Position numbers and translations under genes: made by a program
In this document: piece by piece, positions 1-36,225 of the stretch
How positions within the stretch are numbered: the first letter of the stretch is position 1
How the letters are laid out: every line of letters begins with the position of its first letter
The notes under the pieces: model-generated
Databases searched by the model: none
Told to the model about the DNA's origin: nothing
What the model saw: the letters and a program-made list of their open reading frames with translations, nothing else
Assembly (NCBI GenBank): GCA_029865445.1
Contig: JAOUGY010000002.1
Span: forward strand, 1 to 36,225
Origin: Acidimicrobiia bacterium
Lineage (GTDB): Bacteria; Actinomycetota; Acidimicrobiia; Spongiisociales; ZC4RG35
DNA length: 36,225 bases
Reading direction: 5' to 3'

Positions 1-102
1 CGGCGAGCGGCGTCAAGCGGACAGATCTACCCAAAGACACATCGGTCCAGGGGGCTTCGGAGTCACGCCGACACCCCGGGAACCAGCAACCCCATTATCT
101 CT

Positions 103-293
103 GGGGGCTTCTCAACGCGGGAGACGGGCTTCTTGTGGGTCAGGTCTCGTGGGACGGCGCTGTTGCGAGTCTCCCAGCGCCGGCGGGTTTCAGTCGTCCA
201 CCTCGCACGGTGACCTCGCGTTGAGCATTCCCCCTACCTCCCAGCTCCCTTCGGTCGCTGGCAGGAACCTTCCCCCACTTCGTGGGGGACAAC
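103..293 (+). repeat. Copy A (core) of a GC-rich structured repeat family
   Basis: Roughly 85% identical by eye to 16282-16466. Same order of sub-motifs: GGGGCTTCTCAACGCGGGAG ... TTGCGAGTCTCC ... CGCGTTGAGCATTCCCCCTACCT ... CTTCGG ... CCTTCCCCC ... GGGGACAAC. Confidence 0.85.
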
Positions 294-436
294 GTTGCTG
301 TGGTCCCCCGGAGCGGAGCGAGGGGGGAAGGGACCCACAAGCGAAGCGCCGTGGGTAGGGGGACCCTCAACGCGGGAAACGGGTTCCTTGGGTACCACCG
401 TGTCGTGGGATGGTGCCGTTGCGAGTCTCCCAGCGC
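294..436 (+). repeat. Copy B (left arm + 5' half of core, truncated) of the same repeat family
   Basis: 28-nt exact match TCCCCCGGAGCGGAGCGAGGGGGGAAGG (304-331 vs 16226-16253). Then CTCAACGCGGGAAACGGG...TTGCGAGTCTCCCAGCGC. Homology to copies A and C ends near 436. Confidence 0.8.
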
Positions 437-467
437 GCTGCGCATCGCGCACAGCCCGCCGCGTGGC

Positions 468-485
468 CGAGCGAAGCGAGGCCCC
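468..485. repeat. 18-mer CGAGCGAAGCGAGGCCCC abutting the stop of a minus-strand gene
   Basis: Exact second copy at 17463-17480. Both are preceded by GCGTGGC, and both end 0-4 nt from the stop codon of a minus-strand CDS. Confidence 0.7.
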
Positions 486-1315
486 TAGATGATCTCCATG
501 ATGGCGGCGATGTCGTGGGGGCCGAGTCCGGCCGCGTCGGCCTCGAGCATGACCGCAGCGGCCTCCCCGGTCACCCGGCCCGCTGGACGGCGCTCGTCGG
601 CGAGGCGGAGGTCCTTGCTCATGAGCCCGACCGTGAACAGCGGCGTGAAATCGCGGGCCGCCAGCGGACCGGCCTTGTAATCGAGCAGTCTGGGCACCGC
701 CCCCGCTCTCAGCAGTTCTATGCAGGCCTCCACGTCGAGCCCGGCATCCTCCATTGCGAGGATCGCTTCGCCGATTGCCACGAGATGGGTTGTGAGCAGC
801 CGGTTGGTGATGAGCTTCATCTCGAGACCGGCGCCGTTGACGCCGAGGTGGTGGACGGCCGTCGAGAAGGTCGCCAGCAACGGTCGAAGGACCTCCACCG
901 CCGACTCGGCCCCTCCCAGCATGATTGCGAGTGTTCCGGCCTCGGCATGGATCGACGTACCCGACACCGGGGCGTCACAGAAGGCAATCCGGCGGTCGGA
1001 GGCCATCGACGCGACGCGACGCGACCCGTCCACCGAGATAGTCGAGAGATCTGCGCAGACCGTCCCGGCTCCGAGCATCGGAATCAGCGACCCGTACACC
1101 TCCTCGACGTGCTCGGTGTTCGGAAGCGAGGACATCACGACGCTCATTCCGGCGAGGTCTGAAAGGTGCTCAGACACCTCCACACCCGCCTCCGCCGCCC
1201 GTGACCGGGCATCGTCGACGGGGTCGACGCCCACGACGCGGTGACCGGCGTCGTTGAGGTGCCGCGCCATCTGAAAGCCCATCCGCCCCAATCCGACAAA
1301 CCCGATCTCAGCCAC
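485..1315 (-). CDS. NAD(P)-dependent beta-hydroxyacid dehydrogenase (3-hydroxyisobutyrate / tartronate-semialdehyde / sulfolactaldehyde reductase family)
   Basis: 276 aa. N-terminal Rossmann motif IGFVGLGRMG, family-typical length and C-terminal all-helical half. GTG start overlaps the upstream stop by 8 nt. Confidence 0.85.
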   Translation of the reverse strand: MAEIGFVGLGRMGFQMARHLNDAGHRVVGVDPVDDARSRAAEAGVEVSEHLSDLAGMSVVMSSLPNTEHVEEVYGSLIPMLGAGTVCADLSTISVDGSRRVASMASDRRIAFCDAPVSGTSIHAEAGTLAIMLGGAESAVEVLRPLLATFSTAVHHLGVNGAGLEMKLITNRLLTTHLVAIGEAILAMEDAGLDVEACIELLRAGAVPRLLDYKAGPLAARDFTPLFTVGLMSKDLRLADERRPAGRVTGEAAAVMLEADAAGLGPHDIAAIMEII

Positions 1316-2378
1316 GTGACGCTCCTTCGCCTAGTTTGACTCTCTCCCCCGTCCGAACCGACTCCTCGATGGCAAGGGTCACGGCGAGCACCGTCCGCGC
1401 CTCTGCCCCCGTCGTGATGTGGCAGGGGGCCCCGGTCGTGAGGTGTTCGATCCATGCGCGGGTTTCGTCGGCAACCCTTCCGAACATGTTCCCGAGCGCC
1501 CACTCGCCGGACGTGCGACTCCCGAGGTACGCCAGGTCGAGGTGATGATCGGTGGCGTACACGTTGTCGTATCCGTGATCGCTCACCAGCACCTGGTCGC
1601 CGTGGTCTTCGCTGACGATCAAGAACCCTTCATCGCCCAACAGCTCGAAACGGGTCGCCAGTCCGGCGATCGGATAATTGGCGGGAAGCGAGTAGCTCAC
1701 GACGAGATCGAACACCGAGCCGTCGGCGAACGTGAGGATTGCGAACACGAGATCGTCGGCTTCATAGCCTTCGGACCGGAGCAGCGTGCCGTGTCCTTTG
1801 GCGTAGACCTCGACGGGGTGCGATGGGTGGTACCACAACAACACGTCCACGACGTAGGTCAGGATGTCGAGTACCGGTCCCGCGCCGGGCGACCGGGCCA
1901 GGATTGTCCGACCGATGGCGATCGTGTCGTACACCCGCGCCAACCCGCCGACGAGCCGTCCGAGCTTGCCGGCTTCGATCTCGCTCTTGGCCACGGCGTA
2001 CCGCTGGGCATATCTCATCGAGTACCCGACCCGAGGGTCGCCGGCCTCGAGGATCTCGTCTGCTCCGGCCAGGTCGAGCGCGAGCGGCTTCTCCACCAGC
2101 ACCTTCGCACCGGCACGCAAGGCGGCCGTGACCGGTGCGACATGTTCTCCCTCCTGGGTCGACACGATGACCGCGTCCACGTCGCCCGCCACGGACTCGA
2201 GATCGGACGACCAGCCGTCGGCGCCCGACCGTTCAGCGAGGAGTTGGGCCTTGTCCGGGTCGAGGTCGACGATCACCAGTCGCTCAACGCCCGGGTGTCG
2301 CCCGGCGAGTAGGGCGCGGTGCGTGCCGATCTTCCCGGCTCCCACCACGGCGAGTCGAATCGGTGTGCTGCGCGTCAT
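1308..2378 (-). CDS. Gfo/Idh/MocA family oxidoreductase
   Basis: N-terminal IRLAVVGAGKIG Rossmann motif and an EKP motif (LVEKPLA). Start placed at the internal ATG (MTRSTP), which forms an ATGA overlap (2375-2378) with the upstream ATPase stop. Confidence 0.85.
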   Translation of the reverse strand: MTRSTPIRLAVVGAGKIGTHRALLAGRHPGVERLVIVDLDPDKAQLLAERSGADGWSSDLESVAGDVDAVIVSTQEGEHVAPVTAALRAGAKVLVEKPLALDLAGADEILEAGDPRVGYSMRYAQRYAVAKSEIEAGKLGRLVGGLARVYDTIAIGRTILARSPGAGPVLDILTYVVDVLLWYHPSHPVEVYAKGHGTLLRSEGYEADDLVFAILTFADGSVFDLVVSYSLPANYPIAGLATRFELLGDEGFLIVSEDHGDQVLVSDHGYDNVYATDHHLDLAYLGSRTSGEWALGNMFGRVADETRAWIEHLTTGAPCHITTGAEARTVLAVTLAIEESVRTGERVKLGEGASRG

Positions 2379-3130
2379 TTCGCAGACCGTTCGAGGGCGT
2401 CCCATGTCTGAATGACCGCCGATCGGATGCCGGGATGCGTCGATGAAAGCGAGTACCGGGGACGTTCTGCGTCCACTTCGATGGTTTCGACGAGCGGCCC
2501 GGGGATCGCGGACATCACGGACACCCGGTCCGAGAGCATGACGGCTTCTTCAATGTCATGGGTCACGAGAATCGCCGTCCTTCCATCTGCCATCCACAAC
2601 CGTTCGAGTTGCTCATGGATCCTCCTTCTCGATATGGCATCGAGAGCCGCAAAAGGCTCGTCGAGCAACAACACGTCTGCCTCGTGCGCGAGTGCACGGC
2701 CCAATCCAGCCCGTGACTGCTGACCTCGCGACAGTTGATCGGGTCGGCGCCTGCCGAGCCCGGCCAAGCCCACGAGGCTCGTGTAGAAATCGCGCACTCG
2801 TTCTTTCATCCCCGGTGGACGATCGGCGAATTCCACGCCGGTCCCCACGTTCCGCTCCACGGTCCACCACGGCAAGAGCCGAGGAGTCTGGAACACCATC
2901 GCTGCCGGATGCTGAAACCGACGGTCGCCGACGAACCGGATCGAGCCCTCGTCCGGTCGGTTCAGCCCGCACACAAGACGGAGCAGCGTGCTCTTCCCGC
3001 AACCGTTGGGTCCGACGACCGCGTGAAACGAGCCGGACGGCACGGTGAGGCTCACCGAGGCGAGAGCCCGATGGGGCCGCTCGGCACCGTCGTTGTATAC
3101 GAACCCAACGTTGTCGATCTCGACGCGCAA
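2375..3130 (-). CDS. ABC transporter ATP-binding protein (NitT/TauT-like)
   Basis: Walker A GPNGCGKST, signature LSRGQQSR, Walker B LLLDEPF. TTG start. Confidence 0.9.
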   Translation of the reverse strand: MRVEIDNVGFVYNDGAERPHRALASVSLTVPSGSFHAVVGPNGCGKSTLLRLVCGLNRPDEGSIRFVGDRRFQHPAAMVFQTPRLLPWWTVERNVGTGVEFADRPPGMKERVRDFYTSLVGLAGLGRRRPDQLSRGQQSRAGLGRALAHEADVLLLDEPFAALDAISRRRIHEQLERLWMADGRTAILVTHDIEEAVMLSDRVSVMSAIPGPLVETIEVDAERPRYSLSSTHPGIRSAVIQTWDALERSAK

Positions 3131-3187
3131 AAAGGATGACCTCTATCCATCTCACAATCGTTTGCAGAAACTCTGCGAATCCAGTGC

Positions 3188-3213
3188 ATGGTATCGATTA
3201 TTTGATATACCAT
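3188..3213. promoter_or_regulatory. Candidate operator palindrome ATGGTAT-N12-ATACCAT in the divergent AT-rich control region
   Basis: 7-bp perfect inverted arms (3188-3194 / 3207-3213). They lie in the only AT-rich stretch between the divergent ATPase operon and the binding-protein operon. Confidence 0.4.
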
Positions 3214-3272
3214 TGCCGGGAGGCGCCTCGTTTTTTCGGGGCGAACGAGAGAGACCGAACGGGAGGTCGAGC

Positions 3273-4355
3273 TTGCAGAAGAAGACGAACTGGCGCTGGC
3301 TGGCGGTCATCGCCACCCTGGCGATGATCATCGCGGCATGCGGAAGCGGCGACGACACGGCATCGGAAGGCGACGCCGGTGGCGAAAGCGGCGATCGGAA
3401 CCCCTCCGTGATCCGCTTCATCTTCGCCCCGGACCCCGCCTGGGACTATCTCGCCGACACAGGTGAGCTCGACCTGTGGGAAGAGGAGAACAACATCCTC
3501 ATCGACACCAGCTCGACGTGGGACGAGTTCACAGGCTTCGCCGGCGGGCACGCCGACATCGTGTCGATGGGTACCCAGGAAATCCCGGTGCTCGAGGCGG
3601 AGACCGGCATCAAGACCGTGACGTTCGGCCGGTACAACTATCAGCGGTCGCCGATGATGACCCGGGCCGACTCCGGCTACAACCAGCTCACCGACATACC
3701 CGCAGGTTCCAACATCTGCGTGTCGAGCCCCGTTTCGAACACGCAGTTCTGGTCGGTGGCGATGATGCAGCTCCACGGCATCGACTATCGAGTGGGCGGC
3801 GGTGACTACAACCTCATCGTGAACGACCACTTCGTCAACCCACAGAACCTGCTCAACGGCGACTGCGAGGCGGCGGTCATCATTCCGGAGGCCGCGGCAC
3901 CGTATCTGCGGACCGGCGAGCTCGTGTTGATGTACGACGGCAAGCTGCCGTTCCAGCTGTACAACGACTTCTCGGGCTTCGACGACGGCAACTTCCACGT
4001 GATGTCGAACCTGTTCACAGCCACCGAGGAGTATTACGACGGTCACCCCGACGAGATCAAGGCCTTCCTCGCGCTGTGGCAGAAGGGTGTCGACCTCTGG
4101 AATGCCAACCAGGAGGAGATCATCCGTACCTACCCGCAGCACTTCGCCGTAGAGTCGGACGAAGACGTGGAATGGATGATCGAGTTCATGAACGACCCGG
4201 CCCGCGACTGGTTCGTCGAGTCGGTCTACCTCGACGAGGCGTGGATTGAGGCGGAACGGAAGATCTGGGACTTCATGACCGAACTCAACCCCGAGAACGA
4301 CAACTACCTGGAGCCCGGCTTCGACCAGCCACGGTTCGAGATCGTCGCCCCGTAA
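3273..4355 (+). CDS. ABC transporter substrate-binding lipoprotein (NitT/TauT / NMT1-like)
   Basis: TTG start 7 nt after GGGAGG (3261-3266). Signal peptide plus lipobox (LAMIIAAC-GSG). Position directly upstream of two permeases and an ATPase. Family assignment rests mostly on context. Confidence 0.7.
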   Translation: MQKKTNWRWLAVIATLAMIIAACGSGDDTASEGDAGGESGDRNPSVIRFIFAPDPAWDYLADTGELDLWEEENNILIDTSSTWDEFTGFAGGHADIVSMGTQEIPVLEAETGIKTVTFGRYNYQRSPMMTRADSGYNQLTDIPAGSNICVSSPVSNTQFWSVAMMQLHGIDYRVGGGDYNLIVNDHFVNPQNLLNGDCEAAVIIPEAAAPYLRTGELVLMYDGKLPFQLYNDFSGFDDGNFHVMSNLFTATEEYYDGHPDEIKAFLALWQKGVDLWNANQEEIIRTYPQHFAVESDEDVEWMIEFMNDPARDWFVESVYLDEAWIEAERKIWDFMTELNPENDNYLEPGFDQPRFEIVAP

Positions 4356-4380
4356 ACGGCACGTCGCTCTATCTGCTGAC

Positions 4381-4414
4381 GGCGGTGCGCCGGGCGCATG
4401 CCCGGCGCACCGCC
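4381..4414 (+). promoter_or_regulatory. Intercistronic stem-loop (15-bp perfect stem, GCAT loop)
   Basis: GGCGGTGCGCCGGGC-GCAT-GCCCGGCGCACCGCC. It starts 26 nt after the binding-protein stop and lies upstream of the permease SD. Confidence 0.8.
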
Positions 4415-4441
4415 ACGACCATCCGGGAGGTTTCCGACATC

Positions 4442-5302
4442 GTGGTCACGACTGACGAAAGACCTGAGGGCAGGCAACGCAGCGCCGAGGAAGAACGGCT
4501 GCTCGCCCAACGGCGCCGCGACACACGCAACAAATGGCTGTGGAGAATCGCCGGCTACGTGGTGGTCCTTCTGATCTGGGAGTACGGCTTCCAGGCGATC
4601 ATGGAGCTGATCGCCGGCCGCTCCCTCAACGATGCTCTGCTCCCCGGCCCGATTCGCATCCTCCAGACGATCCCGGACATTTGGGAAGACGGAGAGATGC
4701 TCTCGAACTTCGGCGCGACCCTGACCCGCATCGGCATCGGGTTCGGCGTTTCGTTCATCGCCGGAGCCCTCATCGGGCTCTTCACCCAGAACAAGTGGCT
4801 CGACAGCTTCTTCCGCGATCTGGTGGTCGTGAGTCTGACGTCGCCCGGGCTCGTCTGGGCGCTCACGGGCCTCATCATCTGGGGCTTCAAGCCGCTCGGA
4901 TGGATCTTCGCCATCTTCATGACGACCTTCGCTCTGGTATCCGTGAACATCTCCGAGGGCGTGCGTGCCCTACCCAAAGACCTGCTCGACATGGCAAAGG
5001 CATTCGGCGTCAGCTCGATCGACCGCCAACGCCACATCGTGATCCCCCACCTGGCGCCCTACATCTTCACCGCCGTCCGTTTCGGGTTCTCCATCGCCTG
5101 GAAGGTCACGGTGCTCACCGAGGTGTTCTCTTCCAACAAGGGCATCGGTTTCCAGATGCGGGTCACATCGCAGGTGTTCCAGCTCGATGAGTTCTTCACA
5201 TGGGTGTTGTCGTTCTTCGTGTTCGCACTCTTCCTCGAGAAGGTGGTCTTGCAGCGAGCCGAGGACCGCTACTTCAGATGGCGTCAGGAGGTGGCGACAT
5301 GA
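4442..5302 (+). CDS. ABC transporter permease (NitT/TauT-like)
   Basis: Multi-pass hydrophobic protein next to the binding protein. Start set at GTG 4442, after GGGAGG (4425-4430) and downstream of the hairpin. The longest ORF begins at GTG 4385, inside the hairpin. Confidence 0.8.
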   Translation: MVTTDERPEGRQRSAEEERLLAQRRRDTRNKWLWRIAGYVVVLLIWEYGFQAIMELIAGRSLNDALLPGPIRILQTIPDIWEDGEMLSNFGATLTRIGIGFGVSFIAGALIGLFTQNKWLDSFFRDLVVVSLTSPGLVWALTGLIIWGFKPLGWIFAIFMTTFALVSVNISEGVRALPKDLLDMAKAFGVSSIDRQRHIVIPHLAPYIFTAVRFGFSIAWKVTVLTEVFSSNKGIGFQMRVTSQVFQLDEFFTWVLSFFVFALFLEKVVLQRAEDRYFRWRQEVAT

Positions 5303-6219
5303 CGGCGGCAGCAATGGACAGTCGACCCCGGGTCCCGTTCTATCGCCGACCGGTGGCGGCTCGGATCCTCATGCCGATCGCCGTCATCGTCGTGTGGTAC
5401 CTCGTGTACTGGACGCTCGGGTCCCGTATCTTCGAACCACCTCATCGAGTGTTCGAGTTCATGTGGAACGAGCTCACCCTCGAAACACGGCTTCGAAACG
5501 GGAAGGGCCCGTCGAACCTGTACCAGATGTTCGGACTGACCGTGGTTCGACTGTTCGCCGGCTTCGCCATCGCCATGGTGGTCGGCACCGTGATAGGACT
5601 GGCGATGGGCCTGTCCAAGTCTGTCAACGCCTTCTTCCATGACTGGGTGATGGCGGTTCTGGCCATGCCGGCCCTGGTCTGGGCCTTGTTCTTGGGATTG
5701 GTGTTCGGGCCGCAGGGAAATCAGGCACCCATCTACGCGTGCATCCTCGCCGGTATCCCATTCGTGATCATCAACGTGCGAGAGGGTGTTCGCAACACCC
5801 CGAAAGAGCTGTTCGACATGGCCCGCGCTTTCGGAGTGCCCCAGAACAAAATCACCCGGAACGTGCTGCTTCCGTCTCTGATGCCATTCCTGTTTGCCGC
5901 GGTGCGATACGCATTCTCGGTTGGCTGGAAGGGCCTCGTCATCGCCGAGGTCTTCGCGTCGGACAGCGGCATGGGGTGGGCGATCAAGTTCTGGTACGAC
6001 GCCCACCAGACGCGTGGCGTGATCGGGTACGCGTTGTTCTTCGTGGCGTTTGCCCTCGCACTGGAGAAGCTCCTCTTCGAGCCGCTCGCCGAGAAGGCCT
6101 TCAAGTGGCGCCCGCGGGTCGGAGACGTCGGCGTGGTCGAAGAGCAGTTCCTCCTCGACCAGACCGTTGAGGGCGCCTTGGAGGTCGAACAATTCACGGG
6201 AGGAGAATCAGATGGCTGA
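5299..6219 (+). CDS. ABC transporter permease (second subunit)
   Basis: Paralogous to the preceding permease. ATGA overlap at 5299-5302. Confidence 0.85.
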   Translation: MTAAAMDSRPRVPFYRRPVAARILMPIAVIVVWYLVYWTLGSRIFEPPHRVFEFMWNELTLETRLRNGKGPSNLYQMFGLTVVRLFAGFAIAMVVGTVIGLAMGLSKSVNAFFHDWVMAVLAMPALVWALFLGLVFGPQGNQAPIYACILAGIPFVIINVREGVRNTPKELFDMARAFGVPQNKITRNVLLPSLMPFLFAAVRYAFSVGWKGLVIAEVFASDSGMGWAIKFWYDAHQTRGVIGYALFFVAFALALEKLLFEPLAEKAFKWRPRVGDVGVVEEQFLLDQTVEGALEVEQFTGGESDG

Positions 6220-6952
6220 GATCAAGGTCAAGAACCTGCACAAGGAGTTCGGGGTCGGAGACGACAGGGTCGTCGCCCTCGAAAACGTCAACCTCGACAT
6301 CGAGGGTCACGTGTTCGTGTCGATCGTTGGGCCATCCGGCTGTGGCAAGTCGACACTGCTCAACATCCTCAGTGGTATCGAAACCGCCAGTTCCGGAACG
6401 GTCGACATCACCCAGGACTCCCACGACGCCAATCCCGGCTACGTGTTCCAGGCCGCCCGCCTTCTCCCCTGGCGCTCGGTCATGGAGAACCTCATGTTCG
6501 TCCAGAAGGAGCGCGATGACGAAGCTCGCGCCCGATGCCAGAGATATCTCGACATGGTTCAGCTCGGGGACAAGGGTGACAAGTTCCCTGGCGAGCTGTC
6601 CGGAGGCATGCAGCAACGGGTCGGGATCGCCCGGGCGTTCTCGATCGAACCGGACGTTCTCTTCATGGACGAACCGTTCAGCCATCTGGACGCCATCACC
6701 GCCAGGTCGCTGAGGCGAGAGCTCCATGAGATGTGGAAGCAGACGAAGAAGACGGTGCTGTTCGTCACCCACGACGTCGGCGAGGCGGTCGAACTGTCGA
6801 ACAGGATCCTCGTGTTCGCCAAGGGTGGGAAACTCGAAGACGACATCACCGTCGACCTACCGTTCCCCCGCGACCCTTCGGACGACGCAGTCGCCGTCGC
6901 CAAGGCCCAGGTGCTCCGCAAGTTCGAAGAGCTCGACTTGCTCGCCACCTGA
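6212..6952 (+). CDS. ABC transporter ATP-binding protein
   Basis: Walker A GPSGCGKST, signature LSGGMQQR, Walker B LFMDEPF. SD GGGAGGAG lies upstream of ATG 6212. Confidence 0.9.
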   Translation: MAEIKVKNLHKEFGVGDDRVVALENVNLDIEGHVFVSIVGPSGCGKSTLLNILSGIETASSGTVDITQDSHDANPGYVFQAARLLPWRSVMENLMFVQKERDDEARARCQRYLDMVQLGDKGDKFPGELSGGMQQRVGIARAFSIEPDVLFMDEPFSHLDAITARSLRRELHEMWKQTKKTVLFVTHDVGEAVELSNRILVFAKGGKLEDDITVDLPFPRDPSDDAVAVAKAQVLRKFEELDLLAT

Positions 6953-6968
6953 TATCAAGCCCTCCCGA

Positions 6969-7005
6969 CGAATGAGGGACCGCGAGTTGGTCGGTCCCTC
7001 ATTCG
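6969..7005. terminator. Bidirectional terminator-like hairpin between convergent genes
   Basis: 14-bp perfect stem CGAATGAGGGACCG / CGGTCCCTCATTCG with a 9-nt loop. There is no U-tract. Confidence 0.55.
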
Positions 7006-7058
7006 CGCCCACAACTCCTCCAGGACACGGCAAGCCGGCTAGAGCACGGCGAGTTCGC

Positions 7059-7628
7059 CTACGAAGGTGATTGAACACCCAACGCCGTTCGGAGACCGCG
7101 GACCCGCTGCGAATGGTCGGTGTGAGACACCGGCGGCAAGGTCTCGTGGTTGTCCACCCGGAGGACCACAAAGTGAGGACCGGGTTCTGAGAGAAGTCGA
7201 GGGAGTTCCGGACCAAATCGAGCCAGGTCGTCGTATTGCTCGACCTTCGCAATACCGGCGGCGCGGGCGAGCCCCGCAAAGTCCACGCCCGGCGGCAGCA
7301 GCTGGCCTCCTACCATCTCGTAGCTCCGGTTCTCCAGCAGGAACACGAGCAGGTTGGGCGGCGCGTAGCTCCCCATCGTGACGAGCGAGCCCAGGCTCAT
7401 GAGCAGCCCACCGTCGCCCTTCCACACGATCACCTTCCGCTCCGGCCGGGCCAAGGCCACACCCAACGCGAAGTCGGATGCATGGCCCATCCCGAATGCG
7501 AGAAAGTCGAAGTCCAGAGGGTGATCGGACACGAGTGGCCACTGCAGGGTCGCCGTCATGGTCATCACGACCACCTCGTCGGTGCGGTGCTGGGCCACCA
7601 TGCGGAAAAGATCAATCCGTTCGATCAC
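7059..7628 (-). CDS. TPP-dependent decarboxylase, beta subunit (sulfopyruvate / phosphonopyruvate decarboxylase family, ComE-like)
   Basis: TPP-binding GDGG motif (WKGDGGLLMSLGSL) and a small size typical of a split enzyme. Start set at the GTGA overlap (7625-7628). An alternative GTG start is at 7649. Confidence 0.7.
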   Translation of the reverse strand: MIERIDLFRMVAQHRTDEVVVMTMTATLQWPLVSDHPLDFDFLAFGMGHASDFALGVALARPERKVIVWKGDGGLLMSLGSLVTMGSYAPPNLLVFLLENRSYEMVGGQLLPPGVDFAGLARAAGIAKVEQYDDLARFGPELPRLLSEPGPHFVVLRVDNHETLPPVSHTDHSQRVRGLRTALGVQSPS

Positions 7629-8128
7629 GGACCGAACCCCCGAGCGCACAAGACGGCCGCCGGTTTCGAGGAAGAGGCAGCCATCTCATCCATCCGGTCG
7701 ATCGCTTCGAGGTCGGCATCACCTTCGATGATCTCGTAAGGAACACCCCAGGCGGTCAACACCGGCTCTGTGTAGGTGTAGGCCGAGTCGATGGGCACTC
7801 TCCTTGCCTCCGCACCGACGAACCCCCGCCAGCCAACCATCAGTCGGAGGGGAATGGACGGTCCCAGGCCGCATCCCCGTAATGCGTCACCCGCTTCCAT
7901 CAAACCGGTGTTCTGGATGATCACGATGGGTTTGGCGCCACCCGTCCACAGTCCGGCCGCGATGGCGATCGACTCCCCCTCCCTCGTGGGGACGATGAGC
8001 TCGATGTCGGAGTCGTTCTCTATGGCCGCGTGCAGCTGACGGCTCTCGGAGTCGGGGATCGACAGCGCGTGTGTGAAACCGAGCGCCTTGAGCCTGCCCA
8101 GGGTCGACGCCGCGCTTGGACCTTCCAT
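7625..8128 (-). CDS. TPP-dependent decarboxylase, alpha subunit (ComD-like pyrimidine-binding domain)
   Basis: IPDS...REGESIAIAAGLWTGG...IQNTGL motifs of the N-terminal TPP domain. TGATG stop/start overlap with the upstream gene at 8126-8130. Confidence 0.7.
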   Translation of the reverse strand: MEGPSAASTLGRLKALGFTHALSIPDSESRQLHAAIENDSDIELIVPTREGESIAIAAGLWTGGAKPIVIIQNTGLMEAGDALRGCGLGPSIPLRLMVGWRGFVGAEARRVPIDSAYTYTEPVLTAWGVPYEIIEGDADLEAIDRMDEMAASSSKPAAVLCARGFGP

Positions 8129-9240
8129 CAGATTCCGTATCCCAAGCCCAACTCGGCGTCCCAGCGGCGGAGCTGCGCCAGGATCGGTGGCGTGACTGGC
8201 ACACCGGCCCCTATGTTCTCTTCCTCCGCCACGGCTTCGGGCTCGCCGGCGATGTAGATCCGGCTCTGATCGGGTTCCTTGGCCGAGCCTCGAATCAGGT
8301 CGAAGGTCACGTCCATGTCCGCGGCCACTTGCTCGGGGGGCCGGAAACCTGCCACCTTGATCGCTCCCATGAAGTGACCCATCGCCGGCGGAGCCTCACC
8401 GGAGGCCCCGGCGATCCGGTCGGACAGCGGAGATCCGGCGAGCGCGCCACACAACAGCTCCGCCATCAAAGACAACCCGAAGCCCTTGTGGCCTCCCGAC
8501 TCCGTCCCCTCCCCACCCAACGGAAGCAGCGGGGCGGCATACGTGAGCGTGTCGTTCTCGTCAAGGTCTGGGGTGCCTGCGAGCGAGGACACCCATCCTT
8601 CGGGAAGTCCCCGGCCCTCGCGTAGCGCCGTTTCGATTTTGCCGACAGCCACTGCGGATGTGGCCATGTCCAGGTAGAAGTCGGTGTCCCGACCCGGGAT
8701 GGTGACCGCCAGCGGGTTGGTTCCGAGGATCGAATCCACCCCGTATGTCGGCGCCACCCGGCGCCCGCTGTTCGACAAGCTCAAACCGATGAAGCCTCGC
8801 TTCATCGCCCGGTGAGCCCAGTAGCCGGCATACCCGAAATGACTGCTGTTGCGAACCGCCACGAAACCGGCCCCGTGCTGGTCGGCCATGCCCATTGCCT
8901 CGTTCATGGCGCGTGCGGACACGACGATCCCGATTCCGTTTCCTCCGTCCAGTACGCCGGTGGTGGGGCTGCCGGCCTCGAACCTCATGTCGGGCTCCGT
9001 GGCGATCACACCCCGCTGGAGTCGCACCAGGAAGTAGCTGGTCCGGGCCACACCGTGGCTGCGGATGCCCCGCAGGTCGGCACTGATCAGTACGTCGGCG
9101 ACCAGAGCCGCGTCGTCGTCCGGCACGCCGAGAACCGCAAATGCGTCCTTCACGTAGGCTCGAAGGACATCGGCCCCGATCCGTACCGTTCCTTCGGGTA
9201 GTGAATGAGATTCGACCACAGACCTCCTCGAGCGAATCAT
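8128..9240 (-). CDS. Ldh_2 family (malate/L-lactate/sulfolactate) dehydrogenase, ComC-like
   Basis: 370 aa. The motif SADLRGIRSHGV and the overall length are typical of Ldh_2. It is the first gene of a 3-gene operon with the split decarboxylase. Confidence 0.75.
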   Translation of the reverse strand: MIRSRRSVVESHSLPEGTVRIGADVLRAYVKDAFAVLGVPDDDAALVADVLISADLRGIRSHGVARTSYFLVRLQRGVIATEPDMRFEAGSPTTGVLDGGNGIGIVVSARAMNEAMGMADQHGAGFVAVRNSSHFGYAGYWAHRAMKRGFIGLSLSNSGRRVAPTYGVDSILGTNPLAVTIPGRDTDFYLDMATSAVAVGKIETALREGRGLPEGWVSSLAGTPDLDENDTLTYAAPLLPLGGEGTESGGHKGFGLSLMAELLCGALAGSPLSDRIAGASGEAPPAMGHFMGAIKVAGFRPPEQVAADMDVTFDLIRGSAKEPDQSRIYIAGEPEAVAEEENIGAGVPVTPPILAQLRRWDAELGLGYGI

Positions 9241-9282
9241 ACAAAATCGATTCCATCAGATTTGCTGCTGGAGCCTCAGGTC

Positions 9283-10404
9283 ATGCCGCTCGACCCGATC
9301 GGGGCTCGACCCCGGCGGGCGCCCGTTCGAAAGCCCATCCCGATCTTGTTTCTGACACTGGTGGTGTCGGGAGCTTTCATCCTGACGCAGCCCACGCCAC
9401 CGGCTTTCGAGTGGACCGCCGTGCCCCTGCCGGATGGTGCCAACCTCGACAGCTTGGTGGCGACCCAGGCCGGATTCGCCGTCGCCTCCGGGGCGTACGC
9501 CGACGGTTCGATCTGGACGTCTGCCGACGGCGAGGAATGGGTGAGGATTCCGCTCCCCCGGGCGCCCACCCGGGTCATCCCGGACGGCGACGATCTCGTG
9601 ATCTATGACACCCGGACCGCATCCCGGATCACGGCTGGGGGAGGCATCACAGAACTCGACCTGCCACAACTCCTCCGCACCGGCTACGGATCCGGACGAC
9701 CGGGCATCGTCCCTGGCCGGGCCGGTCTGATCGCCCACTCCGCGATGGGTGACCTGTACCAGGCCGGCCGTCACGGACCCTTCCGGCTGGTCGTCGGATC
9801 GGACCAGTGGAAGACCGCGACGGACATCTCGTTCGGATCGCGATGTTCCCCACCAGGGCGCGTCGGACCGGACCTTCCACCCGTGATCTCCACACCGACC
9901 GGATATGTGGCCTTCATCGCCGCCAGAGACGCATCGGCGGTATGGCCCATCTGCGAGCCCGTGCCATGGACATCCGCCGACGGTTCTACCTGGAGCCGCC
10001 AGGCTACAGAGTCTCCATTTGGCGTCGGTGCCTACATCTCGGACATCGCCTGGAACGGCGATCACTGGGTCGCAGTCGGAGGCGTCGCATTCGACGCTCC
10101 CGCCCTGTGGATATCGGATGACGGGCTCACCTGGCTCCGGCGCAACGCGCCATCGGCCGGAGAACCGTACGAGCTGGTCGCCGTTTCCGCCGGTCCGTCC
10201 GGATTCATCGCCATCGGTCGGTTGCGGGAGCGACCCGGCCTCGCCGGATGGGCTTCGGCGGACGGCTCGTGCTGGGAAACGCTCCCCGAAGAAGTGGCCG
10301 GACGGAGCGTCGCATTCAGCGGCGACCGCGTACTGCTCACTGACCGAACCCTGTCCGACACCACCTGGCTCGGAATCCTCCAGCGCCCCCTCAGCTCTTG
10401 CTGA
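9283..10404 (+). CDS. Membrane-anchored hypothetical protein with beta-propeller-like W-x-S-x-DG-x-x-W repeats
   Basis: N-terminal TM segment IPILFLTLVVSGAFIL. Four repeats: IWTSADGEEW, PWTSADGSTW, LWISDDGLTW, GWASADGSCW. ATG 9283 was chosen because the longer ORF would overlap the divergent gene. Confidence 0.6.
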   Translation: MPLDPIGARPRRAPVRKPIPILFLTLVVSGAFILTQPTPPAFEWTAVPLPDGANLDSLVATQAGFAVASGAYADGSIWTSADGEEWVRIPLPRAPTRVIPDGDDLVIYDTRTASRITAGGGITELDLPQLLRTGYGSGRPGIVPGRAGLIAHSAMGDLYQAGRHGPFRLVVGSDQWKTATDISFGSRCSPPGRVGPDLPPVISTPTGYVAFIAARDASAVWPICEPVPWTSADGSTWSRQATESPFGVGAYISDIAWNGDHWVAVGGVAFDAPALWISDDGLTWLRRNAPSAGEPYELVAVSAGPSGFIAIGRLRERPGLAGWASADGSCWETLPEEVAGRSVAFSGDRVLLTDRTLSDTTWLGILQRPLSSC

Positions 10405-10405
10405 G

Positions 10406-10489
10406 AAGCAACAAGCAACAAGCAACAAGCAACAAGCAACAAGCAACAAGCAACAAGCAACAAGCGACAGGCAACAGGCAACGGGCGAC
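10406..10489 (+). repeat. Heptanucleotide tandem array (AAGCAAC)x8 perfect + 4 degenerate units
   Basis: Read directly from the sequence. Units 9-12 are AAGCGAC AGGCAAC AGGCAAC GGGCGAC. The array starts 1 nt after stop codon TGA 10402-10404. Confidence 0.95.
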
Positions 10490-10580
10490 AGCTGAGGAAC
10501 GAGGACTCTCCGCCTCACGGCTTCGCCGGACTCCCCTGCCGTGCGAGAAACGAGACCCACCGCCACCCGCCTCCCTCGAG

Positions 10581-10616
10581 TTTCCTCCCCCAGCGGGGGA
10601 GGCGGCGCCGAAGGCG
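10581..10616 (+). repeat. Hairpin module H1 (CCTCCCCC-AGC-GGGGGAGG) + H2 (CGCC-GAA-GGCG)
   Basis: The 22-mer TTTCCTCCCCCAGCGGGGGAGG is identical to 29170-29191. At both loci it is followed by a short tri-loop hairpin. Confidence 0.85.
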
Positions 10617-10638
10617 ACGGAGGGGGAGAAAGCCCACC

Positions 10639-10659
10639 GCGCACAGCGCACAGCGCACG
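10639..10659 (+). repeat. Short heptamer array (GCGCACA)x3, last unit imperfect
   Basis: Read directly from the sequence. It occupies the same relative position as the GTACCCG array at 29248-29275. Confidence 0.75.
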
Positions 10660-10815
10660 GCGGCCCGGGCGCAGCTCGGGCCTAGACTCTCCCCAGCACG
10701 GATCGAGCGAGACCAGTTCGCCGAGGGCCGGCGTGGCGGTTACCGGGTGACGCCGCGACGGGACCAGCTGGTGGTGTCGCCGTCGACGTCGTCGACCCCA
10801 CCCGGACGAGGAAAC

Positions 10816-12447
10816 ATGACCAGTCGCTCGGGTGCACACGCTCTGGTGGAGTCCCTGCTCGCAGAAGGACTCACGACGCTCTTCGGGATTCCCGGTGTCG
10901 GAACATTGCCGGTGTACGACGCATTCCTCGACCATCCCGCCCTCCGCCACATCGAAACCCGACACGAGCAGGGCGCCATCTTCATGGCGGACGGATACGC
11001 CCGGGCCAGCGGCGATATCGGCGTCGCGTTCACGTCCGGCGGTCCAGGTTCACTCAACACGCTCACCGCCATGGCCACGGCGTTCAACGACAGCTCGGCG
11101 GTCCTTCACCTCGTCAACGAGAACCCGGCGAGCGTCCGACGGAAGATGAAGGGCCACTTCCACGACATGAGCGACCAGTTCGGGATCTTCCGGTCGGTCA
11201 CCGACTTCGGCATCCAGGCTTCGCTTGCCGACGAGATCCCGGCCGCCATCCATCAGGCTGCATTCGCCCTCCGCAACCGGCGGCCCCGGCCCGCCATAGT
11301 CGAGATCGCCGCCGAAGCCTTCTCCAACCCGACCTCCGCCCCGGTGGCCGACCGCGCAATCAGGTCCGATCGTGAGCCTTCTCTCGACCAAGTCCGGGAA
11401 GCAGCCGCCCTCATCGCCCAAGCCTCCAAACCCGTCATCTGGTCCGGCGGCGGCGTCGCCACGGCAGCCGCCGCCGAGGCACTCCAAAGGCTCGCCGAGA
11501 GGACCGGGGCGGCGGTGATCACCACCCAGAAGGGAAAAGGCGGTCTCCCCGCCGATCACCCACTCCACATCGGCAACTGGGCCAATGAGAGACCTGTGCG
11601 TGACCTGATCGCGTCGTCGGATCTCCTCATCGCCGTCGGAACGCGTTTCTCCTACTTCCCTACAGGCGGCTGGTCACTCGACATCCCCGTCCCCATCATC
11701 CAGATCGATGTGGACCCCAGCGAGATCGGGCGGAACTATCGGGTGCGAGCAGGCGTAGTCGGAGACGCCGCCCTCTCGCTCGAAGCCATCGACACGGCCC
11801 TCACGGACATCGGATTCGAACAGCAGGAGTGGCGGAGTGCCGACGTGGCAGACGCCCTTCGACGTATCCATGCCAGGGTGGGCGAACCAGTCGAGATCCA
11901 GGTCCTCGACCAGATCCGATCGGCGCTCCCTCACGACGCTCTCGTCTTCAACGACCCGACCACGATTGCGTTCTGGGCCCGGTCGATCTGGAAGGCGTAC
12001 TCCCCTCGGACCTGGTTCGTTCCGTCCGGGTTCGGCACGCTGGGTTCCTCATTGCCCACCGCCATCGGCGCAAAGGTTGCCCGACCCGACACGCCGTGTA
12101 TCACCATCGTCGGGGATGCCGGGATCATGTTCACTATCCAGGACCTGATGACTGCGGTGCAAGAGAACATCCCCGTCATCGTCATGGTCTTCAACGATCG
12201 GGGATATGGAGTCGAGCGCCGCCACCAAGACCATCTCTACGGTCGGCGTAATGCCGTCGACCTCGTGCCACCCGACTTCGTGGCGGTCGCCGAGGCGTTC
12301 GGCGCTCGTGGCCTGCTCGTCGACGACCTGTCGAACGTAGGAGCGACACTCGAGTCGGTCCTCGAGACCGACCGGCCCACACTCATCGAAATCCCCAACC
12401 AGTTCGGACATCCCGGCTACGGGTCGTTCGCCAACTGGGACGACTGA
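10816..12447 (+). CDS. Thiamine-pyrophosphate enzyme (acetolactate synthase large subunit / sulfoacetaldehyde acetyltransferase superfamily)
   Basis: N-terminal HEQGAIFMADGYARASG...TSGGPGSLN, C-terminal GDAGIMF TPP motif, 543 aa. ATG 10816 follows GAGGAA. Confidence 0.85.
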   Translation: MTSRSGAHALVESLLAEGLTTLFGIPGVGTLPVYDAFLDHPALRHIETRHEQGAIFMADGYARASGDIGVAFTSGGPGSLNTLTAMATAFNDSSAVLHLVNENPASVRRKMKGHFHDMSDQFGIFRSVTDFGIQASLADEIPAAIHQAAFALRNRRPRPAIVEIAAEAFSNPTSAPVADRAIRSDREPSLDQVREAAALIAQASKPVIWSGGGVATAAAAEALQRLAERTGAAVITTQKGKGGLPADHPLHIGNWANERPVRDLIASSDLLIAVGTRFSYFPTGGWSLDIPVPIIQIDVDPSEIGRNYRVRAGVVGDAALSLEAIDTALTDIGFEQQEWRSADVADALRRIHARVGEPVEIQVLDQIRSALPHDALVFNDPTTIAFWARSIWKAYSPRTWFVPSGFGTLGSSLPTAIGAKVARPDTPCITIVGDAGIMFTIQDLMTAVQENIPVIVMVFNDRGYGVERRHQDHLYGRRNAVDLVPPDFVAVAEAFGARGLLVDDLSNVGATLESVLETDRPTLIEIPNQFGHPGYGSFANWDD

Positions 12448-12466
12448 CAGCAAAAGGAGCCCACCG

Positions 12467-13468
12467 ATGACGACCTACGATGTCCACGCCCACGCTCTCG
12501 TTCCCGACGCCCTGTCCGAGATGGCTGCAGCGCACCCGGACCACGGGCCGAGCCTGTTCGAGGAGGAAGGCGTCACGTACCTGGCGTATCCCGGACGCGC
12601 TCGTCTCGGGCCGCTTCCCCGCGGGATCTTCGACCCGGAGGTTCGGATCAGCGAGATGGATGATCAGCGTGTCGACGTTCAGGTCATCGCGATCGCGCCC
12701 CCCAACTACTTCTATCACGCGCCCGCCAACGTGGGAGCCGAGTTCGCCACCATCCAGAACAATCACCTCTTGGCCCTGAGCGACTCGAACCCGGATCGAT
12801 TCCACGTCTTTGGAACCCTCCCCCTCCAGGATGTGGACGCCTCGCTCGCTGAGCTCGACCGCATCGAGGCATTCCCGCGGCTGCGCGGGATCCAGATCGG
12901 CACCAACATCAACGGGGTCAACCTGGACGCTGCCGAACTCGAACCCTTCTGGGCGGCCATGGAGGCCCGTAACCTGCCTGTGTGGGTCCACGGTGACCAG
13001 CGGATGCTCGCCGGCGCCGACCGCCTCGGGAAGTACTACCTGCAGAACTTCATCGGCCAGCCACTCGAGTCGACCATCGCCATGGGCTACCTCATCTTCG
13101 GCGGCGTCCTCGAGCGCTATCCCAACCTGCGATTCGGGTGGGTGCACGGTGGAGGATTCCTGCCGTATCAGATCGGGAGGTGGGACCACGGCTGGAGCGT
13201 CCGCACGGAAGCCGTACAGGTCATCGCGGACACGCCCCCCAGCGCCTACTTCAAGAAGATGTGGTTCGACACACTCACCCACGATCCGTTGTCGCTCGAC
13301 TTCCTCGGCCGCCGGGTGGGGTGGGACCACGTCGTCCTCGGCTCGGACTATCCCTTCGACATGGCGTCCGTCGATCCGGTCGGTGGGGTGGACGCGATCA
13401 GCCTCTCGGACGAGAACCGGACGAAGGTGCTCCAGACCAACGCCGAGACGTTTCTGCGTCCACTGTGA
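12467..13468 (+). CDS. Amidohydrolase-2 family protein (ACMSD-like metal-dependent hydrolase/decarboxylase)
   Basis: N-terminal YDVHAH metal motif, ~330 aa, C-terminal SDYPF motif. SD AAGGAG lies upstream. Confidence 0.8.
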   Translation: MTTYDVHAHALVPDALSEMAAAHPDHGPSLFEEEGVTYLAYPGRARLGPLPRGIFDPEVRISEMDDQRVDVQVIAIAPPNYFYHAPANVGAEFATIQNNHLLALSDSNPDRFHVFGTLPLQDVDASLAELDRIEAFPRLRGIQIGTNINGVNLDAAELEPFWAAMEARNLPVWVHGDQRMLAGADRLGKYYLQNFIGQPLESTIAMGYLIFGGVLERYPNLRFGWVHGGGFLPYQIGRWDHGWSVRTEAVQVIADTPPSAYFKKMWFDTLTHDPLSLDFLGRRVGWDHVVLGSDYPFDMASVDPVGGVDAISLSDENRTKVLQTNAETFLRPL

Positions 13469-14388
13469 GATACACCCGACTCGCCGGACTCGAGGTGTCG
13501 GTCATCGGTCTCGGCTGCAACAACTTCGGCCGCGCCCTCGATGCCGCCGCCAGCCGGGTGGTCGCCGACGCCGCTCTCGATGCAGGGGTCAACTTCTTCG
13601 ACACGTCGGACAACTACGGCGAAGGACGGTCGGAGTCATTCCTCGGACGTGCCCTCGGGTCGCGACGCTCGGAGGTGCTGGTTGCGACCAAGTTCGGGAT
13701 GCCGGTCCCCGACGTCGAGGGATCCGGAGGCGCCCGGCCGGAGTACGTCCGCGGGGCAATCCGTAGGAGCCTCGACCAACTCGGCACCACATGGATCGAT
13801 CTGTATCAGCTACACAAGCCCGATCCTTCCACGCCCATCGGCGACACCCTCACAGCCATGTGGGAGCTCGTCGAGGAGGGACTGGTACGAGAGATCGGCT
13901 GCTCGAATCTCGATGCCGCCCAGACCGCCGCAGCCCTCGACTTCGCGAGAGAGAAGGGTGGGAGGCCGTTCGTATCGAACCAGGTCCAGTACAGCCTCAT
14001 CCATCGCGACCCGCAGACGAATGGTCTCACCGACCTCGCCCTCCGGGAAGGCATGGCGCTGCTCCCCTTCTACCCACTCGCCAACGGCATGCTCACCGGA
14101 AAGGTTCGTCGTGACGTCCCGATCGAAGGGCGGCTCACAATGGACCGGTACCAGAGCTTCCTCGTCGACCGCAACTACGACATCGCCGAACGGATCGGCG
14201 AGTTCGCCTCCGAACGAGGACTGTCGATGGTGCAGGTGGCCTTGGGTTGGCTAGTCGCACAACCCGAGGTTCCCTCCGTGACCCCTGGTGCCACGCGAGT
14301 CGAGCAGGTGGTGTCCAACGTGGCCGCCGCCGACTGGACACCAACCCCCGATGATCTCGCAGCGCTCGACTCGATCACCGCAGCGTGA
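13465..14388 (+). CDS. Aldo/keto reductase
   Basis: Motifs GLGCNNFG and DTSDNYGEGRSE, 307 aa. GTGA overlap start at 13465-13468. Confidence 0.85.
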   Translation: MRYTRLAGLEVSVIGLGCNNFGRALDAAASRVVADAALDAGVNFFDTSDNYGEGRSESFLGRALGSRRSEVLVATKFGMPVPDVEGSGGARPEYVRGAIRRSLDQLGTTWIDLYQLHKPDPSTPIGDTLTAMWELVEEGLVREIGCSNLDAAQTAAALDFAREKGGRPFVSNQVQYSLIHRDPQTNGLTDLALREGMALLPFYPLANGMLTGKVRRDVPIEGRLTMDRYQSFLVDRNYDIAERIGEFASERGLSMVQVALGWLVAQPEVPSVTPGATRVEQVVSNVAAADWTPTPDDLAALDSITAA

Positions 14389-15167
14389 CACACTTCGACA
14401 TGGCAGCAGACACCCGAGCACCCACGAGCCTCATCGAACGGATGATGCGGGTCATCGAAGCGGTGGTCGATGCGGCCGAGCCAGTCGGCCCCCGTGGTCT
14501 CGCCAGGTCACTCGGCATCGACCGCAGCGCCGTCGGGCGCATCCTCCTCCAACTCACCGAGCTCGACGTGCTGGAGCGAACGAGCGAAGGGTATGTGCCG
14601 GGTCCGCGACTCTTCGTGCTGAGCCGGGTCCTCGGTGCCCGCGACACCTTGCCCGAGATCGTGGGGCCGGTGCTGAGCGCTCTCGTCGACCGTTTCGACG
14701 AGACGTGTTACGTGTGCGCGTTTCACGGTGATGTCGCAGTCTTCACCCATGAGATTCAGAGTTCCAAGCCTCTCCGATTCGTCATCGAGCTGGGCCGCCC
14801 GGTTCCGCTCCACGCAGGAGCCGCCGGCCGGGCGATTCTGGCCGGGCTAGACGACCGACAGATCCGCGCCGTTCTCGGGGACCGATCGCTGGAGACTCTC
14901 ACGTCGACCACGATCACCGATGTCGACGAACTCGTCGAGCTGGCCCGAGGTGATCGGGACCGGGGGTTCACGGTGAGCAAAGAGGAGCGGGTCGCCGGAG
15001 GTGCTTCCATCGCCGCACCCTTCTTCGATCAACACGGCCGCTGCCAGGGTTCGGTGGTGTTCACCACCCCGCTGAGCAGGCTCGACACCGCCCAGATCGA
15101 CGAGATCGGAACTGCGGTCGCCGAATCGGCACGAGCCTTGACGGAACGCTTGAGGAGAGGTGGTTGA
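14385..15167 (+). CDS. IclR family transcriptional regulator
   Basis: N-terminal winged HTH (GPRGLARSLGIDRSAVGRILLQL) plus an IclR-type effector domain. GTGA overlap at 14385-14388. Confidence 0.85.
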   Translation: MTHFDMAADTRAPTSLIERMMRVIEAVVDAAEPVGPRGLARSLGIDRSAVGRILLQLTELDVLERTSEGYVPGPRLFVLSRVLGARDTLPEIVGPVLSALVDRFDETCYVCAFHGDVAVFTHEIQSSKPLRFVIELGRPVPLHAGAAGRAILAGLDDRQIRAVLGDRSLETLTSTTITDVDELVELARGDRDRGFTVSKEERVAGGASIAAPFFDQHGRCQGSVVFTTPLSRLDTAQIDEIGTAVAESARALTERLRRGG

Positions 15168-16221
15168 CGTGTTTGGTATCGGCATGATCGGGCTGGGCCG
15201 GTGGGCCAACGCCCACGGGGACGCCGCTGCTCGCTCCGACCGCGTTCGCATCGTTAGCTGCTTCGCTCGGACAGAGGCTGCCAGGGACGACTACCAGCGG
15301 CGGTATGGCGTCGATCGGACCGCCGGGTCGATCGACGAGTTGCTGTCGGACCCGGACGTCCACGGGGTCGTGATATCGACACCCAACGACCTCCACGTCG
15401 AACATGCCCTCGCCGCCGTCAGAGCCGGCAAGCCTGCCCTCATCGACAAACCTGTGAGCGTCGACACCGCGGAAGGTCTCACCCTCTTGCGTGCTGCGGT
15501 TTCAGCCGGCGTGGCCGTCGGTGTCGCTCATCATCCCCGCCGCCTGGCCGGCCTCCGGGCGGCGAAACGTTGGCTCGAGTCGAGCGAATCGGGCAGGGTT
15601 CGCCTCGCCCATGCCGACTTCTCCAACAACCGGAGCGCCCACATGAGGCCCGATGCCTGGCACCGGTCGGCCCGTGGGTCCGAGGCCGGCGTTCTCATCC
15701 AAGTGGGTATCCACCAGGTCGAGAACATGCTGTACCTGCTGGGCCCAGCGGTCTCGGTGAATGCCCGCTTCCGTCATGACACGCTCGGTCCCACGATGCC
15801 GGACCTGGCGGCGGTGACGATGGTGCACGCCTCAGGGGCCGTGTCGAGCGTGACGAGCAGTTGGACGACCCCCGGGTACTTCTCGGTCGAGCTCCTGGCA
15901 ACAGGCGGCAACCTCACGTATCGCCTCGACCACCGCAGGTGGACGAGCGGCGACGTCGACGACTTCGGCGAGGCCTGGCTCCATCCCACCGATGGGGAAC
16001 GAACGCCCCTCCCGACAGGCAAGGGCGACCCGTTGAGAGAGCAACTGGAGGAACTACCTGCCGGAACGATGGAGGTCGACGTCGTTGCGGGCCTGCGGGC
16101 AACCATGGTGGTGGAAGCGTCGGTTCAATCGGCCCAGTCCGGTGGCGCCGCCATCGACCTCGCCTCTCTCGCCCAAGCCGCCGGCGCCACCCCCGAAGAG
16201 ATCAGCCTGCTCCTGACCTGA
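15160..16221 (+). CDS. Gfo/Idh/MocA family oxidoreductase
   Basis: GIGMIGLGRWA Rossmann start and LIDKP motif. The start is ambiguous (GTG 15160 or GTG 15169). Confidence 0.8.
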   Translation: MVDVFGIGMIGLGRWANAHGDAAARSDRVRIVSCFARTEAARDDYQRRYGVDRTAGSIDELLSDPDVHGVVISTPNDLHVEHALAAVRAGKPALIDKPVSVDTAEGLTLLRAAVSAGVAVGVAHHPRRLAGLRAAKRWLESSESGRVRLAHADFSNNRSAHMRPDAWHRSARGSEAGVLIQVGIHQVENMLYLLGPAVSVNARFRHDTLGPTMPDLAAVTMVHASGAVSSVTSSWTTPGYFSVELLATGGNLTYRLDHRRWTSGDVDDFGEAWLHPTDGERTPLPTGKGDPLREQLEELPAGTMEVDVVAGLRATMVVEASVQSAQSGGAAIDLASLAQAAGATPEEISLLLT

Positions 16222-16467
16222 GTTGTCCCCCGGAGCGGAGCGAGGGGGGAAGGTTCCTGCCGGCCGGAGGCCGGGAGGTACGGGGCTTCTCAACGCGGGA
16301 GGCGGGTTTCTTGTGTGCCAGGTCCCGCGGGATGGCGCCGTTGCGAGTCTCCTGGTGCCGGCGGGTTGCGGGTGTCCACCTCACAGTGTGGTTCCGCGTT
16401 GAGCATTCCCCCTACCTGCCATCTCTCTTCGGTCGATGGCAGGGACCTTCCCCCAAGGGGACAACTC
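16220..16467 (+). repeat. Copy C (complete) of the structured repeat, closed by terminal inverted repeats. MITE-like element or structured ncRNA.
   Basis: The 11-bp TIR GAGTTGTCCCC (16220-16230) pairs with GGGGACAACTC (16457-16467). A further 17-bp pairing joins 16245-16261 to 16438-16454. The core is homologous to 103-293. Confidence 0.85.
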
Positions 16468-16494
16468 CAGGGGTCCGTGAGGCCTCGCACCGGT

Positions 16495-17373
16495 TCACAG
16501 GAAGACGTGGTCGGCCTGATCGACGAACGGCATGAACCCGAGCGTGGCGTATACGTGATTCGACGTCTGATTGTCCAAGTCTGTGTACAGGCACACCTGG
16601 AGGCCACGATCGGTGAGATGGCGCGATACGGCGGCCACGCACCCCTTGGCGAACCCCTTCCCGCGAAAGTCGGGCGGCGTGTAGACGGGTGCGATCCGGG
16701 CCACGCCATGGACCGGAGGGTTGTGGCCGGTTGCGTGCACGACCTGGCCTTCGTGCTCCCACACCCACAACCGCTCCTGCTCGACCAAACGCACCACGGA
16801 CGTGGCGGGAACGGTTTCTGGTCCCGGGTCATCTCGTCCGGCCTGGATGGCGGCTTCGGCTTCGAACACCTCCAGCCATGGTCGCACCACCTCCACGTCC
16901 TCGATGCGGGCGAGCCGCGCCCTGCCCGGAATTCCGGCTGGTTCGATCAACTCTCCAAGGAGGTGAAGCCGCGAGCGCTGCAGAACGCCCACCGCCCGAC
17001 CGGTCGCTGCCGCGAGGCGATCGGCGATCAAGCGAGCGGCGGGCAGAGCGCCATTGACTCCGACCGGAATCTCGCCACGGTCGAGAAGGGCCCCTGCGAT
17101 CGCATGGGCAGCTCGGTCTGACATCGGACCGGCAAACATCCCGACGGCCCTGCCGCCTTCCGCCAGCATGGCGGCTGAAGCCAGGACTCCATCCTCTCGA
17201 ACAAGTGCCCACCACTCGGACCGCTCCGACACCTCCCCGCGAGACCGGGAATCCGCGGTGATCCTCGCGACCGTCCCGATGACCGTCGTCGACAGCGGGT
17301 CCGCGGCAAGAAGCGGCTCGGCGAGCTCAGCGAACACCGCCGGGTCGTCGTAGAACGTGACTTCTACTCCCAT
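16495..17373 (-). CDS. GNAT family N-acetyltransferase (two-domain)
   Basis: Acetyl-CoA motif RGKGFAKG and C-terminal NQTSNHVYATLGF. Start is ATG 17373, or GTG 17376. Confidence 0.75.
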   Translation of the reverse strand: MGVEVTFYDDPAVFAELAEPLLAADPLSTTVIGTVARITADSRSRGEVSERSEWWALVREDGVLASAAMLAEGGRAVGMFAGPMSDRAAHAIAGALLDRGEIPVGVNGALPAARLIADRLAAATGRAVGVLQRSRLHLLGELIEPAGIPGRARLARIEDVEVVRPWLEVFEAEAAIQAGRDDPGPETVPATSVVRLVEQERLWVWEHEGQVVHATGHNPPVHGVARIAPVYTPPDFRGKGFAKGCVAAVSRHLTDRGLQVCLYTDLDNQTSNHVYATLGFMPFVDQADHVFL

Positions 17374-17462
17374 CACCGGAGGGTAGAGACCGCAGAATCT
17401 CGACGCCTTGCGATAAGCAGAACGCCGCGGCTACAGCTTCTGGCCCACGGCGCGTGGCGCAC

Positions 17463-17480
17463 CGAGCGAAGCGAGGCCCC
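17463..17480. repeat. Second copy of the 18-mer CGAGCGAAGCGAGGCCCC
   Basis: Exact match to 468-485. It lies 4 nt from the stop of the minus-strand CDF gene. Confidence 0.7.
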
Positions 17481-17484
17481 GATG

Positions 17485-18432
17485 TCAGTGCGCGGGGGCG
17501 CCGTCCCCGTGGTCGACGTGATTGGCGTCGTACAGGTCGGGTTCGAGGTAGATCCGGTGGGCGTGGGGCAACACCCGGCGAATCGCCGCCTCCACACCGT
17601 CGATGGCGTCGGCGATCTGGGAAGTCGACATCCCCCGATCGAATTCGATCTTCCCCGCCACGAGCAAGTCCTCAGGTCCGATGTGCTGGGTCTTCATGTC
17701 GATGATCCGTGCAACGTGCGGTGCACTGGTGGCCGCCGCCATCATCTTGGCGATATCCGAGGGTGTGGCTGCTTCGCCGATCAACAGCGACCGCATCTCA
17801 AAGGTGAGGACCGATGCGATCACCAACAGCAGCACGCCGATGCACAGCGTGCCGATGCCGTCCCAGATGGGGTCGCCCGTGATCGCCGCCATCGACACCC
17901 CCATGAGTGCGAGGATCAGGCCGAAGAGCGCCCCGGCGTCCTCCAACAGCACGACCGGTAGTTCCGGGGCACGCGAAGTTCGGATGTACTGCCACCACGA
18001 ACGTCCGGCGAGCAATGGACGGGCCTCACGAATGGCGGTCCGGAAGCTCAACCCCTCCGCCACGATCGCCACCAGCAGGACTCCGATCGCCCACGACAGG
18101 GACGAGACCTCGTGTGGGTGCCTGACCTTCTCGATCCCCTCGTACAGCGAGTAGACACCGCCCAACGCAAAGAGAACGAGGGCCACGACGAACGCCCAGA
18201 AGTACCGCTCGCGGCCGTACCCGAACTGGTGCTCATCGTCGGCGATCTTCTTCGCCCGCTTCCCCCCGAGGAGCAGCAGTCCCTGGTTCGACGTGTCGGC
18301 CACGGAGTGGATCGACTCGGCCAGCATCGACGCCGAGCCCGTCACGAGGTACGCGACGAACTTGGCCACCGCGATCGAGCCGTTCGCCGCCATTGCGGCG
18401 ACGATCGCCTTGGTGCCGCCTCCAGTTGCCAT
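17485..18432 (-). CDS. Cation diffusion facilitator (CDF) family metal efflux transporter
   Basis: Motif SASMLAESIHSVADT (HxxxD) in TM2, six TM segments, plus a cytoplasmic C-terminal domain. SD GGAGGGAG lies upstream. Confidence 0.9.
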   Translation of the reverse strand: MATGGGTKAIVAAMAANGSIAVAKFVAYLVTGSASMLAESIHSVADTSNQGLLLLGGKRAKKIADDEHQFGYGRERYFWAFVVALVLFALGGVYSLYEGIEKVRHPHEVSSLSWAIGVLLVAIVAEGLSFRTAIREARPLLAGRSWWQYIRTSRAPELPVVLLEDAGALFGLILALMGVSMAAITGDPIWDGIGTLCIGVLLLVIASVLTFEMRSLLIGEAATPSDIAKMMAAATSAPHVARIIDMKTQHIGPEDLLVAGKIEFDRGMSTSQIADAIDGVEAAIRRVLPHAHRIYLEPDLYDANHVDHGDGAPAH

Positions 18433-18474
18433 GTCCGTCTCCCTCCGGTCGGGCAGCCGGGAGGATAGGCAGAC

Positions 18475-19260
18475 TCAGAACAGTCCCTGGGTCCCTCCGC
18501 CATCGACAGCGATCGACGCACCTTGGATATGACGTGATTCGGGCAGGCACAAGAACACGGCGAGGGCGGCAACGTCCCCGGGTTCACCAAGACGACGGAT
18601 CCCTTGCCGATCGATGATCTGCTGTTCGAACTCCGCGGGAGTCGTCCCAGCCGCCTCCGCTCGCGCCTTCATGAGCGTGTGGTGCCGCTCGGTTCTCGTT
18701 TGGCCGGGGTGGATGGTGTTCACGTTCACGTCGTCGCGGAGACCCAGCCCGGCAAGCGCCTTGCTGAAATTGGCGAAGGCGGCGTTGACGGCCCCACCGA
18801 TCGCCACGTCGGGCGTCGGCGTACGTGCGAGCCCTCCGATGACGTTCACGACCGTCCCGTGCCGCTCCTTCAATTGCGGCCAGAACAACCTCGACAGGCG
18901 GACCGCGCCGTGGAACTTCAGGGCGAACCCGTCAATCCAGTCGTCGTCGGGCAGTTCGAGGAACGGGCCTGCCTTCGTTGCGCCCGCGCTGTTGACGAGG
19001 ATGTCGACCCCGCCAAACCGATCGACGGCTGCGTCGTGCAGGGCAGCGCAACCTTCCATTGTCCTGAGATCGCCTGCCACCCACTCGACCCGCCGCCCGG
19101 ATTCGGCGGCGATGGCGCCGGATCTGGTCTCGAGGTCTGCAGCCGTTCGCGCCGCCAGGAGGCAGTCAGCTCCTTCCGACGCCAGGGCACTTGCGATCGC
19201 CGCACCGATTCCTTTGCTACCGCCGGTGACCACAGCCACCTTGTCATCGAGCCGTCCCAT
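18475..19260 (-). CDS. SDR family oxidoreductase (atypical, BKR-like)
   Basis: TGGSKGIG and NSAG motifs. The usual YxxxK Tyr is not visible (ANFSK). Start ATG 19260 follows AGGAGA and lies 2 nt after the upstream stop. Confidence 0.85.
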   Translation of the reverse strand: MGRLDDKVAVVTGGSKGIGAAIASALASEGADCLLAARTAADLETRSGAIAAESGRRVEWVAGDLRTMEGCAALHDAAVDRFGGVDILVNSAGATKAGPFLELPDDDWIDGFALKFHGAVRLSRLFWPQLKERHGTVVNVIGGLARTPTPDVAIGGAVNAAFANFSKALAGLGLRDDVNVNTIHPGQTRTERHHTLMKARAEAAGTTPAEFEQQIIDRQGIRRLGEPGDVAALAVFLCLPESRHIQGASIAVDGGGTQGLF

Positions 19261-19262
19261 CG

Positions 19263-21308
19263 TCACTCTCCTCTCATAACGGCGTCGAGGATCTCCCAAC
19301 GCTCGCCATTCCAGGCCACCGGATTCATCTCCACCTCCAGCAATCCACTGGCAACAAAGTGCTCGGAGGCCCGGGCCACCAGCTCGGAAAGCGCCCGGAC
19401 AGCCACGCCCGGGTCGCCCCGGCGCCCAAGCGTCGCCTCTAGACCTGCAACGCCTTCCACCATACGGCGGGCGTACTCGGGATCCACGGGAGCCGGACCC
19501 CATCGCTCCACCCCGAGGCCCTCGGTGGCCACTCCCCCCAGACTCACCATCACCATCGGGCCGAACAGACGGTCGGTGATCATCCCGACGATCGCCTCCA
19601 CACCGGTCGTCATTCGTTCCACACGTACACCCTCGATCCGGGCGTCGGGACGCAACCCGGACACCCCGGTCACGATCTGTTGGTACGCCTGTCGGGCAGC
19701 TGCCGGATCTCCGATACCCAGGACCACTCCGCCCACGTCTGTCTTGTGCGGGATGTCTGGGGAACTGACCTTCATGACGACCCGGCCCCCGAGCGACGAT
19801 GCCAGCGCCACCGCCTGATCAACCGAGCCTGCAAGCCCGCCCTCGACCACGGTGAGACCCCACGACGCCAGCACCTCCTTCGCAGCGTGTTCCGTCGCAG
19901 GGACGGCCGGCATCGGCGTCCGAGGTGTTTCCGACGGCACCGTCCGATGAAGCGTCCGCCCCAGACCGCCCATGGCTCGTATGGCCGCCCGAGGTTCGGT
20001 GACCACCGGCAGGGCCGCGGCCCGAAGCATCTGGAGCCCGGCATCGGCCACGTCGCCCGCCATCCACAGATGGACGACAGGCACCTGAGGGTCCAGAGCG
20101 ACGAGTCCTTCCGCCCGCTCCACCGTGTGCGCAGGTGGGTGTGCCGTGGAAACGGCGAGAACGGCGTCGAACTCCCCTGATGCGGCAAACCGTTCGACCA
20201 CGTCGGCGAAGCGACCGGGCCCACCGATGATGGCGCCCATGTCCAGCGGGTTTGCCGCGGTCCCCAGTTGTAGGAACGGCGCCAGCTCCCCGGCCAGGGC
20301 CATTGAGGGCTGCGGCAGCTCCAGGCCGATCCGGTCGGCGAGATCGCTCAGCAGGATTGCGATGCCACCCGAGTGCGTGATGACCCCGATGCGCTCGCCA
20401 CCGACCTCACCGGCGCGGGCCATGACCTCGGCAACGGCGAGCATCTCTTCCGGAGTTTCGGCGACGGTGACCCCGAGTGAATCGAGAACCCCGTCGAGCA
20501 ACTTCGACGGCGCCGCCATGGCCCCGGTGTGGGTGGTCATCAGCCGTTCGCCCCGGGGACTCGATCCGATCCGGCATGCCACCACCGGCTTGCCGGCCTG
20601 GTGGGCCCGCTGGACCGATTCCATGAACGCCCGCCCTCGGCGGACGGTCTCCATCACCAGGGCGATGACTTTCACCTCATCCAACTCGACGAGAGCATCG
20701 ATACCGTCGGACAGGCCGGACACGGCCTCGTTGCCGGTCGACACCGACACGGCGAGACCACTCCCGCGTTCGGCGGCAAGGTTGTGCACGTAGCTCCCGG
20801 TACCTCCGCTCTGAGTGACGAGACCCACCGGGCCCGGTCTGACCTCGGAGGCCGGCCGGTCGAGACACGTCAGAAAGCTGGCAGCGAGCCCCACCGATGG
20901 GCGGATCACACCACCGGAGTTCGGCCCGAGGACGGCAACGCCCGCCTCCCTCGCCGCCGCAACGAGATCGTCCTGGAGCGCCGCGCCGTCCTCGCCGACC
21001 TCGCGGAATCCTCCGGCGAACACCACCACGCCGCCCGCTTGTACCGTTCCGGCGGCTCGAACGGTGCCGGGTACGGCCCCGGCGGGGATGGCACACACCA
21101 CCAGGTCGGGCGACGAGGGGAGCCTGTCGAGCGATGCGAACACCTCGACGCCCGGCACGTCAGGCATCCCAGGGTTCACGCCCCAGACTTCACCCCGGAA
21201 ACCGAGCCTCTTCAGATTGGCGACGACCCTTCCTCCGTGTTTCGACGGGTCGGCGGACAGCCCGACGACGGCGATCGCCTCAGGTGACAGCAGCCGTGCG
21301 AGCGACAT
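19263..21308 (-). CDS. ADP-forming acyl-CoA synthetase (CoA-binding + succinyl-CoA-synthetase-like + ATP-grasp domains)
   Basis: 681 aa. N-terminal AIAVVGLSADPSKHGG CoA-binding fold and a C-terminal ATP-grasp region. Confidence 0.85.
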   Translation of the reverse strand: MSLARLLSPEAIAVVGLSADPSKHGGRVVANLKRLGFRGEVWGVNPGMPDVPGVEVFASLDRLPSSPDLVVCAIPAGAVPGTVRAAGTVQAGGVVVFAGGFREVGEDGAALQDDLVAAAREAGVAVLGPNSGGVIRPSVGLAASFLTCLDRPASEVRPGPVGLVTQSGGTGSYVHNLAAERGSGLAVSVSTGNEAVSGLSDGIDALVELDEVKVIALVMETVRRGRAFMESVQRAHQAGKPVVACRIGSSPRGERLMTTHTGAMAAPSKLLDGVLDSLGVTVAETPEEMLAVAEVMARAGEVGGERIGVITHSGGIAILLSDLADRIGLELPQPSMALAGELAPFLQLGTAANPLDMGAIIGGPGRFADVVERFAASGEFDAVLAVSTAHPPAHTVERAEGLVALDPQVPVVHLWMAGDVADAGLQMLRAAALPVVTEPRAAIRAMGGLGRTLHRTVPSETPRTPMPAVPATEHAAKEVLASWGLTVVEGGLAGSVDQAVALASSLGGRVVMKVSSPDIPHKTDVGGVVLGIGDPAAARQAYQQIVTGVSGLRPDARIEGVRVERMTTGVEAIVGMITDRLFGPMVMVSLGGVATEGLGVERWGPAPVDPEYARRMVEGVAGLEATLGRRGDPGVAVRALSELVARASEHFVASGLLEVEMNPVAWNGERWEILDAVMRGE

Positions 21309-21309
21309 C

Positions 21310-22269
21310 TCAGGCCCTCAGTTGAGGCATCACGTCGGTGGCGAACAGTTCGAGGCTGTCGTAGCGACCCATGTCGTAGAAGTAGAGGATCATGTCGGAA
21401 CAACCTTCCGCTCGATAGTCGCCCAGCATGTCCACGGCCTGATCCACCGTGACCGCGAAATGCTCTTCGGCGAACTCCTCGCCACTGCAGTTCCGCCGTT
21501 CACCCGCTACTGCGAGTTTGCGCGCCAGGTCCGCATCGTCTCGACCGATGACCGACATCATGTGGACCGAACGACCGATCTCCGTGTAGTCCCTCCCGAT
21601 CGCCTCGCAATGGCCCGCCAGAACGTTGGACTTGTGCCGGAAGTTGTCGATGTCGCCCGAGAAGTTGGAGAAGTCGCCGTACTCGGCGGCAATGCGCAGT
21701 GTCCGCCGTTCGCCGCCGCCGGCGATCCACAGCGGTGGATGGGGATCCTGCAAAGACCTGGGGCGAGTGATCGCGCCGTCGAGCCGATAACGGTCTCCGT
21801 TGAAATGAGCGACATCGGTCGTCCACATGGCCTTCATCACCTGAGCAGCCTCTTCCAGCATGTCGAGCCGAACACCGTCGGATGGGTAGTCGTAGCCGTA
21901 CCCTTTGAACTCCCCGACGGACCACCCCGCCCCGATGCCGACGTCGAGTCTGCCCTTGCAGATGGCGTCCACCGAAGCTGCGATCTTGGCGAGGAGAGCC
22001 GGGTTGCGGTACGGGATGCAGGTACACATCTGACCAAGTCGGACCCGGTTGGTGGTCGCCGCAAGAGCCGCCATCAGCGTCCACGCCTCGAACACCGACT
22101 CCTGAGAGGGAACCGGGTGGGTGTGGAAGTGGTCGTACACCCAGATCGAGTCATATCCGAGTTCTTCGATGGTCGAGGCCGTCTCCGTGATGCGATCCCA
22201 CTGGCGATCGACGGGGATTCCAACCAGGTCCATCTTCCATCCTTGCGGAACGAACGTCCCGAACCTCAT
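21310..22269 (-). CDS. Luciferase-like monooxygenase (LLM) class, F420-dependent-type oxidoreductase
   Basis: N-terminus MRFGTFVPQGW...YDSIWVYDHF. ATGA overlap at 22266-22269. The 737-aa track ORF is a chimera with a shadow frame. Confidence 0.85.
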   Translation of the reverse strand: MRFGTFVPQGWKMDLVGIPVDRQWDRITETASTIEELGYDSIWVYDHFHTHPVPSQESVFEAWTLMAALAATTNRVRLGQMCTCIPYRNPALLAKIAASVDAICKGRLDVGIGAGWSVGEFKGYGYDYPSDGVRLDMLEEAAQVMKAMWTTDVAHFNGDRYRLDGAITRPRSLQDPHPPLWIAGGGERRTLRIAAEYGDFSNFSGDIDNFRHKSNVLAGHCEAIGRDYTEIGRSVHMMSVIGRDDADLARKLAVAGERRNCSGEEFAEEHFAVTVDQAVDMLGDYRAEGCSDMILYFYDMGRYDSLELFATDVMPQLRA

Positions 22270-23420
22270 GCTTGTCTCCTTTCCAACATCCTGCCTCCGA
22301 TCGCAACGAAAACCGCCGCCAGGGCGACCATCACTCCTCCGAAGGCCCACGCCATCGAGTAGCCGGCCCGCTCGACGATCACGCCGAACGTGAGAGGGCC
22401 AAGGATGCCACCGCCGAACTGTCCGGCCCCGAGGATGCCCGAAGCGATACCCGGCGCGTCGGGTACCCGAGTCACCACCGCGAAATTGAGGAGGCTGGGC
22501 CAGGCCCAGGCGGTGCCGAAGACGAGCAAGGTCATGAAGAAGAGACCGGGTGCACTCCAGCTTCGACCCATCGCCGCGAACGCCACGGCTCCTCCGGCCA
22601 GCATCGCTGTCAACAAACCGAAATGAACCCCGCGGTGGCGATCGGCGATGAGACCCCATCCGACGCGGATGAGAACACCGATGCCACTCCCGGCCGAGAG
22701 GTACAGTCCGGCCACTCCTGCGTCGAGTCCTCCCGACACCGCAGACTCGACGTAGAAGGCGCCCAAGGACGCCGAGGCATTCACCGCGCAGAACGCTCCA
22801 AAGGACAGCATCCACACCGGTCCGCCCGGGACGTCGGAGCGCATGCCACGCCGAACCGGCAGTCCCGTCTCTCGCCTGGATCCGCCGGCGACGATCGGGA
22901 TCGCTGCCACACCGGCGAGGGCGAACGCCCACCGCCAACCGATGGTGAGCCCGATCGCAGGCACCGCGATTCCTGCGAGGAGAGTCGCGTACGGCCCGGC
23001 GGATTGCTTGATCGCGAAGCCGACGCCCTGGCGTCGCAGCGGGAAGCCCCGGGCGATGGCGAGGTTGGACGCCGGGAACGCGACGCCGTTGGCGATCCCG
23101 CCGATCACGAGGAATACCGCCATCGCCGCCCACGACCGCGCGAACCCAGCGATGCCGAGGGAGGCAAGCATGCTGAGGGCGGCACCGGCCGCCATGGCCT
23201 TGGGGCCGCCGAGACGCTCTGCCAGCCGGCCACCGGGGATGGTGGTGGACGCCGAGGCTACGTAATAGAGGGTGGCGAGCGCACCCAGTTCGGACTCGCC
23301 GAACCCGAGTTCGGGCCTGATGAACACGGCCATGGCCCCGGTCAGGAAGATGGGGAGCGCGCCGAGCACTATCGACAGCGTCGCCTGGAGCAGCGTGGCG
23401 ACTGGCCGCTCGGAGGTCAC
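22266..23420 (-). CDS. MFS transporter
   Basis: About 12 hydrophobic segments. Start set at the GTGA overlap (23417-23420). An alternative GTG start is at 23435. Confidence 0.85.
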   Translation of the reverse strand: MTSERPVATLLQATLSIVLGALPIFLTGAMAVFIRPELGFGESELGALATLYYVASASTTIPGGRLAERLGGPKAMAAGAALSMLASLGIAGFARSWAAMAVFLVIGGIANGVAFPASNLAIARGFPLRRQGVGFAIKQSAGPYATLLAGIAVPAIGLTIGWRWAFALAGVAAIPIVAGGSRRETGLPVRRGMRSDVPGGPVWMLSFGAFCAVNASASLGAFYVESAVSGGLDAGVAGLYLSAGSGIGVLIRVGWGLIADRHRGVHFGLLTAMLAGGAVAFAAMGRSWSAPGLFFMTLLVFGTAWAWPSLLNFAVVTRVPDAPGIASGILGAGQFGGGILGPLTFGVIVERAGYSMAWAFGGVMVALAAVFVAIGGRMLERRQA

Positions 23421-24613
23421 ACCTCCGGTCGCCACACAGCCACCACCTCGTCGGCTTCGAGCCGGGCGACATCTTCCGGCGACAACCCGAGCCGCTCGGT
23501 GAGGATCTCTTCGGTGTGCTCACCGAGCATCGGGGCAGGGTTCCGAGGCATCTCCCAGTCGGAGAACTTCACCGGCGACGGCGGATACCGAACCTCGCCG
23601 AGTGTCGGGTGGTCGTAGCTGGCGACCATGCCGCGCTCCTGGGTCTGGGGATCCGAGAACACACCTGCGAAGTCGTTGACCGGGGCCGACGGGATGTCGA
23701 ACTCGTCGAGGATCCTCACCCACTCGGCTTTGGTCTTTTGCCGGAACGCGTCTTCCAGGATCGGGACCACGTAGTCGCGGTTGGCGAGACGGGCGGCGTT
23801 GTCGATCGTCTTCGGGTCCTCTTTCAGGTCCGGCCGGTCGATGGCGTCGCACAGATTGCGCCAGAACTTCTCGTCCCGGGCGGCGACCACGACGTACCCG
23901 TCCGACGTCTCCAAAGCCTGCCACGGGACCATGTGTGCGTGGGCGGTGCCCTGGCGGTTGACTGCCTTACCCGTGTTCAGGTGGTCGAGGGCGTCGTACC
24001 CGAGCAGGGTGATCAGGCCGTCGAGCATGGCCACGTCGGCATGCCTGCCTTCCCCGTTGAGGCCCCGGCCGGCGAGCGCCGCCAGGACGGAGATGCAACA
24101 AAAGATCCCGCCTGTCAGGTCGGCGATCGGGACCCCGACACGCGATGGTGGACCGTCCGGCTCACCGGTGATGTCCATGTGCCCCGAATACGCCTGCACC
24201 ACGAGATCGAACGCCGCCTTGTCCCGAGCGGGCCCCGTCTCTCCGAATCCGGTGACCGACACGGTGATGATGTCGGGGTTCCGCTGTTTGAGGGTTTCGT
24301 GGTCGATCCCCAGCCGCTGCATCACACCGGGCCGGAAGTTGTCGACCACGACATCTGCCCGGTCGACCAGCCGGTAGAAGATGTCGAGACCTTCCGAGCT
24401 CTTCAGATCGAGCACGACACTCTTCTTGCCGCGGTTCATGAACAAGTGGATGGCGCTCTCACCGCCGAGCGGAGCGATCTTGGGGTTGCGGGCGGTGTCC
24501 CCGGTGAACGGCTCGACCTTGATGACCTCGGCTCCGAGCTCGGCGAGGATCGATCCACCGAATGTGCCGGCGATCACCTGCCCCAGCTCGATGATCGTGA
24601 TTCCGTTCAACAC
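23417..24613 (-). CDS. Family III CoA-transferase (CaiB/BaiF-like)
   Basis: N-terminus ITIIELGQVIAGTFGGSILAELGAEVIKVEP, 398 aa. Confidence 0.9.
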   Translation of the reverse strand: MLNGITIIELGQVIAGTFGGSILAELGAEVIKVEPFTGDTARNPKIAPLGGESAIHLFMNRGKKSVVLDLKSSEGLDIFYRLVDRADVVVDNFRPGVMQRLGIDHETLKQRNPDIITVSVTGFGETGPARDKAAFDLVVQAYSGHMDITGEPDGPPSRVGVPIADLTGGIFCCISVLAALAGRGLNGEGRHADVAMLDGLITLLGYDALDHLNTGKAVNRQGTAHAHMVPWQALETSDGYVVVAARDEKFWRNLCDAIDRPDLKEDPKTIDNAARLANRDYVVPILEDAFRQKTKAEWVRILDEFDIPSAPVNDFAGVFSDPQTQERGMVASYDHPTLGEVRYPPSPVKFSDWEMPRNPAPMLGEHTEEILTERLGLSPEDVARLEADEVVAVWRPEV

Positions 24614-24621
24614 GGGGAGCC

Positions 24622-24661
24622 AGTCATCGAGTCATCAAGTCCCCAAGTCAGCGAGTCGGCT
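24622..24661. repeat. Octanucleotide array AGTCNNNN x5
   Basis: AGTCATCG AGTCATCA AGTCCCCA AGTCAGCG AGTCGGCT. It sits in the only sizeable gap of the minus-strand operon, 8 nt upstream of the CoA-transferase start codon. Confidence 0.85.
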
Positions 24662-24722
24662 GGCCACGCGCGCGTTACCGAAGCCCAGGTCGGCTGGTGT
24701 CGGCCAAAGCGAGTGTTCATCG

Positions 24723-25817
24723 TTACCACTCCAGGGTCACCACCTTGCGGATCTTCGCGGACTCGTCGACGGCCCGGGAGATCTTGAGCACGTCGAAGCC
24801 CTCCTGGCCGGTGGCGAGGATCGGATCCTGGCGGTTCTGTCCGACGGCGTTGATGAAGGCGTGCGTCTCCTCTTGCATGGCACCAAAGTGCTCGCCGAGC
24901 GCCCAGTCGCCCGGCATGTACGAGCCGAGCATCGCCACGTTCATGGTCGCCCGCGGAACGTACGGCGATGGGATCGACTTGTGCGACGCCATGAGCACGT
25001 CCCGATGGTCGTCCTTCACGCTGATGGTGCCGTCCCGGCCGAACACCTCGAAGTCCATGCTCGCCACGTACGCGGGCCAGAACTCTGGCAACTCCCAGCT
25101 GACGCCGAGGTTGGCAACCGTCCCGTCGTCGTAGGTGAGCACACACCAGGTCGAGTCAACGGTCCCGTACTGCTCGTAGATCTTCCCCTTGGTGCTCCCG
25201 GCGGCGTACACAGTGGTGGGGCGCCGGTCGGGCAGATACCAGTTGAGGAGGTCGAACAGGTAGGTCATCGTGTTCACCGACGGGGTGGTCGAGTTGGCGC
25301 GGCTGATCACCGACTGGGCCACCGACTCCGCCAGGTAGATGGTGGCCTTCACGCTCGTCACATCGCCGACGTATCCCTTGAGCATGTGCTCTTTGATGGC
25401 GAGGTACCGGCGCCGGAACCGCTGGGTGAAACCGGTGTAGATACGGACCCCGTATTCCTCGGCGGCCGCCATCAGCTTGTGCGCTTCGTCGAGTTCGATG
25501 GTGAATGGCTTCTCGATGAGGACCGGTTTGCGCGCCTGGACCGCAGCCATCGCCGGCTCGTAGTGGGCGTTTTCGGTGGAGGCGATGATCACTGCATCCA
25601 CGTCGTCACGGGTGACGATGTCCATCGCATCGGTCGCCACCAGGTCGGCCTGGCACGACTCGCCGAGTCGCTTGGCCTTGGCTTCGTCGATGTCCGCCAC
25701 CGCCAGGAAGTTGACCGATGGATGCCGGTGGGCGATCTCCGCGCGGAGCGATCCGATCGTCCCCGCTCCGACCACGGCAACACCGACACCGCCTTCGATG
25801 TACCGACTCCTCGTCAT
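24723..25817 (-). CDS. Gfo/Idh/MocA family oxidoreductase
   Basis: VAVVGAGTIG Rossmann motif and LIEKP motif. ATGA overlap at 25814-25817. Confidence 0.85.
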   Translation of the reverse strand: MTRSRYIEGGVGVAVVGAGTIGSLRAEIAHRHPSVNFLAVADIDEAKAKRLGESCQADLVATDAMDIVTRDDVDAVIIASTENAHYEPAMAAVQARKPVLIEKPFTIELDEAHKLMAAAEEYGVRIYTGFTQRFRRRYLAIKEHMLKGYVGDVTSVKATIYLAESVAQSVISRANSTTPSVNTMTYLFDLLNWYLPDRRPTTVYAAGSTKGKIYEQYGTVDSTWCVLTYDDGTVANLGVSWELPEFWPAYVASMDFEVFGRDGTISVKDDHRDVLMASHKSIPSPYVPRATMNVAMLGSYMPGDWALGEHFGAMQEETHAFINAVGQNRQDPILATGQEGFDVLKISRAVDESAKIRKVVTLEW

Positions 25818-26713
25818 GATTCAGCCTGCTGCTGTCTCGCGGCTGCGCGCTCGGCGGCCTCCGCTCGTGCGATGACGACCCGGGCCACCCGGGCGACTGC
25901 ATAATCGACCATGCGTCCGTCGACGGCGATCGAAGCGGAGCCCTCTGCCTCTGCCTGCTCGAACGCCTCCAGCACCTTCCGTTGATACGCGACGACGTCG
26001 GCGCTCGGCGTGAAGACGTCGTTGATGACGGCAACCTGTGCCGGATGGATGGCGACCTTTCCGACATAGCCGAGCGTGCGGGCCAACTCGCTCTCGACCC
26101 GCAGCGCATCGAGATTCCGGAAATCCATGAACACAGCCTCGAACGGATGCTGGATCCCCGCCGCCCGGGACGACAGCAGCACTTGGGACCGCGCTTGCAT
26201 GAGTCCGGTGCCTTCGGGTGTCCACTCGCAGCCGAGGTCGGCGACCAGGTCGCCTTGCTCACCACCGCCGAACATCACGCATTCGACCCGGGTGGAGGCC
26301 ATCGCCATGTCGTACGTGTTGCGGACACCCAACCCGCTCTCGATGAGTGGGATGATCCCGATACTTCCCGCCTCGTGGCCGAACGCCATTTCGAGAGCAG
26401 TGAGCGCACCGTCGATCTCTTTGATCACCCCCGGCTGTTCGGCTTTGGGGATGACGAGCCCATCCACGCCCGCCTTCCCGGCCGCCACCACGTCGTCCCA
26501 CATCAAGCCGGTCTCGACCGCATTCGTCCTTACGAACAGCGGCACCGGCGAATCGGGAAGCTGCTCGAGCAGGGCCCGGGCGGTGGGCTTCTGATCGAGG
26601 GCGACGGCGTCCTCGATGTCGATGATCACGGCGTCGGTGCCCGATCGGATCGCCTTTTCGATGAGGTCCATCCGGTGACCCGGCGTGAACAACATGGAGC
26701 GGAGTGCCTCCAT
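25814..26713 (-). CDS. HpcH/HpaI aldolase / CitE-like acyl-CoA lyase
   Basis: N-terminus LFTPGHR...DAVIIDIEDAV, ~300 aa. Confidence 0.85.
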   Translation of the reverse strand: MEALRSMLFTPGHRMDLIEKAIRSGTDAVIIDIEDAVALDQKPTARALLEQLPDSPVPLFVRTNAVETGLMWDDVVAAGKAGVDGLVIPKAEQPGVIKEIDGALTALEMAFGHEAGSIGIIPLIESGLGVRNTYDMAMASTRVECVMFGGGEQGDLVADLGCEWTPEGTGLMQARSQVLLSSRAAGIQHPFEAVFMDFRNLDALRVESELARTLGYVGKVAIHPAQVAVINDVFTPSADVVAYQRKVLEAFEQAEAEGSASIAVDGRMVDYAVARVARVVIARAEAAERAAARQQQAES

Positions 26714-26725
26714 CGAATCAACCTC

Positions 26726-27697
26726 TCACTTGATTGCCATTGGATTCAAGGGTGACCCCACCGCCCGGGTGAACGGGAGGGGCGGTCCGCAGAACATGAA
26801 CTCGTAGACGCCATCGGCTGCACAGTCTTCGGCGAGCGGGTCGAGGTCGAATATCTCGCCGAGCCAAAGGCCCATCGCCGTGATGAACACGATGTGGAGC
26901 GGTTGCGCGACGTCCGGCGTCTGGTTCGGTCGCACCTCGAGACCCCAGGTGTCGGTGGCGACCGCTGCGATGTCTCGTTCGGCGACCCAGGGCACGCTCT
27001 CGAGGCCGAGGCCCGGGGCGTCTCCGCCCGCGTAGTCGCCCCACGTCCCGGCGGCGCGTGCCCTCGTCATCGCTCCGGTCCGGATGAACACGAAGTCCGC
27101 GACGCCGACCTCGAGTCCTGCCAGTTCACACGCACGGTCGAGATCCTCACCGGTGATCGCATAACCGGGCTCGAGCCAGTCGACCCCGCGTGCTCGGGCG
27201 ACGTCGAGCAGTACTCCGCGTCCAACCATGGAATCGCACGCGTTCGCGACCGAACCTTTCAGCGCCCCTTTGCTGCTGACCCACTCGGCGCCGAAGCCGT
27301 TGTAGATCTTGTTCTCGAAGACGACGTGCCCGGGGGCATCCCATTGCGTCCCGGATTGGAGGGGCATGATGATCAGATCGTCGGTCCCGCGAAAGTGCTT
27401 GTCGACGCCCCCGTAGAAGTCGCGGATGGACGATCCGGCGATGGCGTCGGCTCCGTCCCTGATCATCAGGTGGATCGGGTTGAACCGGCCGAGGTTGCCG
27501 GTTTGGGGGCCGTTCTCGTCGTACGGCAGCGCCATCGTGATCGTGCGGCCATCACGAACTAGTCGAGCGGCGGATACCACGTGTTCGGGCCGGACGAGGT
27601 TGAGGGTTCCCTTTTCGTCTTCGGTTCCCCAGCGACCCCAGTTGCCGTACTGCTCACAGAGCTCCCGAATCGTTTCGATGGTGGGCGCCTCTGACAC
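26726..27697 (-). CDS. Cyclase family protein (kynurenine-formamidase-like fold)
   Basis: The GTQWDAPGH motif resembles HxGTHxDAPxH. Start is GTG 27697, 5 nt after GGAGG. Confidence 0.7.
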   Translation of the reverse strand: MSEAPTIETIRELCEQYGNWGRWGTEDEKGTLNLVRPEHVVSAARLVRDGRTITMALPYDENGPQTGNLGRFNPIHLMIRDGADAIAGSSIRDFYGGVDKHFRGTDDLIIMPLQSGTQWDAPGHVVFENKIYNGFGAEWVSSKGALKGSVANACDSMVGRGVLLDVARARGVDWLEPGYAITGEDLDRACELAGLEVGVADFVFIRTGAMTRARAAGTWGDYAGGDAPGLGLESVPWVAERDIAAVATDTWGLEVRPNQTPDVAQPLHIVFITAMGLWLGEIFDLDPLAEDCAADGVYEFMFCGPPLPFTRAVGSPLNPMAIK

Positions 27698-27720
27698 ACA
27701 AACCTCCAGGTATCGACAAC

Positions 27721-27741
27721 GCGTCTCGCGAAATGAGACGC
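27721..27741. promoter_or_regulatory. Inverted repeat GCGTCTC-N7-GAGACGC in the leader of the minus-strand operon
   Basis: 7-bp perfect arms located between the predicted -10 box and the start codon. Confidence 0.35.
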
Positions 27742-27754
27742 AACCTGGCACCCC

Positions 27755-27784
27755 AGAATACGAGCCAGAACGACCTGGTGTCAA
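27755..27784 (-). promoter_or_regulatory. Predicted sigma-A-type promoter for the cyclase...SDR operon
   Basis: Minus strand reads TTGACA (27784-27779), an 18-nt spacer, then TATTCT (27760-27755). Confidence 0.45.
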
Positions 27785-27801
27785 CAGTCGGTGAAGTCCG
27801 G

Positions 27802-27830
27802 TTGACAGTATCCCTCTTGATCCGTAGCCT
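27802..27830 (+). promoter_or_regulatory. Predicted sigma-A-type promoter for the acyl-CoA dehydrogenase operon
   Basis: TTGACA (27802-27807), a 17-nt spacer, then TAGCCT (27825-27830), about 70 nt upstream of ATG 27904. Confidence 0.5.
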
Positions 27831-27903
27831 CGGTGACAGTCGTCGTCTCGATCAGTGAGACATGCCCTGTCTGCTGCCGGGACTCACGAAGGAAGGCAGC
27901 TGC

Positions 27904-29046
27904 ATGGACATCGACTTCTCTCCCGAACAGGAGCTCTTCCGAGCCACCGTGCGTGACTTCTGCGACCGGGAGATCACCAGGGACTACGTCCGGGAATGCG
28001 ATCGCGAGCACCGGCCACCCACCGAGCTCTACCGCAAACTCGGCGAGCAGGGCTGGCTTGGGATCAACATCCCCGAGGAATACGGGGGCAGCGGCGGAGG
28101 TGCCGTCGAGGTCGCCATCCTGCTCGAAGAACTCGGCCGGGCATTCCTCGACCTGTCGTTCTGGGTGTTTCGTGCCGTCACCTGGGGTGGGCTGGCGATC
28201 AGTCGCGACGGCACCGAAGACCAGAAACGGGAGCTCTTGCCCAAAGTCGCCACGGGCGAACTGTCGGTGTGTTTCTCCCTCACCGAACCCGACGCCGGTT
28301 CGGACGCTGCCTCTATCACACTGAAGGCCGAGGAGGACGGCGACGAGTTCGTTCTCAACGGCCAGAAGGTGTTCACTTCGGGCTTCAAGGTGAGCGATCT
28401 CGCCGTCGTCGCCGCCAGGACCGCAGCCGGCGAGAAGAAGCACCACGGAATCACGAATCTCCTCGTCGACGCCAGGGCCCCCGGTCTCGAATGGAGCCCC
28501 ATCGAGACACTCGGCCACTGGCCACTCGGTACCGCCCTTCTCACCTTCACCGACGTTCGGGTTCCCAAGTCGATGATGCTGGGCACTCTGCACGACGGCT
28601 GGCGGGATCTCGGCGTGTACCTGCGGTATGAGAGGTTGTGTCTGTCGGCCGCGAGGACTGGAGCGGCCAAAGCGGCGCTGGCCGACGCGATCGCGTACTC
28701 GAAGGAGCGGAGACAGTTCGACCAGCCAATCTCCAACTTCCAGGCTGTTGCGCACCGACTCGCCGACATGCAGGTACAGACCGAGATCTCCGAGATGCTC
28801 GTGTACCGGTACGCATCCCGCCTCGATCGGGGTCTGGCCACACCGCGGGATGCCGCCATCCTCAAGCTGTTCGCCTGCGAGGCGTACAAGTCCGTTGCCG
28901 ACATGGGCCTGCAGGTCCTCGGGGGCTACGGCTACACGATGGAGTACGACCTGCAACGGCACTTCCGCGAGTCGAGGCTCGGGGTCATCGGCGCCGGCAC
29001 ATCCGACATCCAGCGCAACATCATCTCCAAGACGATGGGCCTGTGA
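27904..29046 (+). CDS. Acyl-CoA dehydrogenase
   Basis: N-terminus MDIDFSPEQELFR, motif FSLTEPDAGSDAAS, C-terminus GGYGYTMEYDLQRHFRESR. SD GAAGGAAGG lies upstream. Confidence 0.9.
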   Translation: MDIDFSPEQELFRATVRDFCDREITRDYVRECDREHRPPTELYRKLGEQGWLGINIPEEYGGSGGGAVEVAILLEELGRAFLDLSFWVFRAVTWGGLAISRDGTEDQKRELLPKVATGELSVCFSLTEPDAGSDAASITLKAEEDGDEFVLNGQKVFTSGFKVSDLAVVAARTAAGEKKHHGITNLLVDARAPGLEWSPIETLGHWPLGTALLTFTDVRVPKSMMLGTLHDGWRDLGVYLRYERLCLSAARTGAAKAALADAIAYSKERRQFDQPISNFQAVAHRLADMQVQTEISEMLVYRYASRLDRGLATPRDAAILKLFACEAYKSVADMGLQVLGGYGYTMEYDLQRHFRESRLGVIGAGTSDIQRNIISKTMGL

Positions 29047-29050
29047 GATG

Positions 29051-29106
29051 AGTCCCCAGCCCCCAGTCCCCAGTCGCCAGTCCCCAGCCCCCAGTCCCCA
29101 GTCGCT
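29051..29106 (+). repeat. Heptanucleotide tandem array, 8 units, organised as a 28-nt super-unit x2
   Basis: (AGTCCCC AGCCCCC AGTCCCC AGTCGCC) followed by (AGTCCCC AGCCCCC AGTCCCC AGTCGCT). The array starts 4 nt after stop TGA 29044-29046. Confidence 0.95.
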
Positions 29107-29169
29107 TGGCGTTGGGGCACGAGAACGCCGGTCCCGCAAGTTCCCACATCCGTCCAATCCACCATCCTG

Positions 29170-29207
29170 TTTCCTCCCCCAGCGGGGGAGGTGTCCCCGG
29201 AGGGGAC
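29170..29207 (+). repeat. Hairpin module H1 (CCTCCCCC-AGC-GGGGGAGG) + H2 (GTCCCC-GGA-GGGGAC)
   Basis: The 22-mer is identical to 10581-10602. H2 has a different stem sequence but the same tri-loop hairpin shape. Confidence 0.85.
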
Positions 29208-29247
29208 GGAAGGGAGACCGAGGCCCGCAGTGCCGGCTCCGGTCCAA

Positions 29248-29275
29248 GTACCCGGTACCCGGTACCCGGTACCGG
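29248..29275 (+). repeat. Heptamer array (GTACCCG)x3 + GTACCGG
   Basis: Read directly from the sequence. Confidence 0.9.
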
Positions 29276-29292
29276 CCTCACAAAGCGAGGCC
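29274..29292 (+). other. Hairpin GGCCTC-ACAAAGC-GAGGCC just upstream of the SD of the next gene
   Basis: 6-bp stem. SD GAGGAGG (29296-29302) and ATG 29308 follow. Confidence 0.5.
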
Positions 29293-29307
29293 CGATGAGG
29301 AGGACGC

Positions 29308-29790
29308 ATGATCACCGATGAGGCCAGGGCTTGGGCCCAACAGACCTATCCAGACTATGTGTTCGATGTGGGTAGGCGCGACATCATCAAATACGCGCAC
29401 GCGATCGGCGAGACCGATCCCGTCCATTTCGACGCCGCGGCAGCACACGAGGCCGGGTACTCCGACATCGTCGCTCCACCGTTCTTTCCGTACGTGATTC
29501 GGATGCACGCCGCCCACCTGGTCCCACGGGACGAATTGGCACCGGACGGTTCTGCCACCGCCGACGTGCCCCCGGTAGGGGCGACACGAGCCATGGCAGG
29601 TGAGATCCACATGGAGCTGGGTGCCCCGGTGGTCGCAGGCGACGTCATCACCGTGAAGAAACGGATCCTCGAGATGTACGAGAAGGAGGGCCGGTCCGGG
29701 AACCTCGTCTTCGTGAAGATGGAGTTCACCTTCCTCAACCAGCAGGGCGACCTGGTCGCCCGTGAAGAGTTCACGAGGATCTACCGATGA
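29308..29790 (+). CDS. Hotdog-fold hydratase subunit (MaoC_dehydrat_N / FAS1-like dehydratase domain)
   Basis: 160 aa. N-terminal region DIIKYAHAIGETDPVHFD. Paired with a second small hotdog gene by an ATGA overlap. Confidence 0.7.
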   Translation: MITDEARAWAQQTYPDYVFDVGRRDIIKYAHAIGETDPVHFDAAAAHEAGYSDIVAPPFFPYVIRMHAAHLVPRDELAPDGSATADVPPVGATRAMAGEIHMELGAPVVAGDVITVKKRILEMYEKEGRSGNLVFVKMEFTFLNQQGDLVAREEFTRIYR

Positions 29791-30170
29791 CCACCGAACT
29801 CCCCATCGTGACCCGGACCCCCGACGCAGTGGACCTCTTCTTGTTCAGTGCATCGTCGTGGCTGATCCACCGCATCCACTACGACCTTCCGTTCACCACC
29901 GAAAACGACGGCCACCCCGGTCTGCTCATACATGGCCCGCTCCAAGGCACGTACATGGTGCAGGCAGCCCAACGTTTCCTCGGGCGGGCGGCAAAGCTCA
30001 GGTCGATCACCTACCGCCATCTCGCTCCCGCATACATGGGCGACTCGCTGGAGTGCGGGGGCACGGTGTCCGATCCCGTCGAGGGCTCGGTCGAAGCCGA
30101 GCTGTGGATCCGCAAGGCCGACGGAACCGTCACCACGACGGGCACGGCAACGTTCGAGGTGCAGCCATGA
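29787..30170 (+). CDS. Hotdog-fold hydratase subunit (MaoC-like)
   Basis: 127 aa. Region RIHYDLPFT...GLLIHGPLQ. ATGA overlaps at both ends. Confidence 0.65.
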   Translation: MTTELPIVTRTPDAVDLFLFSASSWLIHRIHYDLPFTTENDGHPGLLIHGPLQGTYMVQAAQRFLGRAAKLRSITYRHLAPAYMGDSLECGGTVSDPVEGSVEAELWIRKADGTVTTTGTATFEVQP

Positions 30171-31831
30171 CCACCGGTGCAGTCGTCCTCGCCGAGATGC
30201 TCGAGGCCTACGAGGTGAGCCACGTGTTCCACGTGCCCGCAGTGCTCCGGCGGACAATGGTGGAGATCGAGGCGCGCACCGGCATCAAGCGGATCCGACC
30301 CCATGGCGAGAAGCCCGCGGCGTACATGGCGGACGGCTACGCCCGCGCCACCGGGAAACCGGGCGTGTGTATGGCGCAGGTGGTAGGCGCATTCAACTTG
30401 GCGGCGGGACTCCGAGACGCCCATCTGGCGCATTCACCCGTCATCGCCATGACTGGCGGGCGGGATCCGAACACGAAGTTCCGCCAGGTCTATCAGGAAG
30501 TCGACGACGTTCCCGCATTCGAGCCCGTCACCAAATGGAACGCCACCGTCGATTCGGTCCATCGATTCCCCGACATGATCCGCCAGGCCTTCCGCGAGGC
30601 CACCACCGGGGCTCCCGGTCCGGTTCACCTCCAGTTCCGAGGAAACGAAGGCCAGGTGGATCTCGAAGAGGCGGACATGGAGCCGTTGGTGGAGTCGATG
30701 TTCGCCCGGGTCCCCCCGTTCCGCCCCCGGCCCGACGACGAATCGGTCTCGGCGGCGCTCGCCGCCATCGAAGCCGCCGCTCGACCGGTGATCGTTGCCG
30801 GCGGCGGGGTCCGGGCCTCCGGAGCAGGTGCCGCGTTGATCGCCTTGGCGGAACGGCTCGACGTGCCTGTCGCAACGTCGCTGAATGGGAAGGACTCGAT
30901 GCCGGGGACGCATCCCCTGTCGATCGGCGTGGTCGGCACGTACTCCCGGGCGAGCGCAAATCGGGTGGTCGGCGAAGCCGATCTGGTCGTGTTCATCGGG
31001 ACCGAGACCGGCGGGATGACCACCCACTTCTGGCAGGTGCCCCCGTTGGGTCGGCGTTGCATCCAGATCGACATCAGACCGGATGCCATCGGCCGCAACT
31101 ATCCGGCCGAGGTAGCCATCAACGCCGACGCCCGGGAAACCATCACCCGAATGATCGCACTCGCCGGAGAGGCGCCCGATCGGTCGGACTGGATTCGACG
31201 TTGTCGTTCGATCGTGGGCGAGTGGTACGCCGAGTACGAGTCGGTGCTCGGTTCGGAGCAGGTGCCGATTCGGCCGGAACGGATCTGCGCCGACCTCTCC
31301 GAGTCGGTTCCCGACGACGCGATCGTGGTGGTGGACACCGGGCACGCCGGGATGTGGATGGGCGGGTTCTACGACGTCCGTTCGCCGGAACAGAGCTACC
31401 TTCGCTCCGCCGGTCACCTGGGTTGGGCGTTCCCTGCCGCTCTGGGAGCCAAATGCGGTGCACCCGACCGACCGGTGGTGTGTTTCACCGGCGATTCGGG
31501 GTTCTGGTACCACGTGGGCGACATCGAAACCGCCGTTCGGTTCGGGATCAACACGGTGACAGTCGTCAACGACAACCATTCGGGCAACCAGTCGATGCGC
31601 GGCTTCGACCGTGCCTACGGGGGCAAACAGAGCGAGCAGGCCCGCGAGCTGTGGGTGTTCACCGAGGTCGACTTCGCCCGGGTGGCCGAGGACATGGGTG
31701 CCGTGGGCATCCGCGTGGAGAAGCCCTCCGACTTCCTCCCGGCGTTGGAGCGGGCATTGGAGATGGACCGCCCCGTCGTCATCGATGTCGTCACCGATAT
31801 CGAAGCGGTCGCTCCGGCCGCCGTCGTGTGA
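30167..31831 (+). CDS. Thiamine-pyrophosphate enzyme (acetolactate-synthase-like)
   Basis: Motifs GEKPAAYMADGYARATGKPG and C-terminal GDSGFWY, 554 aa. Confidence 0.85.
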   Translation: MTTGAVVLAEMLEAYEVSHVFHVPAVLRRTMVEIEARTGIKRIRPHGEKPAAYMADGYARATGKPGVCMAQVVGAFNLAAGLRDAHLAHSPVIAMTGGRDPNTKFRQVYQEVDDVPAFEPVTKWNATVDSVHRFPDMIRQAFREATTGAPGPVHLQFRGNEGQVDLEEADMEPLVESMFARVPPFRPRPDDESVSAALAAIEAAARPVIVAGGGVRASGAGAALIALAERLDVPVATSLNGKDSMPGTHPLSIGVVGTYSRASANRVVGEADLVVFIGTETGGMTTHFWQVPPLGRRCIQIDIRPDAIGRNYPAEVAINADARETITRMIALAGEAPDRSDWIRRCRSIVGEWYAEYESVLGSEQVPIRPERICADLSESVPDDAIVVVDTGHAGMWMGGFYDVRSPEQSYLRSAGHLGWAFPAALGAKCGAPDRPVVCFTGDSGFWYHVGDIETAVRFGINTVTVVNDNHSGNQSMRGFDRAYGGKQSEQARELWVFTEVDFARVAEDMGAVGIRVEKPSDFLPALERALEMDRPVVIDVVTDIEAVAPAAVV

Positions 31832-32772
31832 TGGTGCGGCACCACCTCCCAGCGGTCGCCGACCAGCTGAAATGGGGAGCGTTCTCCGCCACGTTCGAAC
31901 CCGTGATCGAGATCGACTCCGGAGACGTGGTCGACGTCGACACCGTCCACGGGTCGCCCGGCCAGTTCCCCGACGAGTACCTGTCGCGGCTGCTGCCCGA
32001 GCACCGCGAGCTGATCGAGAACCACCGGCCGATCCTCCCCGGTCACATCATGACCGGCCCCATCGGAGTGCGGGGCGCCGAGCCGGGAGACACACTCGAG
32101 ATTCGGGTCCTGGACGTTCGGCTGCGACAAGACTGGGCCTGGAACATGATCATTCCGCTCCGCGGCAGCGTCCCGGAGGACTTCCCAAAGAAGCGGGTGA
32201 TGGGCATAGAACTCGACGCCGAGGCCGGCGTCGCCCGCATGCCGTGGGGAGCGCCCATACCGCTGGCGCCTTTCTTCGGGGTGCTGGGGACACTTCCTCC
32301 GCCCGAATGGGGAACGATCGGCTCGATCGCACCACAGGCCCACGGCGGGAACCTCGACATCAAAGAACTCAGGCCCGGGTCGACCTTGTTCCTACCAGTG
32401 TTCAACCCGGGAGCCGGCCTGATGATCGGGGACGGCCACGCGGTTCAAGGCGACGGAGAAAGCTGCCTGTCGGCGGCCGAGACGTCGATGAGCGGCACCT
32501 TCCAGTTGGTCGTACGGAAGGACCTTTCGCTGAGCATGCCCCGGGCCGAAACGCCAACCCATCACATCACGATCGGCATCGACGCCGATCTCGACGACGC
32601 CGCCCGCCAAGCGATCCGGGAGATGATCGGCCTGATCCGCGAACTGACCGACCTGTCCGCGGAGGACGCCTACACCTTGTGCAGCCTCGCCGCCGACGTC
32701 CGGATCAGCCAGCTCGTCAACGTCAACAAGGGCTGCCACATGATGTTGGCGAAGGGCGCGCTTGACTTCTGA
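31831..32772 (+). CDS. Acetamidase/formamidase family protein
   Basis: GGNLDIKELRPGSTLFLPV...GDGHAVQGDGE signature. TGATG junction with the upstream gene. Confidence 0.75.
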   Translation: MVRHHLPAVADQLKWGAFSATFEPVIEIDSGDVVDVDTVHGSPGQFPDEYLSRLLPEHRELIENHRPILPGHIMTGPIGVRGAEPGDTLEIRVLDVRLRQDWAWNMIIPLRGSVPEDFPKKRVMGIELDAEAGVARMPWGAPIPLAPFFGVLGTLPPPEWGTIGSIAPQAHGGNLDIKELRPGSTLFLPVFNPGAGLMIGDGHAVQGDGESCLSAAETSMSGTFQLVVRKDLSLSMPRAETPTHHITIGIDADLDDAARQAIREMIGLIRELTDLSAEDAYTLCSLAADVRISQLVNVNKGCHMMLAKGALDF

Positions 32773-32905
32773 GGTGCACGCACGCCGAGACCGAGACACA
32801 TTCTCCGCCTGTTCGAGCCCTTCGGCTCTGCGCAGACTCCCCGACGAGGCTGATGATGAGTCAGGGAGACGTGTTGCGTGCGTCCGAGCCCGAGAGGAGC
32901 ATGCC

Positions 32906-33373
32906 ATGCGCACCCGAATCGCCGCACTGCTGTCGGTCTTCGCCCTGATGACGATGTCGCTCCCTGCGGCAGCAGTCCCAACGAACTCCCCTGTCCATGA
33001 GGAGATACCGTTCAGCTTCGTGGAGGTTCTCCCGAATCCGTGCCTCGGTGTCGAGGCGGAGAACTTCTACGGCGACGGTGTCCTGTACGTGCACGAGATG
33101 ACGAACCCGAGTGGGAACTACCACTTCAACGCTATTGGGTACGTCGCGCTTCGCACCGACTCGGGCTTCCAGTCACCCTCCAAGATGGCCGGTATGGGTT
33201 TCTTCCTCGAAACCGACAACGTCTACAAGTACAACGAGGTCGATCACTACAACTCCATTACCAACGGCGAGCAAACACTGCGTCTCCACTTCAAGTTCCA
33301 CCTCACGATCGTGGACGACGAAGTGAAAGTGGACATCGCCGACGTCGAAATGACCTGCCGCCCCGGGAAGTGA
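32906..33373 (+). CDS. Small secreted hypothetical protein (155 aa)
   Basis: SD GAGAGGAG. Signal peptide MRTRIAALLSVFALMTMSLPAAA-VP, two Cys residues, and codon usage less GC-biased than neighbouring genes. No family recognised. Confidence 0.6.
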   Translation: MRTRIAALLSVFALMTMSLPAAAVPTNSPVHEEIPFSFVEVLPNPCLGVEAENFYGDGVLYVHEMTNPSGNYHFNAIGYVALRTDSGFQSPSKMAGMGFFLETDNVYKYNEVDHYNSITNGEQTLRLHFKFHLTIVDDEVKVDIADVEMTCRPGK

Positions 33374-33484
33374 CCAACCGGAGATTCGAATAGCCCCTAC
33401 ACAACCGGTCAGCCATCTGAACGACCGATTGCGACTTCCCTAGCCGCCGCAGCAGCTACCGGGCTTTGATGACGGCGCGGACAA

Positions 33485-33706
33485 TCACCCCTCCGGTGGA
33501 GCATCCGAAAGTCCACCACCCATCCGGGGACACTTTGACGTCCCAACGACACCGGAACCGCAGTCGAGGCCCACCTCGATCCGATCGTCGTGGATGAGCG
33601 CGGCGGCATCAATCGTGGTCGGCGTTTGGATGAGCGATTCGAGCTGCGCCACGAACAGGCCGCGGTTGGCGGCCGTCCCGCTGGAGACCCCTTCCGGATG
33701 TAGCAC
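33485..33706 (-). CDS. Possible gene remnant (73 aa), doubtful
   Basis: Protein-like composition and high GC3 in the first two thirds. However, the GTG start lies only 20 nt from the divergent vapB start, and there is no SD. Confidence 0.2.
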   Translation of the reverse strand: MLHPEGVSSGTAANRGLFVAQLESLIQTPTTIDAAALIHDDRIEVGLDCGSGVVGTSKCPRMGGGLSDAPPEG

Positions 33707-33726
33707 GTTCGTAGTACATTCGACCT

Positions 33727-33954
33727 GTGTCCACTACAACCGTCAGGCTCGATCCCGAGGAAGAGGAGACGCTCGACCGGCTCGCCGAGATCCACGGCGG
33801 CCGATCCGGCGCTCTCAGGGCAGGTCTCCGACTGCTGGCCACCAATACAGCCCGGCAGGATGCACTCGCCGAACTGCTCGCCGAATGGGAGAGAGAGGAT
33901 GGTCCGGTCGATCGAGCAGCTGTCGATCGAATGATCGACGAGTACGGGTTGTGA
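33727..33954 (+). CDS. vapB: Ribbon-helix-helix antitoxin (VapB/CopG-like)
   Basis: 75 aa. N-terminal TVRLDPEEEETLDRLA RHH pattern. GTGA overlap with the downstream PIN gene. Confidence 0.7.
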   Translation: MSTTTVRLDPEEEETLDRLAEIHGGRSGALRAGLRLLATNTARQDALAELLAEWEREDGPVDRAAVDRMIDEYGL

Positions 33955-34325
33955 TCCTCGATGCCGGGTTCTTCGTCTCCATCGACCGGGGCGAGCGTCG
34001 AGCCCGCGAGTTCCTGACAGCCGCCCAGTCCAAGGGCAGACAGCTCCACTCGACCCACCCCGTGCTCGCGCAGGTCTGGCGCAACGGCTCGCAGCAGGCA
34101 CGCCTCGCCAGACTGCTGGAAGCGATCGAGCTGCATCCGATGGACGACGGTCGGACGGTTGGCTCACTCCTTGCCCGCGCCGGAACGAGCGACGTGGTCG
34201 ACGCTCATCTCGTTGTGACCGCCGTGAGGCTCTCGGAGCCGATCATGACCACTGACACCGCCGACATCGAGAGGCTCGTCGGTGCGCTCCCGGGGCCGCG
34301 CCCCGTCGTCCACGCTTGGCGCTGA
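33951..34325 (+). CDS. vapC: PIN-domain toxin (VapC-like)
   Basis: 124 aa. N-terminal ILDAGFF acidic motif and C-terminal IMTTDTADI motif. GTG start at the GTGA overlap (33951-33954). Confidence 0.7.
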   Translation: MILDAGFFVSIDRGERRAREFLTAAQSKGRQLHSTHPVLAQVWRNGSQQARLARLLEAIELHPMDDGRTVGSLLARAGTSDVVDAHLVVTAVRLSEPIMTTDTADIERLVGALPGPRPVVHAWR

Positions 34326-34595
34326 ACGGCCCGGCTACGCGTTCGAGCGTCGGGATGCACGATGAAACCATCCCCCACGGAGGCGGCATCGGTGTGCCCG
34401 GGGTGGCATCACCGGACAAGTCCCCCCGCATTCGAGGTCGTGCCGTTCCAGACCGCCGCCTACCTGTCCAATCCATGCGTGGGTGACGGCTTTGGAGAGT
34501 GGTGGCGTCACGACGGCACGCTGTACCGACGACCGCCCCGGGGTCGGGCTTCCTGGCGAGGAATCCTGCTCGCCATCGCCGATCATCCCTCCCGC

Positions 34596-34622
34596 GAGAA
34601 ACGCGCCCCCGGCGCGTTTCTC
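34596..34622. terminator. Strong hairpin (12-bp perfect stem, CCC loop)
   Basis: GAGAAACGCGCC-CCC-GGCGCGTTTCTC. There is no U-tract. Confidence 0.45.
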
Positions 34623-34628
34623 GTCGAG

Positions 34629-34639
34629 CCCCCCCCCCC
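34629..34639. repeat. Homopolymer C11 (G11 on the minus strand)
   Basis: Read directly from the sequence, 6 nt after the hairpin. Confidence 0.95.
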
Positions 34640-34659
34640 TGCAGGCGCCTGAAGTGGTC

Positions 34660-35139
34660 TCAGGCGACCACCATGGGCCACGCCCGGAGACGCGCAGGGC
34701 CCGGCTGACGCGTGAGCAGGGCCTCGCCCGCCGCCCGTTCGAAGGCGGCGAGCGGGTGCTGGCGCGCCTCCTCTCGAACGGTCCCCGACCTTTGGCTCCT
34801 GGTAGAAGTGAACGGGTCAGGCTGCTCTCGAGGCCTACGACCGGTGTGTTCGGGTTGTCGCACTCCTCCACGAGTCTCCCCCCACGAGCGCGACGGCAAG
34901 TACCACAGCCCGTCGAACCGGTGGTCACCTTCGTCGAGGCCCTCGGGGAGGTTGAAGGCCCAGAACCTGGTGTCGACGCCCGGTAGCCCAGGCGCACATG
35001 GTTGGGTGAAGGTGAACGTCGGTTCAATCCAGACGCCGTCGACGTACAGCTCGAACAGCCGTCCGGCCGTGTGACACCCGGTGTCGTCACCGCCGCAACG
35101 ACGGATAGACCGATTCGCAAGGGATCCCGTGAAGGACAA
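34660..35139 (-). pseudogene. Frame-broken ORF downstream of the SDR gene
   Basis: The protein-like segment LFELYVDGVWIEPTFTFTQPCAPGLPGVDTRFWAFNLPEGLDEGDHRFDGLWYLP is followed by a frame switch at a G6 run (plus-strand C6 at 34878-34883). After the switch the sequence reads LVEECDNPNTPVVGLESSL. No family recognised. Confidence 0.25.
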
Positions 35140-35144
35140 CGGCT

Positions 35145-35921
35145 CTAGATCGTTCCCCGATACGACCCGCCATCCAGCTGGATGTTCTGCCCCGAGATGT
35201 ACCCGGTGTGGACACTGCACAGGTAGGCACACATGGCGCCGAACTCCTCGGGCCGGCCCATCCGCTTGGCAGCGATACTCTCGACCATCTCGGCCCGGGC
35301 GTCCTCGTAGCTCATGCCGGCGGAGGCGGCTCGACGCTGCGCCATGTACACCTGCCGTTCCGTGTCGATCCGCTCAGGGAGCAGGTTGTTGATCGTGATG
35401 TTGTCGGCGGCGACGTCACGCGACAGTGCCTTGCAGGCGGCGGTCAAGCCGGCGCGGGCACCCGCCGACAGGCCCATCACCGAAAACGGCGACTTGACCA
35501 TCTGGCTGGTGATGTTGACGATCCGCCCGAACCGCCGCTCCCGCATCGCGGGTACCACCGCCTTGATCATCATGATTGGCGCCAGCATGTTGGCCTCCAC
35601 CGCCCGCAGCCAATCCTCGTATTCGAACGAGAGCCAGTCGCCCGGCGGCGGACCCCAGTTGTTGTTGACGAGGATGTCCGGGTCGGGGCATGCTGCCAGC
35701 AGCGCTGCCCTTCCCTCACTGGTGTTGATGTCGGCTGCGACGCCGTTCACCTCCACACCCAGCGCTTCGATCTCGGCGGCTGCGGCGTCGAGATGTCCTC
35801 GGTCGAGCCCGTTGATGGTGACGTGGACACCCTCGCGGGCGAGCGCCACCGCGCATGCCTTGCCCAACCCACGACTCGAGGCAGTGAGCAGCGCCCTTCT
35901 TCCCTGGATACCGAGATCCAT
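35145..35921 (-). CDS. SDR family oxidoreductase (atypical, BKR-like)
   Basis: TASSRGLG glycine-rich motif and NNNWGPPPG. No YxxxK Tyr is visible (TAACK). Same subtype as the gene at 18475-19260. Confidence 0.85.
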   Translation of the reverse strand: MDLGIQGRRALLTASSRGLGKACAVALAREGVHVTINGLDRGHLDAAAAEIEALGVEVNGVAADINTSEGRAALLAACPDPDILVNNNWGPPPGDWLSFEYEDWLRAVEANMLAPIMMIKAVVPAMRERRFGRIVNITSQMVKSPFSVMGLSAGARAGLTAACKALSRDVAADNITINNLLPERIDTERQVYMAQRRAASAGMSYEDARAEMVESIAAKRMGRPEEFGAMCAYLCSVHTGYISGQNIQLDGGSYRGTI

Positions 35922-35933
35922 CTCGTACCTCCT

Positions 35934-36225
35934 TCAGATCGTGAGCCCCGCCTGCCGCAGAAACCCCAGTCCGTCGCCGAAATACCAGGCCTCGGTGATG
36001 AGTTCGTTTTCGAGCCGCCACAGCCCGACCTCGATCACGTCGATGTCACGGCCTGTCGCCGGCACGCCGTAGAAGTCTCCGCTGTGAGTGCCGAGCACCC
36101 GCCAGATCCCGAACACGGTGTCGCCCCGGGGCTCCATGTGCATCAGCACGATCGACTTTTTGGCGAGCGAGCCGTCCGTCATCCCCGAGCCGCCCCACAA
36201 CTCGCCGAGGTTCTTGAACCCCGGC
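35934..36225 (-). CDS. SnoaL-like / ester-cyclase (NTF2-fold) protein, 5' end outside the window
   Basis: GTHSGDFYGVPATGRDIDV...ELITEAWYFGD pattern. The frame stays open to the window edge. Confidence 0.6.
   Translation of the reverse strand, partial: PGFKNLGELWGGSGMTDGSLAKKSIVLMHMEPRGDTVFGIWRVLGTHSGDFYGVPATGRDIDVIEVGLWRLENELITEAWYFGDGLGFLRQAGLTI

Follow-up and report, generated by a model that had tools for sequence, protein, structure and literature searches.

Two intergenic regions in a 36,225-nt stretch of DNA from an Acidimicrobiia bacterium (the window) share a layout in which a heptamer array starts just past a stop codon and is followed by hairpins and a second heptamer array. Are these regions regulatory RNA elements of the genes that they follow, or are they copies of a repeat? 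The earlier note on this DNA had offered three readings of the arrays: a Rho-loading tract, a platform to which a ring-shaped RNA-binding protein attaches, and a VNTR-type contingency locus. We examined both sites, the corresponding positions in relatives, and further copies in metagenome contigs and reference genomes. Site 1 (10402-10682) has the following parts:

10402-10404, + strand: stop TGA of the upstream ORF, with the same stop position in the orthologues of loci L025 and L026
10406-10489, + strand: upstream heptamer array (AAGCAAC), 8 perfect and about 4 decayed units, TRF score 133
10505-10579, + strand: module B remnant, a decayed inverted core-like arm with an A/C-rich linker (alignment A4)
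10580-10630, + strand: core module (H1, H2, G-tract), covariance model R1, 64.8 bits, E = 2e-15
10584-10602, + strand: H1 of the core, CCTCCCCC-AGC-GGGGGAGG
10604-10618, + strand: H2 of the core, GGCGCC-GAA-GGCGAC
10619-10629, + strand: G-tract of the core, GGAGGGGGAGA
10631-10662, + strand: downstream heptamer array of the GCGCACA/GCGCACG type, 4.6 units (TRF)
10662-10682, + strand: terminal hairpin GGCCCGGGC-GCA-GCTCGGGCC, 9 bp, followed by TAG; paired in both the MFE and centroid folds

The TGA, both arrays and H1 are present where the earlier note had placed them, while some boundaries needed correction. Its H2 (10606-10616) is the inner part of a hairpin that extends over 10604-10618, and its (GCGCACA)x3 at 10639-10659 is a real array for which TRF gives the longer span listed above. 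TRF calls the upstream array as 11 units of AAGCAAC at 10406-10482, with decay continuing to 10489. The '94-nt spacer' that was thought to separate this array from H1 proved to be a decayed inverted core-like module: in a local alignment, the module B remnant scores 47 against the module B consensus, a value that none of 1000 shuffles reached (16.4 +/- 2.6). The terminal hairpin of site 1 was absent from that first description; it differs by no more than 4 mismatches from a consensus, GGCCCGAGCGAAGCGAGGGCC, seen only in the window and in the Ga02245xx contigs. The upstream ORF (9205-10404) encodes 399 aa and has the appearance of a secreted repeat protein, and a Pfam scan of it returned no match.

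Site 2 (29044-29311) lies between an acyl-CoA dehydrogenase gene and a hydratase gene:

29044-29046, + strand: stop TGA of the acyl-CoA dehydrogenase gene, followed by G and then by a relic ATGA
29048-29051, + strand: relic ATGA, the former start of the downstream gene as judged from the junction in relatives
29051-29105, + strand: upstream heptamer array (CAGTCCC/CAGCCCC/CAGTCGC), 7.6 units (TRF)
29106-29168, + strand: linker between array and core
29169-29219, + strand: core module with the same H1 as site 1, covariance model R1, 52.3 bits
29248-29273, + strand: downstream heptamer array (GTACCCG), 3.7 units (TRF)
29274-29292, + strand: terminal hairpin variant GGCCTC-acaaagc-GAGGCC, followed by a Shine-Dalgarno-like GAGGAGG and the hydratase ATG at 29308

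For the upstream array, the TRF call is (AGTCCCC)x7.6 at 29051-29103 or, alternatively, two copies of a 28-nt unit. The H2 of this site reads GTCCCC-GGA-GGGGAC, a sequence identical in the L214/L222/L232 copies, which also bear CAGTCCC arrays, and the G-tract has decayed to GGAAGGGAGA. The linker was considered as a further module B and this assignment was dropped, its alignment score of 13 being at shuffle level (mean 14.1) and showing no significant likeness.

In relatives, the acyl-CoA dehydrogenase and hydratase genes overlap at TGATG (L073, L077) or lie 2 nt apart in TAG-AA-ATG (L086); the gap in the window is 261 nt. This comparison of junctions shows site 2 to be a recent insertion of ~260 nt that has split a formerly coupled gene pair; in the relatives the two genes are translationally coupled. 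The doubled ATGA (29048-29051 and 29308-29311) is a candidate 4-bp target-site duplication; at only 4 bp, the doubling could also be due to chance or to selection for a retained start codon.

The recurrence at site 2 of the ordered architecture of site 1 is not a matter of chance. An exact 23-mer within the 51-nt core is common to both sites (10580-10602 and 29169-29191), and none is expected by chance, even with 3 mismatches; the earlier note had found the identical word and counted it as 22 nt. Homology between the sites spans 56 nt at 82% identity (family D8). H2 shows a compensatory change, a G-C pair of site 1 being C-G in site 2, and among 94 family members it has undergone 110 both-sided changes compared with 41 +/- 7.5 in shuffles. 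Module B and the core are predicted to fold as one compound hairpin (RNA -75.6 kcal/mol, z = -4.4; DNA z = -3.8), and no shuffle is equally stable. In full copies, opposite-strand matches of the covariance model adjoin the cores, and module B is the inverted image of the core, so that the two form terminal inverted repeats; the window copies are decayed on the left. An Rfam search of the window, of each site, of another repeat and of 10 related loci gave no match at gathering thresholds, the hits with E <= 10 being at chance level, and literature queries with sequence words including GGAGGGGGAG returned irrelevant eukaryotic matches only.

Two other interpretations of these strands were set aside. 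A switch or attenuator, in which the 5' TTTC(C)TCCCCC would pair alternately with the G-strand of H1 or with the 3' GGGGGAGAAA, was dropped because the TTT and AAA flanks are unconserved outside the window's lineage and because the 3' G-tract is properly partnered in module B in full copies. An intramolecular purine triplex could be drawn from the mirror repeat GGGGGAGG...GGAGGGGG, for which half of a terminal inverted repeat is the simpler view.

The arrays and the shared word are not unique to the two sites. They recur at ~9 further metagenome loci: a 24-mer query against metagenome contigs yielded 19 loci, and strong core copies, 15-16 in all, stand at ~9 distinct ones. These contigs and the window may not belong to one species. 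The copies keep the module order of the window (stop codon, upstream array, inverted core-like arm, core, downstream array, GC-rich terminal hairpin), and many stand in tandem. The AAGCAAC unit lies upstream of cores in L215/L227, L216, L219/L226, L223 and L230, and a CAGTCCC-type unit does so in L217, L221, L222, L230 and L232. Arrays of the GCGCAYC type are found 29-34 nt past H1 (L214, L215, L217, L219, L222, L223, L226, L227), and (GTACCAA)x3.7 in L216 occupies the position that matches (GTACCCG)x3.7 of site 2. Because heptamer types recur at the same relative positions in other copies, the repeat sequence is conserved too, besides the architecture. The view that only the architecture is conserved thus gives way to a single family, of which both sites are members, with a small position-specific set of heptamers. 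The number of heptamer units ranges from 2 to 11 among the copies. Short-read assemblies are broken by the element, with contigs that repeatedly start or end within copies; L024 ends inside H2.

The copies constitute a multi-copy family that occupies the DNA just 3' of stop codons. We put the probability at roughly 0.65 that the two sites belong to a single mosaic intergenic repeat which is multi-copy, lineage-specific and of a kind with BIME or REPIN/MITE elements. Such an element is most likely selfish or neutral DNA rather than a dedicated regulatory RNA.

The placement of the copies could alternatively point to a functional 3'-UTR or intercistronic RNA module, that is, a portable terminator cassette under selection in which the heptamer tract loads Rho and the core and terminal hairpins pause, terminate or stabilise. 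A rut site is a C-rich, G-poor, unstructured RNA tract, ~60-80 nt long, that lies downstream of a stop codon. The composite is in sense orientation to the upstream gene at 8 of 9 distinct loci, which is not obvious for purely neutral DNA and hints at RNA-level selection or oriented insertion. Arrays start 0-5 nt past the stop codon at several independent loci, for which there may be a targeting or functional reason beyond the mosaic-repeat view, and the terminal hairpin often directly adjoins a convergent gene's stop codon (L216, L227, L229, window 464-488). The site-1 array is T-free, has more C than G (24 and 18 in 84 nt) and is essentially unpaired in the predicted RNA fold.

The earlier note had called both arrays strongly C>G and unstructured. 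The first property holds for site 2 (31 C and 10 G in 55 nt, GC skew -0.51), whereas site 1 is weakly skewed (-0.14; whole window -0.05); the second holds for site 1, whereas the site-2 array is partly paired in the MFE fold. Besides this slight skew at site 1, the arrays vary in composition and comprise anything from the shortest to the longest unit counts given above, which does not suggest a selected Rho-loading tract. In favour of the cassette, a scan of site 1 for canonical promoters and terminators, including U-tract terminators, predicted none, so another mode of termination would be needed. Against it, a terminator at site 2 would cut off the hydratase gene, which is translationally coupled in three relatives. 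The element is not conserved at orthologous positions in relatives: across 74 related ThDP-enzyme loci (~0.8 Mb) we found no H1-like 22-mer (<= 4 mismatches), no core and no terminal hairpin. Elsewhere the core lies in either orientation, and it is antisense in L018 and L236. Taken together, we consider a selected terminator cassette unlikely.

The periodicity of the arrays had also suggested a platform for a TRAP- or HutP-like ring protein that reads NAG every 7 nt. In a HutP site, UAG triplets with 4-nt spacers come in two sets of three, and in a TRAP site 9-11 (G/U)AG triplets stand 2-3 nt apart. AAG (site 1) or CAG (site 2) does recur with a 7-nt period, and the 4-nt spacing fits HutP. However, neither array contains a TAG, which leaves the RNA without UAG, GAG is not periodic, and the spacing departs from the 2-3 nt of TRAP. 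NAG shows no periodicity in the downstream arrays (GCGCACA, GTACCCG), even near-identical genomes differ in copy number, and related lineages carry the unrelated units GACGCCA, TTGACCG and CAGGTCAA in the same place. The search for HutP- or TRAP-like genes that the earlier note had proposed was negative: none of the 28 scanned proteins of the window has a domain of the HutP, TRAP or Rho families. A ring-protein platform is hardly credible in the face of these misfits.

Array length is polymorphic among close relatives. The site-2 array is 18 nt longer in L024 and carries 2 substitutions, against a background of 99.68% identity over 7.1 kb, and one metagenomic locus seen in three samples (L219, L224, L226) has three different arrays. 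The VNTR part of the third reading is thereby borne out. Its other part, a phase-variation locus at which array length switches the expression of the adjacent gene, is very improbable. The arrays lie past stop codons, ~330 nt (site 1) or ~200 nt (site 2) before the next start and outside promoter spacers and ORFs; the flanking genes are metabolic, encoding housekeeping-type catabolic enzymes; and it is not obvious how gaining or losing 7 nt in a 3' or intercistronic spacer would act as a switch.

Arrays and core also occur independently of each other. Core-less heptamer arrays are present in related Acidimicrobiia (L083, L026, L025, L038), and at the site-1 orthologue in L026 a different unit, (CAGGTCAA)x4, follows directly past the same stop. 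Once unit lengths divisible by three are set aside, period 7 is over-represented in related loci; the four window arrays have TRF scores of 133, 85, 52 and 43. In many bacteria, heptamers outnumber every other class of long simple-sequence repeats (LSSRs), and polymerase slippage has been suggested to give rise to them (Mrazek 2007, as summarised in PMC4679880).

Outside the Acidimicrobiia lineage, the 51-nt core is an array-less dispersed repeat of Sphingomonadales, Caulobacterales, Acidobacteriota and Dehalococcoidia, and more than 117 loci from different phyla match the core pattern. The reference-genome scan covered species representatives, among which the window's lineage is essentially unrepresented; it returned full module B in one Acidimicrobiia MAG (L236), together with one chance hairpin match (L235). 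Sphingomonas replicons hold up to 14 core copies each, mostly with no annotated feature beneath them. Cores lie between divergent genes in just 3 of 48 scorable copies and show no strand bias. Inverted core doublets occur in six sphingomonad loci (L128, L134, L139, L140, L200, L210), and L126 has an occasional in-frame intragenic copy. ORFs between inverted cores in L126 and L166 were examined as transposase candidates and are ordinary genes. In alignment A3 (94 core members), the 5' flank is (A/T)-rich with a consensus ending in T, the 3' end is GGAGGGGGAG, and a GTAG or CGTC tag is absent.

The association of core and arrays might be explained by replication itself: the core, through its hairpins or a possible G4 or triplex from GGGGGAGG...GGAGGGGG, would stall replication and induce slippage, and arrays would arise anew beside each inserted core. 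Arrays abut core ends in L215/L227, L018/L218 and L216, at least two Acidimicrobiia lineages, whose units differ, show the association, and a very stable G4 is formed in vitro by (GGGGACT)n, which is complementary to the site-2 unit (PMC4692102). Yet 190 of 194 cores of other lineages have no adjoining heptamer array, relatives carry arrays without a core, and the presence of the same units at the same positions in many copies argues for inheritance with the element. An origin of the arrays de novo at each copy is thus quite unlikely. Across Alphaproteobacteria, Acidobacteriota, Dehalococcoidia and Acidimicrobiia, the 51-nt module, with its C-tract/G-tract hairpin, covarying H2 and mirror G-tract GGAGGGGG, hardly differs in sequence. 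It is a long shot that this module is the recognition end of an undescribed broad mobilisation system, or a structured nucleic acid (purine triplex/G4) read by a conserved host factor, with the heptamer arrays as products of that mechanism, for example of iterated template slippage at insertion or repair and not of ordinary replication slippage.

A mosaic repeat at both sites invites comparison with several known systems. As in the REP, REPIN and BIME elements of Proteobacteria, the palindromes are multi-copy, GC-rich and extragenic, lie mostly downstream of genes and between convergent or co-directional pairs, and occur as singlets, as inverted doublets that fold as long hairpins and as clusters. 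Further likenesses are the mosaics with other short motifs, the assembly breaks and the in-frame intragenic copy in L126. Unlike in those elements, the core is without the GTAG or CGTC terminal tag by which REP super-families are defined (PMC3733652). No RAYT gene or other transposase was found in ~1.6 Mb of loci, where tblastn with E. coli RayT gave no match below E = 0.8; distant RAYTs could escape such a search. The unit is a 51-nt double hairpin with a G-tract, whereas REP is a single palindrome of 20-40 nt; near-identical core units occur in several phyla; and the Acidimicrobiia mosaic includes heptamer microsatellite modules.

Cyanobacterial short tandemly repeated repetitive (STRR) sequences are heptamers as well. 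The arrays described here share with heptameric LSSRs the 7-nt tandem intergenic organization (at least 3 head-to-tail units, variable in copy number), the location usually 0-50 bp from the upstream ORF stop, the differences in length and sequence among close relatives, and the occurrence of inverted array pairs. They differ in that they form part of a larger repeat, whose modules keep a fixed order and whose unit types are position-specific, in that the coding strand carries the C-rich strand, and in that several different units coexist in one genome. Published examples are TAACTGA in Beggiatoaceae (PMC4679880) and GGGAATC in Xanthomonas and GGGGA(C/T)T in Nostoc (Rehm et al. 2015, PMC4692102), the latter two genera having length-variable intergenic arrays 0-50 bp from stop codons (PMC4692102). 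The Nostoc unit GGGGACT is the exact complement of the site-2 AGTCCCC. Stop-proximal intergenic heptamer arrays as such are therefore already known from these genera.

MITEs and foldback elements are likewise non-coding, at ~130-260 nt, with terminal inverted modules and insertion at a tight gene junction; the candidate ATGA duplication at site 2 recalls MITEs, and the inverted arrays of short tandem units around a spacer in L026 recall foldback elements. In contrast to MITEs, no autonomous partner was found, no consistent target-site duplication flanks the module B and core copies of L214, L216, L219 and L230, and the left arm of the window copies is decayed. Mycobacterial MIRUs are also actinobacterial, tandem, situated between operon genes and variable in copy number as VNTRs, but their units are 40-100 bp long with small ORFs that overlap the flanking stop and start codons, whereas the units here are 7-8 nt and non-coding.

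As a mosaic repeat, the element would be centred on a ~130-nt imperfect palindrome made up of module B, a linker and the 51-nt core (H1, H2, G-tract), whose ssDNA or RNA is predicted to fold as a single long branched hairpin. This palindrome would be bracketed by arrays, AAGCAAC or CAGTCNC upstream and GCGCAYC or GTACCNN downstream, and a GC-rich terminal hairpin would close the element. We infer that the family spread by transposition or recombination and that the arrays move with the element, later lengthening or shortening by replication slippage; the host lineage is probably slippage-prone for 7-nt units in any case. Effects on the host would be by-products: the stable 3' stem-loops may cause transcription to pause or end, or may shield the upstream mRNA from 3' exonucleases, and past the stop codon there is an unstructured, C-rich tract.

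The element accounts for long 'intergenic regions' and contig breaks in Acidimicrobiia MAGs, and calls for caution in annotation, where such repeats should not be taken for riboswitch-like regulators. It adds an actinobacterial family of mosaic repeats, REPIN/MITE-like elements that include microsatellite arrays as fixed modules, and it brings to light a double-hairpin module, almost unchanged across phyla, that is unannotated and not in Rfam. In metagenomes, the length-variable arrays might be used to tell strains apart. Should a mobilising enzyme come to light, or a role in termination or mRNA stability, the family would become a tractable case of selfish repeats remodelling operon junctions.

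Both intergenic composites of the window, site 1 (10402-10686) and site 2 (29044-29307), are copies of a single modular repeat family. They lie among ordinary transport and catabolic genes in sequence of 65% G+C, whose nearest relatives are uncultured Acidimicrobiia. The plus strand carries all four flanking genes: at site 1 a 399-aa ORF without a Pfam match precedes a thiamine-diphosphate enzyme gene, and at site 2 the gene for an acyl-CoA dehydrogenase precedes that for a MaoC-like hydratase. Every feature listed in the earlier note was found in its place, including the parallel layout at site 2. With the terminal hairpins added, the sites read:

10402-10404 (+): stop codon TGA, site 1
10406-10482, decaying to 10489: site 1 upstream array, (AAGCAAC)x11
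10584-10602: site 1 hairpin H1, CCTCCCCC-AGC-GGGGGAGG
10604-10618: site 1 hairpin H2, with a GAA loop
10631-10662: site 1 downstream array, GCGCACA type
10662-10682: site 1 terminal hairpin, closing the element
29051-29103: site 2 upstream array, (AGTCCCC)x7.6
29248-29273: site 2 downstream array, (GTACCCG)x3.7
29274-29292: site 2 terminal hairpin variant, closing the element

The exact word common to both sites does recur, as a 23-mer and not the 22-mer first described; chance would produce no such word, even if 3 mismatches are tolerated. The two sites are homologous (82% identity) across 56 nt, and within H2 a G-C pair is replaced by C-G in a compensatory change. The supposed 94-nt spacer of site 1 is in fact a decayed copy of a further module, module B (score 47 vs 16.4 ± 2.6; 0 of 1000 shuffles reach 47). 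We found no relation to module B in the site-2 linker.

A metagenome scan recovered 19 loci, most of them in four related samples (Ga0224500, Ga0224505, Ga0224510 and Ga0224512), with 15-16 strong copies of the core (H1, H2 and a G-tract, 51 nt) at about nine distinct loci. The module order is fixed: stop codon, upstream array, module B, core, downstream array, terminal hairpin. Module B measures about 78 nt (ATCTCCCCCCTCCCGGCTCCGCCGGACTCCCCCCGCTGGGGGGAGAAACAGAACCCACAACACGACGCCGCCACCGAG); its first half is core-like and inverted, and there the covariance model built on the core family matches the opposite strand. Module B and core together are predicted to form one long branched hairpin (RNA -75.6 kcal/mol, z = -4.4; DNA z = -3.8). 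The terminal hairpin of the metagenome copies, GGCCCGAGCGAAGCGAGGGCC, often lies directly against a convergent gene's stop codon; at up to 4 mismatches it is confined to the window and the metagenome-scan contigs, and none of 74 related Acidimicrobiia loci has it. Tandem runs of units are frequent (loci L214, L216, L222 and L230). Many metagenome contigs begin or stop within the element, as does L024 (7.1 kb, a contig of GCA_029858645.1 that matches window 22111-29202 at 99.68% identity), which is expected because the repeat is multi-copy.

The core module is REP-like in its behaviour. When species-representative genomes were scanned with the 22-mer, the layout of H1, a variable hairpin and GGAGGGGGAG was also found in Acidimicrobiia, Acidobacteriota and Oscillospiraceae. 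A degenerate core pattern occurs at no fewer than 117 loci (at least), and the matches listed are mostly from Sphingomonadales and Caulobacterales, with Acidobacteriota, Dehalococcoidia and Acidimicrobiia also among them. Differences between the site-1 core and a Sphingomonas copy (L147) are confined to the flanks, the loop and one linker base. Across 94 aligned members, H2 varies in sequence and length and keeps its pairing; both-sided changes number 110 vs 41 ± 7.5 in shuffles, in an alignment pre-filtered for stems of at least 4 bp, and sliding the partners collapses the signal. Sphingomonas replicons carry multiple copies of the core, at as many as 14 places in one record, and under most of these no feature is annotated. 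Cores stand singly or in inverted doublets and show no strand preference; of 48 scorable copies, only 3 are placed between divergent genes. Rfam searches gave no match to the module.

Two further settings of the core were also seen. One copy in a Sphingomonadales MAG (L126, 5043-6518) is intragenic, in frame within a 491-aa protein and translated as ...SPSALRAPPPRGEDRSSPLGGGGG...; the C-terminal part of this protein resembles a uracil-DNA glycosylase, as judged by eye from the translation. An Oscillospiraceae MAG (L012, 5650-5900) holds a tandem array of an approximately 81-nt unit with an H1-type hairpin whose loop alternates between AGC and GCT (both orientations), bracketed by full core modules.

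The heptamers form a small set, each type tied to a position when every array is oriented relative to its nearest core:

Upstream of core, AAGCAAC: window site 1, L215/L227, L216, L219/L226, L223, L230
Upstream of core, CAGTCNC or CCAGTCA: window site 2, L217, L221, L222, L230, L232
Immediately downstream, GCGCAYC/GCGCACG/GCGCACA: window site 1, L214, L215, L217, L219, L222, L223, L226, L227
Immediately downstream, GTACCAA or GTACCCG: L216, window site 2

The idea that the architecture is conserved and the repeat sequence is not thus fails, as the heptamer units recur position by position across copies. The copies in L214, L222 and L232 share both H2 sequence and CAGTCCC arrays with site 2, and the arrays therefore move, for the most part, with the element. 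Arrays also exist without cores in related Acidimicrobiia: for example, (GACGCCA)x5 occupies a whole stop-to-ATG gap in L083, and L026 has (AAGCCAG)x5.7 plus inverted (TTGACCG)/(CGGTCAA) arrays. Outside the window's lineage, 4 of 194 cores have a heptamer array nearby, at least three of them in Acidimicrobiia MAGs (L018, L144, L185; the fourth is L180). Arrays without cores here and cores mostly without arrays elsewhere make the array-forming tendency a trait of the host lineage. Published surveys agree with this. In many bacteria heptamers are the commonest class of long simple-sequence repeat, with polymerase slippage proposed as the cause (Mrazek 2007, as cited in PMC4679880), and those of Xanthomonas and Nostoc are intergenic, mostly 0-50 bp from a stop codon and variable in length (PMC4692102). 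The site-2 unit is the complement of GGGGACT, and (GGGGACT)n forms G4 structures in vitro (PMC4692102). Separately, L026, a relative without the core, has foldback-like structures at 2291-2404 and 5836-5925: in each, tandem 7- or 8-nt units are followed by a spacer of some 45-55 nt and then by the array in inverted form (TTGACCG/CGGTCAA and CAGGTCAA/TTGACCTG). The second begins immediately past the stop orthologous to window 10402-10404.

The element has inserted into a once-tight gene junction. The dehydrogenase and hydratase genes overlap as TGATG in two relatives (L073, L077) and lie 2 nt apart in a third (L086), vs 261 nt in the window. Orthologous sites in the relatives compared lack the element. 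A relic ATGA (29048-29051) directly follows the site-2 stop and recurs at the start now in place (29308-29311); by itself this 4-bp duplication is weak evidence of insertion. The first element of the inserted block is exactly the heptamer array. The site-1 orthologue in L025 has no array, and that in L026 has (CAGGTCAA)x4 directly after the stop orthologous to 10402-10404, plus inverted (TTGACCTG)x2. Across the hydratase start, CCGATGAGG is directly repeated (29291-29299 and 29314-29322, 23 nt apart) with a new Shine-Dalgarno-like GAGGAGG between the copies, and may be a local duplication tied to the insertion. The arrays are polymorphic: in L024 that of site 2 has 18 additional nt and 2 substitutions between otherwise identical flanks, and L219, L224 and L226 are one metagenomic locus with three different arrays. 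The VNTR-type length variability proposed earlier is therefore borne out, and is the one interpretation in the earlier note to stand beside its observations; a contingency locus was rejected on the position of the arrays.

The composite could instead act as a terminator or Rho-loading tract, which we regard as unlikely. It lies sense to the upstream gene in 8 of 9 loci, and arrays start 0-5 nt past the stop codon at several independent loci; these two observations keep such a role in consideration because the repeat-family account does not explain them. Against it, the composite is antisense in L018 and apparently in L236. The site-1 array is unpaired in the predicted RNA fold, as had been anticipated, and the strong C>G skew attributed to both arrays applies to site 2 (-0.51) and only weakly to site 1 (-0.14; whole window -0.05). 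A TRAP or HutP platform is contradicted by triplet identity and spacing, and transposase, Rho, HutP and TRAP domains were absent among the 28 window proteins scanned.

Other repeats occur nearby. A second intergenic family, with no Rfam match, has a unit of about 174 nt (104-277 vs 16282-16455, 84% identity) and a partial third copy at 354-436. In the convergent gap 16221-16495 this MITE-like element begins 2 nt past the stop at 16219-16221 and is bracketed by inverted modules of about 70 nt with core-like architecture (C-tract hairpin, second hairpin, G-tract, then CTCAACGCG):

16222-16290 (+): second-family terminal module
16395-16470 (-): second-family terminal module
300-366: second-family terminal module, outside this gap

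Stand-alone GCGCAYC-type arrays with a terminal hairpin (GAGCGAAGCGAGGCCC) at 440-488 and 17440-17487 directly adjoin the stops of minus-strand genes (485-1315 and 17485-18432). Two minus-strand genes are separated by 109 nt that hold a tandem array of an 8-nt unit (AGTCATCR; 24618-24657, L024 2508-2547) and, after it, part of a terminal hairpin (GGCCAAAGCGAG); L221 has a 5.4-copy array of the complementary GACTCGAT downstream of its core. L236, from an Acidimicrobiia MAG, holds at about 5900-6100 (minus strand) a variant core, its H1 loop enlarged to 19 nt, and apart from it a module B; the gap in which they lie is flanked by putative ribosomal-protein genes, judged by eye, to which the element is apparently antisense. 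A 21-nt tandem repeat at 32613-32661 (2.4 copies, GATCCGCGAAATGACCGACCT), a multiple of three, is probably within a coding region.

Taken together, the composites belong to a multi-copy, modular, palindromic family that would have spread via transposition or recombination, with arrays that would lengthen and shorten through slippage and stable 3' hairpins that may have incidental effects at the RNA level. That an undescribed mobilisation or structure-recognition system generates the arrays seems improbable. The element works like a REP/REPIN/BIME/MITE mosaic joined to heptameric microsatellites. It agrees with RAYT-mobilised REPs in copy number, location and inverted doublets but departs from them in its terminal tag; the core has neither GTAG nor CGTC, the tags by which the described REP super-families are defined (PMC3733652). 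A tblastn search with E. coli RayT over about 1.6 Mb of the loci compared gave no match below E = 0.8. Its distinctive features are microsatellite modules at fixed positions inside the mosaic and a double-hairpin unit that is nearly unchanged between phyla.

What the first reader, a model, noticed from the sequence alone, without database searches (positions are those of the whole stretch)
16220..16467. Complete 248-nt element closed by 11-bp + 17-bp terminal inverted repeats, with compensatory changes in internal hairpins: MITE-like element or novel structured RNA
GAGTTGTCCCC (16220-16230) pairs perfectly with GGGGACAACTC (16457-16467). In addition, 16245-16261 pairs with 16438-16454 (17 bp, one G-T). 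The left repeat overlaps the stop codon of the upstream gene (TGA 16219-16221).
Comparison of internal structure with copy A:
(a) Hairpin GGCGCCG-TTGCGAGTCTCC-TGGTGCC (16334-16359) versus GGCGCTG-TTGCGAGTCTCC-CAGCGCC (156-181). The 12-nt loop is identical in all three copies. One pair is fully compensated (C-G vs T-A), and two G-C pairs become G-T.
(b) Hairpin CCTGCCATC-N11-GATGGCAGG (16415-16443) versus CCTCCCAGC-N11-GCTGGCAGG (237-265). One pair is compensated (T-A vs G-C), there is one mismatch in copy A, and the loop contains C(UUCG)G.
(c) A long-range stem CTCAACGCGG / CCGCGTTGAG (16289-16298 / 16394-16403) is conserved in copy A (111-119 / 217-225).
G-T-tolerant covariation and UUCG loops point to selection at the RNA level. 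Terminal inverted repeats and multiple dispersed or tandem copies point to a non-autonomous mobile element. Alternative pairings, such as GGCAGG pairing with either of two CCTGCC sites, could allow a switch.
Basis: seen in the sequence. Interest (0 to 1): 0.7.

Follow-up and report, generated by a model that had tools for sequence, protein, structure and literature searches.

The report
Palindromic intergenic repeat targeted by IS110
The 248-base element is one copy of a nested-palindrome DNA repeat family (like bacterial REP/BIME or MITE repeats) in an uncultured, probably Acidimicrobiia-like actinobacterium; it is the landing site for two RNA-guided IS110-type insertion sequences, and there is no good evidence that it is a new structured RNA.

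Summary
The sequence facts hold. The 11-bp and 17-bp inverted repeats, the internal hairpins and the two other copies are all present.

The element belongs to a family of about 245 nt. I found at least 18 distinct copies, on average 81% identical, in contigs of this organism and close relatives from one series of JGI metagenomes and one series of ENA assemblies. None turned up in relatives with 75% protein identity, in plasmids, phages or viral contigs, or in Rfam.

The family is a mosaic of nested palindromes with swappable hairpin modules, stand-alone mini-hairpins, tandem arrays and truncated copies. It lies just past stop codons.

Both strands fold equally well. Base pairing is conserved (85% of cells), but covariation is no higher than in shuffled controls. 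No target-site duplications are seen.

New result: "copy A" is the 3' part of a copy split by an IS110-family insertion sequence. Window 1-102 (minus strand) is the start of that IS's bridge RNA. Two unrelated IS110 elements insert at the element's CCCC-CT-ACC motif, at nine or more junctions, and their bridge-RNA guide segments match this site.

Verdict: a REP/BIME- or MITE-like repeat, a new member of a known kind. The structured-RNA reading is not supported.

The parts
16220..16467 (+). Full-length copy C of the repeat. The family-level ends are 16222-16465. It lies between the convergent GFO/IDH/MocA gene (stop at 16219-16221) and the GNAT gene (stop at 16495-16497).
16220..16230 (+). Outer inverted repeat P1, left arm (GAGTTGTCCCC). 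It pairs with 16457-16467.
   Evidence: 11 nt, 100%
16457..16467 (+). Outer inverted repeat P1, right arm (GGGGACAACTC).
16227..16248 (+). Module 1 terminal hairpin: CCCCC-GGAGCGGAGCGA-GGGGG. The tip has the form GA-GC-GNA-GC-GA. The same unit occurs alone as a mini-hairpin in L002.
16245..16261 (+). Second inverted repeat P2, left arm. It pairs with 16438-16454.
   Evidence: 17 nt, 94%
16438..16454 (+). Second inverted repeat P2, right arm. Its GGCAGG can instead pair locally in hairpin (b).
16256..16278 (+). Module 2a hairpin (CCTGCCGGCC-GGA-GGCCGGGAGG). In other copies an unrelated hairpin, module 2b (ACCCACAAGCGAAGCGCCGTGGGT), takes its place.
16277..16285 (+). P3 left arm, GGTACGGGG. This is the IS110 target motif read on the other strand. 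In this copy it is degenerate (GTACG instead of GTAGG).
16408..16416 (+). P3 right arm, CCCCCTACC. This is the intact IS110 landing site, CCCC-CT-ACC. It is unoccupied in this copy.
16289..16298 (+). Long-range stem (c), left arm CTCAACGCGG. It pairs with 16394-16403 and is nearly invariant in the family.
16394..16403 (+). Long-range stem (c), right arm CCGCGTTGAG.
16334..16359 (+). Central hairpin (a), with the conserved loop TTGCGAGTCTCC (16341-16352). The lower 5 bp are kept. The sixth pair is unpaired in 15 of 18 copies.
16415..16443 (+). Hairpin (b), CCTGCCATC-N11-GATGGCAGG. It contains the only real compensatory pair in the family (T-A in 4 copies, G-C in 4).
103..293 (+). 'Copy A': the 3' 190 nt of a copy. 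It starts at GGGGGCTTC, exactly at the IS110 insertion point in the left P3 arm.
1..102 (-). Left non-coding end of an IS110-family insertion sequence (IS-A). Its transposase gene lies beyond the window edge, as seen in L006 13171-14310. This stretch encodes the 5' part of the bridge RNA. The left target guide is at 49-58 (GAAGCCCCCT on the minus strand) and the right target guide at 27-32 (GGGTAG on the minus strand).
300..436 (+). 'Copy B': a 5' fragment (modules 1, 2b and the core up to the central hairpin), in tandem with copy A.
437..488 (+). Unit of a second, smaller hairpin repeat family (GCGCATCGCGCAC...GGCC-GAGCGAAGCGAGG-CCCC-TAG). It abuts the stop codon of the minus-strand gene 485-1315. 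The same unit flanks element copies in L002, L006 and L022.

Best explanation
The element is one copy of a non-coding repeat family of about 245 nt that is specific to one lineage and works at the DNA level. It is built as a mosaic of nested palindromes: P1 > P2 > P3 > stem c, around a branched core. It has terminal hairpins and interchangeable hairpin modules, and so resembles REP/BIME, BOX or MITE repeats.

Shown:
- Copies lie in intergenic DNA just past stop codons, mostly between convergent genes.
- They occur singly, in head-to-tail arrays and as fragments, and they have diverged to about 81% identity while keeping their self-complementarity.
- Two unrelated IS110-family insertion sequences use the element as a dedicated landing pad. 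Each inserts at the CT of CCCC-CT-ACC in either P3 arm. Each carries, in its 5' non-coding end, bridge-RNA guide segments that match this site and its own ends.

Inferred:
- The family spread by a hairpin-dependent mechanism that leaves no target-site duplication. The enzyme is unknown. A Y1/RAYT-type transposase or recombination between copies are the obvious candidates.
- Copies persist because 3' intergenic sites are neutral.
- In read-through transcripts a copy would form a very stable stem-loop that could end or stabilise mRNAs.
For: Family membership and divergence:
- nhmmer and alignments find 18 or more distinct copies in the window and in metagenome or MAG contigs. Mean pairwise identity is 0.81.
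- No copies were found in the 12-21 kb syntenic loci fetched from relatives with 75% identity.

Palindromic DNA rather than a strand-specific RNA:
- Both strands fold with z of about -5.
- The profile also hits the reverse strand of the copies.
- 85% of cells are paired, against 44-50% when partners are slid. Covariation equals the shuffled controls.
- G.T mismatches number 45 and A.C mismatches 38.

Mosaic structure:
- Module 2a and module 2b are alternative hairpins at the same place.
- Stand-alone mini-hairpins occur: GTTGTCCCCCAAGGGGACAAC in L004 and GTTGTCCCCCGGAGCGGAGCGAGGGGGCAAC in L002.
- There are tandem junctions and recurrent truncation points.

IS110 link:
- PF01548 and PF02371 transposase genes lie inside split copies.
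- All seven contigs that carry the IS-B transposase, together with L005 and L007, show the junctions ...GCCCC-CT|AATGGGGTTG...GGGATGT|CT-ACCTCCC.
- L005 carries IS-B where L008 and L009, the same locus, do not.
- The guide segments lie in the order LTG, RTG, LDG, RDG. In IS-B they are GCCCCCT, GGAGGTAG, ATGGGATGTC and CCATTAG. In IS-A they are GAAGCCCCCT, GGGTAG, ATAGGAGC and TCTCTG. This fits the bridge-RNA logic described in PMC11208160.
- In the window, the intact CCCCCTACC motif occurs only inside the element copies.
Against: - The enzyme that spreads the element was not found, so the mechanism of spread is inference only.
- No clean empty site is available, so mobility rests on copy distribution and not on a direct before-and-after comparison.
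- The central loop GTTGCGAGTCTCC and stem c are as conserved as the termini. Palindromy alone does not explain this, which hints at an unidentified binding site or function.
- One genuine compensatory pair exists.
- Some contigs that span the 1.5-kb IS may be assembly chimeras (L023; L021 against L008). The number of independent insertion loci is therefore uncertain, although the junction sequences themselves are consistent.
Confidence: 0.72

Rival explanations
1. It is a classical MITE: a deletion derivative of a DDE-transposon, moved in trans by a transposase that recognises the GTTGTCCCC terminal inverted repeats.
For: The element has terminal inverted repeats, is about 245 nt long, does not code for protein, is present in many copies and lies in intergenic DNA. 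An IS630-type DDE_3 gene is present in one related contig, L022.
Against: - No target-site duplication flanks any of the six full copies.
- The termini vary (GTTGT or GTGGT on the left; ACAAC, ACAGC or ACCAT on the right), although the termini as a whole are among the best-conserved segments.
- The termini also exist as stand-alone mini-hairpins.
- No element with the same ends and a transposase gene was seen in about 200 kb of related DNA.
- The IS630-type gene sits in the other, smaller repeat at a CTAG, and its flanking sequence does not resemble GTTGTCCCC.
Confidence: 0.15
2. It is a functional structured RNA, either an independent small-RNA gene or a cis-regulatory or switching 3'-UTR element, kept by selection on RNA structure.
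For: - The plus strand has a very stable fold (-142 kcal/mol, z = -5.0).
- The central loop is conserved.
- One compensatory pair exists in hairpin (b).
- Alternative pairings are physically possible (P1/P2 extended, or a four-way junction with two terminal hairpins).
Against: - No Rfam family matches, even at E up to 10.
- The minus strand folds equally well.
- The covariation score is 0.029-0.040 against shuffled means of 0.030-0.038, and 147-299 of 500 shuffles reach it.
- RNAalifold gives a covariation term of +6.45 and only 1 of 87 pairs with a double change.
- No promoter-like site was found.
- Half copies and copies split by an IS are common and tolerated.
- Copies are antisense to co-directional neighbouring genes at window 103-436 and in L011.
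- An entire hairpin module is replaced by an unrelated one.
Confidence: 0.07
3. Whatever its origin, its main role now is to act as a two-way transcription terminator, insulator or mRNA 3'-end stabiliser between convergent genes, as has been proposed for REP/BIME elements.
For: - Copies abut stop codons. They lie between convergent genes at window C, L002, L003 and L004.
- Either strand would form a long GC-rich hairpin.
- There is a weak terminator-like site at 16285-16303 followed by GGGTTTCTTG.
Against: - There is no U-tract after the outer stems.
- Relatives at 75% identity have none of these elements in the loci fetched.
- The position could simply reflect where insertions are tolerated.
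- There are no expression data.
Confidence: 0.2

Closest known systems
REP/BIME elements of Enterobacteria and Pseudomonas, and the IS110-family elements that target them (IS621 in E. coli REPs; ISPpu9 and ISPpu10 in P. putida REPs)
   Same: Both are extragenic palindromic repeats, often just after stop codons, arranged as mosaics of inverted units. Both contain a GTAG/CTAC motif at the foot of a stem, and that motif is the site-specific target of IS110-family elements. Here too insertion is at the CT of ...CCTAC, and the target-loop guides of the bridge RNA match the site. Supporting papers: PMC11208160, PMC1525189, PMC12288879 and preprint 10.64898/2026.03.19.712850.
   Different: This unit is about 245 nt with a branched, non-palindromic core and a conserved central loop. 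REP units are 20-40 nt. No RAYT (Y1 transposase) gene has been linked to it. The host is an uncultured high-GC actinobacterial lineage. The sequences are not similar.
MITEs with long hairpin potential, for example the Neisseria Correia/NEMIS elements
   Same: Both have terminal inverted repeats, a length of 100-300 nt, many copies, no coding capacity and an intergenic position. The whole element can fold back on itself.
   Different: Correia elements and other MITEs have target-site duplications (TA for Correia, from my own knowledge) and uniform ends. This family shows no duplications, is modular, and has stand-alone terminal hairpins.
BOX elements of Streptococcus pneumoniae (modular boxA-boxB-boxC repeats)
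   Same: Both are modular, with sub-units that are variably present. Both have stable predicted secondary structure, an unknown mobilising enzyme and an intergenic position (from my own knowledge).
   Different: There is no sequence relationship. BOX elements are not known to be IS110 targets. The nesting of palindromes here is deeper.
IS110-family bridge RNA (Durrant et al. 2024, PMC11208160)
   Same: Window 1-102 (minus strand) and the left ends of IS-A and IS-B carry LTG, RTG, LDG and RDG segments in the canonical order, with a CT core.
   Different: This applies to the neighbouring IS and not to the 248-nt element. The element shares only the guide-length matches with either IS.

Membership tests
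MITE (non-autonomous TIR transposon) | Terminal inverted repeats | tested here: met
   The repeats are 11 bp and perfect in this copy. Across the family they are 9-10 bp, GTTGTCCCC/GGGGACAAC.
MITE (non-autonomous TIR transposon) | Target-site duplication flanking each copy | tested here: not met
   The flanks of six full copies share no direct repeat.
MITE (non-autonomous TIR transposon) | A cognate autonomous element or transposase with the same termini | tested here: inconclusive
   None was seen in the fetched loci. The full genome could not be searched.
REP/BIME/REPIN | Extragenic, multi-copy, imperfect palindromes arranged in mosaic or inverted combinations | tested here: met
   However, the unit is about 245 nt, far longer than a REP.
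REP/BIME/REPIN | Conserved GTAG tetranucleotide at the foot of the palindrome | tested here: met
   The P3 arms read GGTAGGGGG ... CCCCCTACC in nearly all copies. Whether this is functionally equivalent to the REP GTAG is not shown.
REP/BIME/REPIN | An associated RAYT (Y1 transposase, PF01797) gene flanked by the repeats | not testable with these tools
   The whole MAG (GCA_029858645.1) could not be fetched. No such gene appears among the genes called or scanned in the loci.
Structured non-coding RNA family | Statistically supported covariation in the proposed helices | tested here: not met
   the observed score equals the shuffled controls, and only one pair has a real double change.
Structured non-coding RNA family | Strand specificity (one strand structured, or a G.U bias) | tested here: not met
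   z = -5.0 on the plus strand and -5.6 on the minus strand. G.T mismatches number 45 and A.C mismatches 38.
Structured non-coding RNA family | Match to a curated RNA family | tested here: not met
   Rfam 15 at gathering thresholds and at E up to 10 gives nothing credible.
Natural target site of IS110-family (bridge-RNA) elements | Site-specific insertions, with the core dinucleotide on both sides of the IS | tested here: met
   The junction CCCC-CT|IS-B|CT-ACC is seen in L005, L007 (twice) and L021-L027. IS-A is inserted at the same motif in L006, in L023 and at the window edge. The left core of IS-A reads CA, not CT.
Natural target site of IS110-family (bridge-RNA) elements | The target-binding loop guides of the IS's non-coding RNA match the left target (same sense) and the right target (antisense) | tested here: met
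   IS-B has GCCCCCT and GGAGGTAG, and IS-A has GAAGCCCCCT and GGGTAG. The donor guides also match the IS ends.

The most novel reading that the evidence does not exclude
The conserved core (stem c plus the central hairpin with the near-invariant loop GTTGCGAGTCTCC) may be a functional module and not just drift-limited repeat sequence. One possibility is that it is the recognition site of an undescribed hairpin-dependent mobilisation system that leaves no target-site duplication. Another is that it is an RNA or DNA motif through which the element is itself copied or rearranged with the help of the resident bridge recombinases. In that case this would be a new kind of repeat that co-evolves with IS110.
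Probability: 0.1. Interest if true: 0.6.

Novelty: new member of a known kind. Interest (0 to 1): 0.3.

Why it matters
The result removes a false lead for a novel RNA. It also corrects the anatomy: 'copy A' is a copy that has been split by an insertion sequence.

It provides a clean natural example, in an uncultured actinobacterial lineage, of two unrelated bridge-RNA-guided IS110 elements that converge on the same 9-11-nt site inside a host repeat. All four guide segments can be read directly from the sequence. That is useful for cataloguing natural pairs of bridge RNA and target, and for understanding how such insertion sequences find 'safe' intergenic landing pads.

The repeat family itself is not in Rfam, and I found no match to it in the plasmid, phage or viral collections. 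It is of ordinary interest for genome annotation and for assembly, because it breaks contigs.

Tried and rejected
- Rfam gathering scan of the whole window, and a permissive scan of 16100-16600: nothing credible.
- tRNA/tmRNA scan: none.
- blastn of the element against plasmids and phages: no match.
- Two pattern scans of viral contigs: none.
- The scan of GTDB genomes gave one hit, in an Opitutaceae MAG. On inspection it is a chance match to the two short motifs, with no similarity around them. L010 from the metagenome scan is likewise a chance match.
- The idea that the element derives from the IS110 elements or encodes part of their bridge RNA: rejected, because only guide-length matches are shared.
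- A small-ORF reading: rejected, because the ATG at 16332 is absent from other copies and indels break the frame.
- attC-like site: rejected, because the GTT.../...AAC ends are in the opposite order to attC sites (my own knowledge).
- A possible tertiary pairing of GGGAGNC (16297-16303) with the loop GTCTCC(C/T): the variable N does not covary with the invariant T, so it is unsupported.
- Search for an empty site through homologues of the GFO protein: the only close relative (99%) has the element, and the 75% relatives have a different downstream gene. No clean empty site was found.
- Literature search for the MAG accession: nothing.
Full report
**1. What is in the sequence**

Window 16220-16467 lies in the 273-nt gap between two convergent genes. 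One is a GFO/IDH/MocA oxidoreductase gene (15160-16221, plus strand). The other is a GNAT acetyltransferase gene (16495-17376, minus strand).

The 11-bp perfect inverted repeat (16220-16230 / 16457-16467) and the 17-bp repeat (16245-16261 / 16438-16454, 94% complementary) are both real. So are the 9-bp hairpin 16415-16443 and the long-range stem 16289-16298 / 16394-16403. The upstream gene's TGA overlaps the first two bases of the left repeat.

The plus strand folds to -142.1 kcal/mol (z = -5.0). The minus strand folds just as unusually well, at -126.9 kcal/mol (z = -5.6). That is what a DNA palindrome would give, not a strand-specific RNA.

Rfam gives nothing at gathering thresholds for the whole window, and nothing credible at E up to 10 for the region. 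There are no tRNA or tmRNA genes and no promoter-like site.

**2. The family**

- The window holds two more pieces, at about 103-293 and 300-436.
- A motif scan of metagenome contigs returned nine true loci, from the Ga0224500, Ga0224505 and Ga0224510 samples (L010 is a chance match).
- The one hit in the GTDB genome collection is also a chance match.
- Plasmids, phages and viral contigs have nothing.
- The window itself is 99.97% identical to a contig of NCBI MAG GCA_029858645.1.
- Source names given to homologues of its proteins suggest Acidimicrobiia. This is only a hint.
- The syntenic loci of relatives whose GFO protein is 75% identical contain no copy at all in 12-21 kb.
- Ten more kilobases of the same genome, to the right of the window, contain none either.

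Altogether I aligned 18 distinct copies or fragments. Their mean pairwise identity is 0.81, with a range of 0.68 to 0.94. The family is therefore old and diverged, and is not a recent duplication.

**3. Architecture**

The family-level ends are GTTGTCCCC(C) ... (G)GGGACAAC. The extra GA/TC that makes the repeat 11 bp long in this copy is specific to this locus.

The element is a set of nested palindromes:
- P1: GTTGTCCCC / GGGGACAAC.
- P2: GGGGGGAAGG.. / ..CCTTCCCCC.
- P3: GGTAGGGGG / CCCCCTACC.
- Stem c: CTCAACGCGG / CCGCGTTGAG.
- These surround a branched core that contains the hairpin with the conserved loop GTTGCGAGTCTCC.

Each end is also a local hairpin. The 5' end is CCCCC-GGAGCGGAGCGA-GGGGG. 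The 3' end is CCCCC-AA- or -ACTTCGT-GGGGG. An extended form and a four-way-junction form are therefore both possible.

The family is a mosaic:
- The hairpin between P2 and P3 comes in two unrelated versions, 2a (CCTGCCGGCCGGAGGCCGGGAGG) and 2b (ACCCACAAGCGAAGCGCCGTGGGT).
- The terminal hairpins occur alone. L004 has GTTGTCCCCCAAGGGGACAAC and L002 has GTTGTCCCCCGGAGCGGAGCGAGGGGGCAAC.
- Copies form head-to-tail arrays with 6-8-nt spacers (window A-B, L006, L011, L025). Fragments end at recurrent points.
- A second, smaller hairpin repeat (...GCGCAC...GGCC-GAGCGAAGCGAGG-GGCC..CTAG) often flanks the copies, in either orientation, and touches stop codons.
- None of six full copies has a target-site duplication.

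**4. Is there RNA-level selection?**

- Pairing is well kept, at 85% of cells, against 44-50% when the 3' partners are slid by one to three columns.
- The covariation score (0.029 and 0.040) is the same as in column shuffles (0.030 and 0.038), and 299 and 147 of 500 shuffles reach it.
- Only three pairs show any double change.
- RNAalifold on six full copies gives an unfavourable covariation term (+6.45) and one double change in 87 pairs.
- The outer helices simply never vary.
- The 'fully compensated' pair in the central hairpin (16339/16354) is C.A or G.G in 15 of 18 copies, so it is not a conserved pair.
- The T-A/G-C exchange in hairpin (b) (16422/16436) is real, at 4 against 4 copies.
- G.T mismatches (45) and A.C mismatches (38) are about equally common, so neither strand is favoured.
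- The UUCG loops are not conserved.

Conservation is high at the termini, at stem c, at the right P3 arm and at the central loop. It is low in module 2 and in two core segments. The conserved central loop remains unexplained.

**5. The unexpected part: IS110 insertions**

ORFs that sit between element fragments are IS110-family transposases, with PF01548 and PF02371 domains. They are L006 13171-14310 (IS-A) and L007 231-1574 (IS-B). The two proteins align only over their C-terminal parts, at 23% identity.

In L006 the 5' fragment of a copy ends at ...GCTGCGGGTAG. The 3' fragment resumes at GGGGGCTTCTC..., on the far side of the 1290-bp IS. The window starts inside this same type of IS. Window 1-102 is syntenic with L006 14351-14442, so 'copy A' (103-293) is the 3' part of a split copy.

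The exact IS-B protein was then looked up. All seven contigs that carry it show the IS inside a copy of the element, with the junctions ...GCCCC-CT|AATGGGGTTG ... GGGATGT|CT-ACCTCCC. The insertion is in either the right or the left P3 arm. L005 and L007 show the same junctions.

L005 carries IS-B at a locus where L008 and L009, from other samples, have the intact element. This suggests recent activity. Some contigs that span the IS may be chimeric, for example L023.

Both ISs carry four segments in their 5' non-coding ends, in the order left target guide, right target guide, left donor guide, right donor guide. These match the target and the IS ends in the sense/antisense pattern described for bridge RNAs:
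- IS-B: GCCCCCT, GGAGGTAG, ATGGGATGTC, CCATTAG.
- IS-A: GAAGCCCCCT, GGGTAG, ATAGGAGC, TCTCTG (logic from PMC11208160).

In window coordinates, the IS-A left target guide is at 49-58 and the right target guide at 27-32, both on the minus strand. The left core of IS-A reads CA and not CT, and there is a 2-nt irregularity at its right end. I did not resolve either point.

Within the window, the intact CCCCCTACC motif occurs only inside the three element copies. In copy C, the left arm is mutated to GTACG. Neither IS shares anything beyond guide-length matches with the element.

**6. Interpretation**

The best-supported reading is a REP/BIME-, BOX- or MITE-like palindromic repeat that works at the DNA level. 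It occupies tolerated sites just past stop codons and serves as the landing pad for two bridge-RNA-guided insertion sequences. IS110-family elements that target REP sequences are well documented: IS621 in E. coli, and ISPpu9 and ISPpu10 in P. putida (PMC11208160, PMC1525189, PMC12288879, preprint 10.64898/2026.03.19.712850). Here too the insertion point is the CT of a ...CTAC (GTAG) motif at the foot of a stem.

How the repeat itself spreads is not shown. The lack of target-site duplications, the hairpin ends and the mosaic structure argue against a cut-and-paste DDE MITE. They fit a hairpin-dependent or recombinational mode better, but no RAYT or other enzyme was found in the DNA I could reach.

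A role as a two-way terminator or mRNA stabiliser is compatible with the position but is untested. The structured-RNA and riboswitch-like reading fails every test that could be run here.

**7. Verdict**

The element is a new member of a known kind of repeat. The interesting by-product is the pair of natural bridge-RNA/target matches, one of which begins inside the window. Interest is modest.

Noticed in passing
window 1-102 (minus strand): The window begins inside an IS110-family insertion sequence. These bases are its left non-coding end and hold the target-binding guides of a bridge RNA (left target guide at 49-58, right target guide at 27-32). The transposase gene lies just beyond the window edge, as in L006 13171-14310. 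Window 1-20 differs from the L006 version of the IS.
   Followed up: yes
window 437-488, 17431-17480 and 10640-10686; also L002, L006, L022: This is a second, smaller repeat family: GCGCA..GCGCAC...GGCC-GAGCGAAGCGAGG-GGCC-(C)TAG. Its hairpin tip contains the GCGAAGC mini-hairpin motif flanked by tandem G.A pairs. Units often touch stop codons and bracket copies of the 245-nt element in inverted orientation.
   Followed up: partly
L022 1735-2628: An IS630-type transposase gene (PF13358 DDE_3) is inserted at the TA of the CTAG that ends a unit of the small hairpin repeat. Next to it is a local duplication of about 35 nt of that unit.
   Followed up: no
window 10570-10625 and 29159-29214: A third repeat has two copies, 82% identical, and contains the hairpin CCTCCCCC-AGC-GGGGGAGG. 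Each copy lies in a long intergenic region downstream of a heptamer tandem array.
   Followed up: no
window 10406-10490, 29051-29105, 29249-29273: There are heptanucleotide tandem arrays in intergenic DNA: CAAGCAA about 12 times, AGTCCCC/AGCCCCC about 8 times, and GTACCCG about 3.5 times.
   Followed up: no
L007 1175-1256 (minus strand): The only Rfam hit above the gathering score in any locus scanned is Ms_AS-4, an actinobacterial antisense sRNA (69.5 bits). It lies antisense inside the IS-B transposase gene.
   Followed up: no
L023 679-3548: An IS-A-like copy and an IS-B copy sit in one cluster of elements. The two flanks of IS-B come from opposite arms and orientations of the element. This is either an IS-mediated inversion or recombination, or an assembly chimera across the 1.5-kb repeat.
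   Followed up: partly
L005 1-48 compared with L008 6664-6722: The same locus is assembled with IS-B in the left P3 arm in one sample (Ga0224505) and without it in two others (Ga0224510 and Ga0224500). This is an apparent insertion polymorphism.
   Followed up: partly

Follow-up and report, generated by a model that had tools for sequence, protein, structure and literature searches.

Element 2, a probable intercistronic assembly of a REP/BIME-like mosaic repeat with heptamer arrays in an uncultured Acidimicrobiia lineage

Results

In the 36,225-nucleotide stretch of DNA analysed here (the window), a spacer of 261 bases separates two genes of a fatty-acid-type operon and holds a composite repeat that we call element 2 (29047-29292). 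Upstream lies an acyl-CoA dehydrogenase (ACAD) gene (27862-29046; Pfam Acyl-CoA_dh_N/M/1), ending in the TGA stop codon at 29044-29046, and downstream a FAS1-like/MaoC-type dehydratase gene, whose Shine-Dalgarno sequence GAGGAGG and ATG (29308) occupy 29296-29310 and stay outside the repeat, unobstructed by it. These features and the parts of the element are on the plus strand, and the surrounding gene cluster is co-directional, which supports the location within an operon proposed in the first-pass annotation.

Element 2 opens with a heptamer array, A (29051-29106), whose eight AGTCCCC-type units (AGTCCCC AGCCCCC AGTCCCC AGTCGCC, twice, the final unit ending in T) amount to a 28-nt unit present twice. 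TRF reports it at period 7 (7.6 copies) and at period 28 (2.0 copies, 100% match), and the unit reads GGGGACT on the opposite strand. A C-rich spacer (29107-29168) contains a small hairpin, GGCGTT-N10-AACGCC (29108-29129), and leads to the core monomer X (29169-29218), which the covariance model R1 recovers at 67.2 bits (E 9e-19). Within X, GTTT is followed by hairpin H1, CCTCCCCC-AGC-GGGGGAGG (29173-29191), by hairpin H2, TGTCCCC-GGA-GGGGACG (29192-29208), and by a decayed G-tail, with GAAGGGAGAC in place of GAGGGGGAGA. A second heptamer array, D (GTACCCG x3.7 by TRF, 29248-29273), then precedes the terminal hairpin E, GGCCTC-ACAAAGC-GAGGCC (29274-29292), a decayed variant, recognised from its sequence and by family comparison, that has AAGCGAGG(G)CC in common with the family consensus GGCCCGAGCGAAGCGAGGGCC. 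The stop codon, array A, the 63-nt spacer from that array to a 22-mer containing H1, and H2, the last hairpin, the Shine-Dalgarno sequence and the ATG had all been placed correctly in the first-pass annotation. It had also counted four GTACCCG units; the array itself stands, but its fourth unit is GTACCGG, merging into the next hairpin.

No promoter or intrinsic terminator was found within 29044-29307, and no T run follows H1, H2 or E. An intrinsic (Rho-independent) terminator was rejected because element 2 has no terminator-like site or U-tract. Rfam gave no match in the window at the gathering threshold, only chance-level matches across element 2 at E<=10, and none at the Sphingomonas and Chloroflexus loci. 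The whole-spacer RNA fold is unremarkable (z = -1.8 and -1.9). From the stop codon to H1 the C/G ratio is 1.96 in element 2 and 1.47 in its sister copy, element 1; this rut-like skew was rejected as a property of the family, since it fails in the family members L140 (0.85) and L146 (0.86). The minus strand of element 2 carries two blocks, each of three G4-5 runs split by ACT or CT.

Element 1 (10405-10682, plus strand; TRF and covariance model) begins with CAACAAG x11 (10406-10482) and continues with a degenerate module, B, then X (10580-10630), a GCGCACA-type array x4.6 (10631-10662) and hairpin E (10662-10682). The 22-mer TTTCCTCCCCCAGCGGGGGAGG occurs at 29170-29191 and 10581-10602, with no third match in the window at <=3 mismatches and none in 100 shuffles. 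It belongs to a 56-nt core common to both elements (82% identity). Across the window, the core covariance model scores strongly at just two places, 10580-10630 (78.3 bits) and 29169-29218 (67.2 bits). The two H2 stems, previously called unrelated, differ by only one compensatory base-pair flip (CGCC/GGCG vs CCCC/GGGG) and the first base; each form is a common allele of the family. Both copies are partly decayed. A separate array D with hairpin E (GCGCATC GCGCACA ... GGCCGAGCGAAGCGAGGCC) lies at 433-484 on the plus strand, adjoining the TAG stop of a minus-strand ORF (485-1315). In addition, GCTGAG flanks the array of element 1 (10400 and 10491).

The order stop codon, heptamer array, C-rich linker, 50-nt core, second heptamer array and terminal hairpin is found again at about 11 independent loci on metagenome contigs of this lineage, with a small recurrent set of heptamers; the common architecture first noticed in elements 1 and 2 extends beyond the window. 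About 25 copies are present in about 150 kb of this lineage, every copy examined there falls between predicted ORFs, and an identical core 23-mer turned up in 20 stretches from metagenomes and 9 from genomes. In its general form X consists of a G/C-run hairpin, H1 (CCTCCCCC-loop-GGGGGAGG), of the variable hairpin H2, which has a GTG[G/T] head and a triloop of the form C(GNA)G, and of a G-tail (GGAGGGGGAG). Although its stem takes over 14 different sequences, H2 stays a hairpin throughout, and its loop is GNA in most cases, as judged by folding each H2 singly; a formal covariation count would have been unreliable, since the varying length of H2 leads MAFFT to align it wrongly.

Module B is a diverged copy of X in inverted orientation, matched by R1 on the opposite strand at 40-44 bits, and in full family members it comprises this inverted partner, X', and an A/C-rich linker. 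Such X'-linker-X doublets occur in L140, L145, L146, L150 and L155, and base pairing is possible between the G-tail and the 5' end of module B, which would close a multi-hairpin fold. In element 1 the partner has decayed to 9.5 bits. The C-rich spacer of element 2, whose minus strand gives no significant covariance model match, appears from its sequence to be the position of module B, decayed beyond recognition. We therefore did not class element 2 as a REPIN, as it is a singlet whose upstream partner has no significant model match.

The composite had been read as one unit, but its modules occur independently of each other, an outcome that the first-pass annotation had itself named as counting against its reading. 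Arrays are found without a core (L157, L158), the core without arrays (L121-L123, L126, L129 and in Sphingomonas), H2 with the G-tail but without H1 (L155), and array D with hairpin E alone, as at 433-484. Modules A, B1, B2, H1, H2 plus G-tail, D and E vary in order and copy number; they are shuffled, and a 97-nt higher-order unit is present twice or three times, depending on the sample. The position of array D is taken in other copies by GTACCAA or GTACTGA arrays, AGTC[C/A/G/T]CC arrays recur at further loci, and 7 is the commonest tandem-repeat period, with 54 arrays found by TRF in 283 kb of mostly Acidimicrobiia loci.

The suspected length heterogeneity of the arrays is borne out between near-identical genomes. 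At the same locus in L120, from an assembly 99.5% identical to the window, the array is different and 18 nt longer. In L157 and L158 the flanks are 99% identical while the array sequences are unrelated (31 nt vs 101 nt), and the units of their downstream arrays differ throughout (GACGTGA vs GACCTGA). The short-read contig L120 ends inside X, as expected of dispersed repeats.

Within the lineage, X always lies on the sense strand of a neighbouring gene; L128, a related copy from another lineage, is antisense to both of its neighbours. The start close to the stop codon also proved general, at 0-5 nt in about 12 of the 13 cases examined, and it holds at element 1 and L150 although more intergenic DNA is available farther downstream. 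Because all cores of the lineage are sense and the elements start so near the stop, a transcript-level constraint or effect is possible. The proposed TGAG junction did not hold as a rule, since only about 7 of 16 junctions have it, a weak enrichment over the expectation for a TGA-rich, G+C-rich genome. A repeat insert occupies the ACAD-dehydratase junction in all relatives, down to 83% protein identity; no orthologous empty site, and no clean filled-versus-empty pair, was found among them. Such occupancy is compatible both with a hot spot for insertion and with selection that maintains a spacer or structure at this point.

Outside the H1 loop, X matches almost exactly one half of a larger repeat, an inverted doublet of 120 nt, which occurs in very high numbers in Sphingomonas and is present too in Acidobacteriota, Caulobacterales and Oscillospiraceae. 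A scan of Sphingomonas gave at least 119 stretches, several per genome; the 119 contain 259 monomers, of which 123 belong to X-spacer-X' doublets (median length 120 nt, 26-nt spacer). X-like monomers, often paired, were likewise found in Caulobacter, Phenylobacterium, Oscillospiraceae, Geobacter relatives and Acidobacteriota. GTGG precedes H2 in Acidobacteriota, Sphingomonas sp. GlSt437, Novosphingobium and the copies L122, L126 and L128, GTGT in the window's lineage and the Sphingomonas copies listed, and GCGG in element 1. Most H2 hairpins of Sphingomonas belong to a variant with a G-T wobble, so that folding of one particular strand is favoured. The genes between neighbouring Sphingomonas elements look ordinary, as read by eye from the longest ORF translations.

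A search for a RAYT with phmmer, using E. coli RayT against 13,794 six-frame ORFs from about 2 Mb of loci, returned nothing at E<=1, and the core pattern had no match in viral contigs. The hexamer GATGAG on both sides of element 2 (29047, 29294) was rejected as a target-site duplication, since 7% of shuffles match it and other family members have no flanking repeat. A MITE was also rejected: the composite has no terminal inverted repeats, and the GATGAG flank is compatible with chance and absent from other copies.

Discussion

We consider it probable that element 2 is a locus-specific assembly of a lineage-wide REP/BIME-like mosaic repeat, most likely selfish or neutral repeat DNA rather than a regulator in its own right. 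This reading of a REP/BIME-like mosaic joined to hypervariable heptamers follows from the separate and shuffled modules, the variable arrays and the near-identical Sphingomonas monomer. H1 and H2 are short, extragenic, many-copy hairpins, as REP palindromes are, and the arrays are head-to-tail, intergenic and strain-variable, as in heptamer SSR/STRR-type repeats. The combination of palindromic units with a small set of other motifs can be called BIME-like; the likeness is one of analogy, not homology, because the sequences are unrelated to E. coli BIMEs. The hairpin modules would spread or recombine as non-autonomous DNA, probably through single-stranded hairpin intermediates, like REPINs with RAYT transposases, while the heptamer arrays would lengthen, shorten and homogenise through replication slippage. 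A compact genome might then tolerate the element nowhere but in the few neutral bases that follow its stop codons, and in no orientation other than sense. In mRNA, it would form stable stem-loops between the dehydrogenase and dehydratase cistrons and leave the downstream ribosome-binding site free, any effect on expression being a by-product and not its purpose. Some observations count against a selfish or neutral origin, namely the lack of a transposase match in the loci searched and of a consistent target-site duplication, the sense-only X within the lineage, and the ACAD-dehydratase junction occupied in all relatives. Moreover, neutral decay by itself does not readily account for a 45-nt monomer that is near-identical in several phyla.

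It is possible, though doubtful, that element 2 is instead a portable post-stop or intercistronic RNA module that sets the ratio of upstream to downstream gene expression, with array length as the tuning knob. The C-rich array would load Rho or another single-strand RNA binder, and H1, H2 and E would pause or terminate transcription or block 3' exonucleases. The C/G ratios of elements 1 and 2 agree with this proposal, but the reversed skew of L140 and L146 does not, nor does the absence of a U-tract terminator. Similarly, the sense orientation of the lineage cores and their start just after the stop despite spare DNA downstream argue for an action on the transcript, whereas the L128 copy is antisense to both neighbours. 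The same junction is filled in every relative examined, yet arrays have been replaced wholesale between 99%-identical strains, and the modules are shuffled and partly decayed, with the G-tail of element 2 broken and its partner X' absent. In E. coli, REP and BIME sequences make upstream mRNA more stable and attenuate transcription, and they stall ribosomes when they lie within about 15 nt of a stop codon, a precedent that speaks for such a module, as does the strand preference conferred by the Sphingomonas wobble. Against it, GNA triloops closed by C-G are a typical feature of hairpins that are stable as DNA, whereas tetraloops are more usual in RNA hairpins under selection. A bolder version is unlikely: a functional, portable 'end-of-gene' module, in which a hypervariable post-stop heptamer array and REP-like hairpins conserved across phyla act on the transcript. 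It would work via Rho- or ribosome-linked attenuation or 3'-end protection, and array slippage would tune a metabolic gene ratio in the manner of a contingency-locus-type rheostat. The near-identical monomers of Sphingomonas, Acidobacteriota and Oscillospiraceae would then reflect horizontal spread or recognition by a universally conserved host factor, for example the 3' end of 16S rRNA, which is complementary to GGAGGUG.

Two further explanations carry less weight. One, which we regard as quite improbable, is a structural site at the DNA level, where (GGGGACT)n would form G-quadruplexes or the C strand i-motifs, affecting supercoiling or replication locally, and the hairpins would be extruded as cruciforms, to which nucleoid proteins, gyrase or polymerase would bind in the way described for BIMEs. 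GCGAAGC-type hairpins and C(GNA)G loops are stable DNA mini-hairpin motifs, and the family has a GCGAAGC-type hairpin E together with C(GNA)G loops. The G-run blocks on the minus strand of element 2 also agree with a quadruplex, and GGGGACT is the exact Nostoc heptamer that forms G-quadruplexes in vitro (PMC4692102). Most arrays of the family (CAACAAG, GCGCACC, GTACCAA, AGCGATC) are nevertheless unable to form quadruplexes, the sense-orientation bias is not predicted by a DNA site, and Rehm et al. saw no part in regulation for the repeats of Nostoc and Xanthomonas (PMC4692102). The other, a free-standing structured small-RNA gene or riboswitch-like element made from X or X'-linker-X, is very improbable. 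Compensatory changes in H2 across lineages, and the pairing between module B and the G-tail that would close a multi-hairpin fold, are what such an RNA might show. Against it are the negative Rfam and promoter searches, a whole-spacer fold that is not exceptional (z = -1.8), the partial decay of both window copies, and the dozens to hundreds of copies, in tandem or inverted doublets, beside unrelated genes.

Read as a mosaic repeat, element 2 indicates that the intergenic DNA of an uncultured Acidimicrobiia lineage is full of REP/BIME-like units joined to heptamer repeats, a combination of which, to our knowledge, there is no earlier description; our literature search found no account of such repeats in Acidimicrobiia or Sphingomonas. 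These elements break short-read assemblies, as in contig L120, and serve as hypervariable strain markers. Furthermore, Sphingomonas faeni and S. aurantiaca offer culturable hosts in which to trace the mobilising enzyme and any effect at the RNA level.

Like REP, REPIN and BIME sequences, the family consists of short, G+C-rich, imperfect palindromes that are extragenic and present in many copies. REPs characteristically carry a conserved GT(A/G)G head on the 5' side of the palindrome (PMC2817692). A GTGG-type head precedes H2 in most lineages, though GTGT does so in the window's own. Points in common with these systems are the inverted doublets with a short spacer (Sphingomonas, 120 nt, 26-nt spacer), the mosaic with other conserved motifs, the sites after gene ends and within operons, and the lack of target-site duplication. 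In contrast, the X monomer is tripartite (H1, H2, G-tail), no RAYT gene was found in about 2 Mb of loci, the window's lineage has mainly one-orientation singlets or 'inside-out' X'-linker-X doublets, and the flanking heptamer arrays are foreign to REPs and BIMEs. REPIN-RAYT systems are described as vertically inherited in published accounts, whereas X is near-identical across phyla; a 45-nt monomer shared almost unchanged with Sphingomonas and several other phyla bears on that view of REPIN-type repeats.

BOX elements of Streptococcus pneumoniae and the MIRUs of mycobacteria are modular intergenic repeats with variable tandem internal units, often located in operons and length-polymorphic between strains. 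Our family resembles them in each of these respects but differs in that their units are of 40-100 nt, not 7 nt, and share no sequence similarity with it; MIRUs are also linked to translational coupling via short ORFs, and none are seen here. Elhai and colleagues reportedly described, in 2008, cyanobacterial small dispersed repeats (SDR) with nested tiny hairpin modules, in genomes that also have heptamer repeats. Module B is reminiscent of these, resembling a hairpin, TCTCCCCCC-GCT-GGGGGGAGA, with an inserted 24-nt mini-hairpin, although no sequence relationship to SDRs is established and an inverted copy of X that has diverged would explain the nesting just as well.

The unit of array A, AGTCCCC, is the reverse complement of the Nostoc heptamer GGGGACT and a rotation of STRR1 (CCCCAGT). 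The relevant comparison is with heptamer SSRs such as the cyanobacterial STRR, Nostoc GGGGA(C/T)T, Xanthomonas GGGAATC and Beggiatoaceae TAACTGA repeats (PMC4692102, PMC4679880). They too are tandem 7-nt intergenic units, found also within operons (Nostoc pecE-pecF), with the upstream ORF nearer than the downstream one. The Xanthomonas and Nostoc repeats lie near the upstream ORF and between the same gene pairs in related strains, vary in length and sequence, and have no function found (PMC4692102). Here, by contrast, the host is an actinobacterium of 65% G+C with several heptamer types per genome, and the arrays regularly flank a REP-like core on both sides, closed by a conserved hairpin.

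Element 2 is a composite spacer within a gene cluster

Element 2 (29047-29292, plus strand) lies in the spacer between an acyl-CoA dehydrogenase gene and a FAS1/MaoC-type dehydratase gene, which is followed by overlapping genes; given these neighbours, the spacer falls inside a co-directional cluster, in agreement with the operon location proposed in the first-pass annotation. On the plus strand, the sequence runs from the TGA stop codon (29044-29046) through eight AGTCCCC-type heptamers (29051-29106; by TRF, 7.6 copies at period 7 and 2.0 copies at period 28 with 100% match), a 63-nt spacer directly 3' of this array, a 22-mer (29170-29191), hairpin H2 (29193-29207), a GTACCCG array and the hairpin GGCCTC-N7-GAGGCC (29274-29292) to a ribosome-binding site and the ATG at 29308. 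Every feature listed in the first-pass annotation was found where it had been placed; the GTACCCG array, described as four units at 29248-29275, is present, with TRF giving 3.7 copies at 29248-29273. The 22-mer was said to be identical in the sister copy, element 1 (10405-10682), and indeed it matches 10581-10602, these being its only two occurrences in the window even with up to three mismatches allowed, and none appearing in shuffles. Moreover, the two elements have a 56-nt core in common at 82% identity. Element 2 is a real feature, correctly observed.

A family with a common module order

In a scan of public collections, the 23-mer GTTTCCTCCCCCAGCGGGGGAGG was present in 9 genome and 20 metagenome stretches. 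Many copies lie on contigs of one sample series, Ga0224500-Ga0224512, and close homologs of the dehydrogenase are named Acidimicrobiia. Taken together, the contigs of this series have a consistent module order: the upstream stop codon, heptamer array A (CAACAAG or AGTC[C/A/G/T]CC), module B (about 75 nt), the core (GTTT-H1-H2-GGAGGGGGAGAA), heptamer array D (GCGCA[C/T]C, or GTACCAA/GTACCCG) on its 3' side, and lastly hairpin E (GGCCCGAGCGAAGCGAGGGCC). Element 1 is of the CAACAAG...GCGCAC type and element 2 of the AGTCCCC...GTACCCG type. Since these are two heptamer types in a common order, the idea of one architecture with different heptamers is correct, for this pair and across the whole family.

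Rather than an obligate unit, the composite is a mosaic: the view of it as a single element does not hold, as its modules turn up separately, in partial sets and in tandem. Among the other genome and metagenome stretches compared (L-numbers), the core is preceded in some copies by the full module B, in others by only its first half (L141) or second half (L155, which also has H2 and the G-tail without H1), by a different 22-nt module (L146), by hairpin E (L147) or directly by heptamers (L139). Tandem repetition also extends to whole units, of 97 nt or about 185 nt; at one locus, the number of 97-nt copies is two or three depending on the sample. Cores without any heptamers are found in other Acidimicrobiia MAGs, Acidobacteriota and Sphingomonas, and in the window array D and hairpin E stand alone, with no core, at 433-484, abutting the TAG stop of a minus-strand ORF (485-1315). 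A coreless array D and hairpin E module of this family also lies at 17450-17479. Among tandem-repeat periods, 7 nt is the commonest, with 54 arrays in 283 kb of loci, mostly Acidimicrobiia; 943 kb of Sphingomonas loci show no enrichment of this period.

The core monomer and its doublets

Across lineages, the core monomer (X) keeps H1 (CCTCCCCC-loop-GGGGGAGG) and the tail GGAGGGGGAG, while the H2 stem takes more than 14 different sequences that always pair, mostly around a C-G-closed GNA triloop, and is preceded by GTGG or GTGT. Scanning with H2 plus tail (TGTCNCCGNAGGNGACGGAGGGGGAG) retrieved at least 119 stretches. Among the matches listed, more than 100 are from Sphingomonas species, in which 246 of 259 monomers form 123 inverted doublets, X-spacer-X', of median length 120 nt and median spacer 26 nt. 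This very abundant 120-nt doublet, (G)ATCCTCCCCC...GGGGGAGGATC, built from a pair of X monomers (L162-L280, e.g. L170 6721-6746), has no Rfam match, and the literature that could be searched yielded no account of it.

Within the window, a covariance model of X has exactly two hits. The model further matches module B on the opposite strand (40-44 bits) in the window's lineage; module B is therefore an inverted X copy that has diverged, and complete units are 'inside-out' doublets, X'-linker-X. Element 1 retains only a decayed partner X'; element 2 has no partner and a broken G-tail. X-like monomers, often in inverted pairs, occur in Caulobacter, Phenylobacterium, Oscillospiraceae, Geobacter relatives and Acidobacteriota. 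A rumen Oscillospiraceae MAG (L125 5680-5950) has three tandem units of ~100 nt, each with an H1-like hairpin, then a full X, which extends the monomer to Bacillota. Apart from the H1 loop, monomers of Sphingomonas hardly differ from those of Acidimicrobiia, a resemblance in sequence that points to horizontal spread or strong shared constraint. Clusters of a different repeat in Chloroflexus islandicus (L064 7060-7980, L018 680-930) have H1 in common; there H1 continues into GGGGCTAGGGGTGGGGGCC, a canonical G-quadruplex motif, adjoining AT-rich units such as TTTTGCGTCTTTTTGCGGCTATTCC.

Position and orientation

All cores of the window's lineage are in sense orientation to a gene beside them. 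This gene is the upstream one for elements 1 and 2, L139, L140, L146, L150, L155 and probably L145, and the downstream one for L141 and L147. In a different lineage, one copy, L128, runs antisense to the genes on both sides. The proposed start within 0-4 nt of a stop codon is borne out, at 0-5 nt in about 12 of 13 cases, and where the flanking genes converge, the element's other end lies against the second stop codon too. A compact genome accounts for part of this adjacency; element 1 and L150 lie against the stop codon despite 70-130 nt of other DNA downstream, and the gene-end preference is therefore real. The proposed TGAG junction, present at only about 7 of 16 junctions, is not compelling.

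A GCTGAG direct repeat (10400-10405, 10491-10496), which may be due to chance, brackets the CAACAAG array of element 1, and the 399-aa putative ORF upstream (9205-10404) has no Pfam match and a modest GC3 (0.75). A separate MITE-like repeat (16222-16460), about 240 nt long and bearing terminal inverted repeats GTTGTCCCC...GGGGACAAC, begins straight after the TGA at 16219-16221; about 1.5 further copies lie at 99-460, with 104-277 and 16282-16455 being 84% identical.

The arrays are hypervariable

The exact dehydrogenase protein is encoded on a 7.1-kb contig of GCA_029858645.1 (L120), whose end falls inside H2. L120 is 99.5% identical to the window, but its array is 18 nt longer, with another unit order. 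At the orthologous dehydrogenase-dehydratase junction of relatives, repeats are always present, but differing ones: (AGCGATC)x4 then (ACGTGAG)x5 in L157; (AGTCCCR)x6, 65 nt, then (GACCTGA)x4 in L158 and L159; and GGCCCAC and GTCGGCY arrays, jointly forming a long hairpin, in L160 and L161. L157 and L158 (compared at 4147-4222 and 4147-4292, respectively) encode an identical dehydrogenase within flanks 99% identical in DNA, yet their upstream arrays are unrelated, 31 nt versus 101 nt. Their downstream arrays differ by one base, the same in every unit (GACGTGA versus GACCTGA), which indicates concerted turnover.

The window also has an 8-nt-period array at 24620-24660 (AGTCATCG AGTCATCA AGTCCCCA AGTCAGCG), in a 109-nt gap between minus-strand GFO/IDH and CoA-transferase genes and so antisense to the AGTC orientation of element 2; L160 and L161 have heptamer arrays at the syntenic junctions too.

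Discussion

What the evidence supports best is a REP/BIME-like mosaic repeat together with heptamer arrays prone to slippage, as selfish or neutral DNA. Such an element would be tolerated directly after stop codons, in sense orientation only, and would, as a by-product, give the operon mRNA extra stem-loops. The chief alternative is a role at the transcript level, through attenuation linked to Rho or the ribosome or through protection of mRNA 3' ends, for which the orientation and stop-codon biases speak, as does the persistent occupation of the dehydrogenase-dehydratase junction in relatives. Elements 1 and 2 both have a C-rich stretch 3' of the stop codon, which would also fit; however, post-stop C-richness is not common to all copies. 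Element 2 contains no promoter or intrinsic terminator, the overall fold of the spacer is unexceptional, and no Rfam family matches the elements in the window, element 2 or the Sphingomonas and Chloroflexus loci.

The core pattern had no copies in viral contigs, phmmer with E. coli RayT found no RAYT homolog among 13,794 six-frame ORFs of the collected loci, and no target-site duplication is consistent among copies.

REP/BIME-kind repeats and heptamer simple-sequence repeats are both already known; what appears undescribed in the searchable literature is that the two are regularly combined in an Acidimicrobiia lineage, that the monomer is tripartite, and that it is nearly identical across phyla. 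The Sphingomonas doublets have an organisation of the REPIN/BIME-1 type. Heptamer repeats of Xanthomonas and Nostoc behave like the hypervariable arrays described here: they keep their position between the same genes, near the upstream ORF, while varying in sequence and length, and no function has been found for them (PMC4692102). Read as its reverse complement, the element 2 unit AGTCCCC gives the Nostoc unit GGGGACT.
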